64,000 nucleotides of DNA from Squalus acanthias (GCA_030390025.1 JASTWF010000034.1:4526001-4590000), one strand, 5' to 3'; shown: positions 1 through 64,000, counted from the stretch's first letter. Translations and numbers: made by a program. Notes: generated from the sequence alone by a model not told the origin.

Positions 1-1615
1 GAAGCAATACCTCCCTATTTTTATATTCTATCCCCCTAGCAATGAAAGCCAACATTCCATTTGCCTTCTTAATCACTTGCTGCACCTGCATACTAACCTT
101 TTGAGTTTCGTGCACCAGGACCCCCAGATCCCTTTGCACTTCAGTACTCTCCAGTTTCTTGCCATTAAGATAATAAATTGCTCTAGGATTTTTCCTGCCA
201 AAGTGCATCACCTCACACTTTCCAGTGTTGTATTCCATCTGCCAAATCTCTGCCCACTTACTTAGCCTGTCTATGTCCCCTTGCAGGTTTTTTATGTCCT
301 CCTCACTCACTACTTTCCCTCCCATCTTTGTATCATCTGCAAATTTTGATATGTTACACTTGGTCCCTTCCTCCAAATCGTTAATATAGATTGTAAAGAG
401 TTGGGGACCCAGCACTGACCCCTGTGGAACACCACTAGTTACTGATTGCCAGTCTGAGAATGAACCATTTATCCCAACTCTTTGCTTTCTGTTAGATAGC
501 CAATCCTCTATCCATGCCAGAATATTACCCCCAATCCCGTGATTTTTTACCTTAAGCAATAATCTTTTATGTGGCACCTTGTCAAATGCCTTTTGGAAGT
601 CTAAATACACTACGTCCACTGGTTCCCCTTTATCCACTCTATATGTTACTTCCTCAAAGAACTCCAGCAAATTTGTCAAACATGACTTCCCCTTCGTAAA
701 ACCATGCTGACTTTGTCCTATTAAATTATGATTATCCAAATGTCCTGTTACTGTTTCCTTAATAATGGACTCCAAAATTTTACCTACCACAGATGTTAGG
801 CTAACCGGTCTATAGTTACCAGCCTTCTGTCTACTGCCATTTTTAAATAAGGGTGTTACATTAGCAGTTTTCCAGTCTGCCGGGACCTTAGCGGAATCCA
901 GGGAGTTTTGAAAAATTATTACCAATGCATCTACAATCCCTACCGCCACTTCCTTCAAGACTCTAGGATGTAAGCCATCAGGTCCAGGTGATTTATCCGC
1001 CTTGAGTCCCATTATTTTACCGAGTACCACTTCCTTAGTGATTTTGATCGTGTTTAGCACCTCTCCCCCTATAGCCCCCTGTTTGTCCAGTGTTGGGATA
1101 TTCTTAGTGTCCTCTACTGTAAAGACTGATACAAAATATTCATTCAGTGTTTTTGCCATCTCCATATTTCCCACCATTAATTTCCCGGTCTCATCCTCTA
1201 AGGGACCAACATTTACTTTAGCCACCCTATTTCTTTTTATATAACTATAAAAACTCTTACTATCTGTTTTTATATTTTTTGCTAATTTACTTTCATATTC
1301 TATCTTCCCTTTCTTAATCAATCTTTTTGTTATTTTTTGCTGCCTTTTAAAGTTTTCCCAATCCTCTGTCCTCCCACTAGATTTCGCTACCTTATATGCC
1401 CTTGTTTTTAGTCGAATACTATCCTTAATTTCTTTACTTAGCCACGGATGACTGTCCTTTCTTTTACACCCTTTTCTTTTCAGTGGAATATATATTTTTT
1501 GGAAGTTGTAAAATAACTCCTTGAATGTACACCACTGATCATGTGTTGTCTTACCCTTTAATCTATTTTCCCAATCCACTCTACTCAATTCCGCCCGCAT
1601 ACCTTCATAGTCTCC
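1..1615 (-). mobile_element. 5'-truncated CR1-clade LINE, ORF2 (RT region) running off the window start
   Basis: Minus-strand translation gives GDYEGMRAELSRVDW near 1615 and SMQVQQVIKKANGMLAFIARGIEYKNREVLL near position 1. It is homologous to the CR1 ORFs at 49143 and 54932. Confidence 0.9.
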
Positions 1616-3003
1616 TAGTATATCAGAGTGTTACAGTAAGTCAGGTGGCGTATATCAGCGTGTTAAAGCGAGGCGTGTGGAATATATCAGAGAGTTACAG
1701 TGAGGGATGTGGGGCATATCAGAGTGTTACAGTGAGGGGTGTGAGGTATATCAGAGTGTTACAGTGAGTTGTGTGGGGTATATCATAGTGTTACACTGAG
1801 GGGTGTGGGGTATATCAGAGTTTTACAGTGAGTTGTGTGGGGTATATCAGAGTGTTATATTGAGGGGTGTGGGTATATCAGAGAGTTACAGTGAGTCGTG
1901 TGGGATATATCAGTGTGTTACAGCGAGGGGTGTGGGGTATATTAGAGTCTTAGAGTGAGTCGTGTGGGATATATCAGTGTTTTACAGCGAGAGGTGTGGG
2001 GTATATTGGAGAGTTACAGTGAGTCGCGTGGGGTATATTGGTCTGTTACAGTGAGAGGTTTGGGATATGTACGAGAGGATTAAAATGAGGGGTATATCAG
2101 AGTGTCAAAGTGAGTGATGTAGGGTATATCACAGTGGTACAGCGAGTGGTATGGGATATATCATAGTGTTACCGTGTGGGGTGTTGGGTATATCATGTTG
2201 TTACCGTGATGGCTGTCGGGTATATCGGTGTGTTGCAGAAAGAGGTGTGTCGGGTATATCAGAATATCATAGTCAGGGGCGTGCGATTACATCAGAGTGT
2301 TACAGTGAGGGTTGTGGTTTATATCAGAGTAATACAATGAGTGGTGTGGGTTACCTCAGAGTGTTACAGGGAGAGTTGCGTTGTATAACAGAGTGTTACA
2401 GTCAGGGGTTGGGATTATATCAGTGTGTTACACTGAATGGTGTCGGGTATATCAGAGTGTTACAGCGAGGGGTATGGCGTATATCAGAGAGTGTTACAGT
2501 GAGGGGTGTCGGTTATATCAGGTTTACAGTCAGGGGTGTTTGGTATATTGGAGTGCTACAGCGAGGGGTATGCAGTATATCAGAGAGTGTTACAATGAGG
2601 GGCATGGGGTATAATGGTGTGTTACATTAAGAGATTTGATGTATGTAAGAGAGGGTTACAGTCAGGAGTGTGTGGTATATCAGAGTGTTACATTGAGGGG
2701 TTTGGTTTATATCAGAGTGTTACAGTGAGGGGTGTGGGGTATATCAAGGTGTTACAGTGAGGGGTGTGGGGTATCTCAGAGTGTTACAGTAAGGGATGTT
2801 GGGTATATCAGAGTCTTACAGTGAGTGGTGTGGTTTATATCAGAGTGTTACAATGAGGGGTGTGGGTTATATCAGTGATACAGTGAGTAGCGCCATGTAT
2901 ATCAGAATTACAGAAGCGTGTTTGGGGTGTTACTTTGAGTGGTGTGGATTTATATCAGAGTATTACAGTGAGGGATGTGGGGTACATCAGAGTGTTACAG
3001 TGA
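1616..3003. repeat. Degenerate ~32-bp tandem satellite (GTATATCAGAGTGTTACAGTGAGGGGTGTGGG)
   Basis: Unit is visibly repeated through the interval with substitutions. Confidence 0.92.
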
Positions 3004-3960
3004 GACCAACAGGGGACAGAGAGAGAGACATACGGTGGGAGATAGAGAAAGAAAGATAGAGACCGACAGGGGGTTGGAGGCAGAGACATACGGTGAGAGA
3101 TAGAGAGAGAGAGAGACCGACAGGGGGATGGAGAGAGAGACATACGGTGGGAGATAGATAGAGAGAGAGAAAGACCAACAGGGGAACAGAGCGAGAGACA
3201 TACGGTGGGAGATAGAGAGAGAGAGAGAGAGACGGACAGGGGGTTGGAGGCAGAGACATACGGTGAGAGATAGAGAGAGAGAGAGAGAGAGACGGACAGG
3301 GGGTCGGAGACAGAGACATACGGTGGGAGAAAGTGAGAGAGAGAGAGAGACGGACAGGGGGTTGGAGACAAAGACATACGGTGGGAGATAGTGAGAGAGA
3401 GAGAGAGACGGACAGGGGGTTGGAGACAGAGAGATACGGTGGGAGATAGAGAGAGAGAGAGACGGACAGGGGGTTGGAGACAGAGAGATACGGTGGGAGA
3501 TAGTGAGAGAGAGAGAGACGGACAGGGGGTTGGAGACAGAGAGATACGGTGGGAGATAGAGAGAGAGAGAGAGAGAGACGGACAGGGGGATGGAGAGAGA
3601 GACATACGGTGGGAGATAGAGATAGAGAGAGAGAGAGACGGACAGGGGGTTGGAGACAGAGACATACGGTGGGAGATAGAGAGAGAGAGAGACGGACAGG
3701 GGGTTGGAGACAGAGACATACGGTGGGAGATAGAGATAGAGAGAGAGAGAGAGAGACGGACAGGGGGATGGAGAGAGAGACATACGGTGGGAGATAGAGA
3801 GAGAGAGACCAGCAAAGGGCCAGAGAAAGACATACGGTGGGATGTAGGGAGAGAGCGACATACAATGTTGGAGACAGACCGACGGGGAGGGAAACAGATG
3901 GAGACAGCCTGGGGGGATACAGATGGTGGGTGACACAGAGATAGACAGATGGAGAGACGG
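3004..3960. repeat. GA-rich ~60-bp minisatellite (GACGGACAGGGGGTTGGAGACAGAGACATACGGTGGGAGATA(GA)n)
   Basis: Unit is repeated with variable (GA)n length and decays towards ~4150 and at 4520-4640. Confidence 0.9.
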
Positions 3961-4698
3961 ACGGTAGGGGGCAGACGGGGAGACAGAAAAATCAGGCAGG
4001 TTTAAGATAGAGAGAGATAAACAGATAGGCGGAGACAGACGGGGGTGAGAGAGATGGTGGGGGCCAGAAGGAGAGACAGACCAGCTGAGGAGACAGCTGG
4101 GGTGAGTGAAAGAGAGAGTCAGACGGTGGGAGACAGACGGGGAAGACAGGCGCGGGAGATAGTGGGCTGTATTATCCGATCGGAGGCTCCCTGCATGCGG
4201 AAGCCTCCGATCTGGAAAAAAATCTGCGCACTTACCTGAGGGCTGCCAAGGTGCGTATAGTTGCGATGCTGGGACTCTCGAACTCCAAGTCTACAGGGCC
4301 TACGTATCCCAGGGGCGCATGCGGTTCGCAAGCCTCCCTGGGATCACGTGGGCCATTGGGAGCATTCTTGACAGATCGGAAATGCCGGTTTTCAGCGCAT
4401 GTGCACAGCGCGTACACCCCCGTAGGAATAGGAATATCCGGGCAAGTGTAAGAGAGACATACGGGGGAGTAGGAACCGGAAACAGACCAGGATTAGAATT
4501 ACAGGGTCTGAGAGACTGATGGAAACAGACGGGGGGAGGACAGAGAGAGACATATGGTGGGAGATAGAGAGAGAGAACGACAGAGCCAGCGGTGAGACAG
4601 ACCGATGCGAGAGAGACGGATGGAAACAGACTGGGGCGAGACATATAATGCGTGACACAGACAGAGGCAAATGCGGAGACATTTTCAGATTTCCTATT

Positions 4699-5040
4699 TT
4701 ACCCACGATGACAATCCCGTTCTATTTTAATATTTATGATGTTATTGTCGACAGCACATCCCACAGCTGGAATCTGAGCATCATCCACAGGAGTGCAAGC
4801 TGGTATGAAATAGTCATTTAACAACTCTGCCAGAGCCTGGGAATCTATTTCAATCTGTCCTGGACTGTCTTTCAGTGACCCTAAACCATCATTCACGGTC
4901 TTCTGACTCCTGACGTCGCTGGAAAAGCTTTTGCTATTATTAGCACAATGGTTCAGCATCTTCTTTGTCAAAGATCTCTTCGCTTCTCTAATGGCTGCTT
5001 TTGCCTCCCTCAATTGAGGGTGATATCTTTCCCTATTCTC
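4699..5040 (-). mobile_element. Old CR1-like ORF2 fragment
   Basis: ORF 4699..5013 reads NSKSFSS...GLGSLKD...ALAELLNDYF, matching the CR1 linker NSKSFYKY...VGPL...MADQLNAYF. Confidence 0.65.
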
Positions 5041-5404
5041 CTGTAGCCTGAATCCATGTTGATCTGAATTGGGTTCAATGTAAGACAGCTCGGGGAGTCA
5101 GGAATGATACAACCGACGCCTAGACCTACGCTAAAACTTCAGCCGGCGCCTTAGTAAGGATTGCTCTGGTTCCTCGCCATATATTTGTCAGGCTACCGAA
5201 CCCCAACTTCCTTACAGTCCACTCCTGGGGGCCCCACTCCCTGAACCTACTTCCTTCAGCAGGGTGAGTGGTAGAGTTCCGGAGCAGTAGTGATCCCAGT
5301 CGCAATCCCGTGGATGTTCCGGGCCGTGCATTTTTAGTAATCCTGGTGTCTAACACGTCAATAAAACAGGGAATTCCTGGAAACACACTTCAGGTCCTTC
5401 ATTA

Positions 5405-5765
5405 TCTGACAGGATTGATGCAGGGAGGATGTTTCCCCTGGCTGGGGAAGCTAGAACCAGAGGTCACAGTCTCAGAATAAGGGTCGGCCATTTAGGACTG
5501 AGATGAGGAGACATTTCTTCACTCAGAGGTTGTTGAAACTTTGGGATTCACTACCGCGGAGGGCTGTGGAGGATCAGTCGTTGAGTATATTTAATACAGA
5601 TATCGAAACTTCTTGGATATTAAGGGAATCAAGGGATATGGGGATAGTGAAAGAACGTGGAGTTGAGGTAGAAGATCAGCCATGAACTTGTTGAATGACG
5701 GAGAAGGCTCGAGGGGCCGAATGGCCTACACCTGCTCCTATTTTTATGTTCTTATTTCTTCTTAT
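5405..5765 (+). mobile_element. CR1 LINE 3' end
   Basis: Peptide MRRHFFTQR..LWDSLPRRAV, CR1 3'UTR hairpin (ggctcgaggggccgaatggccta) and a ttcttat-type tail. Confidence 0.85.
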
Positions 5766-5929
5766 CTGTAGAGGAAATATCTGTTGTATAATTGTACCAG
5801 CCTATGCTGAAGGTGCTGCGTGACGGTGGGGATCGGCCCCAGTCACCATTGCCCTCCAGTACCTTGTCAAGTGGTAATTCTGAGCTGTGAGCCCATACAG
5901 TGAGCTGCCAGAATTTCGAACATGGGGAG

Positions 5930-6645
5930 CAGCACACCCTTTCAGGAAGTGCATTCCAGGACATAACAGCAGGATGGGTAAAAATGTTCCCCTCATTTCA
6001 CCTCTGGTTCTTTCCCCAATTACCTTAAATCTGTGTCCTCTGACTACCGACCCTTCTGAAACTGGAAACAGTTTCTCCTTATTAAGAGTGTTATAGGACT
6101 GGAGGAGGTCATAGAGATAGGGAGAGGCGAGGCCATGGAGGGATTTGAACAAGATTATGAGAATGTTAAAGGCTGAAACCACCAGCCGTCTCTCCCAGTA
6201 CAGAATGTGACTCAATAATAACAGGAAGGATGTTAGTTTAACTCCTAAATGTGCAGAAACGTAAGTCATTGCCCCTCTAAATATCACAAATAGATGCATA
6301 ATGAGCAGAAATCAATCTCTGTACCTTTAACTAAGAGTGAGATGGAAACAGAGAAATGAATGGCCTTTAAACAACTGGTCGATAATCCAGGACACAATGA
6401 GCAGTCACTTGGACATGTGTGGATTAATTAAGGAAAGCCAACACGGATTTGTTAAAGGCAAATCGTGTTTAACTAATTGGCTTTCATAAGGGAATTGGCT
6501 AAGTACCTGAAGGAAAACAAGCACAGGGCTACGGGGAAAAGGCGGGGCGGGGTGGGACTAGCTGAAGTGCACTTGCAAAGAGCCGGCACGGGCTCGACGG
6601 GCCGAATGGCCTCCTTCTGTGCTGTAACCATTCTATTATTCTATG
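5930..6645. mobile_element. Mosaic of short CR1 (-/+) and L2-like fragments
   Basis: 5930-6080 CR1 minus (EKLFP...RGHRFKVIG). 6080-6190 matches the L2-like segment near 52030-52100. 6360-6645 CR1 plus with QHGFVKGKSCLTN fused directly to a 3'UTR. Confidence 0.65.
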
Positions 6646-7135
6646 GTCCCCTTTGCACTGAAGTGTCTGAAACTCATAATAGGAACTCCAGGAAAACAAA
6701 ATTCTGACAAGTGTTAAACTGTTTACTGGACAAAAAAAAATCTCGATTTAACTTTTAAAAGATAAATTGTTTAACAGGGGTTCACACTGACTCACCTGAC
6801 GGGCAGACTCAAGCACCGCGATTGGTTGCAGAACACGCTGCTCCTTTGGCCCGCCGGCCTCTGAGCTCTCTTCCTGTTGTTTCCCAGGGAAATGGATCAC
6901 CCCTCGCCAACATTATGCTGCCAGATGAGATTCAGGGGCTCAGAGGAAGAAACGAAATGAAGCCTTGATTCTGAATTAGGAAATACAATTAGAGAAACAT
7001 GATCCAATTCATAAACTGAACTGAGTGCCCATGGCTCTGTGCTCCAAATGTGCTTCTTTCAGCTCAATTTCTCATTCACACATCCAACTGCCTGGATTAG
7101 CCTTGCCCTTCGAAACCCATCACATAAATTGCAGT

Positions 7136-7238
7136 ACGATAGCAAAATACTGCAGATGCTGGAAATAAGAAATAACAACAGAAAACGCTGGAAAAACTCA
7201 GCAGGCGAGGCAGCATCCGTGGGGAGAGAAACAGAGTT
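7136..7238. repeat. Short interspersed repeat (aaatactgcagatgctggaaa...actcagcagg...gcagcatc...agagaaacagagtt), PLE-pLTR-like family
   Basis: Homologous to 25145-25262, which ends in a degenerate hammerhead core. Confidence 0.55.
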
Positions 7239-7269
7239 GCGCGGTCGAGCAGTATTTGGTGTTTAGTTG

Positions 7270-7785
7270 TGCTAAACCTTTACAAAACACTGGTTACTAC
7301 TCAGCTGGAGAATTGTTCTCAATTCTGTGCGCCACACTTTAGGAAGGATGTCAATGCCTTCGAGAGGGTGCAGAGGAGATTGAAGAGAATGATACCAGGA
7401 TGAGGGACTTTGGTTACGTGGAGAGAAGCTGGGCTTGTTCTCCTTAGAGCAGAGAAGGTTAAGAGGAGATTTAATAGTGGTGTAAATAAGGAGAAACTGT
7501 TTCCAGTGGCAGAAGGGTCGGTAACATAGATTGAAAGTGATTGGCAAACGAACCAGAGGCGAGATGAGGAAGCATTTTTTTACACAGCATGTTATGATGC
7601 TCTGGAATGCACTGTCTGAAAGGGTGATGGAAGCAGATTCAATAGCAACTTTCAGAAGGGAATTGGATAAATACTTGAGAGAAACATTTTCAGGCTCTTG
7701 CGATGAGCAGGGAACTGGAACCATTTTTAGCACAACCAAAGAGCCGGCACACGCTCAGTGGGCAGAATGGCCTTATTCTGTGAAA
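7270..7785 (+). mobile_element. Degenerate CR1 3' fragment
   Basis: Peptide KVIGKRTRGEMRKHFFTQHV..LWNAL plus a CR1 3'UTR remnant. Confidence 0.8.
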
Positions 7786-7799
7786 GACAAATGGTGGAT

Positions 7800-7930
7800 T
7801 ATACTACCCAGAGTGCTCTGCGCGGCAGAATAAGGCCTATCTGCATCAGAAGGCGCGCAGGCGCGGGGAGGGCAGAGCCCCAAGAGATCGCCTTAGTGCG
7901 CAGAGCATGCGCAGTGCGGCTCCGAGAGAC
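7800..7930. promoter_or_regulatory. CpG-rich promoter-like patch with a ZNF143/Staf-like site and NRF1-like sites
   Basis: CTACCCAGAGTGCTCTGCG at 7804-7822; GCGCAGGCGC at 7855-7864; GCATGCGCA at 7905-7913. Confidence 0.45.
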
Positions 7931-8052
7931 TGAGCCGAACCAGGGTTTGATAAAGGTTCATTATAACATCCTTGCTTTCAACTCTATGCCTCTATTTATG
8001 AAATTGAGAGGTCGCACAACACCAGGTTATAGTCCAACAGTTTTATTTGAAA

Positions 8053-8090
8053 TCACAAGCTTTCGGAGCTATCGCTCCTTCCTCAGGTGA
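8053..8090 (-). ncRNA. Minimal type I hammerhead ribozyme (PLE family 1)
   Basis: Minus strand reads UCAC-CUGAGGA-A-GGAGC GAUA GCUCC-GAAA-GCUU-GUGA: conserved core, stem II, palindromic stem III (AGCU) and stem I UCAC/GUGA. Confidence 0.85.
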
Positions 8091-8424
8091 AGTAAATTGG
8101 ATACAGAATCGCCAGAGCATATATAGATGGAAAAAAAAGCATGTGTACTTTACAATTGCAGACCAATAAATTAAATCATCCTGACTATCTGCCGAGGTGT
8201 GATAAAGTTAATTAAGTCAGCCAGGAAGGTACCACATCAAAAGACATAGCAAGATACAACTGAGACAATGAGGTGTAGTCGCAGGGGTTCCAACGTGTCA
8301 AAAGCTGCCGTCTGTATGTAAAACGAAAAGCTTTAAAAAAAAATTTACTTTTTTACTGGGAAAATTTTTACTTTTTTACTGGGAATCACATCTGTGAACA
8401 AGCTAACGACGACTCGAGTCCGGA

Positions 8425-11103
8425 TCACGTCATGTATCGTGACATAAACCCAAGATCCCGATTGAGACCGTCTTCATGAGTGCGGAACTTGGCTATCAGT
8501 TTCTGCTCGATGATTTTGCGTTGTCGTGTGTTTCTAAGGTTGCCTTGGAGAACGCTTACCCGCAGATCCGAGGCTGAATTTCCTTGACTGCTGAAGTGTT
8601 CCCCGACTGGGAGGTAACAATCCTGCCTGGCGATTGTTGCGCGGGGCTCGTTCATACGTTGTCTCAGTGTCTGCATGGTCTCGCCGATGTACCATGCCGC
8701 GGTGCATTCTTTCCTGCAACGTATGAGGTACACAACGTTGGCCGAGTCACATGAGTATGTACCATGTACCTGGTGGGTAGTGTCCTCACGTGTGATGGTG
8801 GTATCTGTGTTGATGATCTGGCATGTCTTGCAGAGTTTGCCATGGCAGGGTTGTGTGGTGTCGTGGTCGCTGTTATCCTGAAAGCTGGGTAATTTGCTGC
8901 GAACGATGGTACTTCTGAGGTTAGGCGGCTGTTTGAAGGCAAGTAGTGGAGGCGTGGGGATGGCCTTAGCGAGGTGTTTGTCGTCATCGATGACATGTTG
9001 AAGGCTGCGAAGAACATGTCGTAGTTTCTCCGCTCCGGGGAAGTACTGGACGACGTAGGGTACCCTGTTGGTTGTGTCCCGTGTTTGCCTTCTGAGGAGG
9101 TCTATGCGATTTTTCGCTGTGGCCCGTCGGAACTGTCGATCGATGAGTCGAGCGTCATATCCCGTTCTTACGAGGGCGTTTTTCAGCGTCCGTAGGTGTC
9201 CATCGCGTTCCTCCTCGTCTGAGCAGATCCTGTGTATTCGCAGGGCTTGTCCATAGGGGATGGCTTCTTTAACATGGTTAGGGTGGAAGCTGGAGAAGTG
9301 GAGCATCGTGAGGTTGTCCGTGGGCTTGCGGTAGAGTGAAGTGCTGAGGTGTCCGTCTTTGATGGAGATTCGTGTGTCCAGGAATGAGACCGATTCTGAG
9401 GAGTAGTCCATGGTGAGTTTGATGGTGGGATGGAACTTGTTTATGTTATCGTGTAGTCTTTTCAGTGATCCTTCGCCATGGGTCCAAAGGAAGAAAATGT
9501 CGTCGATGTATCTGGTGTACAGCGTTGGCTGGAGGTCCTGTGCAGCGAAGAAGTCTTGCTCGAACTTGTGCATGAAGATGTTGGCGTATTGGGGTGCGAA
9601 TTTGGTCCCCATGGCTGTTCCGTGTGTTTGGGTAAAAAAATGGTTGTCGAAGGTGAAGACATTGTGGTCAAGGATGAAGCGGATGAGTTGTAGGATGGCG
9701 TCTGGAGATTGGCTGTTTTTGATGTTGAGTACTGAGGCTGTTGCAGCGATTCCGTCATCGTGGGGGATACTGGTGTAGAGTGCCGATACGTCCATCGTGG
9801 CAAGGAGTGTTCCTGGTTCAACTGGTCCGTGGGTGCTGAGTTTCTGTAAGAAGTCTGTAGTGTCGCGACAGAAGCTGGGGGTTCCCTGTACGATGGGTTT
9901 CAGAATGCCCTCGACGTATCCAGAGAGGTTCTCACACAGGGTTCCATTGCCTGATACGATAGGACGTCCGGGTGTGTTGGCTTTGTGTATCTTTGGGAGG
10001 CAGTAGAAGTCTCCCACGCGGGGAGTACGTGGGATGAGAGCGCGTAGGATGTTTTGAAGGTCTGGATCGAAGGTCTTGATCAGTCTATTGAGTTGGCGGG
10101 TGTGTTCTTTGGTCGGATCTGCGGGTAGCTGTCTGTAGTGTTCCTGGTTGTCCAGTTGTCGGTATGCTTCTTTACAATAGTCCGTTCTGTTCTGTATGAC
10201 GATGGCTCCTCCTTTGTCCGCTGGTTTGATGACAATGTTGCGGTTGGTCTTGAGAGCGTGGATGGCGTTGCGTTGTGCTCGGGTGACATTCTGGACTGTC
10301 TTGTGAGTGCGGCTGATGAATCTGGCGTTGATGCATTTCCTGACAGCTTGAGCATACATGTCAAGCTTGGGGCAGCGACCCTCCGGAGGGGTCCAGTTTG
10401 ACTCTTTTTTCTTCGGTTGCTGCACTGCGAGTCCCTCTGTCTGCTGTTCTGGATCATTGATTGTCTCATTGGGTTTGTTGCTGACATCTTGGGATTTGTG
10501 GAAGTATTCCCGGAGCCTCATTCTCCTGATGAATTCCTCCGTGTCTGCCGCGAGACCGATGGGGTCCATTTTGGTGGTTGGGCAGAACTTGAGCCCTAGG
10601 GCGAGAACTTCGATTTCGTCTGGTTGAAGGGTATGGTCGGACAAGTTGACGATGGACTTCCCTGTGGTTGCAGCCGTGGTACCGGGGGAGGCTTGGTTGC
10701 TGCTGGTGGTGATGCCGAGTTTCTCAAGCTTCCTGTTCTTGATGCGCATGTAGGCAGCGTAGTTCCGTTGCCTCGTCTGTTTGGTGGTGTCTCGTAACTG
10801 GTCTGCTGTGTCCTGAGCACAGGCTGAGAGCATGGACTCTATCTTGGTTTCGAGGTTGTGGCGTTTGCTGTAGAGCTGGTGTACGAGATGGTTGAGGAGT
10901 GTGCGAGAGGTACGACGGCAGAGTCTCTCAGCGTAGTCTGTGTTGTATGTCGACTTGAGTGGGTTCGTGATCTGTAGTCCTTTCGGGATCTTGTCTGCTT
11001 TCTTGCATCTCTGTAGATACTTGATGTCGGTGTCGATATGCGCGATCTTCTTGGCGATTCTCTCCACTTTGAGCCGGCAGTTTGTGGTGTCGATAGTGGT
11101 CAT
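8425..11103 (-). CDS. Penelope-like RT + GIY-YIG endonuclease polyprotein, ~892 aa from the first ATG (Neptune-like)
   Basis: Motifs IKPADKGG, PKIHK...GRPIVS, DVSALYTSI, GTAMG, RYIDD, Cys linker PCHGKLCKTC and NVVYLIRC...YIGET. The frame is uninterrupted. Confidence 0.93.
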   Translation of the reverse strand: MTTIDTTNCRLKVERIAKKIAHIDTDIKYLQRCKKADKIPKGLQITNPLKSTYNTDYAERLCRRTSRTLLNHLVHQLYSKRHNLETKIESMLSACAQDTADQLRDTTKQTRQRNYAAYMRIKNRKLEKLGITTSSNQASPGTTAATTGKSIVNLSDHTLQPDEIEVLALGLKFCPTTKMDPIGLAADTEEFIRRMRLREYFHKSQDVSNKPNETINDPEQQTEGLAVQQPKKKESNWTPPEGRCPKLDMYAQAVRKCINARFISRTHKTVQNVTRAQRNAIHALKTNRNIVIKPADKGGAIVIQNRTDYCKEAYRQLDNQEHYRQLPADPTKEHTRQLNRLIKTFDPDLQNILRALIPRTPRVGDFYCLPKIHKANTPGRPIVSGNGTLCENLSGYVEGILKPIVQGTPSFCRDTTDFLQKLSTHGPVEPGTLLATMDVSALYTSIPHDDGIAATASVLNIKNSQSPDAILQLIRFILDHNVFTFDNHFFTQTHGTAMGTKFAPQYANIFMHKFEQDFFAAQDLQPTLYTRYIDDIFFLWTHGEGSLKRLHDNINKFHPTIKLTMDYSSESVSFLDTRISIKDGHLSTSLYRKPTDNLTMLHFSSFHPNHVKEAIPYGQALRIHRICSDEEERDGHLRTLKNALVRTGYDARLIDRQFRRATAKNRIDLLRRQTRDTTNRVPYVVQYFPGAEKLRHVLRSLQHVIDDDKHLAKAIPTPPLLAFKQPPNLRSTIVRSKLPSFQDNSDHDTTQPCHGKLCKTCQIINTDTTITREDTTHQVHGTYSCDSANVVYLIRCRKECTAAWYIGETMQTLRQRMNEPRATIARQDCYLPVGEHFSSQGNSASDLRVSVLQGNLRNTRQRKIIEQKLIAKFRTHEDGLNRDLGFMSRYMT

Positions 11104-11190
11104 GATGCGGAGATGCCGGTGTTGGACTGGGGTGGACAAAATTGAGAGGTCGCACAACACCAGGTTATAGTCCAACAGTTTTATTTGAAA

Positions 11191-11228
11191 TCACAAGCTT
11201 TCGGAGCTATCGCTCCTTCCTCAGGTGA
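11191..11228 (-). ncRNA. Minimal type I hammerhead ribozyme (second tandem copy)
   Basis: Identical to 8053-8090. It lies ~90 nt upstream of the ORF ATG at 11103. Confidence 0.85.
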
Positions 11229-11562
11229 AGTAAATTGGATACAGAATCGCCAGAGCATATATAGATGGAAAAAAAAGCATGTGTACTTTACAATTGCAGA
11301 CCAATAAATTAAATCATCCTGACTATCTGCCGAGGTGTGATAAAGTTAATTAAGTCAGCCAGGAAGGTACCACATCAAAAGACATAGCAAGATACAACTG
11401 AGACAATGAGGTGTAGTCGCAGGGGTTCCAACGTGTCAAAAGCTGCCGTCTGTATGTAAAACGAAAAGCTTTAAAAAAAAATTTACTTTTTTACTGGGAA
11501 AATTTTTACTTTTTTACTGGGAATCACATCTGTGAACAAGCTAACGACGACTCGAGTCCGGA

Positions 11563-12900
11563 TCACGTCATGTATCGTGACATAAACCCAAGATCCCGAT
11601 TGAGACCGTCTTCAAGAGTGCGGAACTTGGCTATCAGTTTCTGCTCGATGATTTTGCGTTGTCGTGTGTTTCTAAGGTTGCCTTGGAGAACGCTTACCCG
11701 CAGATCCGAGGCTGAATGTCCTTGACTGCTGAAGTGTTCCCCGACTGGGAGGTAACAATCCTGCCTGGCGATTGTTGCGCGGTGCTCGTTCATACGTTGT
11801 CTCAGTGTCTGCATGGTCTCGCCGATGTACCATGCCGCGGTGCATTCTTTCCTGCAACGTATGAGGTAGACAACGTTGGCCGAGTCACATGAGTATGTAC
11901 CATGTACCTGGTGGGTAGTGTCCTCACGTGTGATGGTGGTATCTGTGTTGATGATCTGGCATGTCTTGCAGAGTTTGCCATGGCAGGGTTGTGTGGTGTC
12001 GTGGTCGCTGTTATCCTGAAAGCTGGGTAATTTGCTGCGAACGATGGTACTTCTGAGGTTAGGCGGCTGTTTGAAGGCAAGTAGTGGAGGCGTGGGGATG
12101 GCCTTAGCGAGGTGTTTGTCGTCATCGATGACATGTTGAAGGCTGCGAAGAACATGTCGTAGTTTCTCCGCTCCGGGGAAGTACTGGACGACGTAGGGTA
12201 CCCTGTTGGTTGTGTCCCGTGTTTGCCTTCTGAGGAGGTCTATGCGATTTTTCGCTGTGGCCCGTCGGAACTGTCGATCGATGAGTCGAGCGTCATATCC
12301 CGTTCTTACGAGGGCGTTTTTCAGCGTCCGTAGGTGTCCATCGCGTTCCTCCTCGTCTGAGCAGATCCTGTGTATTCGCAGGGCTTGTCCATAGGGGATG
12401 GCTTCTTTAACATGGTTAGGGTGGAAGCTGGAGAAGTGGAGCATCGTGAGGTTGTCCGTGGGCTTGCGGTAGAGTGAAGTGCTGAGGTGTCCGTCTTTGA
12501 TGGAGATTCGTGTGTCCAGGAATGAGACCGATTCTGAGGAGTAGTCCATGGTGAGTTTGATGGTGGGATGGAACTTGTTTATGTTATCGTGTAGTCTTTT
12601 CAGTGATCCTTCGCCATGGGTCCAAAGGAAGAAAATGTCGTCGATGTATCTGGTGTACAGCGTTGGCTGGAGGTCCTGTGCAGCGAAGAAGTCTTGCTCG
12701 AACTTGTGCATGAAGATGTTGGCGTATTGGGGTGCGAATTTGGTCCCCATGGCTGTTCCGTGTGTTTGGGTAAAAAAATGGTTGTCGAAGGTGAAGACAT
12801 TGTGGTCAAGGATGAAGCGGATGAGTTGTAGGATGGCGTCTGGAGATTGGCTGTTGTTGATGTTGAGTACTGAGGCTGTTGCAGCGATGCCGTCATCGTG
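11563..12900 (-). pseudogene. 5'-truncated duplicate of the PLE ORF (RT C-terminal half + GIY-YIG)
   Basis: Near-identical to 8425-9762. The N-terminus of ORF 11563..13002 comes from the inverted segment. Confidence 0.9.
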
Positions 12901-14290
12901 ACCCATCGTACAGGGAACCCCCAGCTTCTGTCGCGACACTACAGACTTCTTACAGAAACTCAGCACCCACGGACCAGTTGAACCAGGAACACTCCTTGCC
13001 ACGATGGACGTATCGGATCCCGAAAGCTTTTTTAACCACTTTCTAAACCTGCCCTGATACCTTTAATGATTTGTGCATATATACCCCCAGGTCCCTTTGT
13101 TCCTGCACCCCCTTTAGAATTGTACCCTTTAGTTTCTCTTGCATCTCCTCGTTCTTCCTACCAAAATGTATCATAGAGTTATCGTCACCACTTCGCACTT
13201 TTCTGTTTTAAATTTCATCTGCCACGTGATAACCAGGGAAAGAGTAGTGCCCATTAGGGACCAAAGTGGCAATCTGTGTGTAGAGCCGGAAGATGCAGGT
13301 GAGGTTTTAAATGAATATTTTGCCTCTGTGTTCGCTATCATCCCGCTCCCACGCGCCTATCCCCCAAGCATATCTATCAGCGGAGATCCGACCTGAACGG
13401 CAGAGGCGGGCGAGCCAATTTAAATTATTATTAGCTGTTTGTCAGACCTTTAAGAGTGGCTTTAACCTTAACCTTAAATTTAACTGGATGGACATGGGAA
13501 ACACGCTGCTCGGGAACCACATCTGTCAACCTGAGGCAGGATTTCAGTTGCCATTACTCCAGCTGATTACTTGACAGCATCAAATGTATAGCAAAACTCG
13601 AACCTGACAGCTGATACTTTCCTCAGCAGAGCTGTTTCTCACTGCATTCTCAGCACAGATTCTGCAGGTTAGAGCCTTTCCAGCAAAGTTTCCATCCAGT
13701 GTCACCTCATTGGGAGAATCTCTCTCACTATTGACAGATTGCTTCTGTCATCTCTACTTCACCTGCCATCTATTCCATCAGCATGGATGCCGTTTATACT
13801 GTCTCACCTTGGTCCTTAGAATCTGACCACGATGAGCCCCAACACCAGCAGCATCAGGCACACCAGCAGCACCAACAACAACACCACCAACCTTCTCCGC
13901 AATCACTTGATGCTGCAGAGGACAGAGCGCATCAGCACCCGAGCACATTGCTGTCCCGCAGACCAGGGCTGGCCTCACCATGGAGAGATTTACTTCACTT
14001 GACGCTGTTCACCCTTGCAGCTGCCACATGATGCTCCAGGTTGGCACCACCCCACAGCAACACCGTAAAGCATCCCTGCAATGACCAAGCCGTTCCTTTC
14101 ACACTCACCACCATTGCTGGAGGTACCGTTATGTCTCACCATTCACTGTATCTCATTAATCCACTTGCAAAGGTGCACACACATCTGTCCAAGACCGGAA
14201 AGTGTTGAAAATATGGATTTTGATGTTTGACAGTACATTAACGGAAACTTTATATAAACATTCGATAAAACACCCAAGTGGCTACCCTTG

Positions 14291-15016
14291 TGAATTATAC
14301 CTGTGTACGAAAGACTGATACTTGTATGTTTTTTGTAATAACATGTATAAGTGTGAGTGTAGAATAGTGAACTTCACATTAACCAAATATCCATATTGAG
14401 TGTGAACTTTAATGACTTGTGCATAAATTGCTGAGGCTTGCTCCAAATGTAACTGCAAAGACAGCCAGGACTAGTCATGACTGGCTCTGATAACGGACAG
14501 TATCGCAGCTGACGCAGCTTATGAGGCCTTGTACTGCCTGTACCAGGGAAGCTAGAAATGAGAGAGATAAGGTCAATTCCAATGGGGTGAAGAACTATAA
14601 ACAAGATGACGATGAACAGGGTAAAGTTGTAGGACAAATACTGGAAAGGCGGGGCCAGGATGCTAAAATTAGTCTGAGTGACAATGGTGTTTTGACCATT
14701 ACAACCTATTAAAATAGGTGATTTTGTTAAAGGCCATATAGGGACAATGCCCAAAACATATGGGTTAAAACCTTGACACTCGAAAAACAACTTTACACAG
14801 ACCTACTGCAAGAACAAAGGAACGGACTGAAGACGACGTCACTTGTGTCCGAGAGGTTCCAGAGTCCAAGGGCTGCGAGCTACTCGTTAAACTATCGCCT
14901 GCTGTTCAGTCTATTACGCTGTAAGCTTAATAAATCTTTATCTATTGCTCAAATACACTGGCCGCTTCCTATTGGTGTCTTCTCCAAGGCATCTGGGAGA
15001 TCATAGAGATCTTACA
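14291..15016 (+). mobile_element. Solo LTR (726 bp) with a 4-bp TSD
   Basis: Starts TG and ends CA. It is flanked by CTTG at 14287-14290 and 15017-15020. AATAAA at 14929-14934. Confidence 0.7.
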
Positions 15017-16318
15017 CTTGTGTGTCATCTTTCTCTTCTGCATGTATCTACGAGGAGCTAGCCCTGTGGCTTCAGCAGAGGTAGAGGCAGCCTGCTCACT
15101 TCCCTGCTGCCAAGGAGGTGGAGAGCACCTTGCTGCACAGAAGTGAGGCCATGAGGACCCACGTCTATGCTGACATCACTCTTAGAGAGGAGGTCTATGA
15201 GCCTCTGCCATCTATTCTCTATTGGTCATGATGTGGAGATGCCGGCGTTGGACTTGTGTGGACAAAAATGAGAAGTCGCACAACACCAGGTTATAGTTCA
15301 ACAGTTTTATTTGAAATCACAAGCTTTCGGAGTTGCTGACGAAGGAGCAGCAGCAGCTGCAGAGTGGTGGTCTCTGTGACCAGGAAGAGGAGAAGGAGAA
15401 GGAGACCAGACAGCAGACCACCACCAACAACCATCCACAACCACAACTGAGGTGCCTCGAGAGAGAGGACAGGAGAGGAGAAAGAAAAGAAAGGAAGGCC
15501 AAGGCCATTAACACCAGAGGAGAGGCCTTTCCACACTGCCTCCTCAATTGGCCTCCATTTTAGGAGAGGGAGAGAGGGGAGAAAACAACACAACATCCAT
15601 CAACTGTTTGGAAGGAGGAAGGAAGGAAAGAACAACAGCTACAGGTGGGTGTGATTCTGGTGCACTCTCCCAGAGACTTTGTTTTGTAGGTGGGGGGAGG
15701 AAAGAAGAAAAGAAGAGGGCCGGAACATCCAAGGGGTGTGTGTGTGTGTGTGTGTGACTTCTGTAAAAGCTAGGCCGCACACACCATATTAAACACCCCC
15801 ATCCCATTGCCTGACCTGGGACAGCTGGAGCTGCCTAGGTGAAGTCCCCAATTAATTTAATCTTATTGGGCATCGTTAAGACCTGGTGCAGGACTGAGCC
15901 TGGGCATCTCCAGCTATCCCAGGTGAAGACATCTTCTCCCCCCACCAGAAGACCACCACCAAAGACTTTTATTACATCGGAGAGTGCACCCCCCTGCCAA
16001 CACCCACCCACCCACCATCCTGAGTGGCGACCCTGCCCTTGCGGCTTCCCTCCTTCCCACCCCCCCCTCTCTCTCTCTCTTTGTCTCTTGTCTCTCTCTG
16101 CCTCTCTCTCTAAGAGGCACCTCAATCTATTTTAATTAAGTACCTATTGAGCAGAGAGGAGAAGGCCCCTCTCCCAATTAATTCATATAAAGGGAGAGGT
16201 GTGCCTTCAATTTAAGAGCTCCCTCTGCTCAGGGGAAAACAGAAACAAAAAACCGAGGACATTAACACCTTCAGGCCTGTGACTTGGGGTGAGTGTAGCC
16301 CTTAAAGACCAACCCATC

Positions 16319-18472
16319 ATGGCGACCACATCTTCGCCGGTGGCGGGGGCAGCGATGACATACGCAAGCGTGGCAGCCGCGGCCACGGCCGCAGCCACGA
16401 GTCCTCCTGTTACCCCGTCACCTTTTACCCTCCTTACGAGGAAGAATTGGGTCAAGAGCTACACTCACCCCAATATGACAATAGAGGCGTGCGTAAAAGC
16501 CATGGCTGGGGTTGTCGGCCCTTCAGCCATCGTCGCCGCCTCTAAAATGTACGGCAAGGCTGTGTTCTTCCTAGGGTCGGAGCGGGCGGTGTCCCTGGCC
16601 ATCGAGAAGGGGCTCACCGTGGGCGGGACCTTCCTGCCGGTGGACCCCCTTGAGGCCACCGCGCAAAGGATTGTGGTTTCCAACGTCCCGCCCTTTGTTC
16701 CGGGTGAGCTCCTCCTCCCCCACCTACGTCAACTGGGGGAGGTGAGGTCGGGGATCACACCCATCCCGCTCGGCTTCCGGGAAGCCAGCCTTCGGCACGT
16801 CTTCTCCTTCCGGCGCCAGCTTTTCGTCCGGCTGGCGCGGGAGGAGGACGCGGATGGCGCGTTCACGGTGCTCCACGGGGGGACCGCCCACCGCGTCTTC
16901 TGGACCTCGGACGGCGTGCGGTGCTACGCCTGTAAGGAGGTGGGGCACGTCCGCAAAAACTGCCCCGCCTCCAAGGCCGCCACGACACCTGGCGCGGCCA
17001 GGGTTGGCGCCGCCGCCCCCCCTCCCCCTGATACTGTCCGCGCGTCGACGGCGACGGTTGCGCGGTCGAAATCGGAGGCCAACACCACCACGGCCTCCGG
17101 CGGGGAGGAGGGAGAGCGTCCGGGGGGAAGGAAGGCGCGTAGGAAAAATAAACACCGAAGGGCGGATCCCCTCGCGGAGGAAACATCAGAGTTGACCGAA
17201 CTCACGCCCGAGTACATCGCGGAGTTGGTCGGGACGCATGAGATTGGGGGGGTCCTCGTGCCCGGGCCCGTGACCGTGACCGCAACTGCTGAGGCAGCTA
17301 AATGAAGACCTGCGGCCGGGCTCGGGCCCGAGGGGCCCAAGAAACCCAGTCGTCGGAAGGGGGCAGAGAGGGAGGCCCCAGCAGACATGGAGGCCTCCCC
17401 CTCTCCGGGCCCCAACTTGTTAAAAAGAAAGCTCCGCCCCCAGCAGGAGGACTGCGAGGAGGAAGGTCCCTCCGCAAAAGGGGGGCAGTCGCCCGCCGCG
17501 GGTGCTGCGCCCCACCCCACCACCGTCATCGTCGCGTGCGATCGGCAGGGGTCGTCTGTCCCTCGGGAGGGTGAGACAGCCGAGTCTGTCCGACCTGTGC
17601 CTCCCGGGGATGGGGAAGAGACCCTGCCCGTGGGGGGGGGCGCGGAACAACCCGCGGAGGGAAATGTAGTTCCGGAACCGTTGCTCCTCGCCGGGTCGGG
17701 CGTCCTGGGGACTGGGGCGGGTGAGGCCAGAGAGGCTGAAGCCGAGCCCGCCTTTTATAACCCAGATATCTCCCAGGGACTGCTCGACCTGGTGGAGGAT
17801 TATAACAATCCCCAGCCCGCTGGGTCGGAGGTTGGTGGCGGTGAAACAGAAAGCCCCCTGACTCCGTCTCTGATGTTGGCGCCGGACGTACTGGAGGAAT
17901 TTGAGATTATTTTCTCCCCGGTTTCTCCGGTCGCTCCGGCGCCTGAGGCGGGGGGGGGCCCCGAACCGCCGCCGCCTCCCGGCCCGGCGCCCCTGAAGGA
18001 GCCCAGGGTGGACTCCTCTGCCACCGATCCTGGGGGTGGGATCGTGACGGAGGCGGGGCCGGCCGGTGCGGCCGAGCCGTTCGCTGCACCCCGTGTGACG
18101 GACGGGTTGGCAGCTGGTGACGACCTCCCGGAGGAGGACGGGGACTCGGTGTTGGGCACCGAGGACGATTTGGAGTCCATCAGCAGCGAGGCGATGGACG
18201 CCCTCGTGCCCTTCACCGACTCTCCCCTCATCCCCGTAGGGGAACTCCGGGATTTTATGGCCATGAGCCAGGGTCGTCACAAGAAGATCCGGCTGGCCCT
18301 CGACAAGTGGTCGGAGCTGGCGCTGCTCGTCGTGTCCGTCCGCGCCGCCGTTAAAATCATGGGCGCGGACAAGGACGTTGGCCGGCTCGAGCTGCGTCGG
18401 CTCAAGAGTTTCCACACTGGGCTGCTGAGGGAGTGGCGGTCGTCAGTGACCGCGCTCCCTCCCCTCCGTTAG
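16319..18472 (+). pseudogene. Tx1 ORF1 (gag-like, CCHC knuckle) with one in-frame TGA at 17303-17305
   Basis: ORFs 16289..17305 and 17387..18472 are in the same frame with no other stop between them. Motifs ASKMYGKAVFF, SNVPPF, SFRRQ and CYACKEVGHVRKNC. Confidence 0.85.
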
Positions 18473-18497
18473 GTAGAGGTTGCACTATGCTTCTGAG

Positions 18498-21400
18498 ATG
18501 AAGATAACCATAGCCAGCCTCAACATCAACGGCAGCAGGGAGGCGCACCGTAGATTCAATAACTTCTCGGTCCTTCGGGACGGGAAATATGCGGTGTGCT
18601 TCCTGCAAGAAACCCACACCGTTCCGGGAGACAAGGCCACGTGGCTCCTGGAGTGGCAAGGAGGGGTCAGCATGAGTCACCTCTCCAACAATTCCTGCGG
18701 GGTGGCTGTCTTGCTGGCCCCGCATTTTCAGCCAGAGATCTTGAGGGTCAAGGAGCACGTGCCGGGCCGCTTGCTCCAGGTCACTGTTCGCCTGGGAGGC
18801 GTGCCGCTCCATTTAGTGAACGTGTACGCCCCCCGGACCGGTGCGCAGCAAGTGCGCTTCTTCGGAGAAGTGTCTGCTCTTCTGGGCTCCATCGACGTGG
18901 GCGAGTGCGTCATCCTCGGGGGGTATTTCAATTGTACCCTCGAGGCGCGGGACCGGTCGGGTCCCCCGCGAAGCCCGGCGGCGATGGAGAAGTTGCGGGA
19001 CCTGGTCGGGTCCTTCGACATGGTGGACGTCTGGCGAAATCTCCATCCCGACTCCAGCGCCTTCACGAGCGTGAGGTCTGGAGGAGGAAGGTCCAGAATC
19101 GACTGCCTTTACATTTCCCGGGCGTACGTCTCCTGCGTTCCGGCGGCTTCCATGCGGCCGGTGCCGTGCACGGACCACCACCTGGTGTGGGCGGAGCTCG
19201 CTCCGCTGCGCGCGCGGGGGGGGTCCGCGTACTGGCATTTTAACAACCTGCTGCTGGAGGACGCGCGGTTCCGGGATTCGTTTCGCCGGTTCTGGGCCGA
19301 CTGGAGAAGGAAGCGGGGAGGCTTCCCCTCCTTGAGGCTATGGTGGGACGTGGGCAAGGCTCACGTCCGCGTCTTCTGTCAGGAGTACGCGAAGGGGTCG
19401 ACCAAGAGGCGGGAGGCCTGGGTCGGGCGATTGGAGAAAGAAGTGCTCGACCTGGAGTCCCGTCTCGGTCAAGCCGTCGAGGACCCGGCCCTGCGGAAGG
19501 TGTACGAAGAGAAGAAGGGCGCGCTGAAGGACCTGCAGCTGGTCGGGTCCCGAGGCGCGTGTGTGAGGTCGCGGACCCAGTTCCTGCGGGACCTGGACCG
19601 CGGCTCCCCCTTCTTCTACTCGCTGGAAAAAAGACGGGGGGTCCGTAAGCAGCTCTTGGGGCTGCTGGCCGACGACGGATCTCTGGTCTCGGATCCGGAG
19701 GGCATCAGCGCGGAGGCCCGGGCCTATTACGGGGCTCTGTTCTCTTCGGATCCGTCCAGCGAGGATGCGCGCAGAGTTTTGTGGGAGGACCTGCCGAAGG
19801 TCGGCCCGGAGGGCGCCGAGAATTTAGAAGCTCCGCTAAGCCTGGCGGAGCTGACCGGCGCCCTGCGCCAGCTCTCGAGGGGCAAGTCCCCGGGGCTGGA
19901 CGGGCTGACCGTGGAGTTCCACAGGGCGTTCTGGGACGTCTTGGGGGACGACTACGCGCGGGTCCTGGGGGAAAGTCTGGCGACCGGGGAGATGCCCCTC
20001 TCTTGGCGCAGGGCAGTCATCGTCCTGCTGCCCAAGAAGGGCGATCTCCGCCTACTTAAGAACTGGCGCCCGGTCTCCCTCCTCAGCACGGACTACAAAA
20101 TTTTCGCCAGGGCTATGTCTGCTCGCCTTGGCACCGTGCTGGCCCGCATGATCCACCCCGACCAGTCCTACACGGTCCCGGGCCGGAGTATCCACGATAA
20201 CATCCATCTGGTCCGGGACCTGGTCCACCATTCCCAGAGGGCTGGTCTGTCGGTCGCCTTCCTTTCCCTGGATCAGGAGAAGGCGTTCGACAGGGTGGAT
20301 CACGAGTATCTTTTCGGGACTCTGCGCGCATTCGGGTTCGGGACGCATTTCGTCGCCCGGATCCGACTTCTGTACGCCGCCGCGGAGTGTCTCATTAAAG
20401 TTAACGGGTCTTTGACGGCGCCCCTTCGCTTCGGGAGGGGGGTGCGTCAGGGATGCCCCATGTCCGGTCAGTTATACGCTGTTTGCGTGGAGCCTTTCCT
20501 GCGCCTCTTGCGGAAGAGGTTGACGGGACTGGCTCTGCAAGGGCCGGGCGTGGATGTGGTCCTCTCGGCTTACGCCGATGACGTGCTCCTCGCGGTCACG
20601 GATCCCGTCGACTTGCGGAGGATGCGAGAATGCCAGCAGATTTACTCGGACGCATCCTCCGCCAAGATCAACTGGGAGAAATGTTCTGGACTCCTGGTGG
20701 GCCCATGGCAGGTGGAGTCCCTGCCGGAGGAGTTCGGGCCTTTCGCCTGGAGCACCACGCACCTCCTCTACCTGGGAGTCTACCTCAGCCCGGCCGAGGA
20801 CGCCTGGCCGGCGAACTGGCAAGAGCTGGAGGCCAAAGTCACCGCTCGCCTAGGGAGCTGGACAGGACTGCTCCGAGTGTTGTCCTACAGGGGTCGAGCG
20901 CTGGTCATAAACCAGCTGGTGGCCGCCATGTTGTGGTACCGGTTGGTCACTTTGATCCCTCCCCCTGCGTTTGTCGCCAAGGTGCAGAAGAAGCTCGTCG
21001 ACTTCTTCTGGGACAAAAGGAAGCACTGGGTCTCTGCCGCGGTTTTGAGTCTCCCGCTTAGGGAGGGCGGTCAGGCGCTGGTGTGCCTTCGCACCCAGGC
21101 GGCGACTTTCCATCTTCAGACGCTGCAGAGATACCTGTACGTGGAGAATCCTCCTAGGTGGCGTGCGCTGGCAACGTATTTCTTCCGCCAGCTGCACGGC
21201 CTCAATTACGACACGCAGCTCCTGTTTGTGAGAGTGGGTGGCACGCATGCCAGCCTGCGGGAGCTGCCTGTCTTCTACCAGGAACTGCTATGGGTTTGGA
21301 ACAGCGTCGCCTCCGAGCGCAGTTCTCCCCCATCAGGAGCGGCGGCCGTCCTTCGGGAGCCGCTGTTCAGGAATCCGCACCTCCACGACCGCGTTTTCGG

Positions 21401-22397
21401 CTGGCTGGCGGAGGGCAGGGCTGTGCCCGGTAAGGTGACCAGAGTCGGGGACCTGCTCGATGGCGGAGGAGTGGGCTGGATGGCGCCAGAGGAGTTGGCG
21501 AGGCGCATGTCCTGGGTCTACGTCCGGCTCGCGGTCAAAGCCATCGAGTTGCTAAAAGTGGCACTGGGCCCCGTCTCCACTAGGTGTGTCGAGGAGGCTC
21601 AAGCACGTGGGGCGATCCCGTCCGAACTGACCCCCGTTCGGACGGAATTCCTTATCGGCGCCCGGCCCCGAATCCTCCCTCGGGAGCCGCCGCCTCACCA
21701 CTTGAGCCTTCTCGGAGAAATGCCCTCCGTGCCCTTTCAATCCGCACGGAGGCGTTTCCTGTACGGGCTGCTCCTGCACACTCTCCACTTTGCCATCTTC
21801 GTCTGCCGTCCGGACACGCCTTGGCGTACCATCCTGCCGTCCGGCGGAGGCGAAGGTCCCCATTGGAAGGCTCTCTACGCGGGAGTCTTCCCTTGTTCTA
21901 TTGGGGACTTGGCCTGGAGGGTGTTGCACGGAGCAGTCCCGTGCAATAGGATTTTAAGTAGGTTTACGGACTCCCAGGCTGCTTGCCATTTCTGCGGCCT
22001 GGAGGAGTCCGTCTATCACATTTATATTGAGTGTGAGAGGTTGCAGCCCCTCTTTCATTATTTGAAGGGGCTGCTCCTCAATTTCTGGTTGCACTTCAGC
22101 CCCACGCTCCTGATCTACGGTCACCCGGTGCGGAGGGGAGCGGGTAGGTCGGAGGACCTCCTCGTAGGACTGCTCCTGGGCCTTGCCAAGAAAGCCATTA
22201 ATTGGTCCAGGCAGCGGGCGGTCGAGGGGGTCGTTCGGCCCGATTGCCTGCCTCTCTTCCGCGGCCATGTTCGCGCCCGGGTGGCCCTGGAGATGGAGCA
22301 CGCGGTGTCCGCCGGCACGCTTGAGTTTTTCCGCGACCGGTGGGCGCCGCGGGGGCTGGAGTGCATCGTCACGCCGGACTTCCAAATTTTGATTTGA
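18498..22397 (+). CDS. Tx1 ORF2: APE endonuclease + reverse transcriptase + C-terminal CCHC, 1299 aa
   Basis: Motifs SLNING, LQETH, NVYAP, GGYFN, SRID, TDHH, SPGLDG, NWRPVSLL, DQEKAFDRV, GVRQGCPMS, YADD and CHFCGLEESVYHIYIEC. The frame is open throughout. Confidence 0.93.
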   Translation: MKITIASLNINGSREAHRRFNNFSVLRDGKYAVCFLQETHTVPGDKATWLLEWQGGVSMSHLSNNSCGVAVLLAPHFQPEILRVKEHVPGRLLQVTVRLGGVPLHLVNVYAPRTGAQQVRFFGEVSALLGSIDVGECVILGGYFNCTLEARDRSGPPRSPAAMEKLRDLVGSFDMVDVWRNLHPDSSAFTSVRSGGGRSRIDCLYISRAYVSCVPAASMRPVPCTDHHLVWAELAPLRARGGSAYWHFNNLLLEDARFRDSFRRFWADWRRKRGGFPSLRLWWDVGKAHVRVFCQEYAKGSTKRREAWVGRLEKEVLDLESRLGQAVEDPALRKVYEEKKGALKDLQLVGSRGACVRSRTQFLRDLDRGSPFFYSLEKRRGVRKQLLGLLADDGSLVSDPEGISAEARAYYGALFSSDPSSEDARRVLWEDLPKVGPEGAENLEAPLSLAELTGALRQLSRGKSPGLDGLTVEFHRAFWDVLGDDYARVLGESLATGEMPLSWRRAVIVLLPKKGDLRLLKNWRPVSLLSTDYKIFARAMSARLGTVLARMIHPDQSYTVPGRSIHDNIHLVRDLVHHSQRAGLSVAFLSLDQEKAFDRVDHEYLFGTLRAFGFGTHFVARIRLLYAAAECLIKVNGSLTAPLRFGRGVRQGCPMSGQLYAVCVEPFLRLLRKRLTGLALQGPGVDVVLSAYADDVLLAVTDPVDLRRMRECQQIYSDASSAKINWEKCSGLLVGPWQVESLPEEFGPFAWSTTHLLYLGVYLSPAEDAWPANWQELEAKVTARLGSWTGLLRVLSYRGRALVINQLVAAMLWYRLVTLIPPPAFVAKVQKKLVDFFWDKRKHWVSAAVLSLPLREGGQALVCLRTQAATFHLQTLQRYLYVENPPRWRALATYFFRQLHGLNYDTQLLFVRVGGTHASLRELPVFYQELLWVWNSVASERSSPPSGAAAVLREPLFRNPHLHDRVFGWLAEGRAVPGKVTRVGDLLDGGGVGWMAPEELARRMSWVYVRLAVKAIELLKVALGPVSTRCVEEAQARGAIPSELTPVRTEFLIGARPRILPREPPPHHLSLLGEMPSVPFQSARRRFLYGLLLHTLHFAIFVCRPDTPWRTILPSGGGEGPHWKALYAGVFPCSIGDLAWRVLHGAVPCNRILSRFTDSQAACHFCGLEESVYHIYIECERLQPLFHYLKGLLLNFWLHFSPTLLIYGHPVRRGAGRSEDLLVGLLLGLAKKAINWSRQRAVEGVVRPDCLPLFRGHVRARVALEMEHAVSAGTLEFFRDRWAPRGLECIVTPDFQILI

Positions 22398-22501
22398 TTT
22401 ATTAAGTTTCATTTAAAGTTTTAATTGATTTACAGTAAATTTTGATTTGTCCAACCAAAAAGAGCAACACCAGGTTATAGTCCAATAGATTTATTTAAAA
22501 T

Positions 22502-22537
22502 TACAAGCTTTCGGAGCTGTCGCCCCTTCCTCAGGTA
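22502..22537 (-). ncRNA. Minimal hammerhead ribozyme (PLE family 2, minus arm)
   Basis: Minus strand reads UAC-CUGAGGA-A-GGGGC GACA GCUCC-GAAAGCUU-GUA. Confidence 0.8.
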
Positions 22538-23194
22538 GAGTTACTGTGAGACAATCTATTAGAATTCACAGAAACTAAACACAGAGAAAATGCATTCAAT
22601 CTTTCCCTACATCAAAGACACACTAAGAGCACAGCCAAGACAATGAGATGTGTCCCAGGGGGTCCAACGTGTCAAAACACCTGCTGGCTGCATATCCTCT
22701 CCATTTGGGTTTGTTTCTTGTGTTTGTTTTTTTAAAAAGCTGGAAAGACCGGCAACGATGTCAAGTCACGTTCTGTATCGTGACATGAACCCGATATCCC
22801 GATTGAGGCCATCCTCATGAGTGCGGAACTTGGCTATCTTCTCCAAGGCGGCCTTCGGGATACACGACAACGCAAAATCATCGAGCAGAAACTGATAGCC
22901 AAGTTCCGCACTCATGAGGATGGCCTCAATCGGGATATCGGGTTCATGTCACGATACAGAACGTGACTTGACATCGTTGCCGGTCTTTCCAGCTTTTTAA
23001 AAAAACAAACACAATAAACAAACCCAAATGGAGAGGATATGCAGCCAGCAGGTGTTTTGACACGTTGGACCCCCTGGGACACATCTCATTGTCTTGGCTG
23101 TGCTCTTCGTGTGTCTTTAATGTAGGGAAAGATTGAATGCATTTTCTCTGTGTTTATATTCTGTGAATTCTGATAGATTGTCTCACAGTAACTC

Positions 23195-23230
23195 TACCTG
23201 AGGAAGGGGCGACAGCTCCGAAAGCTTGTA
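23195..23230 (+). ncRNA. Minimal hammerhead ribozyme (PLE family 2, plus arm)
   Basis: TAC CTGAGGA A GGGGC GACA GCTCC GAAAGCTT GTA read directly on the plus strand. Confidence 0.8.
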
Positions 23231-24062
23231 ATTTTAAATAAATCTGTTGGACTATAACCTGGTGTTGTGCGACTTCTCATTTTTATCTATTCTCTATACA
23301 TAGCCATCTATCCTCCATAAAGATCATGTGTTCCTCCGACTGGCACATTAGCTGCTCCATGTAGCTGCCCATCCTATCCATGGAGGAGCCTACAGTCACC
23401 ATGGGCTGTGACATGCTGGTGGTCATGTTGCAGATGGGCTCCTCCATTCTCTGAACATTTGCAGACATCGCGCTCGTAAAACCTGTCAGAGCCCCCTGCA
23501 CTTCTTGCTGCACCTCCAGGATCGCCCTCTTTCTGGATGGCCCCCGAGGCTCAGCGTCTGCATGCAGCTGAGCAGAGCTGGGAGCGTCCTGCGCCCTAAG
23601 GCAAGGAGTCTCCACTGCTGTCCCTGTGTCCACCATCTGCTCTTGCACACTTGTAAGTTATGAGACACCAGGTTACAACACTACTCTATCTCGTGTGGGA
23701 CTCACCGAGGTTTGCGTGTCTGCCCTTGTATTGGGTGAGCTTATGTCTGGTGATGGTGAGCCCTCAGAGGCTGGCGGCTCCACTGAGGAGTCATCTTCCT
23801 CTTCCTCCTGGACAGTGGAGGGGGGAGCTCTTGATGGACGTGTGGAAGAGTGAAGATATGAGTTGGATATGTCATATGAAGAATGGGTACAGATATCATT
23901 ATGCACACGATGACCATTCAGTGAGATGAGTGCCCATATGAGTGACGGATGTATGCCATGTAGCTTTATGATATGTAATTCTGTCACCAGGTTGCCGAGA
24001 TGTCCCACTTGCTCCGTCTCCCAACTCCAGCTGCTCGGCGATTCCAGATATTTCTATTGGAG

Positions 24063-24374
24063 CTAGTGAGATAATGTAAATAAAAAGAGAGGGATGGGTG
24101 GACGTGCAAGGTATGTTGTTGTGTGTAACACTGTGCAGAGATAGAGTTGGGAAGGCAGAGTGATGTGGGTGTGATGAGGGTCACAGCAAGATGAAGGTGA
24201 GTGCAGCTTTGTACTCATATTTCCTGATCTAATGAGATTATTGAAACGTTTGTGGCACTGCACCCAGGTCTTCCTGACAACATCCCTGCTGGTGACCCCC
24301 TCTGCAATCTCCAACCAGGCTGTTTTGGTGTCCTGGAGAGGTCTCTTCCGTCCATTGGAAGAGAAGAGGACCAC
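24063..24374 (-). pseudogene. Myb/SANT-like (trihelix) DNA-binding domain remnant, Harbinger ORF2-like
   Basis: VLF...KTAWLEIAEGV....RKTWVQCHKRFNNL matches the W..IA..V...R...QC+KRF.DL pattern. Confidence 0.7.
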
Positions 24375-24702
24375 CCTGAATGCTTTGACTCCCTCTGCCT
24401 ATGTGCAGTCATTGTTAGTGTTTGCAGCACTCCAATGCTGTAGTGCACTGACAGCACTATGTTACATTGACATTCAAATCCAATGTGGCCGTGGCCCCTT
24501 TAAAGATCACGGCTGAAAACGCGTCATCGATGACGTCAACAGACCAGACCCGTCTAATTGTCCTGGGTAACGCACTGGGCGGGCTCAATATGCCCCATTG
24601 ACGTAAAGTTAATTTCAGCAGCGGGCTGGAGCCAGCAGTCGGGTCACGACCTGCCATGGCCACATCCCCCACCGGACCTGCCCAGGTAGGCACAATTCCG
24701 GC

Positions 24703-25120
24703 CGTGATTTTTACGGCCTTGACGAGTCCAGGGGCCATATGTATTTTCAGTGTGAGAGGTTGCAGCCTCTGTATCGTTACCTAAAGTGGCAGCTCCTCAG
24801 CTTTTGGTTACATTTTAGCCCCAGGCTCCTAATCTTTGGCAACCTGGTGCAGAGTGGGGTGAGTAAGGCGTCGGATCTTCTCCTGGACCTGCTCTTGGGC
24901 TTGGCTGAAAGAGCAATTTATAGGTTCAGGGTGGGCGGGGCCCATCGGGTGCGAGGGTGTCTCTGGCTTCCTGCCTCAGTTCCGCGGTCTTGTCCGTGCC
25001 CAGGTGGCCCTGGAGAGGGTGCATGCAGTGTTTACTGGTAGGTACGATATCTTCCGTGACCAGAGGGCACTGCAGATCAGTGAGGTGATAATCGATCCTC
25101 ACAATCACATTGTGATTTAA
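24703..25120 (+). mobile_element. Older Tx1 ORF2 3'-end fragment
   Basis: YFQCERLQPLYRYLKWQLLSFWLHFSP..DLLLDLLLGLA is homologous to the C-terminus of ORF2 at 22020-22397; the frame is disrupted. Confidence 0.85.
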
Positions 25121-25144
25121 TTATTGTTTGTGTGTGGCTGTATT

Positions 25145-25262
25145 GTACATACTTATTACTGGAATAACAACAGAACATGTTGAAAACACTCAGCAGGTCA
25201 GGCAGCATCGAGGAGAGAGAAACAGAGTCAACGTTTCGGGTCGAGAGCCCTTCCTTAGAACT
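25145..25262 (-). repeat. PLE-pLTR-derived short repeat with a degenerate hammerhead
   Basis: Minus strand reads AGTT CTAAGGA AGGG..CCC GAAACGTT GACT; the core CUGA is mutated to CUAA. Confidence 0.55.
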
Positions 25263-25399
25263 GTTACTGGACATTTGTGGTGCGCTGGGACAACTGCCTT
25301 AATGGTTTAATGTCCCCGTCTGGTGACACTAGGGCAACTTAATGTCACCCCGCTACAGGTAGTGAACAAAGGCCCAATCTGAAAATGTGAATGATCTCT

Positions 25400-25970
25400 T
25401 CACCAATTGGAGCTTTCAATGGCGGTGTGTTATCCAGGATACCCCGCGCGGTAGAAAGTGTCCGATCAATGACTACAGGGGCCCAGTGCGCAGGCGCGAA
25501 GCAGGGGGGTGCTCCGAGCAGACGCAGTGCGCGTGGTGACGTGCAGGAGTAATGACGGACAACAATCACAGCATCCAGCAGAGAGAAGCAGAATGAACGT
25601 TTCAGGTCTTGACCTTCGTCAGACTATTTCCTGTTGTACTAATGGCCGAACAAGCGGCTGAAGAGGCGGGAGGAGATTGTAGCGGCCGGGGAGGAATTGG
25701 CGCCGCGGCTGGACTGGGAAGATTCAAAAACACCCGGCGTAGGCCTCAGGCCCCGAATAAGATACCGCAGGGTCCGTGTTTTCGCAGCGCCGCCAGGCCC
25801 GGCCGCCGGGGTGAGCGGAGCGACTGTCCGCCATCTTGTAAGAGGATTTCTCCTCGGCGACAGGGCCGGGTTACCCAGGCAACCGGCCGCCATCTTGCTG
25901 AAGGAAGGCGGGCCTTGGCCCCGCGCCGCCATCTTGGACAGTATGGGGTCAGGGCGCATGCGCTCCTCTC
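25400..25970 (+). promoter_or_regulatory. CpG-island promoter / first exon of the zinc-finger gene
   Basis: High CpG density. YY1-type CCGCCATCTT x3 (25828, 25887, 25926). NRF1-type TGCGCAGGCGC (25487) and GCGCATGCGC (25954). Candidate donor GGG|GTGAGC at 25810/25811. Confidence 0.65.
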
Positions 25971-25994
25971 TCCCAATGCAGCTGCAGCAGGAAC

Positions 25995-26465
25995 ACTTTT
26001 TTAATTCCCTTGAGAAGGTGGTGGTGATTCGCCTTCTTAAACCGCTGCAGTCCATGTGGTAAAGGTACTCCCACTGTGCTGTCAGGGAGGGAGTTCCAGG
26101 ATTTTGACTCGGCGACGATGAAGGATCGGCGATATACTTCCAATTCAGGATTGTGTGACTTGGAGGGGAACTTGGAGGTGGTGGTGTTCCGATGCGCCTG
26201 CTGCCCTTGTCCTTCCAGGTGCAAAGGTCGCAGGTTTGGGAGATGCTGCCGAAGAAGCCTTGGCGAGTTGATGCAGTGCATTTTGTAGATGGTACACACT
26301 GCTGCCACGGTACGCCGGTGGTGAAGTGAGTGAATGTTTAAGGTGATGGATGGTGTGTCAATATAGCGGGCTGCTTTGTCCTGGATGGTGTTGAGCTTCT
26401 TGAGTGTTGTTGGAGCAGTACGCATCAAGGCAAGTGGAGAGTATTCCATCATACTCCTCGCACAC
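25995..26465 (-). mobile_element. Non-LTR retrotransposon 3' fragment (CR1/L2 group)
   Basis: RSMMEYSPLA...LNTIQDKAAR...SLHHRRTVAAVCTIYK...WNSLP is a typical RT C-terminal (thumb and downstream) region. Confidence 0.75.
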
Positions 26466-26696
26466 AGGGGCTGTAGAACTGGAGCCGAGCAGAGACAGGG
26501 AGAGAGTGGCAGAGGGGCAAACATATGATGCAATGGGTAAGGATTTCAGCACGGAGAGTGAGAGGGTGTGGGGCAGGAATTTACAACTTTTGGGGGAAAC
26601 AAGAGAGGAAAGATTGTTCCATAGAAACTAGAATTGTCTGTTCTGAATTTCTGTTCTGTACTTAGAGTGATGACTTTTGTAATCTCCTTTTTACAG

Positions 26697-27408
26697 GGTA
26701 TTAGAAGGGGAGGATTTGTAGACAAGAAACTCACACCAAACATCACGCCAGGATCTGACAGTCACTCGATTCATCAGGACCTGAATATCATCGGTCTTTG
26801 AATGCGGAAGGAGAAATCTTTCTCTGTTCTTGTGTTTGGGAAAGGATTTCAAACACCTTGTGACTGGGAAAGCACCGAGACCCATTCACACTTGAGCGAG
26901 AGTGTTCCTGTGCACTGACTGTGGAGAGAGCTGTAACCAGCTACACAGCCTGAAAAAACTTCACACCGTTCACAGCGGGGAGAAACCGTACACGTGTTCT
27001 GTTTGTGGACGAGGCTTCAACCGATCGTCCAACCTGGAGAGAAAGAAAGACCATGGAGTAACCGTAGGAATGTGGAGACTGTGAGAAGGGATTCAATGAT
27101 CCATCTGAGATGCAAATTCATCAGCGCAGTCACACTGGGGAGAGACTGTTGACCCGCTCCGTATGTGGGAAGGGATTAAGTCGGTCATCCAGTCTGCTGA
27201 AACACCAGCGAGTTCACACTGACGAGAGACTGTTCAGTTGCTTTTACTGTGGGAAGAGATTCAGTCATCCCACCTCATTGAACACCAGCATGTTCACAGT
27301 GGAGAGAATCCGTTCACCTGCTCCGTGTGTGTGAAGGGATTCACAAGGTCATCCAGTCAGCTGAAACACCAGCAAATTCTCTCTGACAGCAGACATTTTA
27401 AAAGTTCT
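26697..27408 (+). pseudogene. Tandem C2H2 (Kruppel-type) zinc-finger pseudogene, ~6-7 fingers
   Basis: Acceptor tctcctttttacag at 26696. Linkers HSGEKPYTCSVCG, HTGERL and HSGENPFTCSVC are spread over three frames, with lost Cys/His ligands. Confidence 0.88.
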
Positions 27409-27744
27409 TGTAAGGATTGGTATGTATAGATTATTAAATAGAATACATTGGTTGACATATAGAATTATTTCAATATTAAGCGCGAATACCGAGTGATTAA
27501 GTTAGGTTAAAACACACTCCAGATAGACACACATCTGCTGCCGAGCATGGGTGAGTTTGAAGATTGAATTTAATGCCAGCAGGTTGTCTGGAGGACTGCT
27601 GGGGAGTGTGGCTAGAGAATCAGTCCCTTCTGTAAAGGACTTTGGAAGCTGTCAGGGTTTGAAGGTTACAGAAGCAGGTAATTAACACTCCTGTGTGGGA
27701 GAGTAACGAAAACACGAACAGAGATTAATGGACAAGCACAACGA

Positions 27745-30700
27745 CTAATAACAGCTCACATCCCCACTAAACCAGCAGCTCACTGGCCCACTAAACCAGC
27801 AGCTCACTGGCCCACTAAACCAGCAGCTCACTGGCCCACTAAACCAGCAGCTCACTGGCCCACTAAACCAGCAGCTCACTGGCCCACTAAACCAGCAGCT
27901 CACTTGCCCACTAAACCAGCAGCTCACTGCCCGACTAAAACAGCAGCTCCCTGGCCCACTAAACCAGCAGCTCACTGGCCCACTAAACCAGCAGCTCCCT
28001 GGCCCACTAAACCAGCAGCTCACCTCCTCACTGAACCAGCAGCTCCCTGGCCCACTAAACCAGCAGCTCCCTGGTCCACTAAAAAAGCAGCTCGCTGGCC
28101 CACTAAACCAGCAGCTCCCTGGCCCACTAAACCAGCAGCTCCCTGGCCCACTAAACCAGCAGTCACTGTCCCGCTAAACCGGCAGCTCAATAGCCCACTA
28201 AACCAGCAGCTCCCTGGCCCACTAAACCAGCAGCTCCCTGGCCCACTAAACCAGCAGCTCACTGGCACACTAAACCAGCAGCTCAACTCCCCACTAAACC
28301 AGCAGCTCACTGGCCCACTAAACCAGCAGCTCACTGGCGCACTAAACCAGCAGCTTACTGGCTCACTAAACCAGCAGTCACTGTCCCGCTAAACCAGCAG
28401 CTCAATAGCCCACTAAACCAGCAGCTCCCAGGCCCACTAAACCGGCAGCTCACTGGCCCACTAAACCGGAAGCTCTATGACCCACTAAACCAGAAGCTCA
28501 CTGGCCCACTAAACCGGCAGCTCACTGGCCCACCAAACCAGCAGCTCACTGGCCCACAAACCAGCAGCACACTGGCCCAATAAACCGATAGCCCACCTCC
28601 CCACTAAACCAGCAGCTCACTGGCCGAATAAACCAGCAGCTCACTGACCCACTAAACCAGCAGCTCACTGGCCCACTAAACCAGCAGCTCACCTCCCCAC
28701 TAAACCAGCAGCTCACTGGCCCAATAAACCAGCAGCTCACTGGCACAATAAACCAGCAGCTCACTGGCCGAATAAACCAGCAGCTCACTGGCCCACTAAA
28801 CCAGCAGCTCACTGGCCCACTAAACCAGCAGCTCACCTCCCCACTAAACCAGCAGCTCAGTGGCCCACTAAACCAGCAGCTCACTGGCCCACTAAACCAG
28901 CAGCTCACTGGCCCACTAAACCAGCAGCTCACTGGCCCACTAAACCAGCAGCTCACTGGCCCACTTACCCAGCAGCTCACCTCCCCACTTAACCAGCAGC
29001 TCACTGCTCACGAAACCAGCAGCTCCCTGGCCCACTAAACCAGCAGCTCACCGGCAAACTAAACCAGCAGCTCTCCTCCCCAATAAACCAGCAGCTCACT
29101 GGCACAATAAACCAGCAGCTCACTGGCCCAATAAACCAGCAGCTCACTGACCCACTAAACCAGCAGCTCACTGGCCCACTAAACCAGCAGCTCACTGGCC
29201 CACTAAACCAGCAGCTCACCGGCCAACTAAACCAGCAGCTCACCTCCCCACTAAACCAGCAGCTCACTGGCCCACCAAACCAGCAGCTCACTGGCCCACT
29301 AAACCAGCAGCTCACTAGCCCACTAAATCAGCAGCTCACTGGCCCACTAAACCAGCAGCTCACTGGCCAACTAAACCAGCAGCTCACCTCCCCACTAAAC
29401 CAGCAGCTCACTGGCCCACCAAACCAGCAGCTCACTGGCCCACTAAACCAGCAGCTCACTGGCCCACTAAACCAGCAGCTCACTGGCCCACTAAACCAGC
29501 AGCTCACTGGCCAACTAAACCAGCAGCTCACCTCCCCAATAAACTAGCAGCTCACCGACCCACTAAACCAGCAGCTCACTGCTCACTAAACCAGCAGCTC
29601 CCTGCCCCACTAAACCAGCAGCTCACCGGCCAACTAAACCAGCAGCTCACCTCCCCACTAAACAAGCAGCTCACTGCTCACTAAACCAGCAGCTCCCTGG
29701 CACACTAAACCAGCAGCTCACTGGCCCACTAAACCAGCAGCTCACTGACCCACTCAACCAGCAGCTCACTGACCCACTAAACCAGCAGCTCCCTGGCCCA
29801 CTAAACCAGCAGCTCCCTGGCCCACTAAACCAGCAGCTCACTGGACCAATAAAAAAGCAGGTCACTCGCCCACTAAACCAGCAGCTCACTGGCCCACTAA
29901 ACCAGCAGCTCACCTGACCCACTAAACAAGCAGCTCACTGGCCCACTAAACCAGCAGCTCCCTGGCCCACTAAACCAGCAGCTCACCTCCCCACTGAACC
30001 AGAAGCTCCCTGGCCCACTAAACCAGCAGCTCCCTGGCCCACTAAACCAGCAGCTCCCTGGCCCACTAAAAAAGCAGCTCGTGGCCCACTAAACCAGCAG
30101 CTCCCTGGCCCAGTAAACCAGCAGCTCGCTGGCCCACTAAACCAGCAGCTCCCTGGCCCACTAAACCAGCAGCACCCTGGCCCACTAAACCCGCAGCTCA
30201 CTGTCCCGCTAAACCAACAGTCACTGTCCCACTAAACCGGCAACTCACTGGCCCACTAAAACAGCAGCTCACTGGCCCACTAAAACAACAGCTCACTGGC
30301 CCACTAAACCAGCAGCTCACTGGCCCACTAAACCAGCAGCTCACTGGCCCACTAAACCAGCAGCTCACTGGCCCACTAAACCAGCAGCTCACTGGCCCAC
30401 TAAACCAGCAGCTCACTGGACCACTAAACCAGCAGCTCACTGGCCCACTAAAACAGCAGCTCACTGGCCCACTAAACCAGCAGCTCACTGGCCCACTAAA
30501 TCAGCAGCTCACTGGCCCACTAAACCAGCAGCTCACTGACCCAATAAACCGGCAGCTCACTGGCCCACTAAACCAGCAGCTCACTGGCCCACTAAACCAG
30601 CAGCTCACTGACCCACTAAACCAGCAGCTCACTAACCCAATAAACCGGCAGCTCACTGGCCCACTAAACCAGCAGCTCACTGGCCCACTAAACCAGCAGC

Positions 30701-33700
30701 TCACTGGCCAACTAAACCAGCAGTCACTGTCCCACTAAACCAGCAGCTCACTGTCCCGCTAAACCAGCAGCTCCCTGGCCCACTAAACCAGCAGCTCCCT
30801 GGCCCACTAAACCGGCAGCTCACTGGCCCACTAAACCAGCAGCTCACTGGCCCAATAAATCGACAGCTCACCTCCCCACTAAACCAGCAGCTCACTGGCC
30901 GAATAAACCAGCAGCTCACTGACCCACTAAACCAGCAGCTCACTGGCCCACTAAACCAGCAGCTCACCTCCCCACTAAACCAGCAGCTCAGTTGCCCACT
31001 AAACCAGCAGCTCACTGGCCCACTAAACCAGCAGCTCACTGGCCCACTAAAACAGCAGCTCACTGGCCCACTAAACCAGCAGCTCACTGGCCCACTTACC
31101 CAGCAGCACACCTCCCCACTAAACCAGCAGCTCACTGGCCCACTAAACTAGCAGCTCACCTCCCCACTAAACCAGCAGCTCACCTCCCCACTAAACCAGC
31201 AGCTCACCTCCCCACTTAACCAGCAGCTCACTGCTCACTAAACCAGCAGCTCCCTGGCCCACTAAACCAGCAGCTCACCGGTCAACTATACCAGCAGCTC
31301 ACCTCCCCAATAAACCAGCAGCTCACTGGCCCACTAAACCAGCAGCTCACTGGCCCACTAAACCAGCAGCTCACTGGCCCACTAAACCAGCAGCTCACTG
31401 GCCCACTAAACCAGCAGCTCACTGGCCCACTAAACCAGCAGCTCACTGGCCCACTAAACCAGCAGCTCACTGGCCAACTAAACCAGCAGCTCACCTCCCC
31501 AATAAACTAGCAGCTCACCGACCCACTAAACCAGCAGCTCACTGCTCACTAAACCAGCAGCTCCCTGGCCCACTAAACCAGGAGCTCACCGGCCAAGTAA
31601 ACCAGCAGCTCACTGCTCACTAAACCAGCAGCTCCCTGACACACTAAACCAGCAGCTCACTGACCCACTCAACCAGCAGCTCACCGGCTCACTAAACCAG
31701 CAGCTCACTGGCCCAATAAACCAGCAGCTCCCTGGCCTACTAAACCAGCAGCTCCCTGGCCCACTAAACCAGCAGCTCACTGGACCACTAAAAAGCAGGT
31801 CACTCGCCCACTAAACCAGCAGCTCACTGGCCCACTAAACCAGCAGCTCACCTGACCCACTAAACAAGCAGCTCACTGGCCCACTAAACCAGCAGCTCCC
31901 TGGCCCACTAAACCAGCAGCTCACCTCCCCACTGAACCAGCAGCTCCCTGGCCCACTAAACCAGCAGCTCCCTGGCCCACTAAACCAGCAGCTCCCTGGC
32001 CCACTAAAAAAGCAGCTCCCTGGCCCAGTAAACCAGCAGCACGCTGGCCCACTAAACCAGCAGCTCCCTGGCCCACTAAACCAGCAGCTCCCTGGCCCAC
32101 TAAAACAGCAGCTCACTGGCCCACTAAAAAAGCAGATTCCTGGTCCACTAAACCAGCAGCTCACTGTCCCGCTAAACCAGCAGTCACTGTCCCACTAAAC
32201 CGGCAACTCACTGGCCCACTAAAACAGCAGCTCACTGGCCCACTAAACCAGCAGCTCACTGGCCCACTAAACCAGCAGCTCACTGGCCCACTAAACCAGC
32301 AGCTCACTGGCCCACTAAACCATCAGCTCACTGACCCAATAAACCGGCAGCTCACTGGCCCACTAAACCAGCAGCTCACTGGCCAACTAAACCAGCAGCT
32401 CACTGGATCACTAAACCAGCAGTCACTGTCCCGCTAAACCGGCAGCTCAATAGTCCACTAAACCAGCAGCTCCCTGGCCCACTAAACCGGCAGCTCACTG
32501 GCCCACTAAACCAGCAGCTCGCCTCCCCACTAAACCAGCAGCTCACTGGCCCACTATACCAGCAGCTCACTGGCCCACTAAACCATCAGCTCACTGACCC
32601 AATAAACCAGCAGCTCCCTGGCCTACTAAACCAGCAGCTCCCTGGCCCACTAAACCAGCAGCTCACTGGACCACTAAAAAGCAGGTCACTCGCCCACTAA
32701 ACCAGCAGCTCACTGGCCCACTAAACCAGCAGCTCACCTGACCCACTAAACAAGCAGCTCACTGGCCCACTAAACCAGCAGCTCCCTGGCCCACTAAACC
32801 AGCAGCTCACCTCCCCACTGAACCAGCAGCTCCCTGGCCCACTAAACCAGCAGCTCACTGGCCCACTAAAAAAGCAGCTCCCTGGCCCAGTAAACCAGCA
32901 GCACGCTGGCCCACTAAACCAGCAGCTCCCTGGCCCACTAAACCAGCAGCTCCCTGGCCCACTAAAACAGCAGCTCACTCGCCCACTAAACCGGCAACTC
33001 ACTGGCCCACTAAAACAGCAGCTCACTGGCCCACTAAACCAGCAGCTCACTGGCCCACTAAACCAGCAGCTCACTGGCCCACTAAACCAGCAGCTCACTG
33101 GCCCACTAAACCATCAGCTCACTGACCCAATAAACCGGCAGCTCACTGGCCCACTAAACCAGCAGCTCCCTGGCCCACTAAACCAGCAGCTCCATGGTCC
33201 ACTAAACCAGCAGCTCCCTGGCCCACTAAACCAGCAGCTCGCCTCCCCACTAAACCAGCAGCTCACTGGCCCACTAAACCAGCAGCTCACTGGCTCACTA
33301 AACCAGCAGTCACTGTCCCGCTAAACCAGCAGCTCAATAGTCCACTAAACCAGCAGCTCCCTGGCCCACTAAACCGACAGCTCACTGGCCCACTAAACCG
33401 GAAGCTCTATGACCCACGAAACCAGAAGCTCACTGGCCCACAAACCAGCAGCACACTGGCCCAATAAACCGACAGCTCACCTCCCCACTAAACCAGCAGC
33501 TCACTGGCCGAATAAACCAGCAGCTCACTGACCCACTAAACCAACAGCTCACTGGCCCACTAAACCAGCAGCTCACCTCCCCACTAAACCAGCAGCTCAC
33601 TGGCCCAATAAACCAGCAGCTCACTGGCACAATAAACCAGCAGCTCACTGGCCGAATAAACCAGCAGCTCACTGGCCCACTAAACCAGCAGCTCACTGGC

Positions 33701-36700
33701 CCACTAAACCAGCAGCTCACCTCCCCAATTAACCAGCAGCTCAGTGTCCCACTAAACCAGCAGCTCACTGGCCCACTAAACCAGCAGCTCACTGGCCCAC
33801 TAAACCAGCAGCTCACTGGCCCACTTACCCAGCAGCACACCTCCCCGCTAAACCAGCAGCTCACTGGCCCACTAAACCAGCAGCTCACTGGCCCACTTAC
33901 CCAGCAGCACACCTCCCCGCTAAACCAGCAGCTCACTGGCACACAAACAGCATCTCAACTCCCCACTAAACTAGCAGCTCACCTCCCCACTAAACCAGCA
34001 GCTCACCTCCCCACTAAACCAGCAGCTCACCTCCCCACTTAACCAGCAGCTCACTGCTCACTAAACCAGCAGCTCCCTGGCCCACTAAACCAGCAGCTCA
34101 CCGGCCAACTAAACCAGCAGCTCACCTCCACAATAAACCAGCAGCTCACTGGCCCAATAAACCAGCAGCTCACTGACCCACTAAACCAGCAGCTCACTGC
34201 CCACTTAACCAGCAGCTCACTGGCCCACTAAACCAGCAGCTCACCGGCCAACTAAACCAGCAGCTCACTGGCCCAGCAAACCAGCAGCTCACTGGCCCAC
34301 TAAACCAGCAGCTCACTGTCCCGCTCAACCAGCAGCTCAGCTCCCCACTAAACCAGCAGCTCCCTGGCCCACTAAACCAGCAGCTCACTTTCCCACTAAA
34401 CTAGCAGCTCACTGTCCCACTGAACCAGCAGCTCACTGGCCCACTAAACCAGCAGCTCAACTCCCCACTAAACCAGCAGCTCACTGGCCCACTAAACGAA
34501 CAACTGACTGGCCCACTGAACCAGCAGCTCACTGGCCCACTAAACCATTAGCCCCACTAAACCAGCAGCTCACTGGCCCACTAAACCAGCAGCTCACCGT
34601 CCCAATATACCAGCAGCTCACTGGCCCACTAGACCAGCAGCTCACTGGCCCACTAAACCAGCAGCTCACTGGCCCACTAAACCATCAGCCCCACTAAACC
34701 AGCAGCTCACTGGCCCACTAAACCAGCAGCTCACCGTCCCAATAAACCGGCAGCTCACTGGCGTACTAAACCAGCAGCTCACTGGCCCACTAATCCAGCA
34801 GCTCACTGGCCCACTAAACCAGCAGCTCACTGACACACTAAACCAGCAGCTCACTGGCCCACTAAACCAGCAGCTCACCGGCCAACTAAACCAGCAGCTC
34901 ACCTCCCCACCAAACCAGCAGCTCACTGGCCCACTAAACCAGCAGCTCACTGGCCCACTAAACCAGCAGCTCACTGGCCCACTAAACCAGCAGCTCACTG
35001 GCCCACTAAAACAGCAGCTCACTGGCCCACTAAGCCAGCAGCTCACTGGCCCACTAAACCAGCAGCTCACTGGCCCACTAAACCAGCAGCTCACTGGCCC
35101 ACTAAACCAGCAGCTCACCGGCCAACTAAACCAGCAGCTCACCTCCCCAATAAACTAGCAGCTCACCAACTCACTAAACCAGCAGCTCACCTCCCCACTA
35201 AACCAGCAGCTCCCTGGCCCACTAAACCAGCAGCTCTCCGGCCAACTAAACCAGCAGCTCACCGGCCAACTAAACCAGCAGCTCACTGCTCACTAAACCA
35301 GCAGCTCCCTGGCACACTAAACCAGCAGCTCACTGACCCACTCAACCAGCAGCTCACCGGCCCACTAAACCAGCAGCTCACTGGCCCACTAAACCAGCAG
35401 CTCCCTGGCCCACTAAACCAGCAGCTCCCTGGCCCACTAAACCAGCAGCTCCCTGGACCACTAAACCAGCAGCTCACTGGACCACTAAAAAAGCAGGTCA
35501 CTCGCCCACTAAACCAGCAGCTCACTGGCCCACTAAACCAGCAGCTCAACTGACCCACTAAACAAGCAGCTCACTGGCCCACTAAACCAGCAGCTCCCTG
35601 GCCCACTAATCCAGCAGCGCACTCCCCATTAAACCAGCAGATCACCTCCGCAGTAAACTAGCAGCTCGCTGGCCCACTAAACCAGCAGCTCACCTCCCCA
35701 CTAAACCAGCAGCTCACTGGCCCACTAAACCAGCAGCTCACTGGCCCACAACATCAGCAGCTCACTGGCCCACTAAACCAGCAGCTCACCTCCGCACTAA
35801 ACCAGCAGCTCACTGGCCCACTAAACCAGCAGCTCACCTCCCCACTAAACCAGCAGCTCACTGGCACACTAAACCAGCAGCTCACTGGCCCACTAAACCA
35901 GCAGCTCACTGGACCACTAAACCAGCAGCTCACTGGCCCACTAAACCAACAGCTCACTGTCCCGCTCAACCAGCAGCTCAGCTCCCCACTAAACCAGCAG
36001 CTCCCTGGCCCAAAAAACCAGCAGCTCACTTTCCCACTAAACTAGCAGCTCACTGTCCCACTGAACCAGCAGCTCAACTCCCCACTAAACCAGCAGCTCA
36101 CCTCCCCACTAAACCAGCAGCTCACTGGCCCACTAAACGAACAACTGACTGGCCCACTGAACCAGCAGCTCACTGGCCCACTAAACCATCAGCCCCACTA
36201 AACCAGCAGCTCACTGGCCCACTAAACCAGCAGCTCACCGTCCCAATATACCAGCAGCTCACCTCCCCACTACACCAGCAGCTCCCTGGCTCACTACACC
36301 AGCAGCTCACTGGCCCACTAAATCAGCAGCTCACCTCCCCACTAAACCAGAAGCTCACTGGCCCACTAAACGAACAGCTCACTGGCCCACTGAACCAGCA
36401 GCTCACTGGCCCACTAAACCATCAGCCCCACTAAACCAGCAGCTCACTGGCCCACTAAACCAGCAGCTCACCGTCCCAATAAACCGGCAGCTCACTGGCG
36501 TACTAAACCAGCAGCTCACTGGCCCACTAAACCAGCAGCTAACTGGCCCACTAAACCAGCAGCTAACTGGCCCACTAAACCAGCAGCTCACTGGCGTACT
36601 AAACCAGCAGCTCACTGGCCCACTAAACCAGCAGCTCACAGGCCCACTAAACCAGCAGCTCACTGGCCCACTAAACCAGCAGCTCACTGACACACTAAAC

Positions 36701-39700
36701 CAGCAGCTCACTGGCCCAATAAACCAGCAGCTCACCTCCCAACTAAACCAGCAGCTCACTGCCCTACTAAACCAGCAGCTCACTGGCCCACTAAGCCAGC
36801 AGCTCACTGGCCCACTAAACCAGCAGCTCACCTCCCCAATAAACCAGCAGCTCACAGCCGTACTAAACCAGCAGCTCACTGGCCCACTACACCAGCAGCT
36901 CACTTCCCCACTAAACCAGCAGCTCACTGCCCTACTAAACCAGCAGCTCACTGGCGCACTAAACCATCAGCTCACTGGCCCACTAAACCAGCAGCTCACT
37001 GCCCCAATAAACCAGCAGCACACTGGCCCACTAAACGAACTGCTCACCTCCCCAATAAACCAGCAGCTCACCTCCCCACTAAACCAGCAGCTCACCTCAT
37101 CACTTTACCAGCAGCTCACTGGCCCACTATACCAGCAGCTCACTGGTGCACTAAACCAGCAGCTCACCGCCCCACGAAACCAGCAGCTCACTGACCCACT
37201 AAACCAGCAGCTCACTGGCCCACTAAACCAGCAGCTCACTGGCCCACCAAATCAGCAGCTCACTGCTCCACTAAACCAGCAGCTCACTGGCCCACTGAAC
37301 CAGCAGCTCACTGGCCCACTAAACCAGCAGCTCAGCTCCCCCACTAAACCAGCAGCTCACTGGCCCACTAAACCAGCAGCTCACTGGCCCACTAAACCAG
37401 CAGCTCACTGGCCCACTAAACCAACAGCTCACTGTCCCACGAAACCAGCAGTTCACTGGCAACTCAACCAGCAGCTCACTGGCCCACTAAACCAGCAGCT
37501 CACTGGTCCACTAAACCAGCAGCTCACTGGCCAACTCAACTAGCAGCTCACTGGCCCACTAAACCAGCAGCTCACTGGCACACTAAACCAGCAGCTCACT
37601 GGCCCACTCAAACAGAAGCTCACTGGCCTACTAAACCAGCGGCTCACTGGCCCACTAAACCATCAGCTCCCTAGCCCACTAAACCAGCAGCTCACTGGCC
37701 CACTAAACCAGCACCTCACTGGGCCACTCAATCAGCAGCTCACTGCTCCGCTAAACCATCAGCTCACTGGCCCACTAAACCAGCAGCTCACCTGGCCCAA
37801 TAAACCAGCAGCTCAGTGGCCCACTAAACCAGCAGCTCACTGGCCCAGTTAACCTGCAACTCACTGGCCCACTAAACCAGCAGCTCACTGGCCCACTAAA
37901 CCAGCAGCTCACTGGCCCACTCAACCAGCAGCTCACCAGGCCCACTCAACCAGCAGCTCACTGGCCCACTAAACCATCAGCTCACTGGCCCACTAAACCA
38001 GCAGCTCACCTGGCCCAATAAACCAGCAGCTCAGTGGCCCACTAAACCAGCAGCTCACTGGCCCAGTTAACCTGCAACTCACTGGCCCACTAAACCAGCA
38101 GCTCACTGGCCCACTAAACCAGCAGCTCACTGGCCCACTCAACCAGCAGCTCACTGGCCCACTCAACCAGCAGCTCACTGGCCCACTCAACCAGCAGCTC
38201 ACTGGCCCACTAAACCATCAGCTCACTGGCCCACTAAACCAGCAGCTCACTGGCCCACTAAACCAGCAGCTCACCTCCCCACTAAACCAGAAGATCACTG
38301 GCCCACTAAATCAGCAGCTCACTGGCCCACTCAAGCAGCAGCTCACTGGCCCACTAAACCATCAGCCCCACTAAACCAGCAGCTCACTGGCCCACTAAAC
38401 CAGCAGCTCACCGTCCCAATAAACCGGCAGCTCACTGGCGTACTAAACCAGCAGCTCACTGGCCCACTAACCCAGCAGCTAACTGGCCCACTAAAGCAGC
38501 AGCTCACTGACACACTAAACCAAGAGCTCCCTGGCCCACTAAACCAGCAGCTCACTGGCCCACTAAACCAGCAGCTCACTGGCCCACTAAACCAGCAGCT
38601 CACTGACACACTAAACCAGCAGCTCACTGGCCCACTAAACCAGCAGCTCACCGGCCAACTAAACCAGCAGCTCACCTCCCCAATAAACTAGCTGCTCACT
38701 GGCCCACTAAACTAGCAGCTCACTGGTCCACTAAACCAGCAGCTCACTGGCCCACTAAACCAGCAGCTCACTGGCCCACTAAACCAGCAGCTCACTGGCC
38801 CACTAAACCAGCAGCTCACTGGCCCACTAAACCAGCAGCTCACTGGCCCACTAAACCAGCAGCTCACTGGCCCAATAAACCAGCAGCTCACTGGCCCACT
38901 AAACCAGCAGCTCACTGGCCCACTAAACCAGCAGCTCACTGGCCCACTAAACCAGCAGCTCACTGGCCCACTAAACCAGCAGCTCACTGGCCCACTAAAC
39001 CAGCAGCTCACTGGCCCACTATACCTGCAGCTCACTGGCCCACTAAACCAGCAGCTCCCTGGCCCACAAATCCAGCAGTGCACTCCCCATTAAACCAGCA
39101 GCTCACCTCCACAGTAAACTAGCAGCTCGCTGGCCCACTAAACCAGCAGCTCACCTCCCCACTAAACCATCAGCTCACTGGCCCACTAAACCAGCAGCTC
39201 ACTGGCCCACAACATCAGCAGCTCACTGGCCCACTAAACCAGCAGCTCACCTCCGCACTAAACCAGCAGCTCACTGGCCCACTAAACCAGCAGCTCACTG
39301 GCCCACTAAATCAGCAGCTCACTGGCCCACTAAACCAGCAACTCACCTCCCCACTAAACCAGCAGCTCACCTCCCCACTAAACCAGCAGCTCACTGGCAC
39401 ACTAAACCAGCACCTCACAGGCTCACTAAACCAGCAGCTCACTGGCCCACTAAACCAGCAGCTCACTGTCCCGCTCAACCAGCAGCTCAGCTCCCCACTA
39501 AACCAGCAGCTCCCTGGCCCACTAAACCAGCAGCTCACTTTCCCACTAAACTAGCAGCTCACTGTCCCACTGAACCAGCAGCTCAACTCCCCACTAAACC
39601 AGCAGCTCACCTCCCCACTAAACCAGCAGCTCACTGGCCCACTAAACGAACAACTGACTGGCCCACTGAACCAGCAGCTCACTGGCCCACTAAACCAGCA

Positions 39701-42700
39701 GCTCACCGTCCCAATATACCAGCAGCTCACTGGCCCACTAGACCAGCAGCTCACTGGCCCACTAAACCAGCAGCTCACTGGCCCAATAAACCATCAGCTC
39801 ACCTCCCCACTAAACCAGCGGCTCCCTGGCCCACTACACCAGCAGCTCACTGGCCCACTAAATCAGCAGCTCACCTCCCCACTAAACCAGAAGCTCACTG
39901 GCCCACTAAACGAAAAGCTCACTGGCGCACTGAACCAGCAGCTCACTGGCCCACTAAACCATCAGCCCCACTAAACCAGCAGCTCACTGGCACACTAAAC
40001 CAGCAGCTCACCGTCCCAATAAACCGGCAGCTCACTGGCATACTAAACCAGCAGCTCACTGGCCCACTAAACCAGCAGCTAACTGGCCCACTAAACCAGC
40101 AGCTCACTGACACACTAAACCAGCAGCTCACTGGCCCACTAAACCAGCAGCTCACTGACACACTAAACCAGCAGCTCACTGGCCCAATAAACCAGCAGCT
40201 CACCTCCCAACTAAACCAGCAGCTCACTGGCCCACTAAGCCAGCAGCTCACTGGCCCACTAAACCAGCAGCTCACCTCCCCAATAAACCAGCAGCTCACA
40301 GCCCTACTAAACCAGCAGCTCACTGGCCCACTACACCAGCAGCTCACCTCCCCACTAAACCAGCAGCTCACTGCCCTACTAAACCAGCAGCTCACTGGCG
40401 CACTAAACCATCAGCTCACTGGCCCACTAAACCAGCAGCTCATTGGCCCACTAAACCAGCAGCTCCCTGGCCCACTAAACCAGCAGCTCCCTGGCCCACT
40501 AAACCAGCAGCTCCCTGGACCACTAAACCAGCAGCTCACTGGACCACTAAAAAAGCAGGTCACTCGCCCACTAAACCAGCAGCTCACTGGCCCACTAAAC
40601 CAGCAGCTCAACTGACCCACTAAACAAGCAGCTCACTGGCCCACTAAACCAGCAGCTCCCTGGCCCACTAATCCAGCAGCGCACTCCCCATTAAACCAGC
40701 AGATCACCTCCGCAGTAAACTAGCAGCTCGCTGGCCCACTAAACCAGCAGCTCACCTCCCCACTAAACCAGCAGCTCACTGGCCCACTAAACCAGCAGCT
40801 CACTGGCCCACAACATCAGCAGCTCACTGGCCCACTAAACCAGCAGCTCACCTCCTCACTAAACCAGCAGCTCACTGGCCCACTAAACCAGCAGCTCACC
40901 TCACCACTAAACCAGCAGCTCACTGGCACACTAAACCAGCAGCTCACTGGCCCACTAAACCAGCAGCTCACTGGCCCACTAAATCAGCAGCTCACTGGCA
41001 CCCTAAACCAACAGCTCACTGTCCCGCTCAACCAGCAGCTCAGCTCCCCACTAAACCACCAGCTCCCTGGCCCAAAAAACCAGCAGCTCACTTTCCCACT
41101 AAACTAGCAGCTCACTGTCCCACTGAACCAGCAGCTCAACTCCCCACTAAACCAGCAGCTCACCTCCCCACTAAACCAGCAGCTCACTGGCCCACTAAAC
41201 GAACAACTGACTGGCCCACTGAACCAGCAGCTCACTGGCCCACTAAACCATCAGCCCCAGTAAACCAGCAGCTCACTGGCCCACTAAACCAGCAGCTCAC
41301 CGTCCCAATATACCAGCAGCTCACTGGCCCACTAGACCAGCAGCTCACTGGCCCACTAAACCAGCAGCTCACTGGCCCAATAAACCATCAGCTCACCTCC
41401 CCACTACACCAGCAGCTCCCTGGCCCACTAAACGAACAGCTCACTGGCCCACTGAACCAGCAGCTCACTGGCCCACTAAACCATCAGCCCCACTAAACCA
41501 GCAGCTCACTGGCCCACTAAACCAGCAGCTCACCGTCCCAATAAACCGGCAGCTCACTGGCGTACTAAACCAGCAGCTCACTGGCCCACTAAACCAGCAG
41601 CTAACTGGCCCACTAAACCAGCAGCTAACTGGCCCACTAAACCAGCAGCTCACTGGCGTACTAAACCAGCAGCTCACTGGCCCACTAAACCAGCAGCTCA
41701 CAGGTCCACTAAACCAGCAGCTCACTGGCCCACTAAACCAGCAGCTCACTGACACACTAAACCAGCAGCTCACTGGCCCAATAAACCAGCAGCTCACCTC
41801 CCAACTAAACCTGCAGCTCACTGCCCTACTAAACCAGCAGCTCACTGGCCCACTAAGCCAGCAGCTCACTGGCCCACTAAACCAGCAGCTCACCTCCCCA
41901 ATAAACCAGCAGCTCACAGCCGTACTAAACCAGCAGCTCACTGGCCCACTACACCAGCAGCTCACTTCCCCACTAAACCAGCAGCTCACTGCCCTACTAA
42001 ACTAGCAGCTCACTGGCGCACTAAACCATCAGCTCACTGGCCCACTAAACCAGCAGCTCACTGCCCCAATAAACCAGCAGCTCACTGGCCCACTAAACCA
42101 GCAGCTCACTGGCCCACTAAACCAGCAGCACACTGGCCCACTAAACGAACTGCTCACCTCCCCAATAAACCAGCAGCTCACCTCCCCACTAAACCAGCAG
42201 CTCACCTCCCCACTAACCCAGCAGCTCACAGCCGTACTAAACCAGCAGCTCACTGGCCCACTACACCAGCAGCTCACTTCCCCACTAAACCAGCAGCTCA
42301 CTGCCCTACTAAACCAGCAGCTCACTGCCCCAATAAACCAGCAGCTCACTGGCCCACTAAACCAGCAGCTCACTGGCCCACTAAACCAGCAGCACACTGG
42401 CCCACTAAACGAACTGCTCACCTCCCCAATAAACCAGCAGCTCACCTCCCCACTAAACCAGCAGCACACTGGCCCACTAAACGAACAGCTCACCTCCCCA
42501 ATAAACCAACAGCTCACCTCCCCACTAAACCAGCAGCTCACCTCCCCACTAAACCAGCAGCTCACCTCCCCACTAAACCAGCAGCTCACCTCATCACTAA
42601 ACCAGCAGCTCACTGACCCACTAAACCAGCAGCTCACTGGCCCACTAAACCAGCAGCTCACTGGCCCACCAAATCAGCAGCTCACTGCTCCACTAAACCA

Positions 42701-45700
42701 GCAGCTCACTGGCCCACTGAACCAGCAGCTCACTGGCCCACTAAACCAGCAGCTCAGCTCCCCCACTAAACCAGCAGCTCACTGGCCCACTAAACCAGCA
42801 GCTCACTGGCCCACTAAACCAGCAGCTCACTGGCCCACTAAACCAACAGCTCACTGTCCCATGAAACCAGCAGTTCTCTGGCAACTCAACCAGCAGCTCA
42901 CTGGCCCACTAAACCAGCAGCTCACTGGCCAACTCAACTAGCAGCTCACTGGCCCACTAAACCAGCAGCTCACTGGCCCACTAAACCAGCAGCTCACTGG
43001 CCCACTAAACCAGCAGCTCACTGGCCCACTCAACCAGCAGCTCACCTCCCCACTAAACCAGCAGCTCACTGGCCCACTAAATCAGCAGCTCACTGGCCCA
43101 CTCAACCAGCAGCTCCCCTCCACAGTAAACTAGCAGCTCACTGGCCCACTAAACCAGCAGCTCACTGGCCCACTAAACCAGCAGCTCACACGCACACTAA
43201 ACCAGCAGCTCACTGGCCCACTAAACCAGCAGCTCACTGTCCCACTAAACCAGCAGCACACTGTCCCACGGAACAAGCAGCTCACCTCCCCACTAAACCA
43301 GCAGCTCACTGACCTACTAAACCAGCAGCTCACTGGCACACTAAACCAGCAGCTCACTGGCCCACTCAAACAGAAGCTCACTGGCCTACTAAACCAGCGG
43401 CTCACTGGCCCACTAAACCATTAGCTCCCTGGCCCACTAAACCAGCAGCTCACTGGCCCACTAAACCAGCACCTCACTGGGCCACTCAATCAGCAGCTCA
43501 CTGCTCCGCATAACCATCAGCTCACTGGCCCACTAAACCAGCAGCTCACCTGGCCCAATAAACCAGCAGCTCCGTGGCCCACTAAACCAGCAGCTCACTG
43601 GCACAGTTAACCTGCAACTCACTGGCCCACTAAACCAGCAGCTCACTGGCCCACTAAACCAGCAGCTCACTGGCCCACTCAACCAGTAGCTCACTGGCCC
43701 ACTAAACCAGCAGCTCACTGGCCCACTCAACCAGTAGCTCACTGGCCCACTCAACGAGCAGCTCACTGGCCCACTAAACCATCAGCTCACTGGCCCACTA
43801 AACCAGCAGCTCACCTGGCCCAATAAACCAGCAGCTCAGTGGCCCACTAAACCAGCAGCTCACTGGTCCAGTTAACCTGCAACTCACTGGCCCACTAAAC
43901 CAGCAGCTCACTGGCCCACTAAACCAGCAGCTCACTGGCCCACTCAACCAGCAGCTCACTGGCCCACTAAACCAGCAGCTCACTGGCCCACTCAACCAGC
44001 AGCTCACTGGCCCACTCAACCAGCAGCTCACTGGCCCACTAAACCATCAGCTCACTGGCCCACTAAACCATCAGCTCACTGGCCCACTAAACCAGCAGCT
44101 CACTGGCCCACTAAACCAGCAGCTCACCTCCCCACTAAACCAGAAGCTCACTGGCCCACTAAATCAGCAACTCACTGGCCCACTCAACCAGCAGCTCACT
44201 GGCCCACTAAACCATCAGCCCCACTAAACCAGCAGCTCACTGGCCCACTAAACCAGCAGCTCACCGCCCCAATAAACCGGCAGCTCACTGGCGTACTAAA
44301 CCAGCAGCTCACTGGCCCACTAAACCAGCAGCTAACTGGCCCACTAAAGCAGCAGCTCACTGACACACTAAACCAAGAGCTCCCTGGCCCACTAAACCAG
44401 CAGCTCACTGGCCCACTAAACCAGCAGCTCACTGGCCCACTAAACCAGCAGCTCACTGGCCCACTAAACCAGCAGCTCACTGGCCCACTAAACCAGCAGC
44501 TCACTGGCCCACTAAACCAGCAGCTCACTGGCCCACTTATCCAGCAGCTCACTGGCCCACTAAACCAGCAGCTCACTGGCCCACTAAACCAGCAGCTCAC
44601 TGGCCCACTAAACCAGCAGCTCACTGGCCCACTAAACCAGCAGCTCACTGGCCCACTAAACCAGCAGCTCACTGGCCCACTAAACCAGCAACTCACTGGC
44701 CCACTAAACCAGCAGCTCCCTGGCCCACAAATCCAGCAGCGCACTCCCCATTAAACCAGCAGCTCACCTCCACAGTAAACTAGCAGCTCGCTGGCCCACT
44801 AAACCAGCAGCTCACCTCCCCACTAAACCAGCAGCTCACTGGCCCACTAAACCAGCAGCTCACTGGCCCACAACATCAGCAGCTCACTGTCCCACTAAAC
44901 CAGCAGCTCACCTCCGCACTAAACCAGCAGCTCACTGGCCCACTAAACCAGCAGCTCACTGGCCCACTAAATCAGCAGCTCACTGGCCCACTAAACCAGC
45001 AACTCACCTCCCCACTAAACAGCAGCTCACCTCCCCACTAAACCAGCAGCTCACTGGCACACTAAACCAGCACCTCACAGGCCAACTAAACCAGCAGCTC
45101 ACTGGCCCACTAAACCAGCAGCTCACTATCCCGCTCAACCAGCAGCTCAGCTCCCCACTAAACCAGCAGCTCCCTGGCCCACTAAACCAGCAGCTCACTT
45201 TCCCACTAAACTAGCAGCTCACTGTCCCACTGAACCAGCAGCTCAACTCCCCACTAAACCAGCAGCTCACCTCCCAACTAAACCAGCAGCTCACTGGCCC
45301 ATTAAACGAACAACTGACTGGCCCACTGAACCAGCAGCTCACTGGCCCAATAAACCAGCAGCTCACCGTCCCAATACACCAGCAGCTCACTGGCCCACTA
45401 GACCAGCAGCTCACTGGCCCACTAAACCAGCAGCTCACTGGCCCAATAAACCATCAGCTCACCTCCCCACTAAACCAGCAGCTCCCTGGCCCACTACACC
45501 AGCAGCTCACTGGCCCACTAAATCAGCAGCTCACCTCCCCACTAAACCAGAAGCTCACTGGCCCACTAAACGAACAGCTCACTGGCCCACTGAACCAGCA
45601 GCTCACTGGCCCACTAAACCATCAGCCCCACTAAACCAGCAGCTCACTGGCCCACTAAACCAGCAGCTCACCGTCCCAATAAACTGGCAGCTCACTGGCG

Positions 45701-48700
45701 TACTAAACCAGCAGCTCACTGGCCCACTAAACCAGCAGCTAACTGGCCCACTAAAGCAGCAGCTCACTGACACACTAAACCAAGAGCTCCCTGGCCCACT
45801 AAACCAGCAGCTCACTGGCCCACTAAACCAGCAGCTCACTGGCCCACTAAACCAGCAGCTCACTGACACACTAAACCAGCAGCTCACTGGCCCACTAAAC
45901 CAGCAGCTCACCGGCCAACTAAACCAGCAGCTCACCTCCCCAATAAACTTGCTGCTCACTGGCCCACTAAACTAGCAGCTCACTGGCCCACTAAACCAGC
46001 AGCTCACTGGCCCACTGAACCAGCAGCTCACTGGCCCACTAAACCAGCAGCTCACTGGCCCACTAAACCAGCAGCTCACTGGCCCACTAAACCAGCAGCT
46101 CACTGGCCCACTAAACCAGCAGCTCACTGGCCCACTAAACCAGCAGCTCACTGGCCCACTAAACCAGCAGCTCACTGGCCCACTAAACCAGCAGCTCACT
46201 GGCCCACTAAACCAGCAGCTCACTGGCCCACTAAACCAGCAGCTCACTGGCCCACTAAACCAGCAGCTCCCTGGCCCACAAATCCAGCAGCGCACTCCCC
46301 ATTAAACCAGCAGCTCACCTCCACAGTAAACTAGCAGCTCGCTGGCCCACTAAACCAGCAGCTCACCTCCCCACTAAACCAGCAGCTCACTGGCCCACTA
46401 AACCAGCAGCTCACTGGCCCACAACATCAGCAGCTCACTGTCCCACTAAACCAGCAGCTCACCTCCGCACTAAACCAGCAGCTCACTGGCCCACTAAACC
46501 AGCAGCTCACTGGCCCACTAAATCAGCAGCTCACTGGCCCACTAAACCAGCAACTCACCTCCCCACTAAACCAGCAGCTCACCTCCCCACTAAACCAGGA
46601 GCTCACTGGCACACTAAACCAGCACCTCACAGGCCCACTAAACCAGCAGCTCACTGGCCCACTAAACCAGCAGCTCACTATCCCGCTCAACCAGCAGCTC
46701 AGCTCCCCACTAAACCAGCAGCTCCCTGGCCCACTAAACCAGCAGCTCACTTTCCCACTAAACTAGCAGCTCACTGTCCCACTGAACCAGCAGCTCAACT
46801 CCCCACTAAACCAGCAGCTCACCTCCCAACTAAACCAGCAGCTCACTGGCCCATTAAACGAACAACTGACTGGCCCACTGAACCAGCAGCTCACTGGCCC
46901 AATAAACCAGCAGCTCACCGTCCCAATACACCAGCAGCTCACTGGCCCACTAGACCAGCAGCTCACTGGCCCACTAAACCAGCAGCTCACTGGCCCAATA
47001 AACCATCAGCTCACCTCCCCACTAAACCAGCAGCTCCCTGGCCCACTACACCAGCAGCTCACTGGCCCACTAAATCAGCAGCTCACCTCCCCACTAAACC
47101 AGAAGCTCACTGGCCCACTAAACGAACAGCTCACTGGCCCACTGAACCAGCAGCTCACTGGCCCACTAAACCATCAGCCCCACTAAACCAGCAGCTCACT
47201 GGCACACTAAACCAGCAGCTCACCGTCCCAATAAACCGGCAGCTCACTGGCGTACTAAACCAGCAGCTCACTGGCCCACTAAACCAGCAGCTAACTGGCC
47301 CACTAAACCAGCAGCTCACTAACACACTAAACCATCAGCTCACTGGCCCACTAAACCAGCAGCTCACTGACACACTAAACCAGCAGCTCACTGGCCCAAT
47401 AAACCAGCAGCTCACCTCCCAACTAAACCAGCAGCTCACTGGCCTACTAAACCAGCAGCTCACTGGCCCACTAAGCCAGCAGCTCACTGGCCCACTAAAC
47501 CAGCAGCTCACCTCCCCAATAAACCAGCAGCTCACAGCCCTACTAAACCAGCAGCTCACTGGCCCACTACACCAGCAGCTCACCTCCCCACTAAACCAGC
47601 AGCTCACTGCCCTACTAAACCAGCAGCTCACTGGCCCACTAAACCAGCAGCTCACTGGCCCACTAAACCAGCAGCTCACTGGCCCACTAAACCAGCAGCT
47701 CACTGTCCCACTAAACCAGCAGCTCACTGGCCCACTAAACCAGCAGCTCACTGGCCCACTAAACCAGCAGCTCACTGGCCCACTAAACCAGCAGCTCACT
47801 GGCCCACTAAACCAGCAGCTCACTGGCCCACTAAACCAGCAGCTCACTGGCCCACTAAACCAGCAGCTCACTGGCCCACTAAACCAGCAGCTCACTGGCC
47901 CACTAAACCAGCATCTCACTGGCCCACTAAACCAGCAGCACACTGGCCCACTAAACGAACTGCTCACCTCCCCAATAAACCAGCAGCTCACCTCCCCACT
48001 AAACGAACAGCTCACCTCCCCAATAAACCAGCAGCTCACCTCCCCACTAAACCAGCAGCTCACCTCCACAGTAAACCAGCAGCTCACCTCATCACTAAAC
48101 CAGCAGCTCACTGGCCCACTCAACCAGCAGCTCACTGGCCCACTCAAACAGCAGCTCACTGGCCCACTATACCAGCAGCTCACTGGCCCACTAAACCAGC
48201 AGCTCACTGGCCCACGAAACAAGCAGTTCACTGGCCCACTAAACCAGCAGCTCACTGGATCACTAAACCAGCAGCTCACTGGCCCACTAAACCAGCAGCT
48301 CACTGGATCACTAAACCAGCAGCTCACTGGCCCACTAAACCAGCAGCTCACTGGCCCACTAAACCAGCAGCTCACTGGCCCACTAAACCAGCAGCTCACT
48401 GGCCCACTAAACCAGCAGCTCACTGGCCCACTAAACCAGCAGCTCACTGGCCCACTAAACCAGCAGCTCACTGGCCCACTAAACCAGCAGCTCACTGGCC
48501 CACTAAACCAGCAGCTCACTGGCTCACTAAACCAGCAGCTCACTGGCCCACTAAACCAGCAGCTCACTGGCCCACTAAACCAGCAGCTCGCTACCCCCCT
48601 AAACCAGCAGCTCGCCAGCCCACTAAACCAGCAGCTCGCCGACCCACTAAACCAGCAGCTCGCCGGCCCACTAAACCAGCAGCTCGCCGGCCCACTAAAC

Positions 48701-48970
48701 CAGCAGCTTGCCGCCCCACTAAACCAGCAGCTCACCGGCCCACTAAACCAGCAGCTCACCGCCCCACTAAACCAGCAGCTCACCGGCCCACTAAACCAGC
48801 AGCTCACCTCCCCACTAAACCAACAGCTCACCGCCCCACTAAACCAACAGCTCACCTCCCCACTAAACGAACAGCTCACTCGCCCACTAAGCCAAAAGCT
48901 CACTGGCCCACTAAACCAGCAGTTGTTTGGCCCACTAATCCAGCAGCTCAACTCCCCACTAAACCAGAAA
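27745..48970. repeat. ~21-kb satellite array, 24-bp monomer CCACTAAACCAGCAGCTCACTGGC (~880 units by length/24)
   Basis: Continuous tandem units with recurrent variants. Confidence 0.98.
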
Positions 48971-49041
48971 CTGCTCGCCTTCCGAGTGAATCTGAGTGTT
49001 ACACTGACGGGTGTGGGGTATGTCAGTGTTACAGTGAGGGG

Positions 49042-50816
49042 TACATAGATACATAGATACATAGAAGATAGGAGCAGGAGTAGGCCATCCGGCCCTTCGA
49101 GCCTGCTCCGCCATTTAATGAGATCATGGCTGATCCTCCAATTCAGTATCCCGTCCCCGCCTTCTCTCCGTAACCCTTAACCCCTTTTGCCTGTAGAAAT
49201 ACATCTAATTCCCTCTTAAATATATTTAATGAGCTGGCGTACACTGCCCTCTGTGGCAATGAGTTCCACAGGTTCACCACCCTCTGAGTGAAGAAATTCC
49301 CCCTCATTTCTGTCCTAAATGGTTTAGCCCTTATCCTTAAATTATGTCCTCTAGTTCTGTTCTCACCCGCCAAGGGAAACATTCCTTCTGCATCTAGTCT
49401 GTCTAGACCTTTCAGAATTTTATACACTTCTATGAGGTCCCCTCTCAATCTTCTAAACTCCAGTGTGTACATCCCTAAACTACATAGTCTCTCCTCATAG
49501 GTCAATCCCGCCATTCCTGGTATCAGCCTGGTGAATCGCCGCTGCACCCCCTCCATGGCAAGAACATCTTTCCTCAGATGAGGCGACCAAAACTGTACAC
49601 AGTACTCGAGGTGTGGTCTCACCAGTGCCCTGTACAGCTGCAGCAAGGTATCCCTGTTCCTGTATTCCAACCCTTTTGCTATGAAGGCCAGCGTACCGTT
49701 TGCCTTCTTGATCGCCTGTTGCACCTGCATGCTCGCCTTCAGTGACTGGTGTACAAGAACACCCAGGTCTCTCTGTACTTCCCCCTCTCCCAATTTATTG
49801 CCATTTAAATAATAATTTGCCCTCCCGTTCCTGCACCCAAGGTGGATAACTTCGCACTTGTCCACATTATAGTGCATCTGCCATTTATCCGCCCAATCAC
49901 CCAGTCTGTCCAAATCGCTCTGGAGCTTCCTGGTCTCCTCCTCTGAGCCCACCCCCCCTCCTAGTTTAGTGTCGTCTGCAAATTTGGAAATGCTGCATCC
50001 GACTCCCTGATCCAGGTCATTAATGTAAATTGTGAACAGCTGGGGACCCAGGACAGATCCCTGTGGTACCCCACTTGTTACTGCCTGCCATTTAGAAAAT
50101 GAGCCGTTTATTCCAACTCTCTGTTTTCTATCTGACAGCCAGTTCTCTATCCACGTCAATACTTTCCCCTTTATCCCATGAGCTTCAATTTTCCCTGCTA
50201 ATCTTTTATGTGGGACCTTATCGAAGGCCTTTTGGAAGTCCAGGTACACCACATCTACTGGCTCTCCCCCATCTATTTTACCAGTTACTCCCTCAAAAAA
50301 TTCCAATAGATTAGTCAAGCACGATTTACCCTTTGTAAATCCATGTTGACTCTGTCCTATCCTGTCCCCATTTGCTAAGTGCTCCGCTATTTCATCCTTA
50401 ATGATGGACTCCAGCATTTTGCCCACAACTGATGTAAGGCTTACAGGTCTGTAATTACCTGCTTTTTCCCTACCCCCCTTTTTGAATAGTGGGGTAACGT
50501 TAGCTACCCTCCAATCCATGGGCACTGTTCCCGAGTCTAATGAATTCTGAAAAATCATACTTAGTGCATCCGCTATCTCTAGGGCCACCTCCTTCAGCAC
50601 CCTAGGATGCATGGTATCAGGCCCTGGGGATTTGTCCGCCTTCAATCCCTTTCGCTTCCTTAACACCATATCCTTAGAGATATTGACTTGCGTCAGTTCC
50701 TCCTTTGCAAATGTCCCTATTTTTCCCGATATCCCAGGGAGGTTTTTTGTGTCTTCCTTCGTAAAGACTGACCCAAAGTATGCATTTAGTTGGTCTGCCA
50801 TTTCCTTATTTCCCGT
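49042..50816 (-). mobile_element. Young 5'-truncated CR1 with an open RT frame (49143..50801) and a (TCTATGTA)n tail
   Basis: Motifs SPGPD, NYRPVSLTS, DFQKAFDKV, SGVPQGS and FADD. It is inserted into the 30-bp satellite. Confidence 0.95.
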
Positions 50817-51580
50817 GGGGTATACAGTGTTACCGTGAGGGGTGTGCCGTATAAAAGTGTTACAGTGAGGGGTGTGGGGTATATCAGTGTGTTAAAGTGA
50901 GGGGTGTGGGGTATATCAGTGTTACAGTGAGGTGTGTGGGGTATCTCAGTGTTACAGTGAGGGGTGTGGGGTATATCAGTGTTACAGTGAGGGGTGTGGG
51001 GTATATCAGTGTTACAGTGAGGAGTGTGGGGTATATCAGTGTTACAGTGAGGGGTGTGGGGTGTATCAGTGATACAGTGAGGGGTGTGGGGTATATCAGT
51101 GTTACAGCGAGGGGTGTGGGGTGTATCAGTCTGACAGTGAGGGGTGTGGGGTGCATCAGTGTTACAGTGAGTGGTGTGGGTTATATCAATGTTACAGTGA
51201 GGTGTGTGGGTTATAACAGTGTTACATTGAGTGGTGTGGGGTATATCAGTGTTACAGTGAGGGGTGTGGGGTATATCCGTGTTACAGTGAGCTGTGTTGG
51301 GGATATCTGTGTTACAGTGAGGGGTGTGGGGTTTATCAGTGTGTTGCAGTGAGGGGTGTGGGGTATATCAGTGTTACAGTGAGGGGTGTGGGGTATATCA
51401 GTGTTACAGTGAGGGGTGTGGGGTATATCTGTGTTACAGTGAGGGGTGTGGGGTATATCAGTGTTACAGTGTGGGGTGTGGGGTATATCAGTGTTACAGT
51501 GAGGGGTGTGGAGTATATCAGTGTTACAGTGAGGGGTGTGGGGTATATCAGTGTTACAGTGAGGGGTGTGGAGTATATCA
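50817..51580. repeat. Homogeneous 30-bp satellite (GTGAGGGGTGTGGGGTATATCAGTGTTACA)
   Basis: Tandem units; the same array begins at ~48995 before the CR1 insertion. Confidence 0.95.
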
Positions 51581-51690
51581 AAAGGGAATTGGATAAGTGG
51601 GACTTGCTGAAGTGCTCTTGCAGAGAGCCGGCACGGGCTCGATGGCCGTAATGCCTCTTTCTGTGCTGTAACCATTCTATGATTCTATAG
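51581..51690 (+). mobile_element. CR1 3' end with a (TTCTATGA) tail
   Basis: Homologous to 6490-6645. Confidence 0.75.
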
Positions 51691-51699
51691 AGCCAGAGA

Positions 51700-52600
51700 T
51701 GTACAACAATAACTTGTATTTAAATAGAACCTTTAACGTAGTAAAACGTTCCAAGGCGCTTCACAGGAGTATTTTAAGACAAACAATTTTGACACCGAGC
51801 CACAGAAGGATAAATTCGGACATGTGACCAAAGCTTGGTCAAAGTGGTAGGTTTTAATGAGCGTCTTCAACGTGGAAAGAGAGGTAGCGAGGCGGAGAGG
51901 TTTAGGCTGGGAATTCCAGACATTAGGACCAGGCAACAGAAGGCACGGCCACCAAATGTTGAGCGATTATAATCAGGGATGCTCAAGAGGGCAGAATTAG
52001 AGGAGCGCAGATATCTCGGGGGGTTGTGGGGCTGAAGGAGATAAGAGATAGGAAGGGGCGAGGCCATGGAGGGATTTGAAAACCAGGATGAGAATTTTGA
52101 AATCGAGGTGCTGCTTAACCGGGAGCCAGTGTAGGTCAGCGAGCACAGGGGAGATGGGTGAACGGGACTTGGTGCGAGTTAGGACACGGGCAGCCGAGTT
52201 TTGGATGACCTCAAGTTGACATATATATTTCTGCAGGCAAAAGGGGTTAAGGGTTACGGAGAGAAGGCGGGGACGGGATACTGAATTGGAGGATCAGCCA
52301 TGATCTCATTAAATGGCGGAGCAGGCTCGAAGGGCCGGATGGCCTACTCCTGCTCCTATCTTCTATGTATCTATGTATCTATGACATAGGGTGGAATGTG
52401 GGAGGCCAGACAGGAGTGCGTTGAAATAGTCAAGGCTAGAAGTAACAGGTCGTGTGGTAGGGCTGGGTGTCTTCAGCGTACATGTGGAAACCGACTGTGT
52501 TTTTGGATGATGTCACCAAGGGGCAGCATGTAGATGAGAAATAGAGGGTGTCAAGGAGAGATCCTTGGGAGACAACAGAGGTAACGATGTGGGAGCAGGA
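51700..52600 (-). mobile_element. L2-like LINE 3' fragment interrupted by a short CR1
   Basis: Minus-strand peptides SQGSLL...FHMYAEDTQ, YLRSSNSALL..P...STFGGRAF, VWNSQP and LKTLIKTYHF. Confidence 0.75.
52224..52381 (+). mobile_element. 158-bp 3' end of the young CR1 family with a 7-bp TSD
   Basis: Nearly identical to the 3' ends at 49042 and 54823. TSD TGACATA at 52217-52223 and 52382-52388. Confidence 0.88.
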
Positions 52601-53559
52601 ATAGAGGCGAACTGATATTCTGATTCTTTCCGCACAGTATGATCCCAGCCCCTGACGCATCCCTCACTCTGGGGAGAGAGAGAGAGAGAGAGGCAGAGAC
52701 AGTGAGGGAGCAGATACGTAGAGAGGGCAATAAATACTGGGGTAGAGTTTGAAGTTTAGTAGGTGCTATAGTACAAACTGGGTAATTGTGAAGCAGCCAC
52801 CCATTTTACACCGATGGAAATAAAACTCGGGAGAGATGTAGGGCAGGATCCCGGTTCATTCCCGGAGACGGGGCTGATTGTACACCCTGTGTTCATGCCC
52901 AGTGAGACTGCACAACAGGAGCAGAGCCTGGTCAATGTGACCCTGTGACACCTCGAGTGGGAGGGGCTCTGGCCGCTTTGTGACATCGTTCCTGGTTGCT
53001 GTGTGTTGTCACCTGGAGACAGGGCCCCGCCCCTGGTTGCAGCCCATCAGTGGGATGTCAGTGTGGGAGGAGCTGGAGTGACAGCTGACACTGGGGGTGA
53101 GTTTAGTCCCAATAAACAGGGCTTAGGACAGAAAAGAACTGTTCAATATTAAAGTAAGTAAGCAATATTAAACTGATTAATTGCAGAAATAACCACATTG
53201 AATATAATTATGGTCACAAAAATGCTCCCCCTGTATTCTGGGATTAATATGAATCATTTTTCTATTGACAGTCTCTGGGAGTGAGCAATAATTCAGGAAG
53301 GTGGAGAAAGAGAAGTCGAATCTACGCCACACTGACTGGGACTGGAGAAATGTCGCTGGGTTAACAGAGCAGATCTGGTGGGATCGAGAGCCCCAGTGTC
53401 GGAGACGGGATAAAACGGGAAGCTTCAACAATGATTGGAAAGGTGAGGAACTTTACTGAGAATCCCATCAGTCCAGGATTTTGCTGAGGTGAGAGTCCAA
53501 CCAGATACTGGGAGCTGTTCAACATCTGCCATCAGGCTCGGCCTTTGATGTGGCAAGTT

Positions 53560-54040
53560 GAGCGGAGCTTAACTCGGACATAAACCTTGCCCGTACCTCA
53601 CCCGGGAGTGTTTCACACTTGCATGTAGTGAGATCTTTATTCTGTATTCACCCCATGCTGTACCCGAGCTGGTTGTGCTTCATTGGGTAGTGTCAAGGGA
53701 GCTGTACGCTGCACATGCTGTATTAGACGGTATTTTGCATGTCACCCGCGCTGTACCTGCTCTGCACGTGTTTGAGTGGACAGTGTAAAGGGAGCTTTAC
53801 TCTGTATCTCTCCATCTAACCGGTGCTGTACCTGCCCTTGGACTATTTGATTGGGCAGTGTAAAGGGAGGTTTACTCTGTATCTCTCTATCTAACCGGTG
53901 CTGTACCTGCCCTTGGACTGTTTGATTGGACAGTGTAAAGGGAGCTTTACTCTGTATCTCTCGATCTAACCGATGCTATACCTGCCCTTGGACTACTTGA
54001 TTGGGCAGTGTAAAGGGATCTTTACTCTGTGTATAACTCA
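53560..54040. repeat. 67-bp satellite family, degenerate block
   Basis: Units gggagctttactctgtatct...gctgtacctgccc...tttgattggacagtgt. Confidence 0.85.
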
Positions 54041-54139
54041 TGCTGCATGCAGAAAAATAGTGGCAAATGGAATTCAATGCGGAGAAGTGTGAGGTAATGC
54101 ATTTGGGGAGGGCTAACAAGTCAACGGATCCTACACTGA

Positions 54140-54822
54140 GGAACATAGGAAGAGGAGTCGGCCATTCAGCCCCTCGAGCCTGTTGCCCCATTCAATGCGA
54201 TCATTGACTGATCTGCTATCTTACTCCATAAACACACCTTTGGCCCATATCCCTTCATACCTTTGTTTAACAAAAAACAATAAATCTCCGATTTACAATT
54301 AACAATTTATCTAGCTTCCACTTCCGTTTGTGGAAGAGAGTTCCAAATTTCTACCACTTTGTGTGTCGAAGTGTTTCCTAATTTCACTGCTGAAAGGACT
54401 GCCTCTAATTCTTAGACTGTGCCTCCAGTCTTAGTATCCCCACCAATGGAAATAGTTTCTCGCTATCTATTCCATCTGTTCCCCTTAATATCCTGAAAAC
54501 TTCGCTCAGGTCACCCCTTAACCTTCTACATTCTAGGGAATAGAACCCTAATTTGTGTAATCTCTCCTCGTAACTTAACCCTTGAAGTCTGGGTATTATT
54601 CTGGTAAACCTGCGCTGCACTCCCTCCAAGGCCAATATATCCTTCCTAAGGAGTGGTGCCCAGAACTGCTCACAGTACTCCAGGTGTGGTCTAACCAGGG
54701 TTTTGTATAGCTGCAGAATAACTTCTACCCCCTTGTAATCTAGTCCTTTAGATATAAAGACCAGCTTTCCATTAGCCTTTTTGATTATTTTCTGTACCTG
54801 TCCATGACATTTTAATGATCTA
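54140..54822 (-). mobile_element. Older CR1 3' fragment
   Basis: ORF 54405..54851 (QLYKTLVRPHLEYC...) plus a 3'UTR; a short plus-strand CR1 piece lies at 54045-54120. Confidence 0.85.
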
Positions 54823-57755
54823 TACATAGATACATCGATACATAGATACATAGAAGATAGGAGCAGGAGTAGGCCATCCGGCCCTTCGAGCCTGCTCCGC
54901 CATTTAATGAGATCATGGCTGATCCTCCAATTCAGTATCCCGTCCCCGCCTTCTCTCCGTAACCCTTAACCCCTTTTGCCTGTAGAAATATATCTAATTC
55001 CCTCTTAAATATATTTAATGAGCTGGCGTACACTGCCCTCTGTGGCAATGAGGTCCACAGGTTCACCACCCTCTGAGTGAAGAAATTCCCCCTCATTTCT
55101 GTCCTAAATGGTTTAGCCCTTATCCTTAAATTATGTCCTCTAGTTCTGTTCTCACCCGCCAAGGGAAACATTCCTTCTGCGTCTAGTCTGTCTAGACCTG
55201 ACAGAATTTTATGCACTTCTATGAGGTCCCCTCTCAATCTTCTAAACTCCAGTGTGTACATCCCTAAACTACATAGTCTCTCCTCATAGGTCAATCCCGC
55301 CATTCCTGGTATCAGCCTGGTGAATCGCCGCTGCACCCCCTCCATGGCAAGAACATCTTTCCTCAGATGAGGCGACCAAAACTGTACACAGTACTCGAGG
55401 TGTGGTCTCACCAGTGCCCTGTACAGCTGCAGCAAGGTATCCCTGTTCCTGTATTCCAACCCTTTTGCTATGAAGGCCAGCATACCGTTTGCCTTCTTGA
55501 CCGCCTGTTGCACCTGCATGCTCGCCTTCAGTGACTGGTTTACAAGAACACCCAGGTCTCTCTGTACTTCCCCCTCTCCCAATTTATTGCCATTTAAATA
55601 ATAATTTGCCCTCCCGTTCCTGCACCCAAGGTGGATAACTTCGCACTTGTCCACATTATAGTGCATCTGCCATTTATCCGCCCAATCACCCAGTCTGTCC
55701 AAATCTCTCTGGAGCTTCCTGGTCTCCTCCTCTGAGCCCACCCCGCCTCCTAGTTTAGTGTCGTCTGCAAATTTGGAAATGCTGCATCCGACTCCCTGAT
55801 CCAGGTCATTAATGTAAATTGTGAACAGCTGGGGACCCAGGACAGATCCCTGTGGTACCCCACTTGTTACTGCCTGCCATTCAGAAAATGAGCCGTTTAT
55901 TCCAACTCTCTGTTTTCTATCTGACAGCCAGTTCTCTATCCACGTCAATACTTTCCCCTTTATCCCATGAGCTTCAATTTTCCATGCTCATCTTTTATGT
56001 GGGACCTTATCGAAGGCCTTTTGGAAGTCCAGGTACACCACATCTACTGGCTCTCCCCCATCTATTTTACCAGTTACTCCCTCAAAAAATTCCAGTAGAT
56101 TAGTCAAGCACGATTTACCCTTTGTAAATCCATGTTGACTCTGTCCTATCCTGTCCCCATTTGCTAAGTGCTCCACTATTTCATCCTTAATGATGGACTC
56201 CAGCATTTTGCCCACAACTGATGTAAGGCTTACAGGTCTGTAATTACCTGCTTTTTCCCTACCCCCCTTTTTGAATAGTGGGGTAACGTTAGCTACCCTC
56301 CAATCCATGGGCACTGTTCCCGAGTCTAATGAATTGTGAAAAATCATACTTAGTGCATCCGCTATCTCTAGGGCCACCTCCTTCAGTACCCTAGGATGCA
56401 TGTTATCAGGCCCTGGGGATTTGTCCGCCTTCAATCCCTTTAGCTTCCTTAACACCATATCCTTAGAGATATTGATTTGCGTCAGTTCCTCCTTTGCCAA
56501 TGTCCCTATTTTTCCCGATATCCCAGGGAGGCTTTTTGTGCCTTCCTTCGTAAAGACTGACCCAAAGTATGCATTTAGTTGGTCTGCCATTTCCTTATTT
56601 CCCGTTATATATTCCCCCGTATCTGACTGCAATGGACCAACTTTGGTTTTCACCAGTCTTTTCCTCTTGATATACTTATAAAAGCTTTTGGAGTTAGTTT
56701 TTATATTTTCCGCCAGCTTGCTTTCGTAAGCTATTTTGCCCCTCTTGATTAAGCCCTTTGTCCTCCTTTGCTCTATCTTTAACTGTTCCCAATCTTCTGC
56801 TCTGGCGCTTTTTTTGGCTATTTTATACGCCCTATCTTTGGATTTTATGCTGTCTCTAATTTCCCCTGTTATCCACGGTTGAGTCACCTTTTTAGATTTC
56901 CTTTTATGCCAGATTGGTATAAACAATTTTTGCAATTTTGTCATTCTATCTTTAAATGCTTGCCATTGTTTATCTACCTCCAGTCCTCCCAGGAACGTTG
57001 TCCAATCAGACCTACTCAGTTCCCGTCTAATGGCATCATAATTCCCCTTGTTTAAATTCAGGACCTTAGTCTCTGAGTCAATTTCTTCGCTCTCCATTTC
57101 GAGTGAGAAATCGATCATGTTATGATCGCTCTGACCCAAGGGTCCCCGTACAACAAGATTACTAATTAGTCCCTTCTCATTGCACAGTACCCAGTCCAAT
57201 ATAGCCTGTTCCCGAGTTGGTTCCTCGACATATTGATCCAGATAACCATCCCTTAAACACTCAAGGAATTCCTCCTCCTCATTATTTTTACTGATTAGGC
57301 TAGTCCAATCTATATGTAAGTTAAAGACACCTATGATGACAGCTGTGCTCTTATTGCAAGCTTCTCTAATTTCCCTCGTGATGCCCTCCCCAACCTCTAT
57401 TTTACTATTTGGAGGCCTGTATACCACTCCTATTAATGTTTTTCGCCCCTCGTTATTTCTTAGCTCCACCCATATAGATTCTGTATTAACTAAGTTAATA
57501 TCCTTCCTTTCAATTGCATTTATCCCCTCTTTTACCAGCAATGCTACCCCTCCTCCCTTTCTTTTTTGTCGATCCTTCCTAAATACTGAATACCCCTATA
57601 TGTTAAGCTCCCAGCCCTGCTCACCCTGCAACCATGTTTCCGTAATCCCAATTAGATCATAATTATTAACCTCTATTTCCACAGCTAATTCATCTACCTT
57701 GTTCCTGATGCTTCTCGCATTAAGGTATAAAACCCTCAGGCTTTTTTTATGCTCA
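54823..57755 (-). mobile_element. Young CR1 with an almost complete ORF2 (APE+RT) and two in-frame stops
   Basis: ORFs 57596..57787, 55988..57541 and 54932..55948 share one frame, separated by TAG (57596-57598) and TGA (55988-55990). Motifs YLNARSI, ITETWL, YRPP, SDHN and FADD. Confidence 0.93.
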
Positions 57756-58938
57756 CATCCTATAGTGTGGTGACCAGAACTGCACACAGTATTCCAGCTG
57801 TGGCCTAACCAGCGTTTTGTACAGCTCCATCATAACCTCCCTGCTCTTATATTCTATGCCTCGGCTAATGAAGGCAAGTATCCAATATGCCTTTTTAACC
57901 ACCTTATCTACCTGTCCTGCTGTCTTCAGGGATCTATGTACATGCACGCCAAGGGTCCGCTGTCCTTCCGAGGGTCCTACCGTTCATTGTGTATTCCCTT
58001 GCCTTGTTTGTCCTCCCAAAATGCATCACCTCACACTTTTCAGGGTTAAATTCCATTTGCCACTGTTCTGCCCATCTAACCATCCCGCCAATATCTTCCT
58101 GTCGTCTGAGGCTTCCCTTCTCGCTATTTACCACTCCACCAATTTTCGTGTCATCTGCGAACTTACATTCATATCTATATCATTAATGTACACTACAAAC
58201 AGCAAAGGACCCAGCACCAATCCCTGCAGTACACCACTGGACACTGGCTTCCATTCACAAAAACAACCTTCGACCATCACCATCTGCCTCCTGCCACTAA
58301 GCCAATTTTGAATCCAATCTTCCAAATTGCCCTGGATCCCATGGCCTCTTACCTTCTTGACCAGTCTCCCATGTGGGACTTTATCAAAAGCCTTACTGAA
58401 GACCATGTAGACGACATCAACTGCACTATCCTCATCCACACACCCAGTCACCCCCTCAAAAAATTCAATCAAATTGGTTGGATATGATCTCCCCCTGACA
58501 AAGCCATGCTGACTATCCCTGATTAATCCTTGCCTCTCCAAGTGGAGACTAATTCTGACCCTCAGAATTTTTTCCAATAATTTCCCTATCACTGATGTGA
58601 GGCTCACTGGCCTGTAATTCCCTGGTTTATCCCTACTACCCTTCTTGAACAATGGTACTACGTTAGCTGTTCTCCAGTCCTCTGGCACCTCCCCTGTGGT
58701 CAGAGAGGTTCTGAAAATTTGTGTCCGAGCCACTGCAGTCTCCTCCCTTGCCTCACACAGCAGCCTGGGATACATCCCGTCAGGGCCTGGGGATTTATCC
58801 ACTTTTAAACCCGCTAAAACCGCTAGTACCGCCTCCTTCTCAATACTAATTTGTTCAAGTATTTCACAATACCCCTGCCTGATTTCTATGCCTCCATCGT
58901 CCTTCTCCATAGTGAACACAGATGCAAAATATTCATTT
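57756..58938 (-). mobile_element. CR1 RT fragment of another subfamily, frameshifted
   Basis: ORFs 58128..58919, 57934..58134 and 57753..57947 are consecutive RT pieces. Confidence 0.88.
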
Positions 58939-61900
58939 CAGAGCTTTGCTCTGGACCAAACATTGTCTGAACCTGCCCTGGGATTATTTGATGGGACAGT
59001 GTAGAGAGTTTTTCTCTGTATCTAACCCGTGCTGTACCTGCCCTGAGAGTGTTTGATGTTACATTGCAGAGGGAAGTTCACTCTGTATCTACCCTGTGCT
59101 TTACCTGCCCTGGGAGAGTTTGATGGGACAGTGTAAACGGATCTTTAATCTGTATCTAATCCATGCTGCACCTGCTTTGGGAGTGTTTGATGGGCCAGTT
59201 TTGATGCAACTTTACTTTGTGTCTAATTCGTGTTGTGCCTGTCTTGGAAGGGTTTGATGGGACACTGTAGAGGCAGCTTTAGTCTGTATCTAACCCGTGC
59301 TGTACCTGCCCTGGGGGTGTTTGATGGGACAGTGTAGAGGAAGCTTTACTCTGTATCTAACACATGCTGTACCTGTCCTGGGAGTGTTAAATTGGACAGT
59401 GTTGATGCAGCTTTACTCTCTCTGCCTAACTCGTGTTCTGCCTGTCCTGGACGGGTTTGATGGGACAGTGTAAAGGGAGTTTTACTCTGTATCTTAATCG
59501 TGCTGTACCTGCCATGGGGGAGTTTGATGGGACATTGTAGAGGGAGCTTTACTCTGTATCTAACCCATGCTGTACCAACCCTGGGGGTGTTTGATGGGAC
59601 AGTTTAGAGGGTGCTTTACTCTGTTTCTGACACATGCTGTACCTGCCCTGGGAGTGTTAAATTGGACAGTGTTGATGCAGCTTTACTCTCTCTGCCTAAC
59701 TCGTGTTCTGCCTGTCCTGGACGTGTTTGATCGGACAGTGTAAAGGGAGTTTTACTCTGTATCTTAATCGTGCTGTACCTGCCATGGGGGAGTTTGATGG
59801 GACATTGTAGAGGGAGCTTTACTCTGTATCTAACCCCTGCTCTAACTGCACTGGGAGTGTTTGATGGGACATTTTAGAGGGAGCTTAACTCTGTATCTAA
59901 CCCATGCTGTTCCTGCCCTGGGCGAGTTTGATGAGACAGTTCAGAGGGAGCTTTACTCTGTATCTACACATGCTGTACCTACCCTGGGAGTGTTTGATGG
60001 GACAGTGTCGTGAGAGCTTTACTCTTTACCAATCATTGTTTGAACCTGCCCTGGGAGTGTTGGATGTGACAATGTAGAGGGAGATTTACTCTGTATCTAA
60101 CCAGTGCTGTACCTGCCCTGGACGGGTTTGATGGGACAGTGTAGAGGGAGCTCTAAACTGTATCAAACATGGTCTGAACCTGCCAGGGGAGTGTTTGATG
60201 GGACAATGCAGAGATGCACTTTACATTATATCTAACCTGTGCTGTACCTGCCCTGTGAGAGTTTAATGGGACAGTGTAGAGGGAACTTTACTCTGTGTGA
60301 AACATATTCTGAACCTCCTGTGGGAGTGTTTGATGAGACAGTGTAGAGTGAGATTTACTCTGTGTCTAACCTGTGCTGAAAATGCCCTGTGTGGGTTTGA
60401 TGGGACATTGAAGAGGGCGCTTCACTCTGTAGCTAAATCGTGTTGTGCCTGTCCTGGGAGAGTTTGAGGGGAAAGTCTAGAATCAGCTTTACCAGTATCA
60501 AACATGGTCTCAACCTGTCCTGGGAGTGTTTCATGGGACAGTGAAGAGGGAACTTTACTCTGCATCTAACCCGTGTTATACGTGTCCTGGGAGCGATTTG
60601 ATGGAATAGTGTAGAGGGAGATTTACTCTGTATCTAACCCGTGCTGTACCTGCACTGGGAGTGTTTGATGGGACAGTGTAAAGGGAGCTTTACTCTGTAT
60701 CTAAATGGTGCTGTACCTGCCCTGGCAGTGTTTGATTTGACAGTGTAGAGGGATCTTTGCTCTGTATCTAACCCGTGTTGTGCCTGTCCTGGACAGGTTT
60801 GATGGAACAGTGTAGAGGAAGCTTTACTCTGTATCAAACGGTATGTCGGCGTTCATTGCAAGAGGATTTGAGTACAGGAGCAAGAATGTCTTACTGCAGT
60901 TATACAGGGCCTTGGTGAGACCACACCTGGTGTACTGTGTGCTGTTTTGGTCTCCCTACCTAAGAAAGGATATATTTGCCACAGATGGAGTGCAGCGAAG
61001 GTTCACCAGACTGATTCCTGGGATGACAGGACTGACGTTTTAGGAGAGGTTGGGTCGACTAGGCCTGTATTCACTAGAGATTAGAAGAAGGAATGGGCAT
61101 CTGATTGAAAGGTATAAAATTCTGACAGTGCTAGACAGACTGGATGCAGGGAGGATGTTTCCCCTGGCTGGGGTGTCTAGAACGAGGGGTCACAGTCTCA
61201 GGATACGGGGTAGGTAATTTAGGACTGAGATGAGGAGAAATATCTTCACTCAGAGGGTGGTGAACCTGTGGAATTCTCTACCACAGAGGCTGTGGTGTCC
61301 AGATCACTGAATATATTTAAGAAGGAGATAGATAGATTTCTAGACACAAAAGGCATCAAGGGGTATGGGGAGAGACCGGGAATTTGGTACTGTGATAGAG
61401 GAGCAGCCATGATCATGTTGAATGGCGGAGCAGGCTCGAATGGCCGACTCCTGCTCCTATTTTTCTATGTATCAAACATGGACTGAACCTGCCCTGAGGT
61501 CCTTTTATGGGACAGTGTAGAGGGAGCTTTACTCTGTATCTAACCCGTGCTGCACCTGCCCTGGGAGTGTATGGCGGGACAGTTTAGAGGGAACTTTACT
61601 CTCTGTCAAACATGTTCTGAACATGCTCTGGGAGTGTTTGATGGGACAGTGTAGAGTGAGAATTAATTTGTATCGAACCTGTGCTGAAACTGCCCTGGGT
61701 GTGTTTGATGGGACAGTGTAGAGGGAGCTTTATGCTGTGTCTAACTCGTGGTCTGCCTGTCCTGGACGGGTTGGACGGGACAGTGTAGGGGGAGCTCTAC
61801 CCTGTATCAAACATGGTCTGAACTAGCCATGGGAATGTTTGATGGGCCAGTGTAGAGGGAGCTTTACTCTGTATCTAACCAGTGCTGTACCTGCCCTGGA

Positions 61901-62150
61901 AGTGTTTGATGGGACAGTGTAGAGGGAGCTTTACTCTGTATCTAACCTGTGCTGTACCTGCCCTGAGAGAGTTTGTTGGGCCAGTGTAGAGGGACCTTTA
62001 CTCTCTATCTAACCTTTGCTGAAACTGCCCTGGGAGTGTTTGATGGGACAGTGCTGAGGGAGATTTACACTGTGTCTAAGTCGTGTTGTGCCTGTCCTGG
62101 GAGAGTTTGATGGGGCAGAGTTGGGGTAGATTTACTCTGCCTCTGACCTA
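58939..62150. repeat. 67-bp satellite (GTAGAGGGAGCTTTACTCTGTATCTAACCCGTGCTGTACCTGCCCTGGGAGTGTTTGATGGGACAGT)
   Basis: Tandem diverged units, interrupted at 60840-61467. Confidence 0.93.
60840..61467 (+). mobile_element. CR1 3' fragment with a 10-bp TSD inserted in the satellite
   Basis: TGTATCAAAC at 60830-60839 and 61468-61477; peptide QLYRALVRPHL. Confidence 0.88.
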
Positions 62151-62159
62151 TTCTGCCCA

Positions 62160-62770
62160 ATTGGTTTGTGCCGGTGTTTATTCCCCACACAAGCCTCCTC
62201 TCAACCCTCTTCATCTAATTCTATTAGCATAACCTTATATTCTTTCCCCCTCATGTGTTTATCGAGCTTCTCCTTAAATGCATCTGTACTATCCGCCTCC
62301 ACTACTCCCTGTGGTAGCGAGTTCCACATTCTCACCTCTCTTTGGGTGAAGAATTTCTCCTGAATTCTCCATTGGATTTATTAGTGACTATCTTATATTG
62401 ATGATCTCCAGTTTTGGGCTCCCACAAGTGGAAACATTTTCTCCACGACCACCCTTTATAACCTTCTCATAATCTTAAAGACCTCTATCTGGTCATCCAT
62501 CAGCATTCTCTTTCTTCAAGAGAAAAGAGACCCAGCCTGTTCAGCGTTTCCTGATAAGTATATCCTCTCAGTTCTAGGATCATCCTTACAAATCTCCTTC
62601 TCCAGTGCCTCTATATTAAGAACATAAGAAATACGAGCAGGTTTAAGCCATTGGGCCCCTCGTAATAATATGGAGACCAGAGCTTTTCACAGTACTCCAA
62701 GTATGATCTAACCCAGGGTCAGTACAAGTTTAACATAACCTCCCTGCTTTGCAATTCTATCCCTCTGGAA
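62160..62770 (-). mobile_element. Degenerate CR1 3' fragment
   Basis: Similar to the other minus-strand CR1 ends (gagttccacattctcacc, cacagtactccaag). Confidence 0.75.
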
Positions 62771-63546
62771 ATACCCCACGCCCCTCACTGTAACACTTTG
62801 TGATATATTCTATTTCCCTCGCTGTAACACACTGATATACCCGACACCCCTCAATGTAACACACTGATATAACCCCAGACCCCTGACTGTAACACTCTGT
62901 TATACACCACACCCCTCACTGTAACACTCTGATATGCCCAACACCGGTCATTGCATTACTCTGATGTACCCTACACCCGTAACTGTAGCACTCTGATGCA
63001 AACCCACTCCCCTGACTACAACACTCTGATATACCCCACACATGCCTTCGTGTAACACACCGATATAACCCACACCCCTTATGGTAACAGTCTGATATAC
63101 GCCGCTCCCCTCAATTTAACACTCTGATATACCTCACACACCTCATTAACACTCTGATATACCCCATAATTTAATCCTCTCTTACATATTTCAAACCTCT
63201 CACTGTAACAGACCGATATACCCCACTCACATCCCTTTAACACTCTGATATACCCCACACCATTCACTTAAATTCTCTTACATATTCCAAACCTCTCACT
63301 GCAACAGACCGATATACCCAACTCCCCTCCCTTTAACACTCTGATATACCCCACAACCCTTGCTGTAACAATTTGATGTACCCCACACCCATCACTGTAA
63401 TAATCTGATATACCCCACACCCATCACTGTAATAATCTGATATACCCCACACCCCTCACTATATCACTCTGATATAAACCACACCCCTCACTGTAACACT
63501 CTGATATACCCCACACTCATGATTATAACACTCTCTTACATACCCC
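62771..63546. repeat. ~32-bp satellite in opposite orientation to 1616-3003
   Basis: Units cacacccctcactgtaacactctgatataccc. Confidence 0.9.
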
Positions 63547-64000
63547 AAGGAAGGCAAATGGTATGCTGGCCTTCATTACAAGAGGATTTGAGTACAGGAG
63601 TAAACAGGTCTTAATCCCTTGATATCGGACCTTGGTGAGACCGCACCTGGAGTACTGTTAACAATTTTGGTTTCCTTACCTTATTAAATAAATATTTGCC
63701 ATAGAGGGAGTGCAACGAAGGTTCACGAGATTGATTCCTGGGAAGGCGGATCTGTCGTATGAGAACTGATTGAGTAAACTAGGCCTGTATTCTCTTGAAT
63801 TCAGAAGAATGAGTGGGGATTTCATTGAAGCATAAACAATTATTACAGGGCTTGATAGTTTGGATGCTGGGAGAATGTTTCCCTTGGCTGGGGAGTCTAG
63901 AACCAGGGGCCACAGCCTCATGATAAAGGGTAGGCCATTGAGGACTGAGATGAGAATCATAGAAACATAGAAGATAGGAGCAGGAGTAGGCCATTCGGCC
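63547..64000. mobile_element. CR1 fragment (+, 63547-63957) followed by the tail of a minus-strand CR1 running out of the window
   Basis: KANGMLAFI...LVRPHLEYC coding, then catagaaacatagaagataggagcaggagtaggcc. Confidence 0.85.

Follow-up and report, generated by a model that had tools for sequence, protein, structure and literature searches.

A Tx1-clade LINE family of Squalus acanthias that prefers one site near the 3' end of Penelope-like elements and carries an inherited, target-like leader

The targeting of other transposons and the possession of target-derived 5' heads are both already known in the Tx1 clade of LINEs. Its type element, Tx1L of Xenopus laevis, inserts into the DNA transposon Tx1D, and the portions of PMC1950540 and PMC4494074 used here report that its endonuclease nicks almost only its target. 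For crocodilians, the part of Kojima 2015 (PMC4494074) on which we draw lists Tx1-Mar in Mariner-N4_AMi, Tx1-8_Crp and Tx1-4_AMi in LTR retrotransposons, and Tx1-9_AMi in Harbinger; it also describes Tx1 families with heritable U1- or U2-derived 5' heads, taken from the RNA gene that their relatives target, and raises the possibility that specific integration is reinforced by co-transcription with the target. For the rDNA-specific LINEs R2 and R1, target sequence that lies upstream in the template is considered to aid exact 5' joining (Eickbush 2000 and Fujimoto 2004, as cited in the same excerpt of PMC4494074). How a LINE attaches its 5' end to the chromosome is still little understood. The word "Penelope" has no occurrence in the main text of PMC4494074, and the literature searched yielded neither a Penelope-like element (PLE) as a Tx1 target nor a LINE specialised on the PLE site described below.

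Here we analyze a stretch of 64,000 nucleotides from Squalus acanthias (GCA_030390025.1 JASTWF010000034.1:4526001-4590000; "the window"), together with related copies across the genome. The explanation that we consider highly probable is that the Tx1 in this window belongs to a PLE-targeting family that carries an inherited PLE-like leader.

The Tx1 element and its Penelope-like host

The element at positions 15333-22464 (7,132 bp) is one copy of a young, high-copy LINE family that we assign to the Tx1 clade. Its 5' UTR (15333-16318, plus strand) starts with about 24 nt, TTGCTGACGAAGGAGCAGCAGC, 16 of which in a row reproduce, in reverse complement, what the commonest host PLEs carry just after position 52, an arrangement that resembles a PLE foldback; the host at locus L021 has such a foldback. 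ORF1 (16319-18472, plus strand) encodes a CCHC zinc knuckle (PF00098, E 9.6e-5) and in the window copy holds a single in-frame stop at 17303-17305. ORF2 (18498-22397, plus strand; frame open from 18477, 1306 codons) encodes, in order, an APE-type endonuclease (PF03372 Exo_endo_phos, E 1.6e-5), a reverse transcriptase (PF00078 RVT_1, E 9.7e-38), and a zf-RVT region (PF13966, E 7.4e-5, a match that falls below the curated cut-off). Both the CCHC ORF1 upstream of ORF2 and this order, ending in a C-terminal zinc-binding region, are marks of the Tx1 clade, and the best full-length named match of ORF2 is the Xenopus "Transposon TX1 149 kDa protein" (YTX2_XENLA; 50% identity, 99% coverage). The 3' UTR (22398-22464, plus strand) ends in ...CCAACCAAAAAGAG with no poly(A).

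This Tx1 lies antisense within the last ~20 nt of a PLE foldback, whose own insertion made a 13-bp target-site duplication (ATCTATTCTCTAT at 15210-15222, the same 13-mer at 23285-23297) with unrelated sequences outside its two copies. Beyond its normal PLE 3' end, the left, inverted arm has a "tail" of ~39 nt (15223-15261, minus strand) whose sequence matches, in reverse complement, the 5' start of a full-length PLE unit (11138->11100); an optional PLE tail of 30-40 bp is described in the section of PMC11167929 available to us. The last 19 nt of the host arm (15262-15280, minus strand; ...TGCGACTTCTCATTTTT in PLE sense) form the host side of the Tx1 5' junction and vary between loci, whereas the leader does not. 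On the other side of the Tx1 stand the rest of the inverted arm (22465-22838, minus strand), which BLAST against the full PLE assigns to the 3' UTR part of a 5'-truncated PLE, and a right, direct 5'-truncated copy (22839-23284, plus strand) whose own target site (23248-23269) is empty; together they make an inverted repeat (I1) with arms of 374 nt and 98% complementarity.

Our reference for PLE ends, orientation, and tail was the full-length unit at 8001-11138 (minus strand; "GAAATCAC" subfamily), which has a single reverse transcriptase ORF (921-codon open frame, 8425-11190; RVT_1, E 1.2e-8). Its tandem junction at 11139, taken with the tail and the inverted 5'-truncated copies, fits the PLE layout. 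A GIY-YIG domain was sought in this ORF and gave no Pfam match, not even when the last 200 residues were scanned at E<=10, and a PDB search returned no relative. A VVY...YIGET motif is seen by eye in the ORF, and some members of the nearest Atlas clusters (score 0.98) have RVT_1 and GIY-YIG, which we take as a lead only. The PLEs of PMC4209133 and PMC11167929, as far as the parts of these papers used here describe them, share with this host a single long reverse transcriptase ORF, a tandem or terminal-repeat layout, a ~39-nt tail, head-to-head partial copies, and a CUGANGA / bulged-A / helix II / GAAA / AGCU motif; they are the counterpart of the host, not of the Tx1.

A descriptor scan placed a minimal hammerhead-like motif in the left arm (22505-22534, minus strand: CUGAGGA, a bulged A, a 5-bp helix II, and then GAAAGCUU), in a form that agrees with the min-HHR of PMC4209133, and another in the right copy (23198-23227, plus strand). 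In all, 32 instances fit the min-HHR descriptor; helix II is conserved among them, with one-sided changes only, and the loop and N7 are variable. An earlier note on this DNA had the flanking 52-bp duplication end inside a hammerhead and the Tx1 target lie beside it. The right 52 bp do end within a CUGANGA...GAAA motif of this kind on the minus strand (core 22534->22505), but Rfam gave no hammerhead in the whole window at gathering score and none in 22400-23350 at E<=10. The Rfam matches obtained were chance miRNA and sRNA hits. As for the target, the site is indeed near the motif, but because the Tx1 runs antisense to the PLE at a distance of ~45 nt from the predicted cleavage site, we draw no link between its insertion and ribozyme function. 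Processing of the Tx1 RNA by the ribozyme was rejected because the motif is on the opposite strand.

Preference for one PLE site across the genome

Exact Tx1 3' ends number 319 in the genome, and NAACACCAGGTTAT follows in 255 of them, counts that are not all independent events because many small contigs may represent duplicate haplotypes (L006/L012 and L107/L109 share flanks). A manual count of the first 100 listed 3' ends gave 74 at PLE, 24 at non-PLE, and 2 unclear sites, so that about three quarters of 3' ends are at the PLE site and about one quarter are away from it; one group with the 3' junction GAG-TT-ACAC (14 of the first 100 listed) is never at PLE. At the other end of the element, all 30 sampled 5' ends carry a PLE-like leader, upstream of which is either the PLE 3' end GTCGCA (12 cases) or the 3' end of another Tx1 (18 cases). 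Where Kojima 2015, in the passage of PMC4494074 used here, calls a LINE target-specific if one sequence type makes up >20% of flanks, the values here are 255/319 for 3' ends and 30/30 for 5' ends. The earlier note had proposed a Tx1 family specialised on PLE ends and named a tabulation of the flanks of other copies as the check; these flanks proved to be mostly PLE rather than unrelated sequence.

The preferred site is 19-20 nt from the PLE 3' end, in the opposite orientation, and reads GTCGCAC|AACACCAGGTTATA in Tx1 sense; GTCGCA, CAACAC, and CAGGTTATA are its parts as seen in the PLE target, and 96,573 empty target 22-mers are present in 3.7 Gb. This is the same site that had been proposed as GTCGCA|CAACACC, but the junction sequences place the cut probably one base to the right, at GTCGCAC|AACACC.

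Another reading is that the endonuclease recognizes only (C)AACAC, with no long-range recognition by the protein, and that the PLE excess stems mainly from pairing of the RNA and cDNA ends (the 3' read-through base and the 5' leader) with the homologous target, or from a higher survival of insertions that fall within a PLE. In its favour, CAACAC or xxACAC is all that off-target insertions have in common, only PLE sites hold full-length copies, the Tx1 5' end is target-like, and the first base after the 3' end is inherited. Against it, a random hexamer is expected by arithmetic ~1.8 million times in 3.7 Gb, yet the 96,573 PLE sites take ~75% of insertions. Copies truncated at the 5' end, to which 5' pairing brings no benefit, are mostly at PLE too (9 of 20 PLE-site copies have no 5' end), the subfamily with a 16-nt leader is still found at PLE sites despite having little homology to them, and the Tx1L endonuclease is itself highly specific according to the portion of PMC1950540 consulted. 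We therefore regard recognition of the short motif alone as unlikely, although by no means negligible.

The specificity might also be an artefact of amplification at the DNA level, by segmental duplication or unequal crossing-over in arrays, of a few loci with Tx1 in PLE. Arrays with a period of ~7.18 kb are common, the assembly has many small contigs, and flanks are common to some loci (those named above and also L008-L010). However, the host PLEs differ from locus to locus in subfamily, arm length, foldback centre, and outer flanks, matches fall on at least 30 large contigs, and truncation points vary among copies, making this explanation very improbable and leaving repeated insertion at a preferred PLE site as our reading.

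A leader inherited with the Tx1

In the window, the Tx1 is bracketed by a 52-bp duplication of PLE sequence, as the earlier note described, with a left copy at 15281-15332 (plus strand), which is the PLE-like leader, and a right copy at 22465-22516 (minus strand). The further claims that the right copy is of the host's own subfamily and the left of another one also bear out. The right copy is genuine host PLE of the "AAAATTAC" subfamily, matching the reverse complement of 23216-23267 at 51 of 52 positions, and the left copy matches the other PLE of the window (8017-8068) at 51 of 52, with BLAST in agreement (the 8001 copy at 95.6% across 68 nt and the right arm at 89.1% across 55 nt). The 17 nt immediately to the left of the left copy (15264-15280, AAAAATGAGAAGTCGCA) match the host instead, as the exact reverse complement of 23268-23284 in the other arm, and differ from the copy at 8001-8016. 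Left and right copies (pair L031/L001) are identical at 47 of 52 positions, with mismatches at 18, 22, 25, 33, and 38; the three diagnostic differences noted before are 25, 33, and 38, and the total is raised to five by 18 and 22, which are private changes, one per copy. These five differences arise because the Tx1 brought the left 52 bp along, whereas the right 52 bp belong to the host; the "duplication" is mismatched because the front end of the Tx1 holds an inherited copy of its landing site. Positions 1-15 of the left copy (from 15281) could be a target duplication, whereas positions 16-52 (15296-15332), and position 12 as judged from other copies, are inherited with the Tx1.

Among 18 matched left/right pairs from the genome, 14 differ and 4 are identical; the 64 differences fall at position 1 (3), positions 2-11 (0), positions 12-15 (1), and positions 16-52 (60). 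The leader of GAAATCAC type is joined to the Tx1 body, which lies downstream at CTGCTGAC, at 514 junctions, and the TTAC type, which is that of the right copy in the window, at 13, while TTAC types make up 6/26 of sampled host copies (a sample rather than a genome-wide census). Of eight non-tandem TTAC-type leaders, five are within hosts of another type. In the window's subfamily, then, the leader passes from copy to copy with the Tx1 and is not copied from each host. Left equals right in the other three non-tandem cases (C11, C30, and C3591), and these, together with the 13 host-like junctions, indicate that the leader is not strictly fixed but on occasion replaced or gained again.

The length of the leader depends on the subfamily (52, 46, or 16 nt), a correction to the earlier reading of 52 bp. 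A sister subfamily has only 16 nt of target as its leader, a form that occurs 86 times; position 12 is G in 24 of these 86 (manual count), and only 60 PLE-context sites with that G exist genome-wide, so that position 12 is inherited as well. The proposal that the 52 bp had traveled with the Tx1 RNA or were fixed at its 5' end thus holds for positions 12-52. At the opposite end, a manual count over the first 100 listed copies found 47 with G, 50 with C, and 3 with A as the first base after the Tx1 3' end, while the host side reads GTCGCAC in every case; this base, which is C at 22465 in the window and G in about half of copies, probably belongs to the element and is inherited. Because leader positions 2-11 hold no diagnostic variation, the boundary between host and element is only bracketed, between -1 and +12. 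Contigs of four runs over 15200-15700 were short, and none spans the leader/body joint with 31 letters on each side. Their depth over the PLE portion far exceeded that over the Tx1 portion and is uninformative on expression or transcript start.

Could the 52 bp be a true target-site duplication, with the five differences due to later mutation, gene conversion among PLEs, or mis-assembly? The two copies are of the same length and in register, and left equals right in 4/18 pairs. Yet the 14 pairs that differ always have the element-type leader on the left, the sister subfamily has just 16 nt at its 5' junction, and off-target and truncated copies show duplications of 14-15 bp only. Duplications that start CAACAC at off-target sites are 15 bp at two loci (L005 and L017) and 11-15 bp at a third (L019), and L027 has 15-nt spacers, which places the predicted staggered cut at ~14-15 bp, not at the 52 bp of the window's flanking copies. 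Five changes in 52 nt are also too many for decay in place, since the similarity between this host's flanking arms is 98%, and the same architecture at dozens of loci speaks against a local assembly error. We give this explanation almost no credence for the window, and an ordinary 52-bp duplication, in which both copies match the host, is refuted for the family as a whole. Just as hard to credit is addition of the leader anew at each insertion, by a switch of reverse transcriptase from the 5' end of the Tx1 RNA to abundant antisense RNA of the commonest PLE subfamily; although the leader matches that subfamily, switches would scatter the joints, whereas 514 copies have the leader/body joint at exactly the same base and the leader differs by Tx1 subfamily (46-nt and 16-nt forms, AATTTTAC lineage).

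Full-length integration and comparison with known systems

Taken in list order, 10 of 20 PLE-site copies are full length, compared to none of 25 elsewhere (0/20 and 0/5), as scored with a fixed 7.1-kb offset under which copies with large indels would count as not full length; for the non-PLE copies, the 5' end was at the expected distance in 0 of the 25 examined. At L085 and L105, Tx1 sequence was seen at an offset.

We infer a mechanism in which the Tx1 endonuclease would nick the bottom strand beside (C)AACAC and the top strand ~15 nt downstream. Provided that the Tx1 RNA begins within the target-like leader or ahead of it, the cDNA terminus could pair with the 14-15-nt top-strand overhang of the PLE target and give an exact, full-length 5' junction; at non-PLE sites, which do not offer that pairing, 5'-truncated copies would result. 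Each full-length insertion rebuilds an intact target at its 5' side, and repeated insertions into the rebuilt site could yield head-to-tail arrays with a period of ~7.18 kb. That the inherited and occasionally swapped target copy is no inert remnant but what permits full-length integration, by pairing of the cDNA with this overhang, is a tentative proposal to which we assign rather less than an even chance. If it is true, the Tx1 family would be a natural, genome-scale record of LINE 5'-end attachment, in which leader swaps mark the place of crossover, and the longer leader (52 nt) would have out-competed the 16-nt form.

These hundreds of young copies provide paired junctions at which host and element bases can be distinguished, and all full-length copies seen are at places where leader and target match. 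The family is a case of one retroelement living almost wholly in the tails of another, with ~96,000 free sites, and it accounts for the recurring 7.2-kb arrays and the apparent "52-bp duplications" that annotation of the Squalus acanthias genome encounters.

Among known systems, Tx1L is alike in its ORF2 sequence and domain order and in being a LINE at one site within another multicopy transposon. In contrast to Tx1L, the shark Tx1 has a retroelement as its target, inserting near the PLE 3' end and antisense to it, and has at its 5' end a target copy that is inherited. R2 and R1 differ from the shark Tx1 in both clade and endonuclease. R2 trims its own co-transcript with its own ribozyme, whereas the hammerhead-like motif in the shark is on the other strand and cannot act on the Tx1 RNA. 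With the crocodilian Tx1 families, as they are presented in the part of Kojima 2015 used here, the shark family shares a preference for fixed regions of other transposons, including retrotransposons, and it extends the known Tx1 targets to a Penelope-like element. The crocodilian heads described there are snRNA-derived and do not match the current target, whereas the shark leader both matches its current target and rebuilds it.

The Tx1 element and its PLE host

In the Tx1 insert (15333-22464, +), ORF1 spans 16319-18472 (+), contains a CCHC knuckle, and is interrupted by one in-frame stop (17303-17305). It is followed by an open ORF2 of 1306 codons in which a domain search identified endonuclease, reverse transcriptase, and zf-RVT domains. 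The Xenopus "Transposon TX1 149 kDa protein" aligns with 99% of ORF2 at 50% identity; on these domains and this pairwise similarity, the element is assigned to Tx1.

The insert lies antisense to its host, a Penelope-like element (PLE), 19 to 20 nt from the PLE 3' end and in the left arm of a foldback of head-to-head inverted PLE copies. A 13-bp duplication, ATCTATTCTCTAT (15210-15222 and 23285-23297), occurs on both sides of this foldback and brackets the whole block from 15223 to 23284. The left arm is an inverted PLE 3' UTR split by Tx1 (15262-15280 plus 22465-22838), and the right arm is a slightly longer direct copy (22839-23284); over their common 374 nt the arms are 98% complementary. 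The left arm also bears approximately 39 nt (15223-15261) that repeat the PLE 5' start, corresponding to the optional tail known on PLEs (PMC11167929).

A full PLE unit is present at 8001-11138 (-), with a 921-codon frame and an RVT_1 match. A 5'-truncated unit precedes it and has a 499-codon frame that runs into the full one; together they span 7990-13062. Across 500 nt, the 3' UTR repeats of the two share 99.8% identity. This tandem layout shows where the PLE 3' end lies (...GGTGTTGTGCGACCTCTCAATTTT) and how the following unit starts (GTCCACCCCAGTCCAACACCGG...ATG). Pfam and PDB searches recovered no GIY-YIG match in the window PLE ORF; RVT_1 and GIY-YIG are both present on part of the members of its nearest Atlas clusters, which we treat as a lead only. 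A descriptor scan recovered 32 instances, across the DNA examined, of a motif with CUGANGA, a bulged A, a 5-bp helix II, and GAAA-GCUU, in which the stem is kept, the loop and N7 vary, and helix II shows one-sided changes only. This motif fits the minimal PLE hammerhead as given in PMC4209133, but because Rfam searches of the window and of the PLE region returned no hammerhead and the stem changes are one-sided, we refer to it as a hammerhead-like motif rather than as the hammerhead named in the earlier note. The Tx1 site lies approximately 45 nt downstream (PLE sense) of its GAAAGCUU; no functional link to the motif emerged.

Empty PLE target sites often occur genome-wide as +/- pairs 85 to 700 nt apart, indicating that short head-to-head foldbacks like the window host are very common. 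The window also holds a very long array built of 24-nt units from 27615 to ~47000 (approximately 800 registers at 24-nt spacing in a repeat search, with occasional 47- or 71-nt steps), three 161-nt segments forming inverted pairs (49044-49204, 52223-52383, and 54833-54993; 99% complementary or identical), and larger inverted repeats of 75 to 83% between 1600-2900 and 62900-63950.

Target preference and probable cut site

A search of the 3.7-Gb assembly with the last 265 nt of Tx1 yielded 1274 first-look candidates, and the 42 scored were 97 to 100% identical. The exact 16-mer of the Tx1 3' end with its 18 next bases occurred 319 times genome-wide (reversed control, 0), in a pattern that required a non-A last base and so somewhat undercounts non-PLE junctions; 255 of these continued into NAACACCAGGTTAT, and by manual count the first 100 listed comprised 74 PLE-type and 24 non-PLE junctions, with 2 unclear. 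In its empty form, the PLE target 22-mer has 96,573 copies. A PLE-like leader at the Tx1 5' end, 52 nt long in the window copy, was present on all 30 of the best 5' ends, and together with the 3' junctions this confirms the proposed preference of the family for the PLE site. By a 7.1-kb offset test, which misses copies with large indels, 10 of 20 PLE-site copies were full length, 1 had offset Tx1 sequence, and 9 had none, while among non-PLE copies 0 of 20 (1 offset) and 0 of 5 in a further set were full length; within these samples, full-length copies are confined to PLE sites.

The host side reads GTCGCAC at every PLE-flanked 5' junction examined, and sequence upstream of GTCGCA follows the host and differs between loci, whereas the first base past the Tx1 3' end is variable (G 47, C 50, A 3 in a manual count of the first 100 listed). 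This base most likely belongs to Tx1, which places the probable nick at GTCGCAC|AACACC; the site given in the earlier note, GTCGCA|CAACACC, lies one base to the left.

Fourteen of the first 100 listed 3' ends read ...AAAAAGAG-TT-ACAC..., none of them at a PLE site (e.g., C4:106171970-106172003, C5:138521304-138521337, and C7:95775814-95775847 of assembly G000), and may represent a sister lineage whose target (xxACAC) is looser or different. A single 3' end (G000:C1:61239089-61239122) is followed by GAACACCGGCATCTCCGC, which is the CAACACCGG stretch of the PLE 5' start (tail); the PLE has here another CAACACC site, one that is rarely used.

The 5' leader

The left (15281-15332) and right (22465-22516) 52-nt copies are in register and differ at positions 18, 22, 25, 33, and 38. 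The left copy is identical to the PLE copy at 8017-8068 save position 18, the right is identical to the reverse complement of 23216-23267 save position 22, and the left copy is preceded by 17 nt that match the reverse complement of 23268-23284, the end of the other arm, with no mismatch. Within-window BLAST agrees, upholding the original observation that the left copy resembles another PLE and the right the host arm.

These 52 bp are not a target-site duplication. Off-target 5'-truncated copies have duplications of only 15 nt (L005 and L017) or 11 to 15 nt (L019), all starting CAACAC, with none seen at two others (L008 and L028), and truncated units at a further locus (L027) are spaced by exactly CAACACCAGGTTATA. 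Left and right copies were unequal in 14 of 18 matched pairs, a nonrandom set in which 8 were picked for an unusual leader and one pair (L002) had two 3' ends, of which the first was taken. The 64 differences comprise 3 at position 1, 0 at 2-11, 1 at 12-15, and 60 at 16-52, 9 of the last from one host arm turning back at position 40 (L133/L124).

Among the first 20 PLE-type junctions, taken in list order, 10 had their 5' end as far away as expected; these showed three forms: a 52-nt leader joined to CTGCTGAC (514 exact genome copies of the joint), a 46-nt leader joined to GAAGGAGAGTGAGCAGC, and 16 nt only (CAACACCAGGTKATAG) joined to CCTCAGCAGCC (86 exact copies). "TTAC" types, the PLE subfamily types that include the window's right copy, account for 6 of 26 sampled host copies at 3' junctions, and the Tx1 body is joined to a "TTAC"-type leader 13 times versus 514 for the usual type. 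All 10 loci behind these 13 junctions were inspected: AATTTTAC leaders occur in a host of another type at 5, in a matching host at 2, and in arrays at 2, and one AAAATTAC leader agrees with its own host, indicating that variant leaders are also inherited and that a leader is sometimes swapped for the host version. The short duplications, the 16-nt form, the clustering of differences at 16-52, and the leader counts all support the earlier reading that the 52 bp travel with Tx1, and they document well that this element has an inherited target copy at its 5' end. Of the 86 junctions of the 16-nt subfamily, 24 have G at position 12 (manual count). Only 60 PLE-context sites genome-wide have this G, and at four such insertions the right copy carries T, so position 12 is likewise inherited.

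On the 30 best 5' ends, the leader is preceded by the PLE end GTCGCA in 12, mostly with a PLE tail further out, and by another Tx1 3' end in 18; Tx1 arrays with a period of ~7.18 kb are frequent. The first ~24 nt past the 52-nt leader include a 16-nt stretch equal, in reverse complement, to the PLE sequence after position 52. Short PLE foldbacks, the host at L021 among them, have this layout, suggesting that the long leader was captured from one.

The 5' end of L054 (G000:C3245:2033036-2036309) consists of 16 nt of target, CCTCAGCAGCCA (the 16-nt subfamily start), leader positions 30-52, and then CTGCTGAC, and looks like a recombinant between forms. L027 (G000:C11:53063210-53066474) holds head-to-tail units of the last ~300 nt of Tx1 (from window 22181) with the 15-nt spacer between them; similar short repeats at C13:86874915 and 86875224 were also found, and such repeats could be a short nonautonomous derivative or repeated truncated hits.

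Proposed insertion model and known Tx1 systems

Element identity, site preference, a short staggered duplication, inheritance of the leader and 3' base, arrays, and, within the samples, full-length copies at PLE sites only are the features observed. In the mechanism we propose, the endonuclease would nick beside (C)AACAC and again ~15 nt downstream, and the Tx1 RNA would include the leader, so that the cDNA end could pair with the top-strand overhang of the PLE target and prime second-strand synthesis. Mismatches would be settled mostly for the cDNA and rarely for the host, the latter giving leader swaps; each insertion would rebuild the target, and arrays could thereby grow.

Full-text searches of the open-access literature listed no paper on a PLE-targeting Tx1. 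The Tx1 targets given in PMC4494074 are Tx1D, a nonautonomous piggyBac element (for Xenopus Tx1), U2 genes (Keno), microsatellites (Kibi and Koshi), and, for crocodilian families, Mariner, Harbinger, and LTR elements; in the same paper, U1/U2-derived 5' heads are described for some families of the clade. High site specificity of the Tx1L endonuclease is described in PMC1950540. The window element is a target-specific Tx1-clade LINE of a known kind that is new by its target, the PLE.
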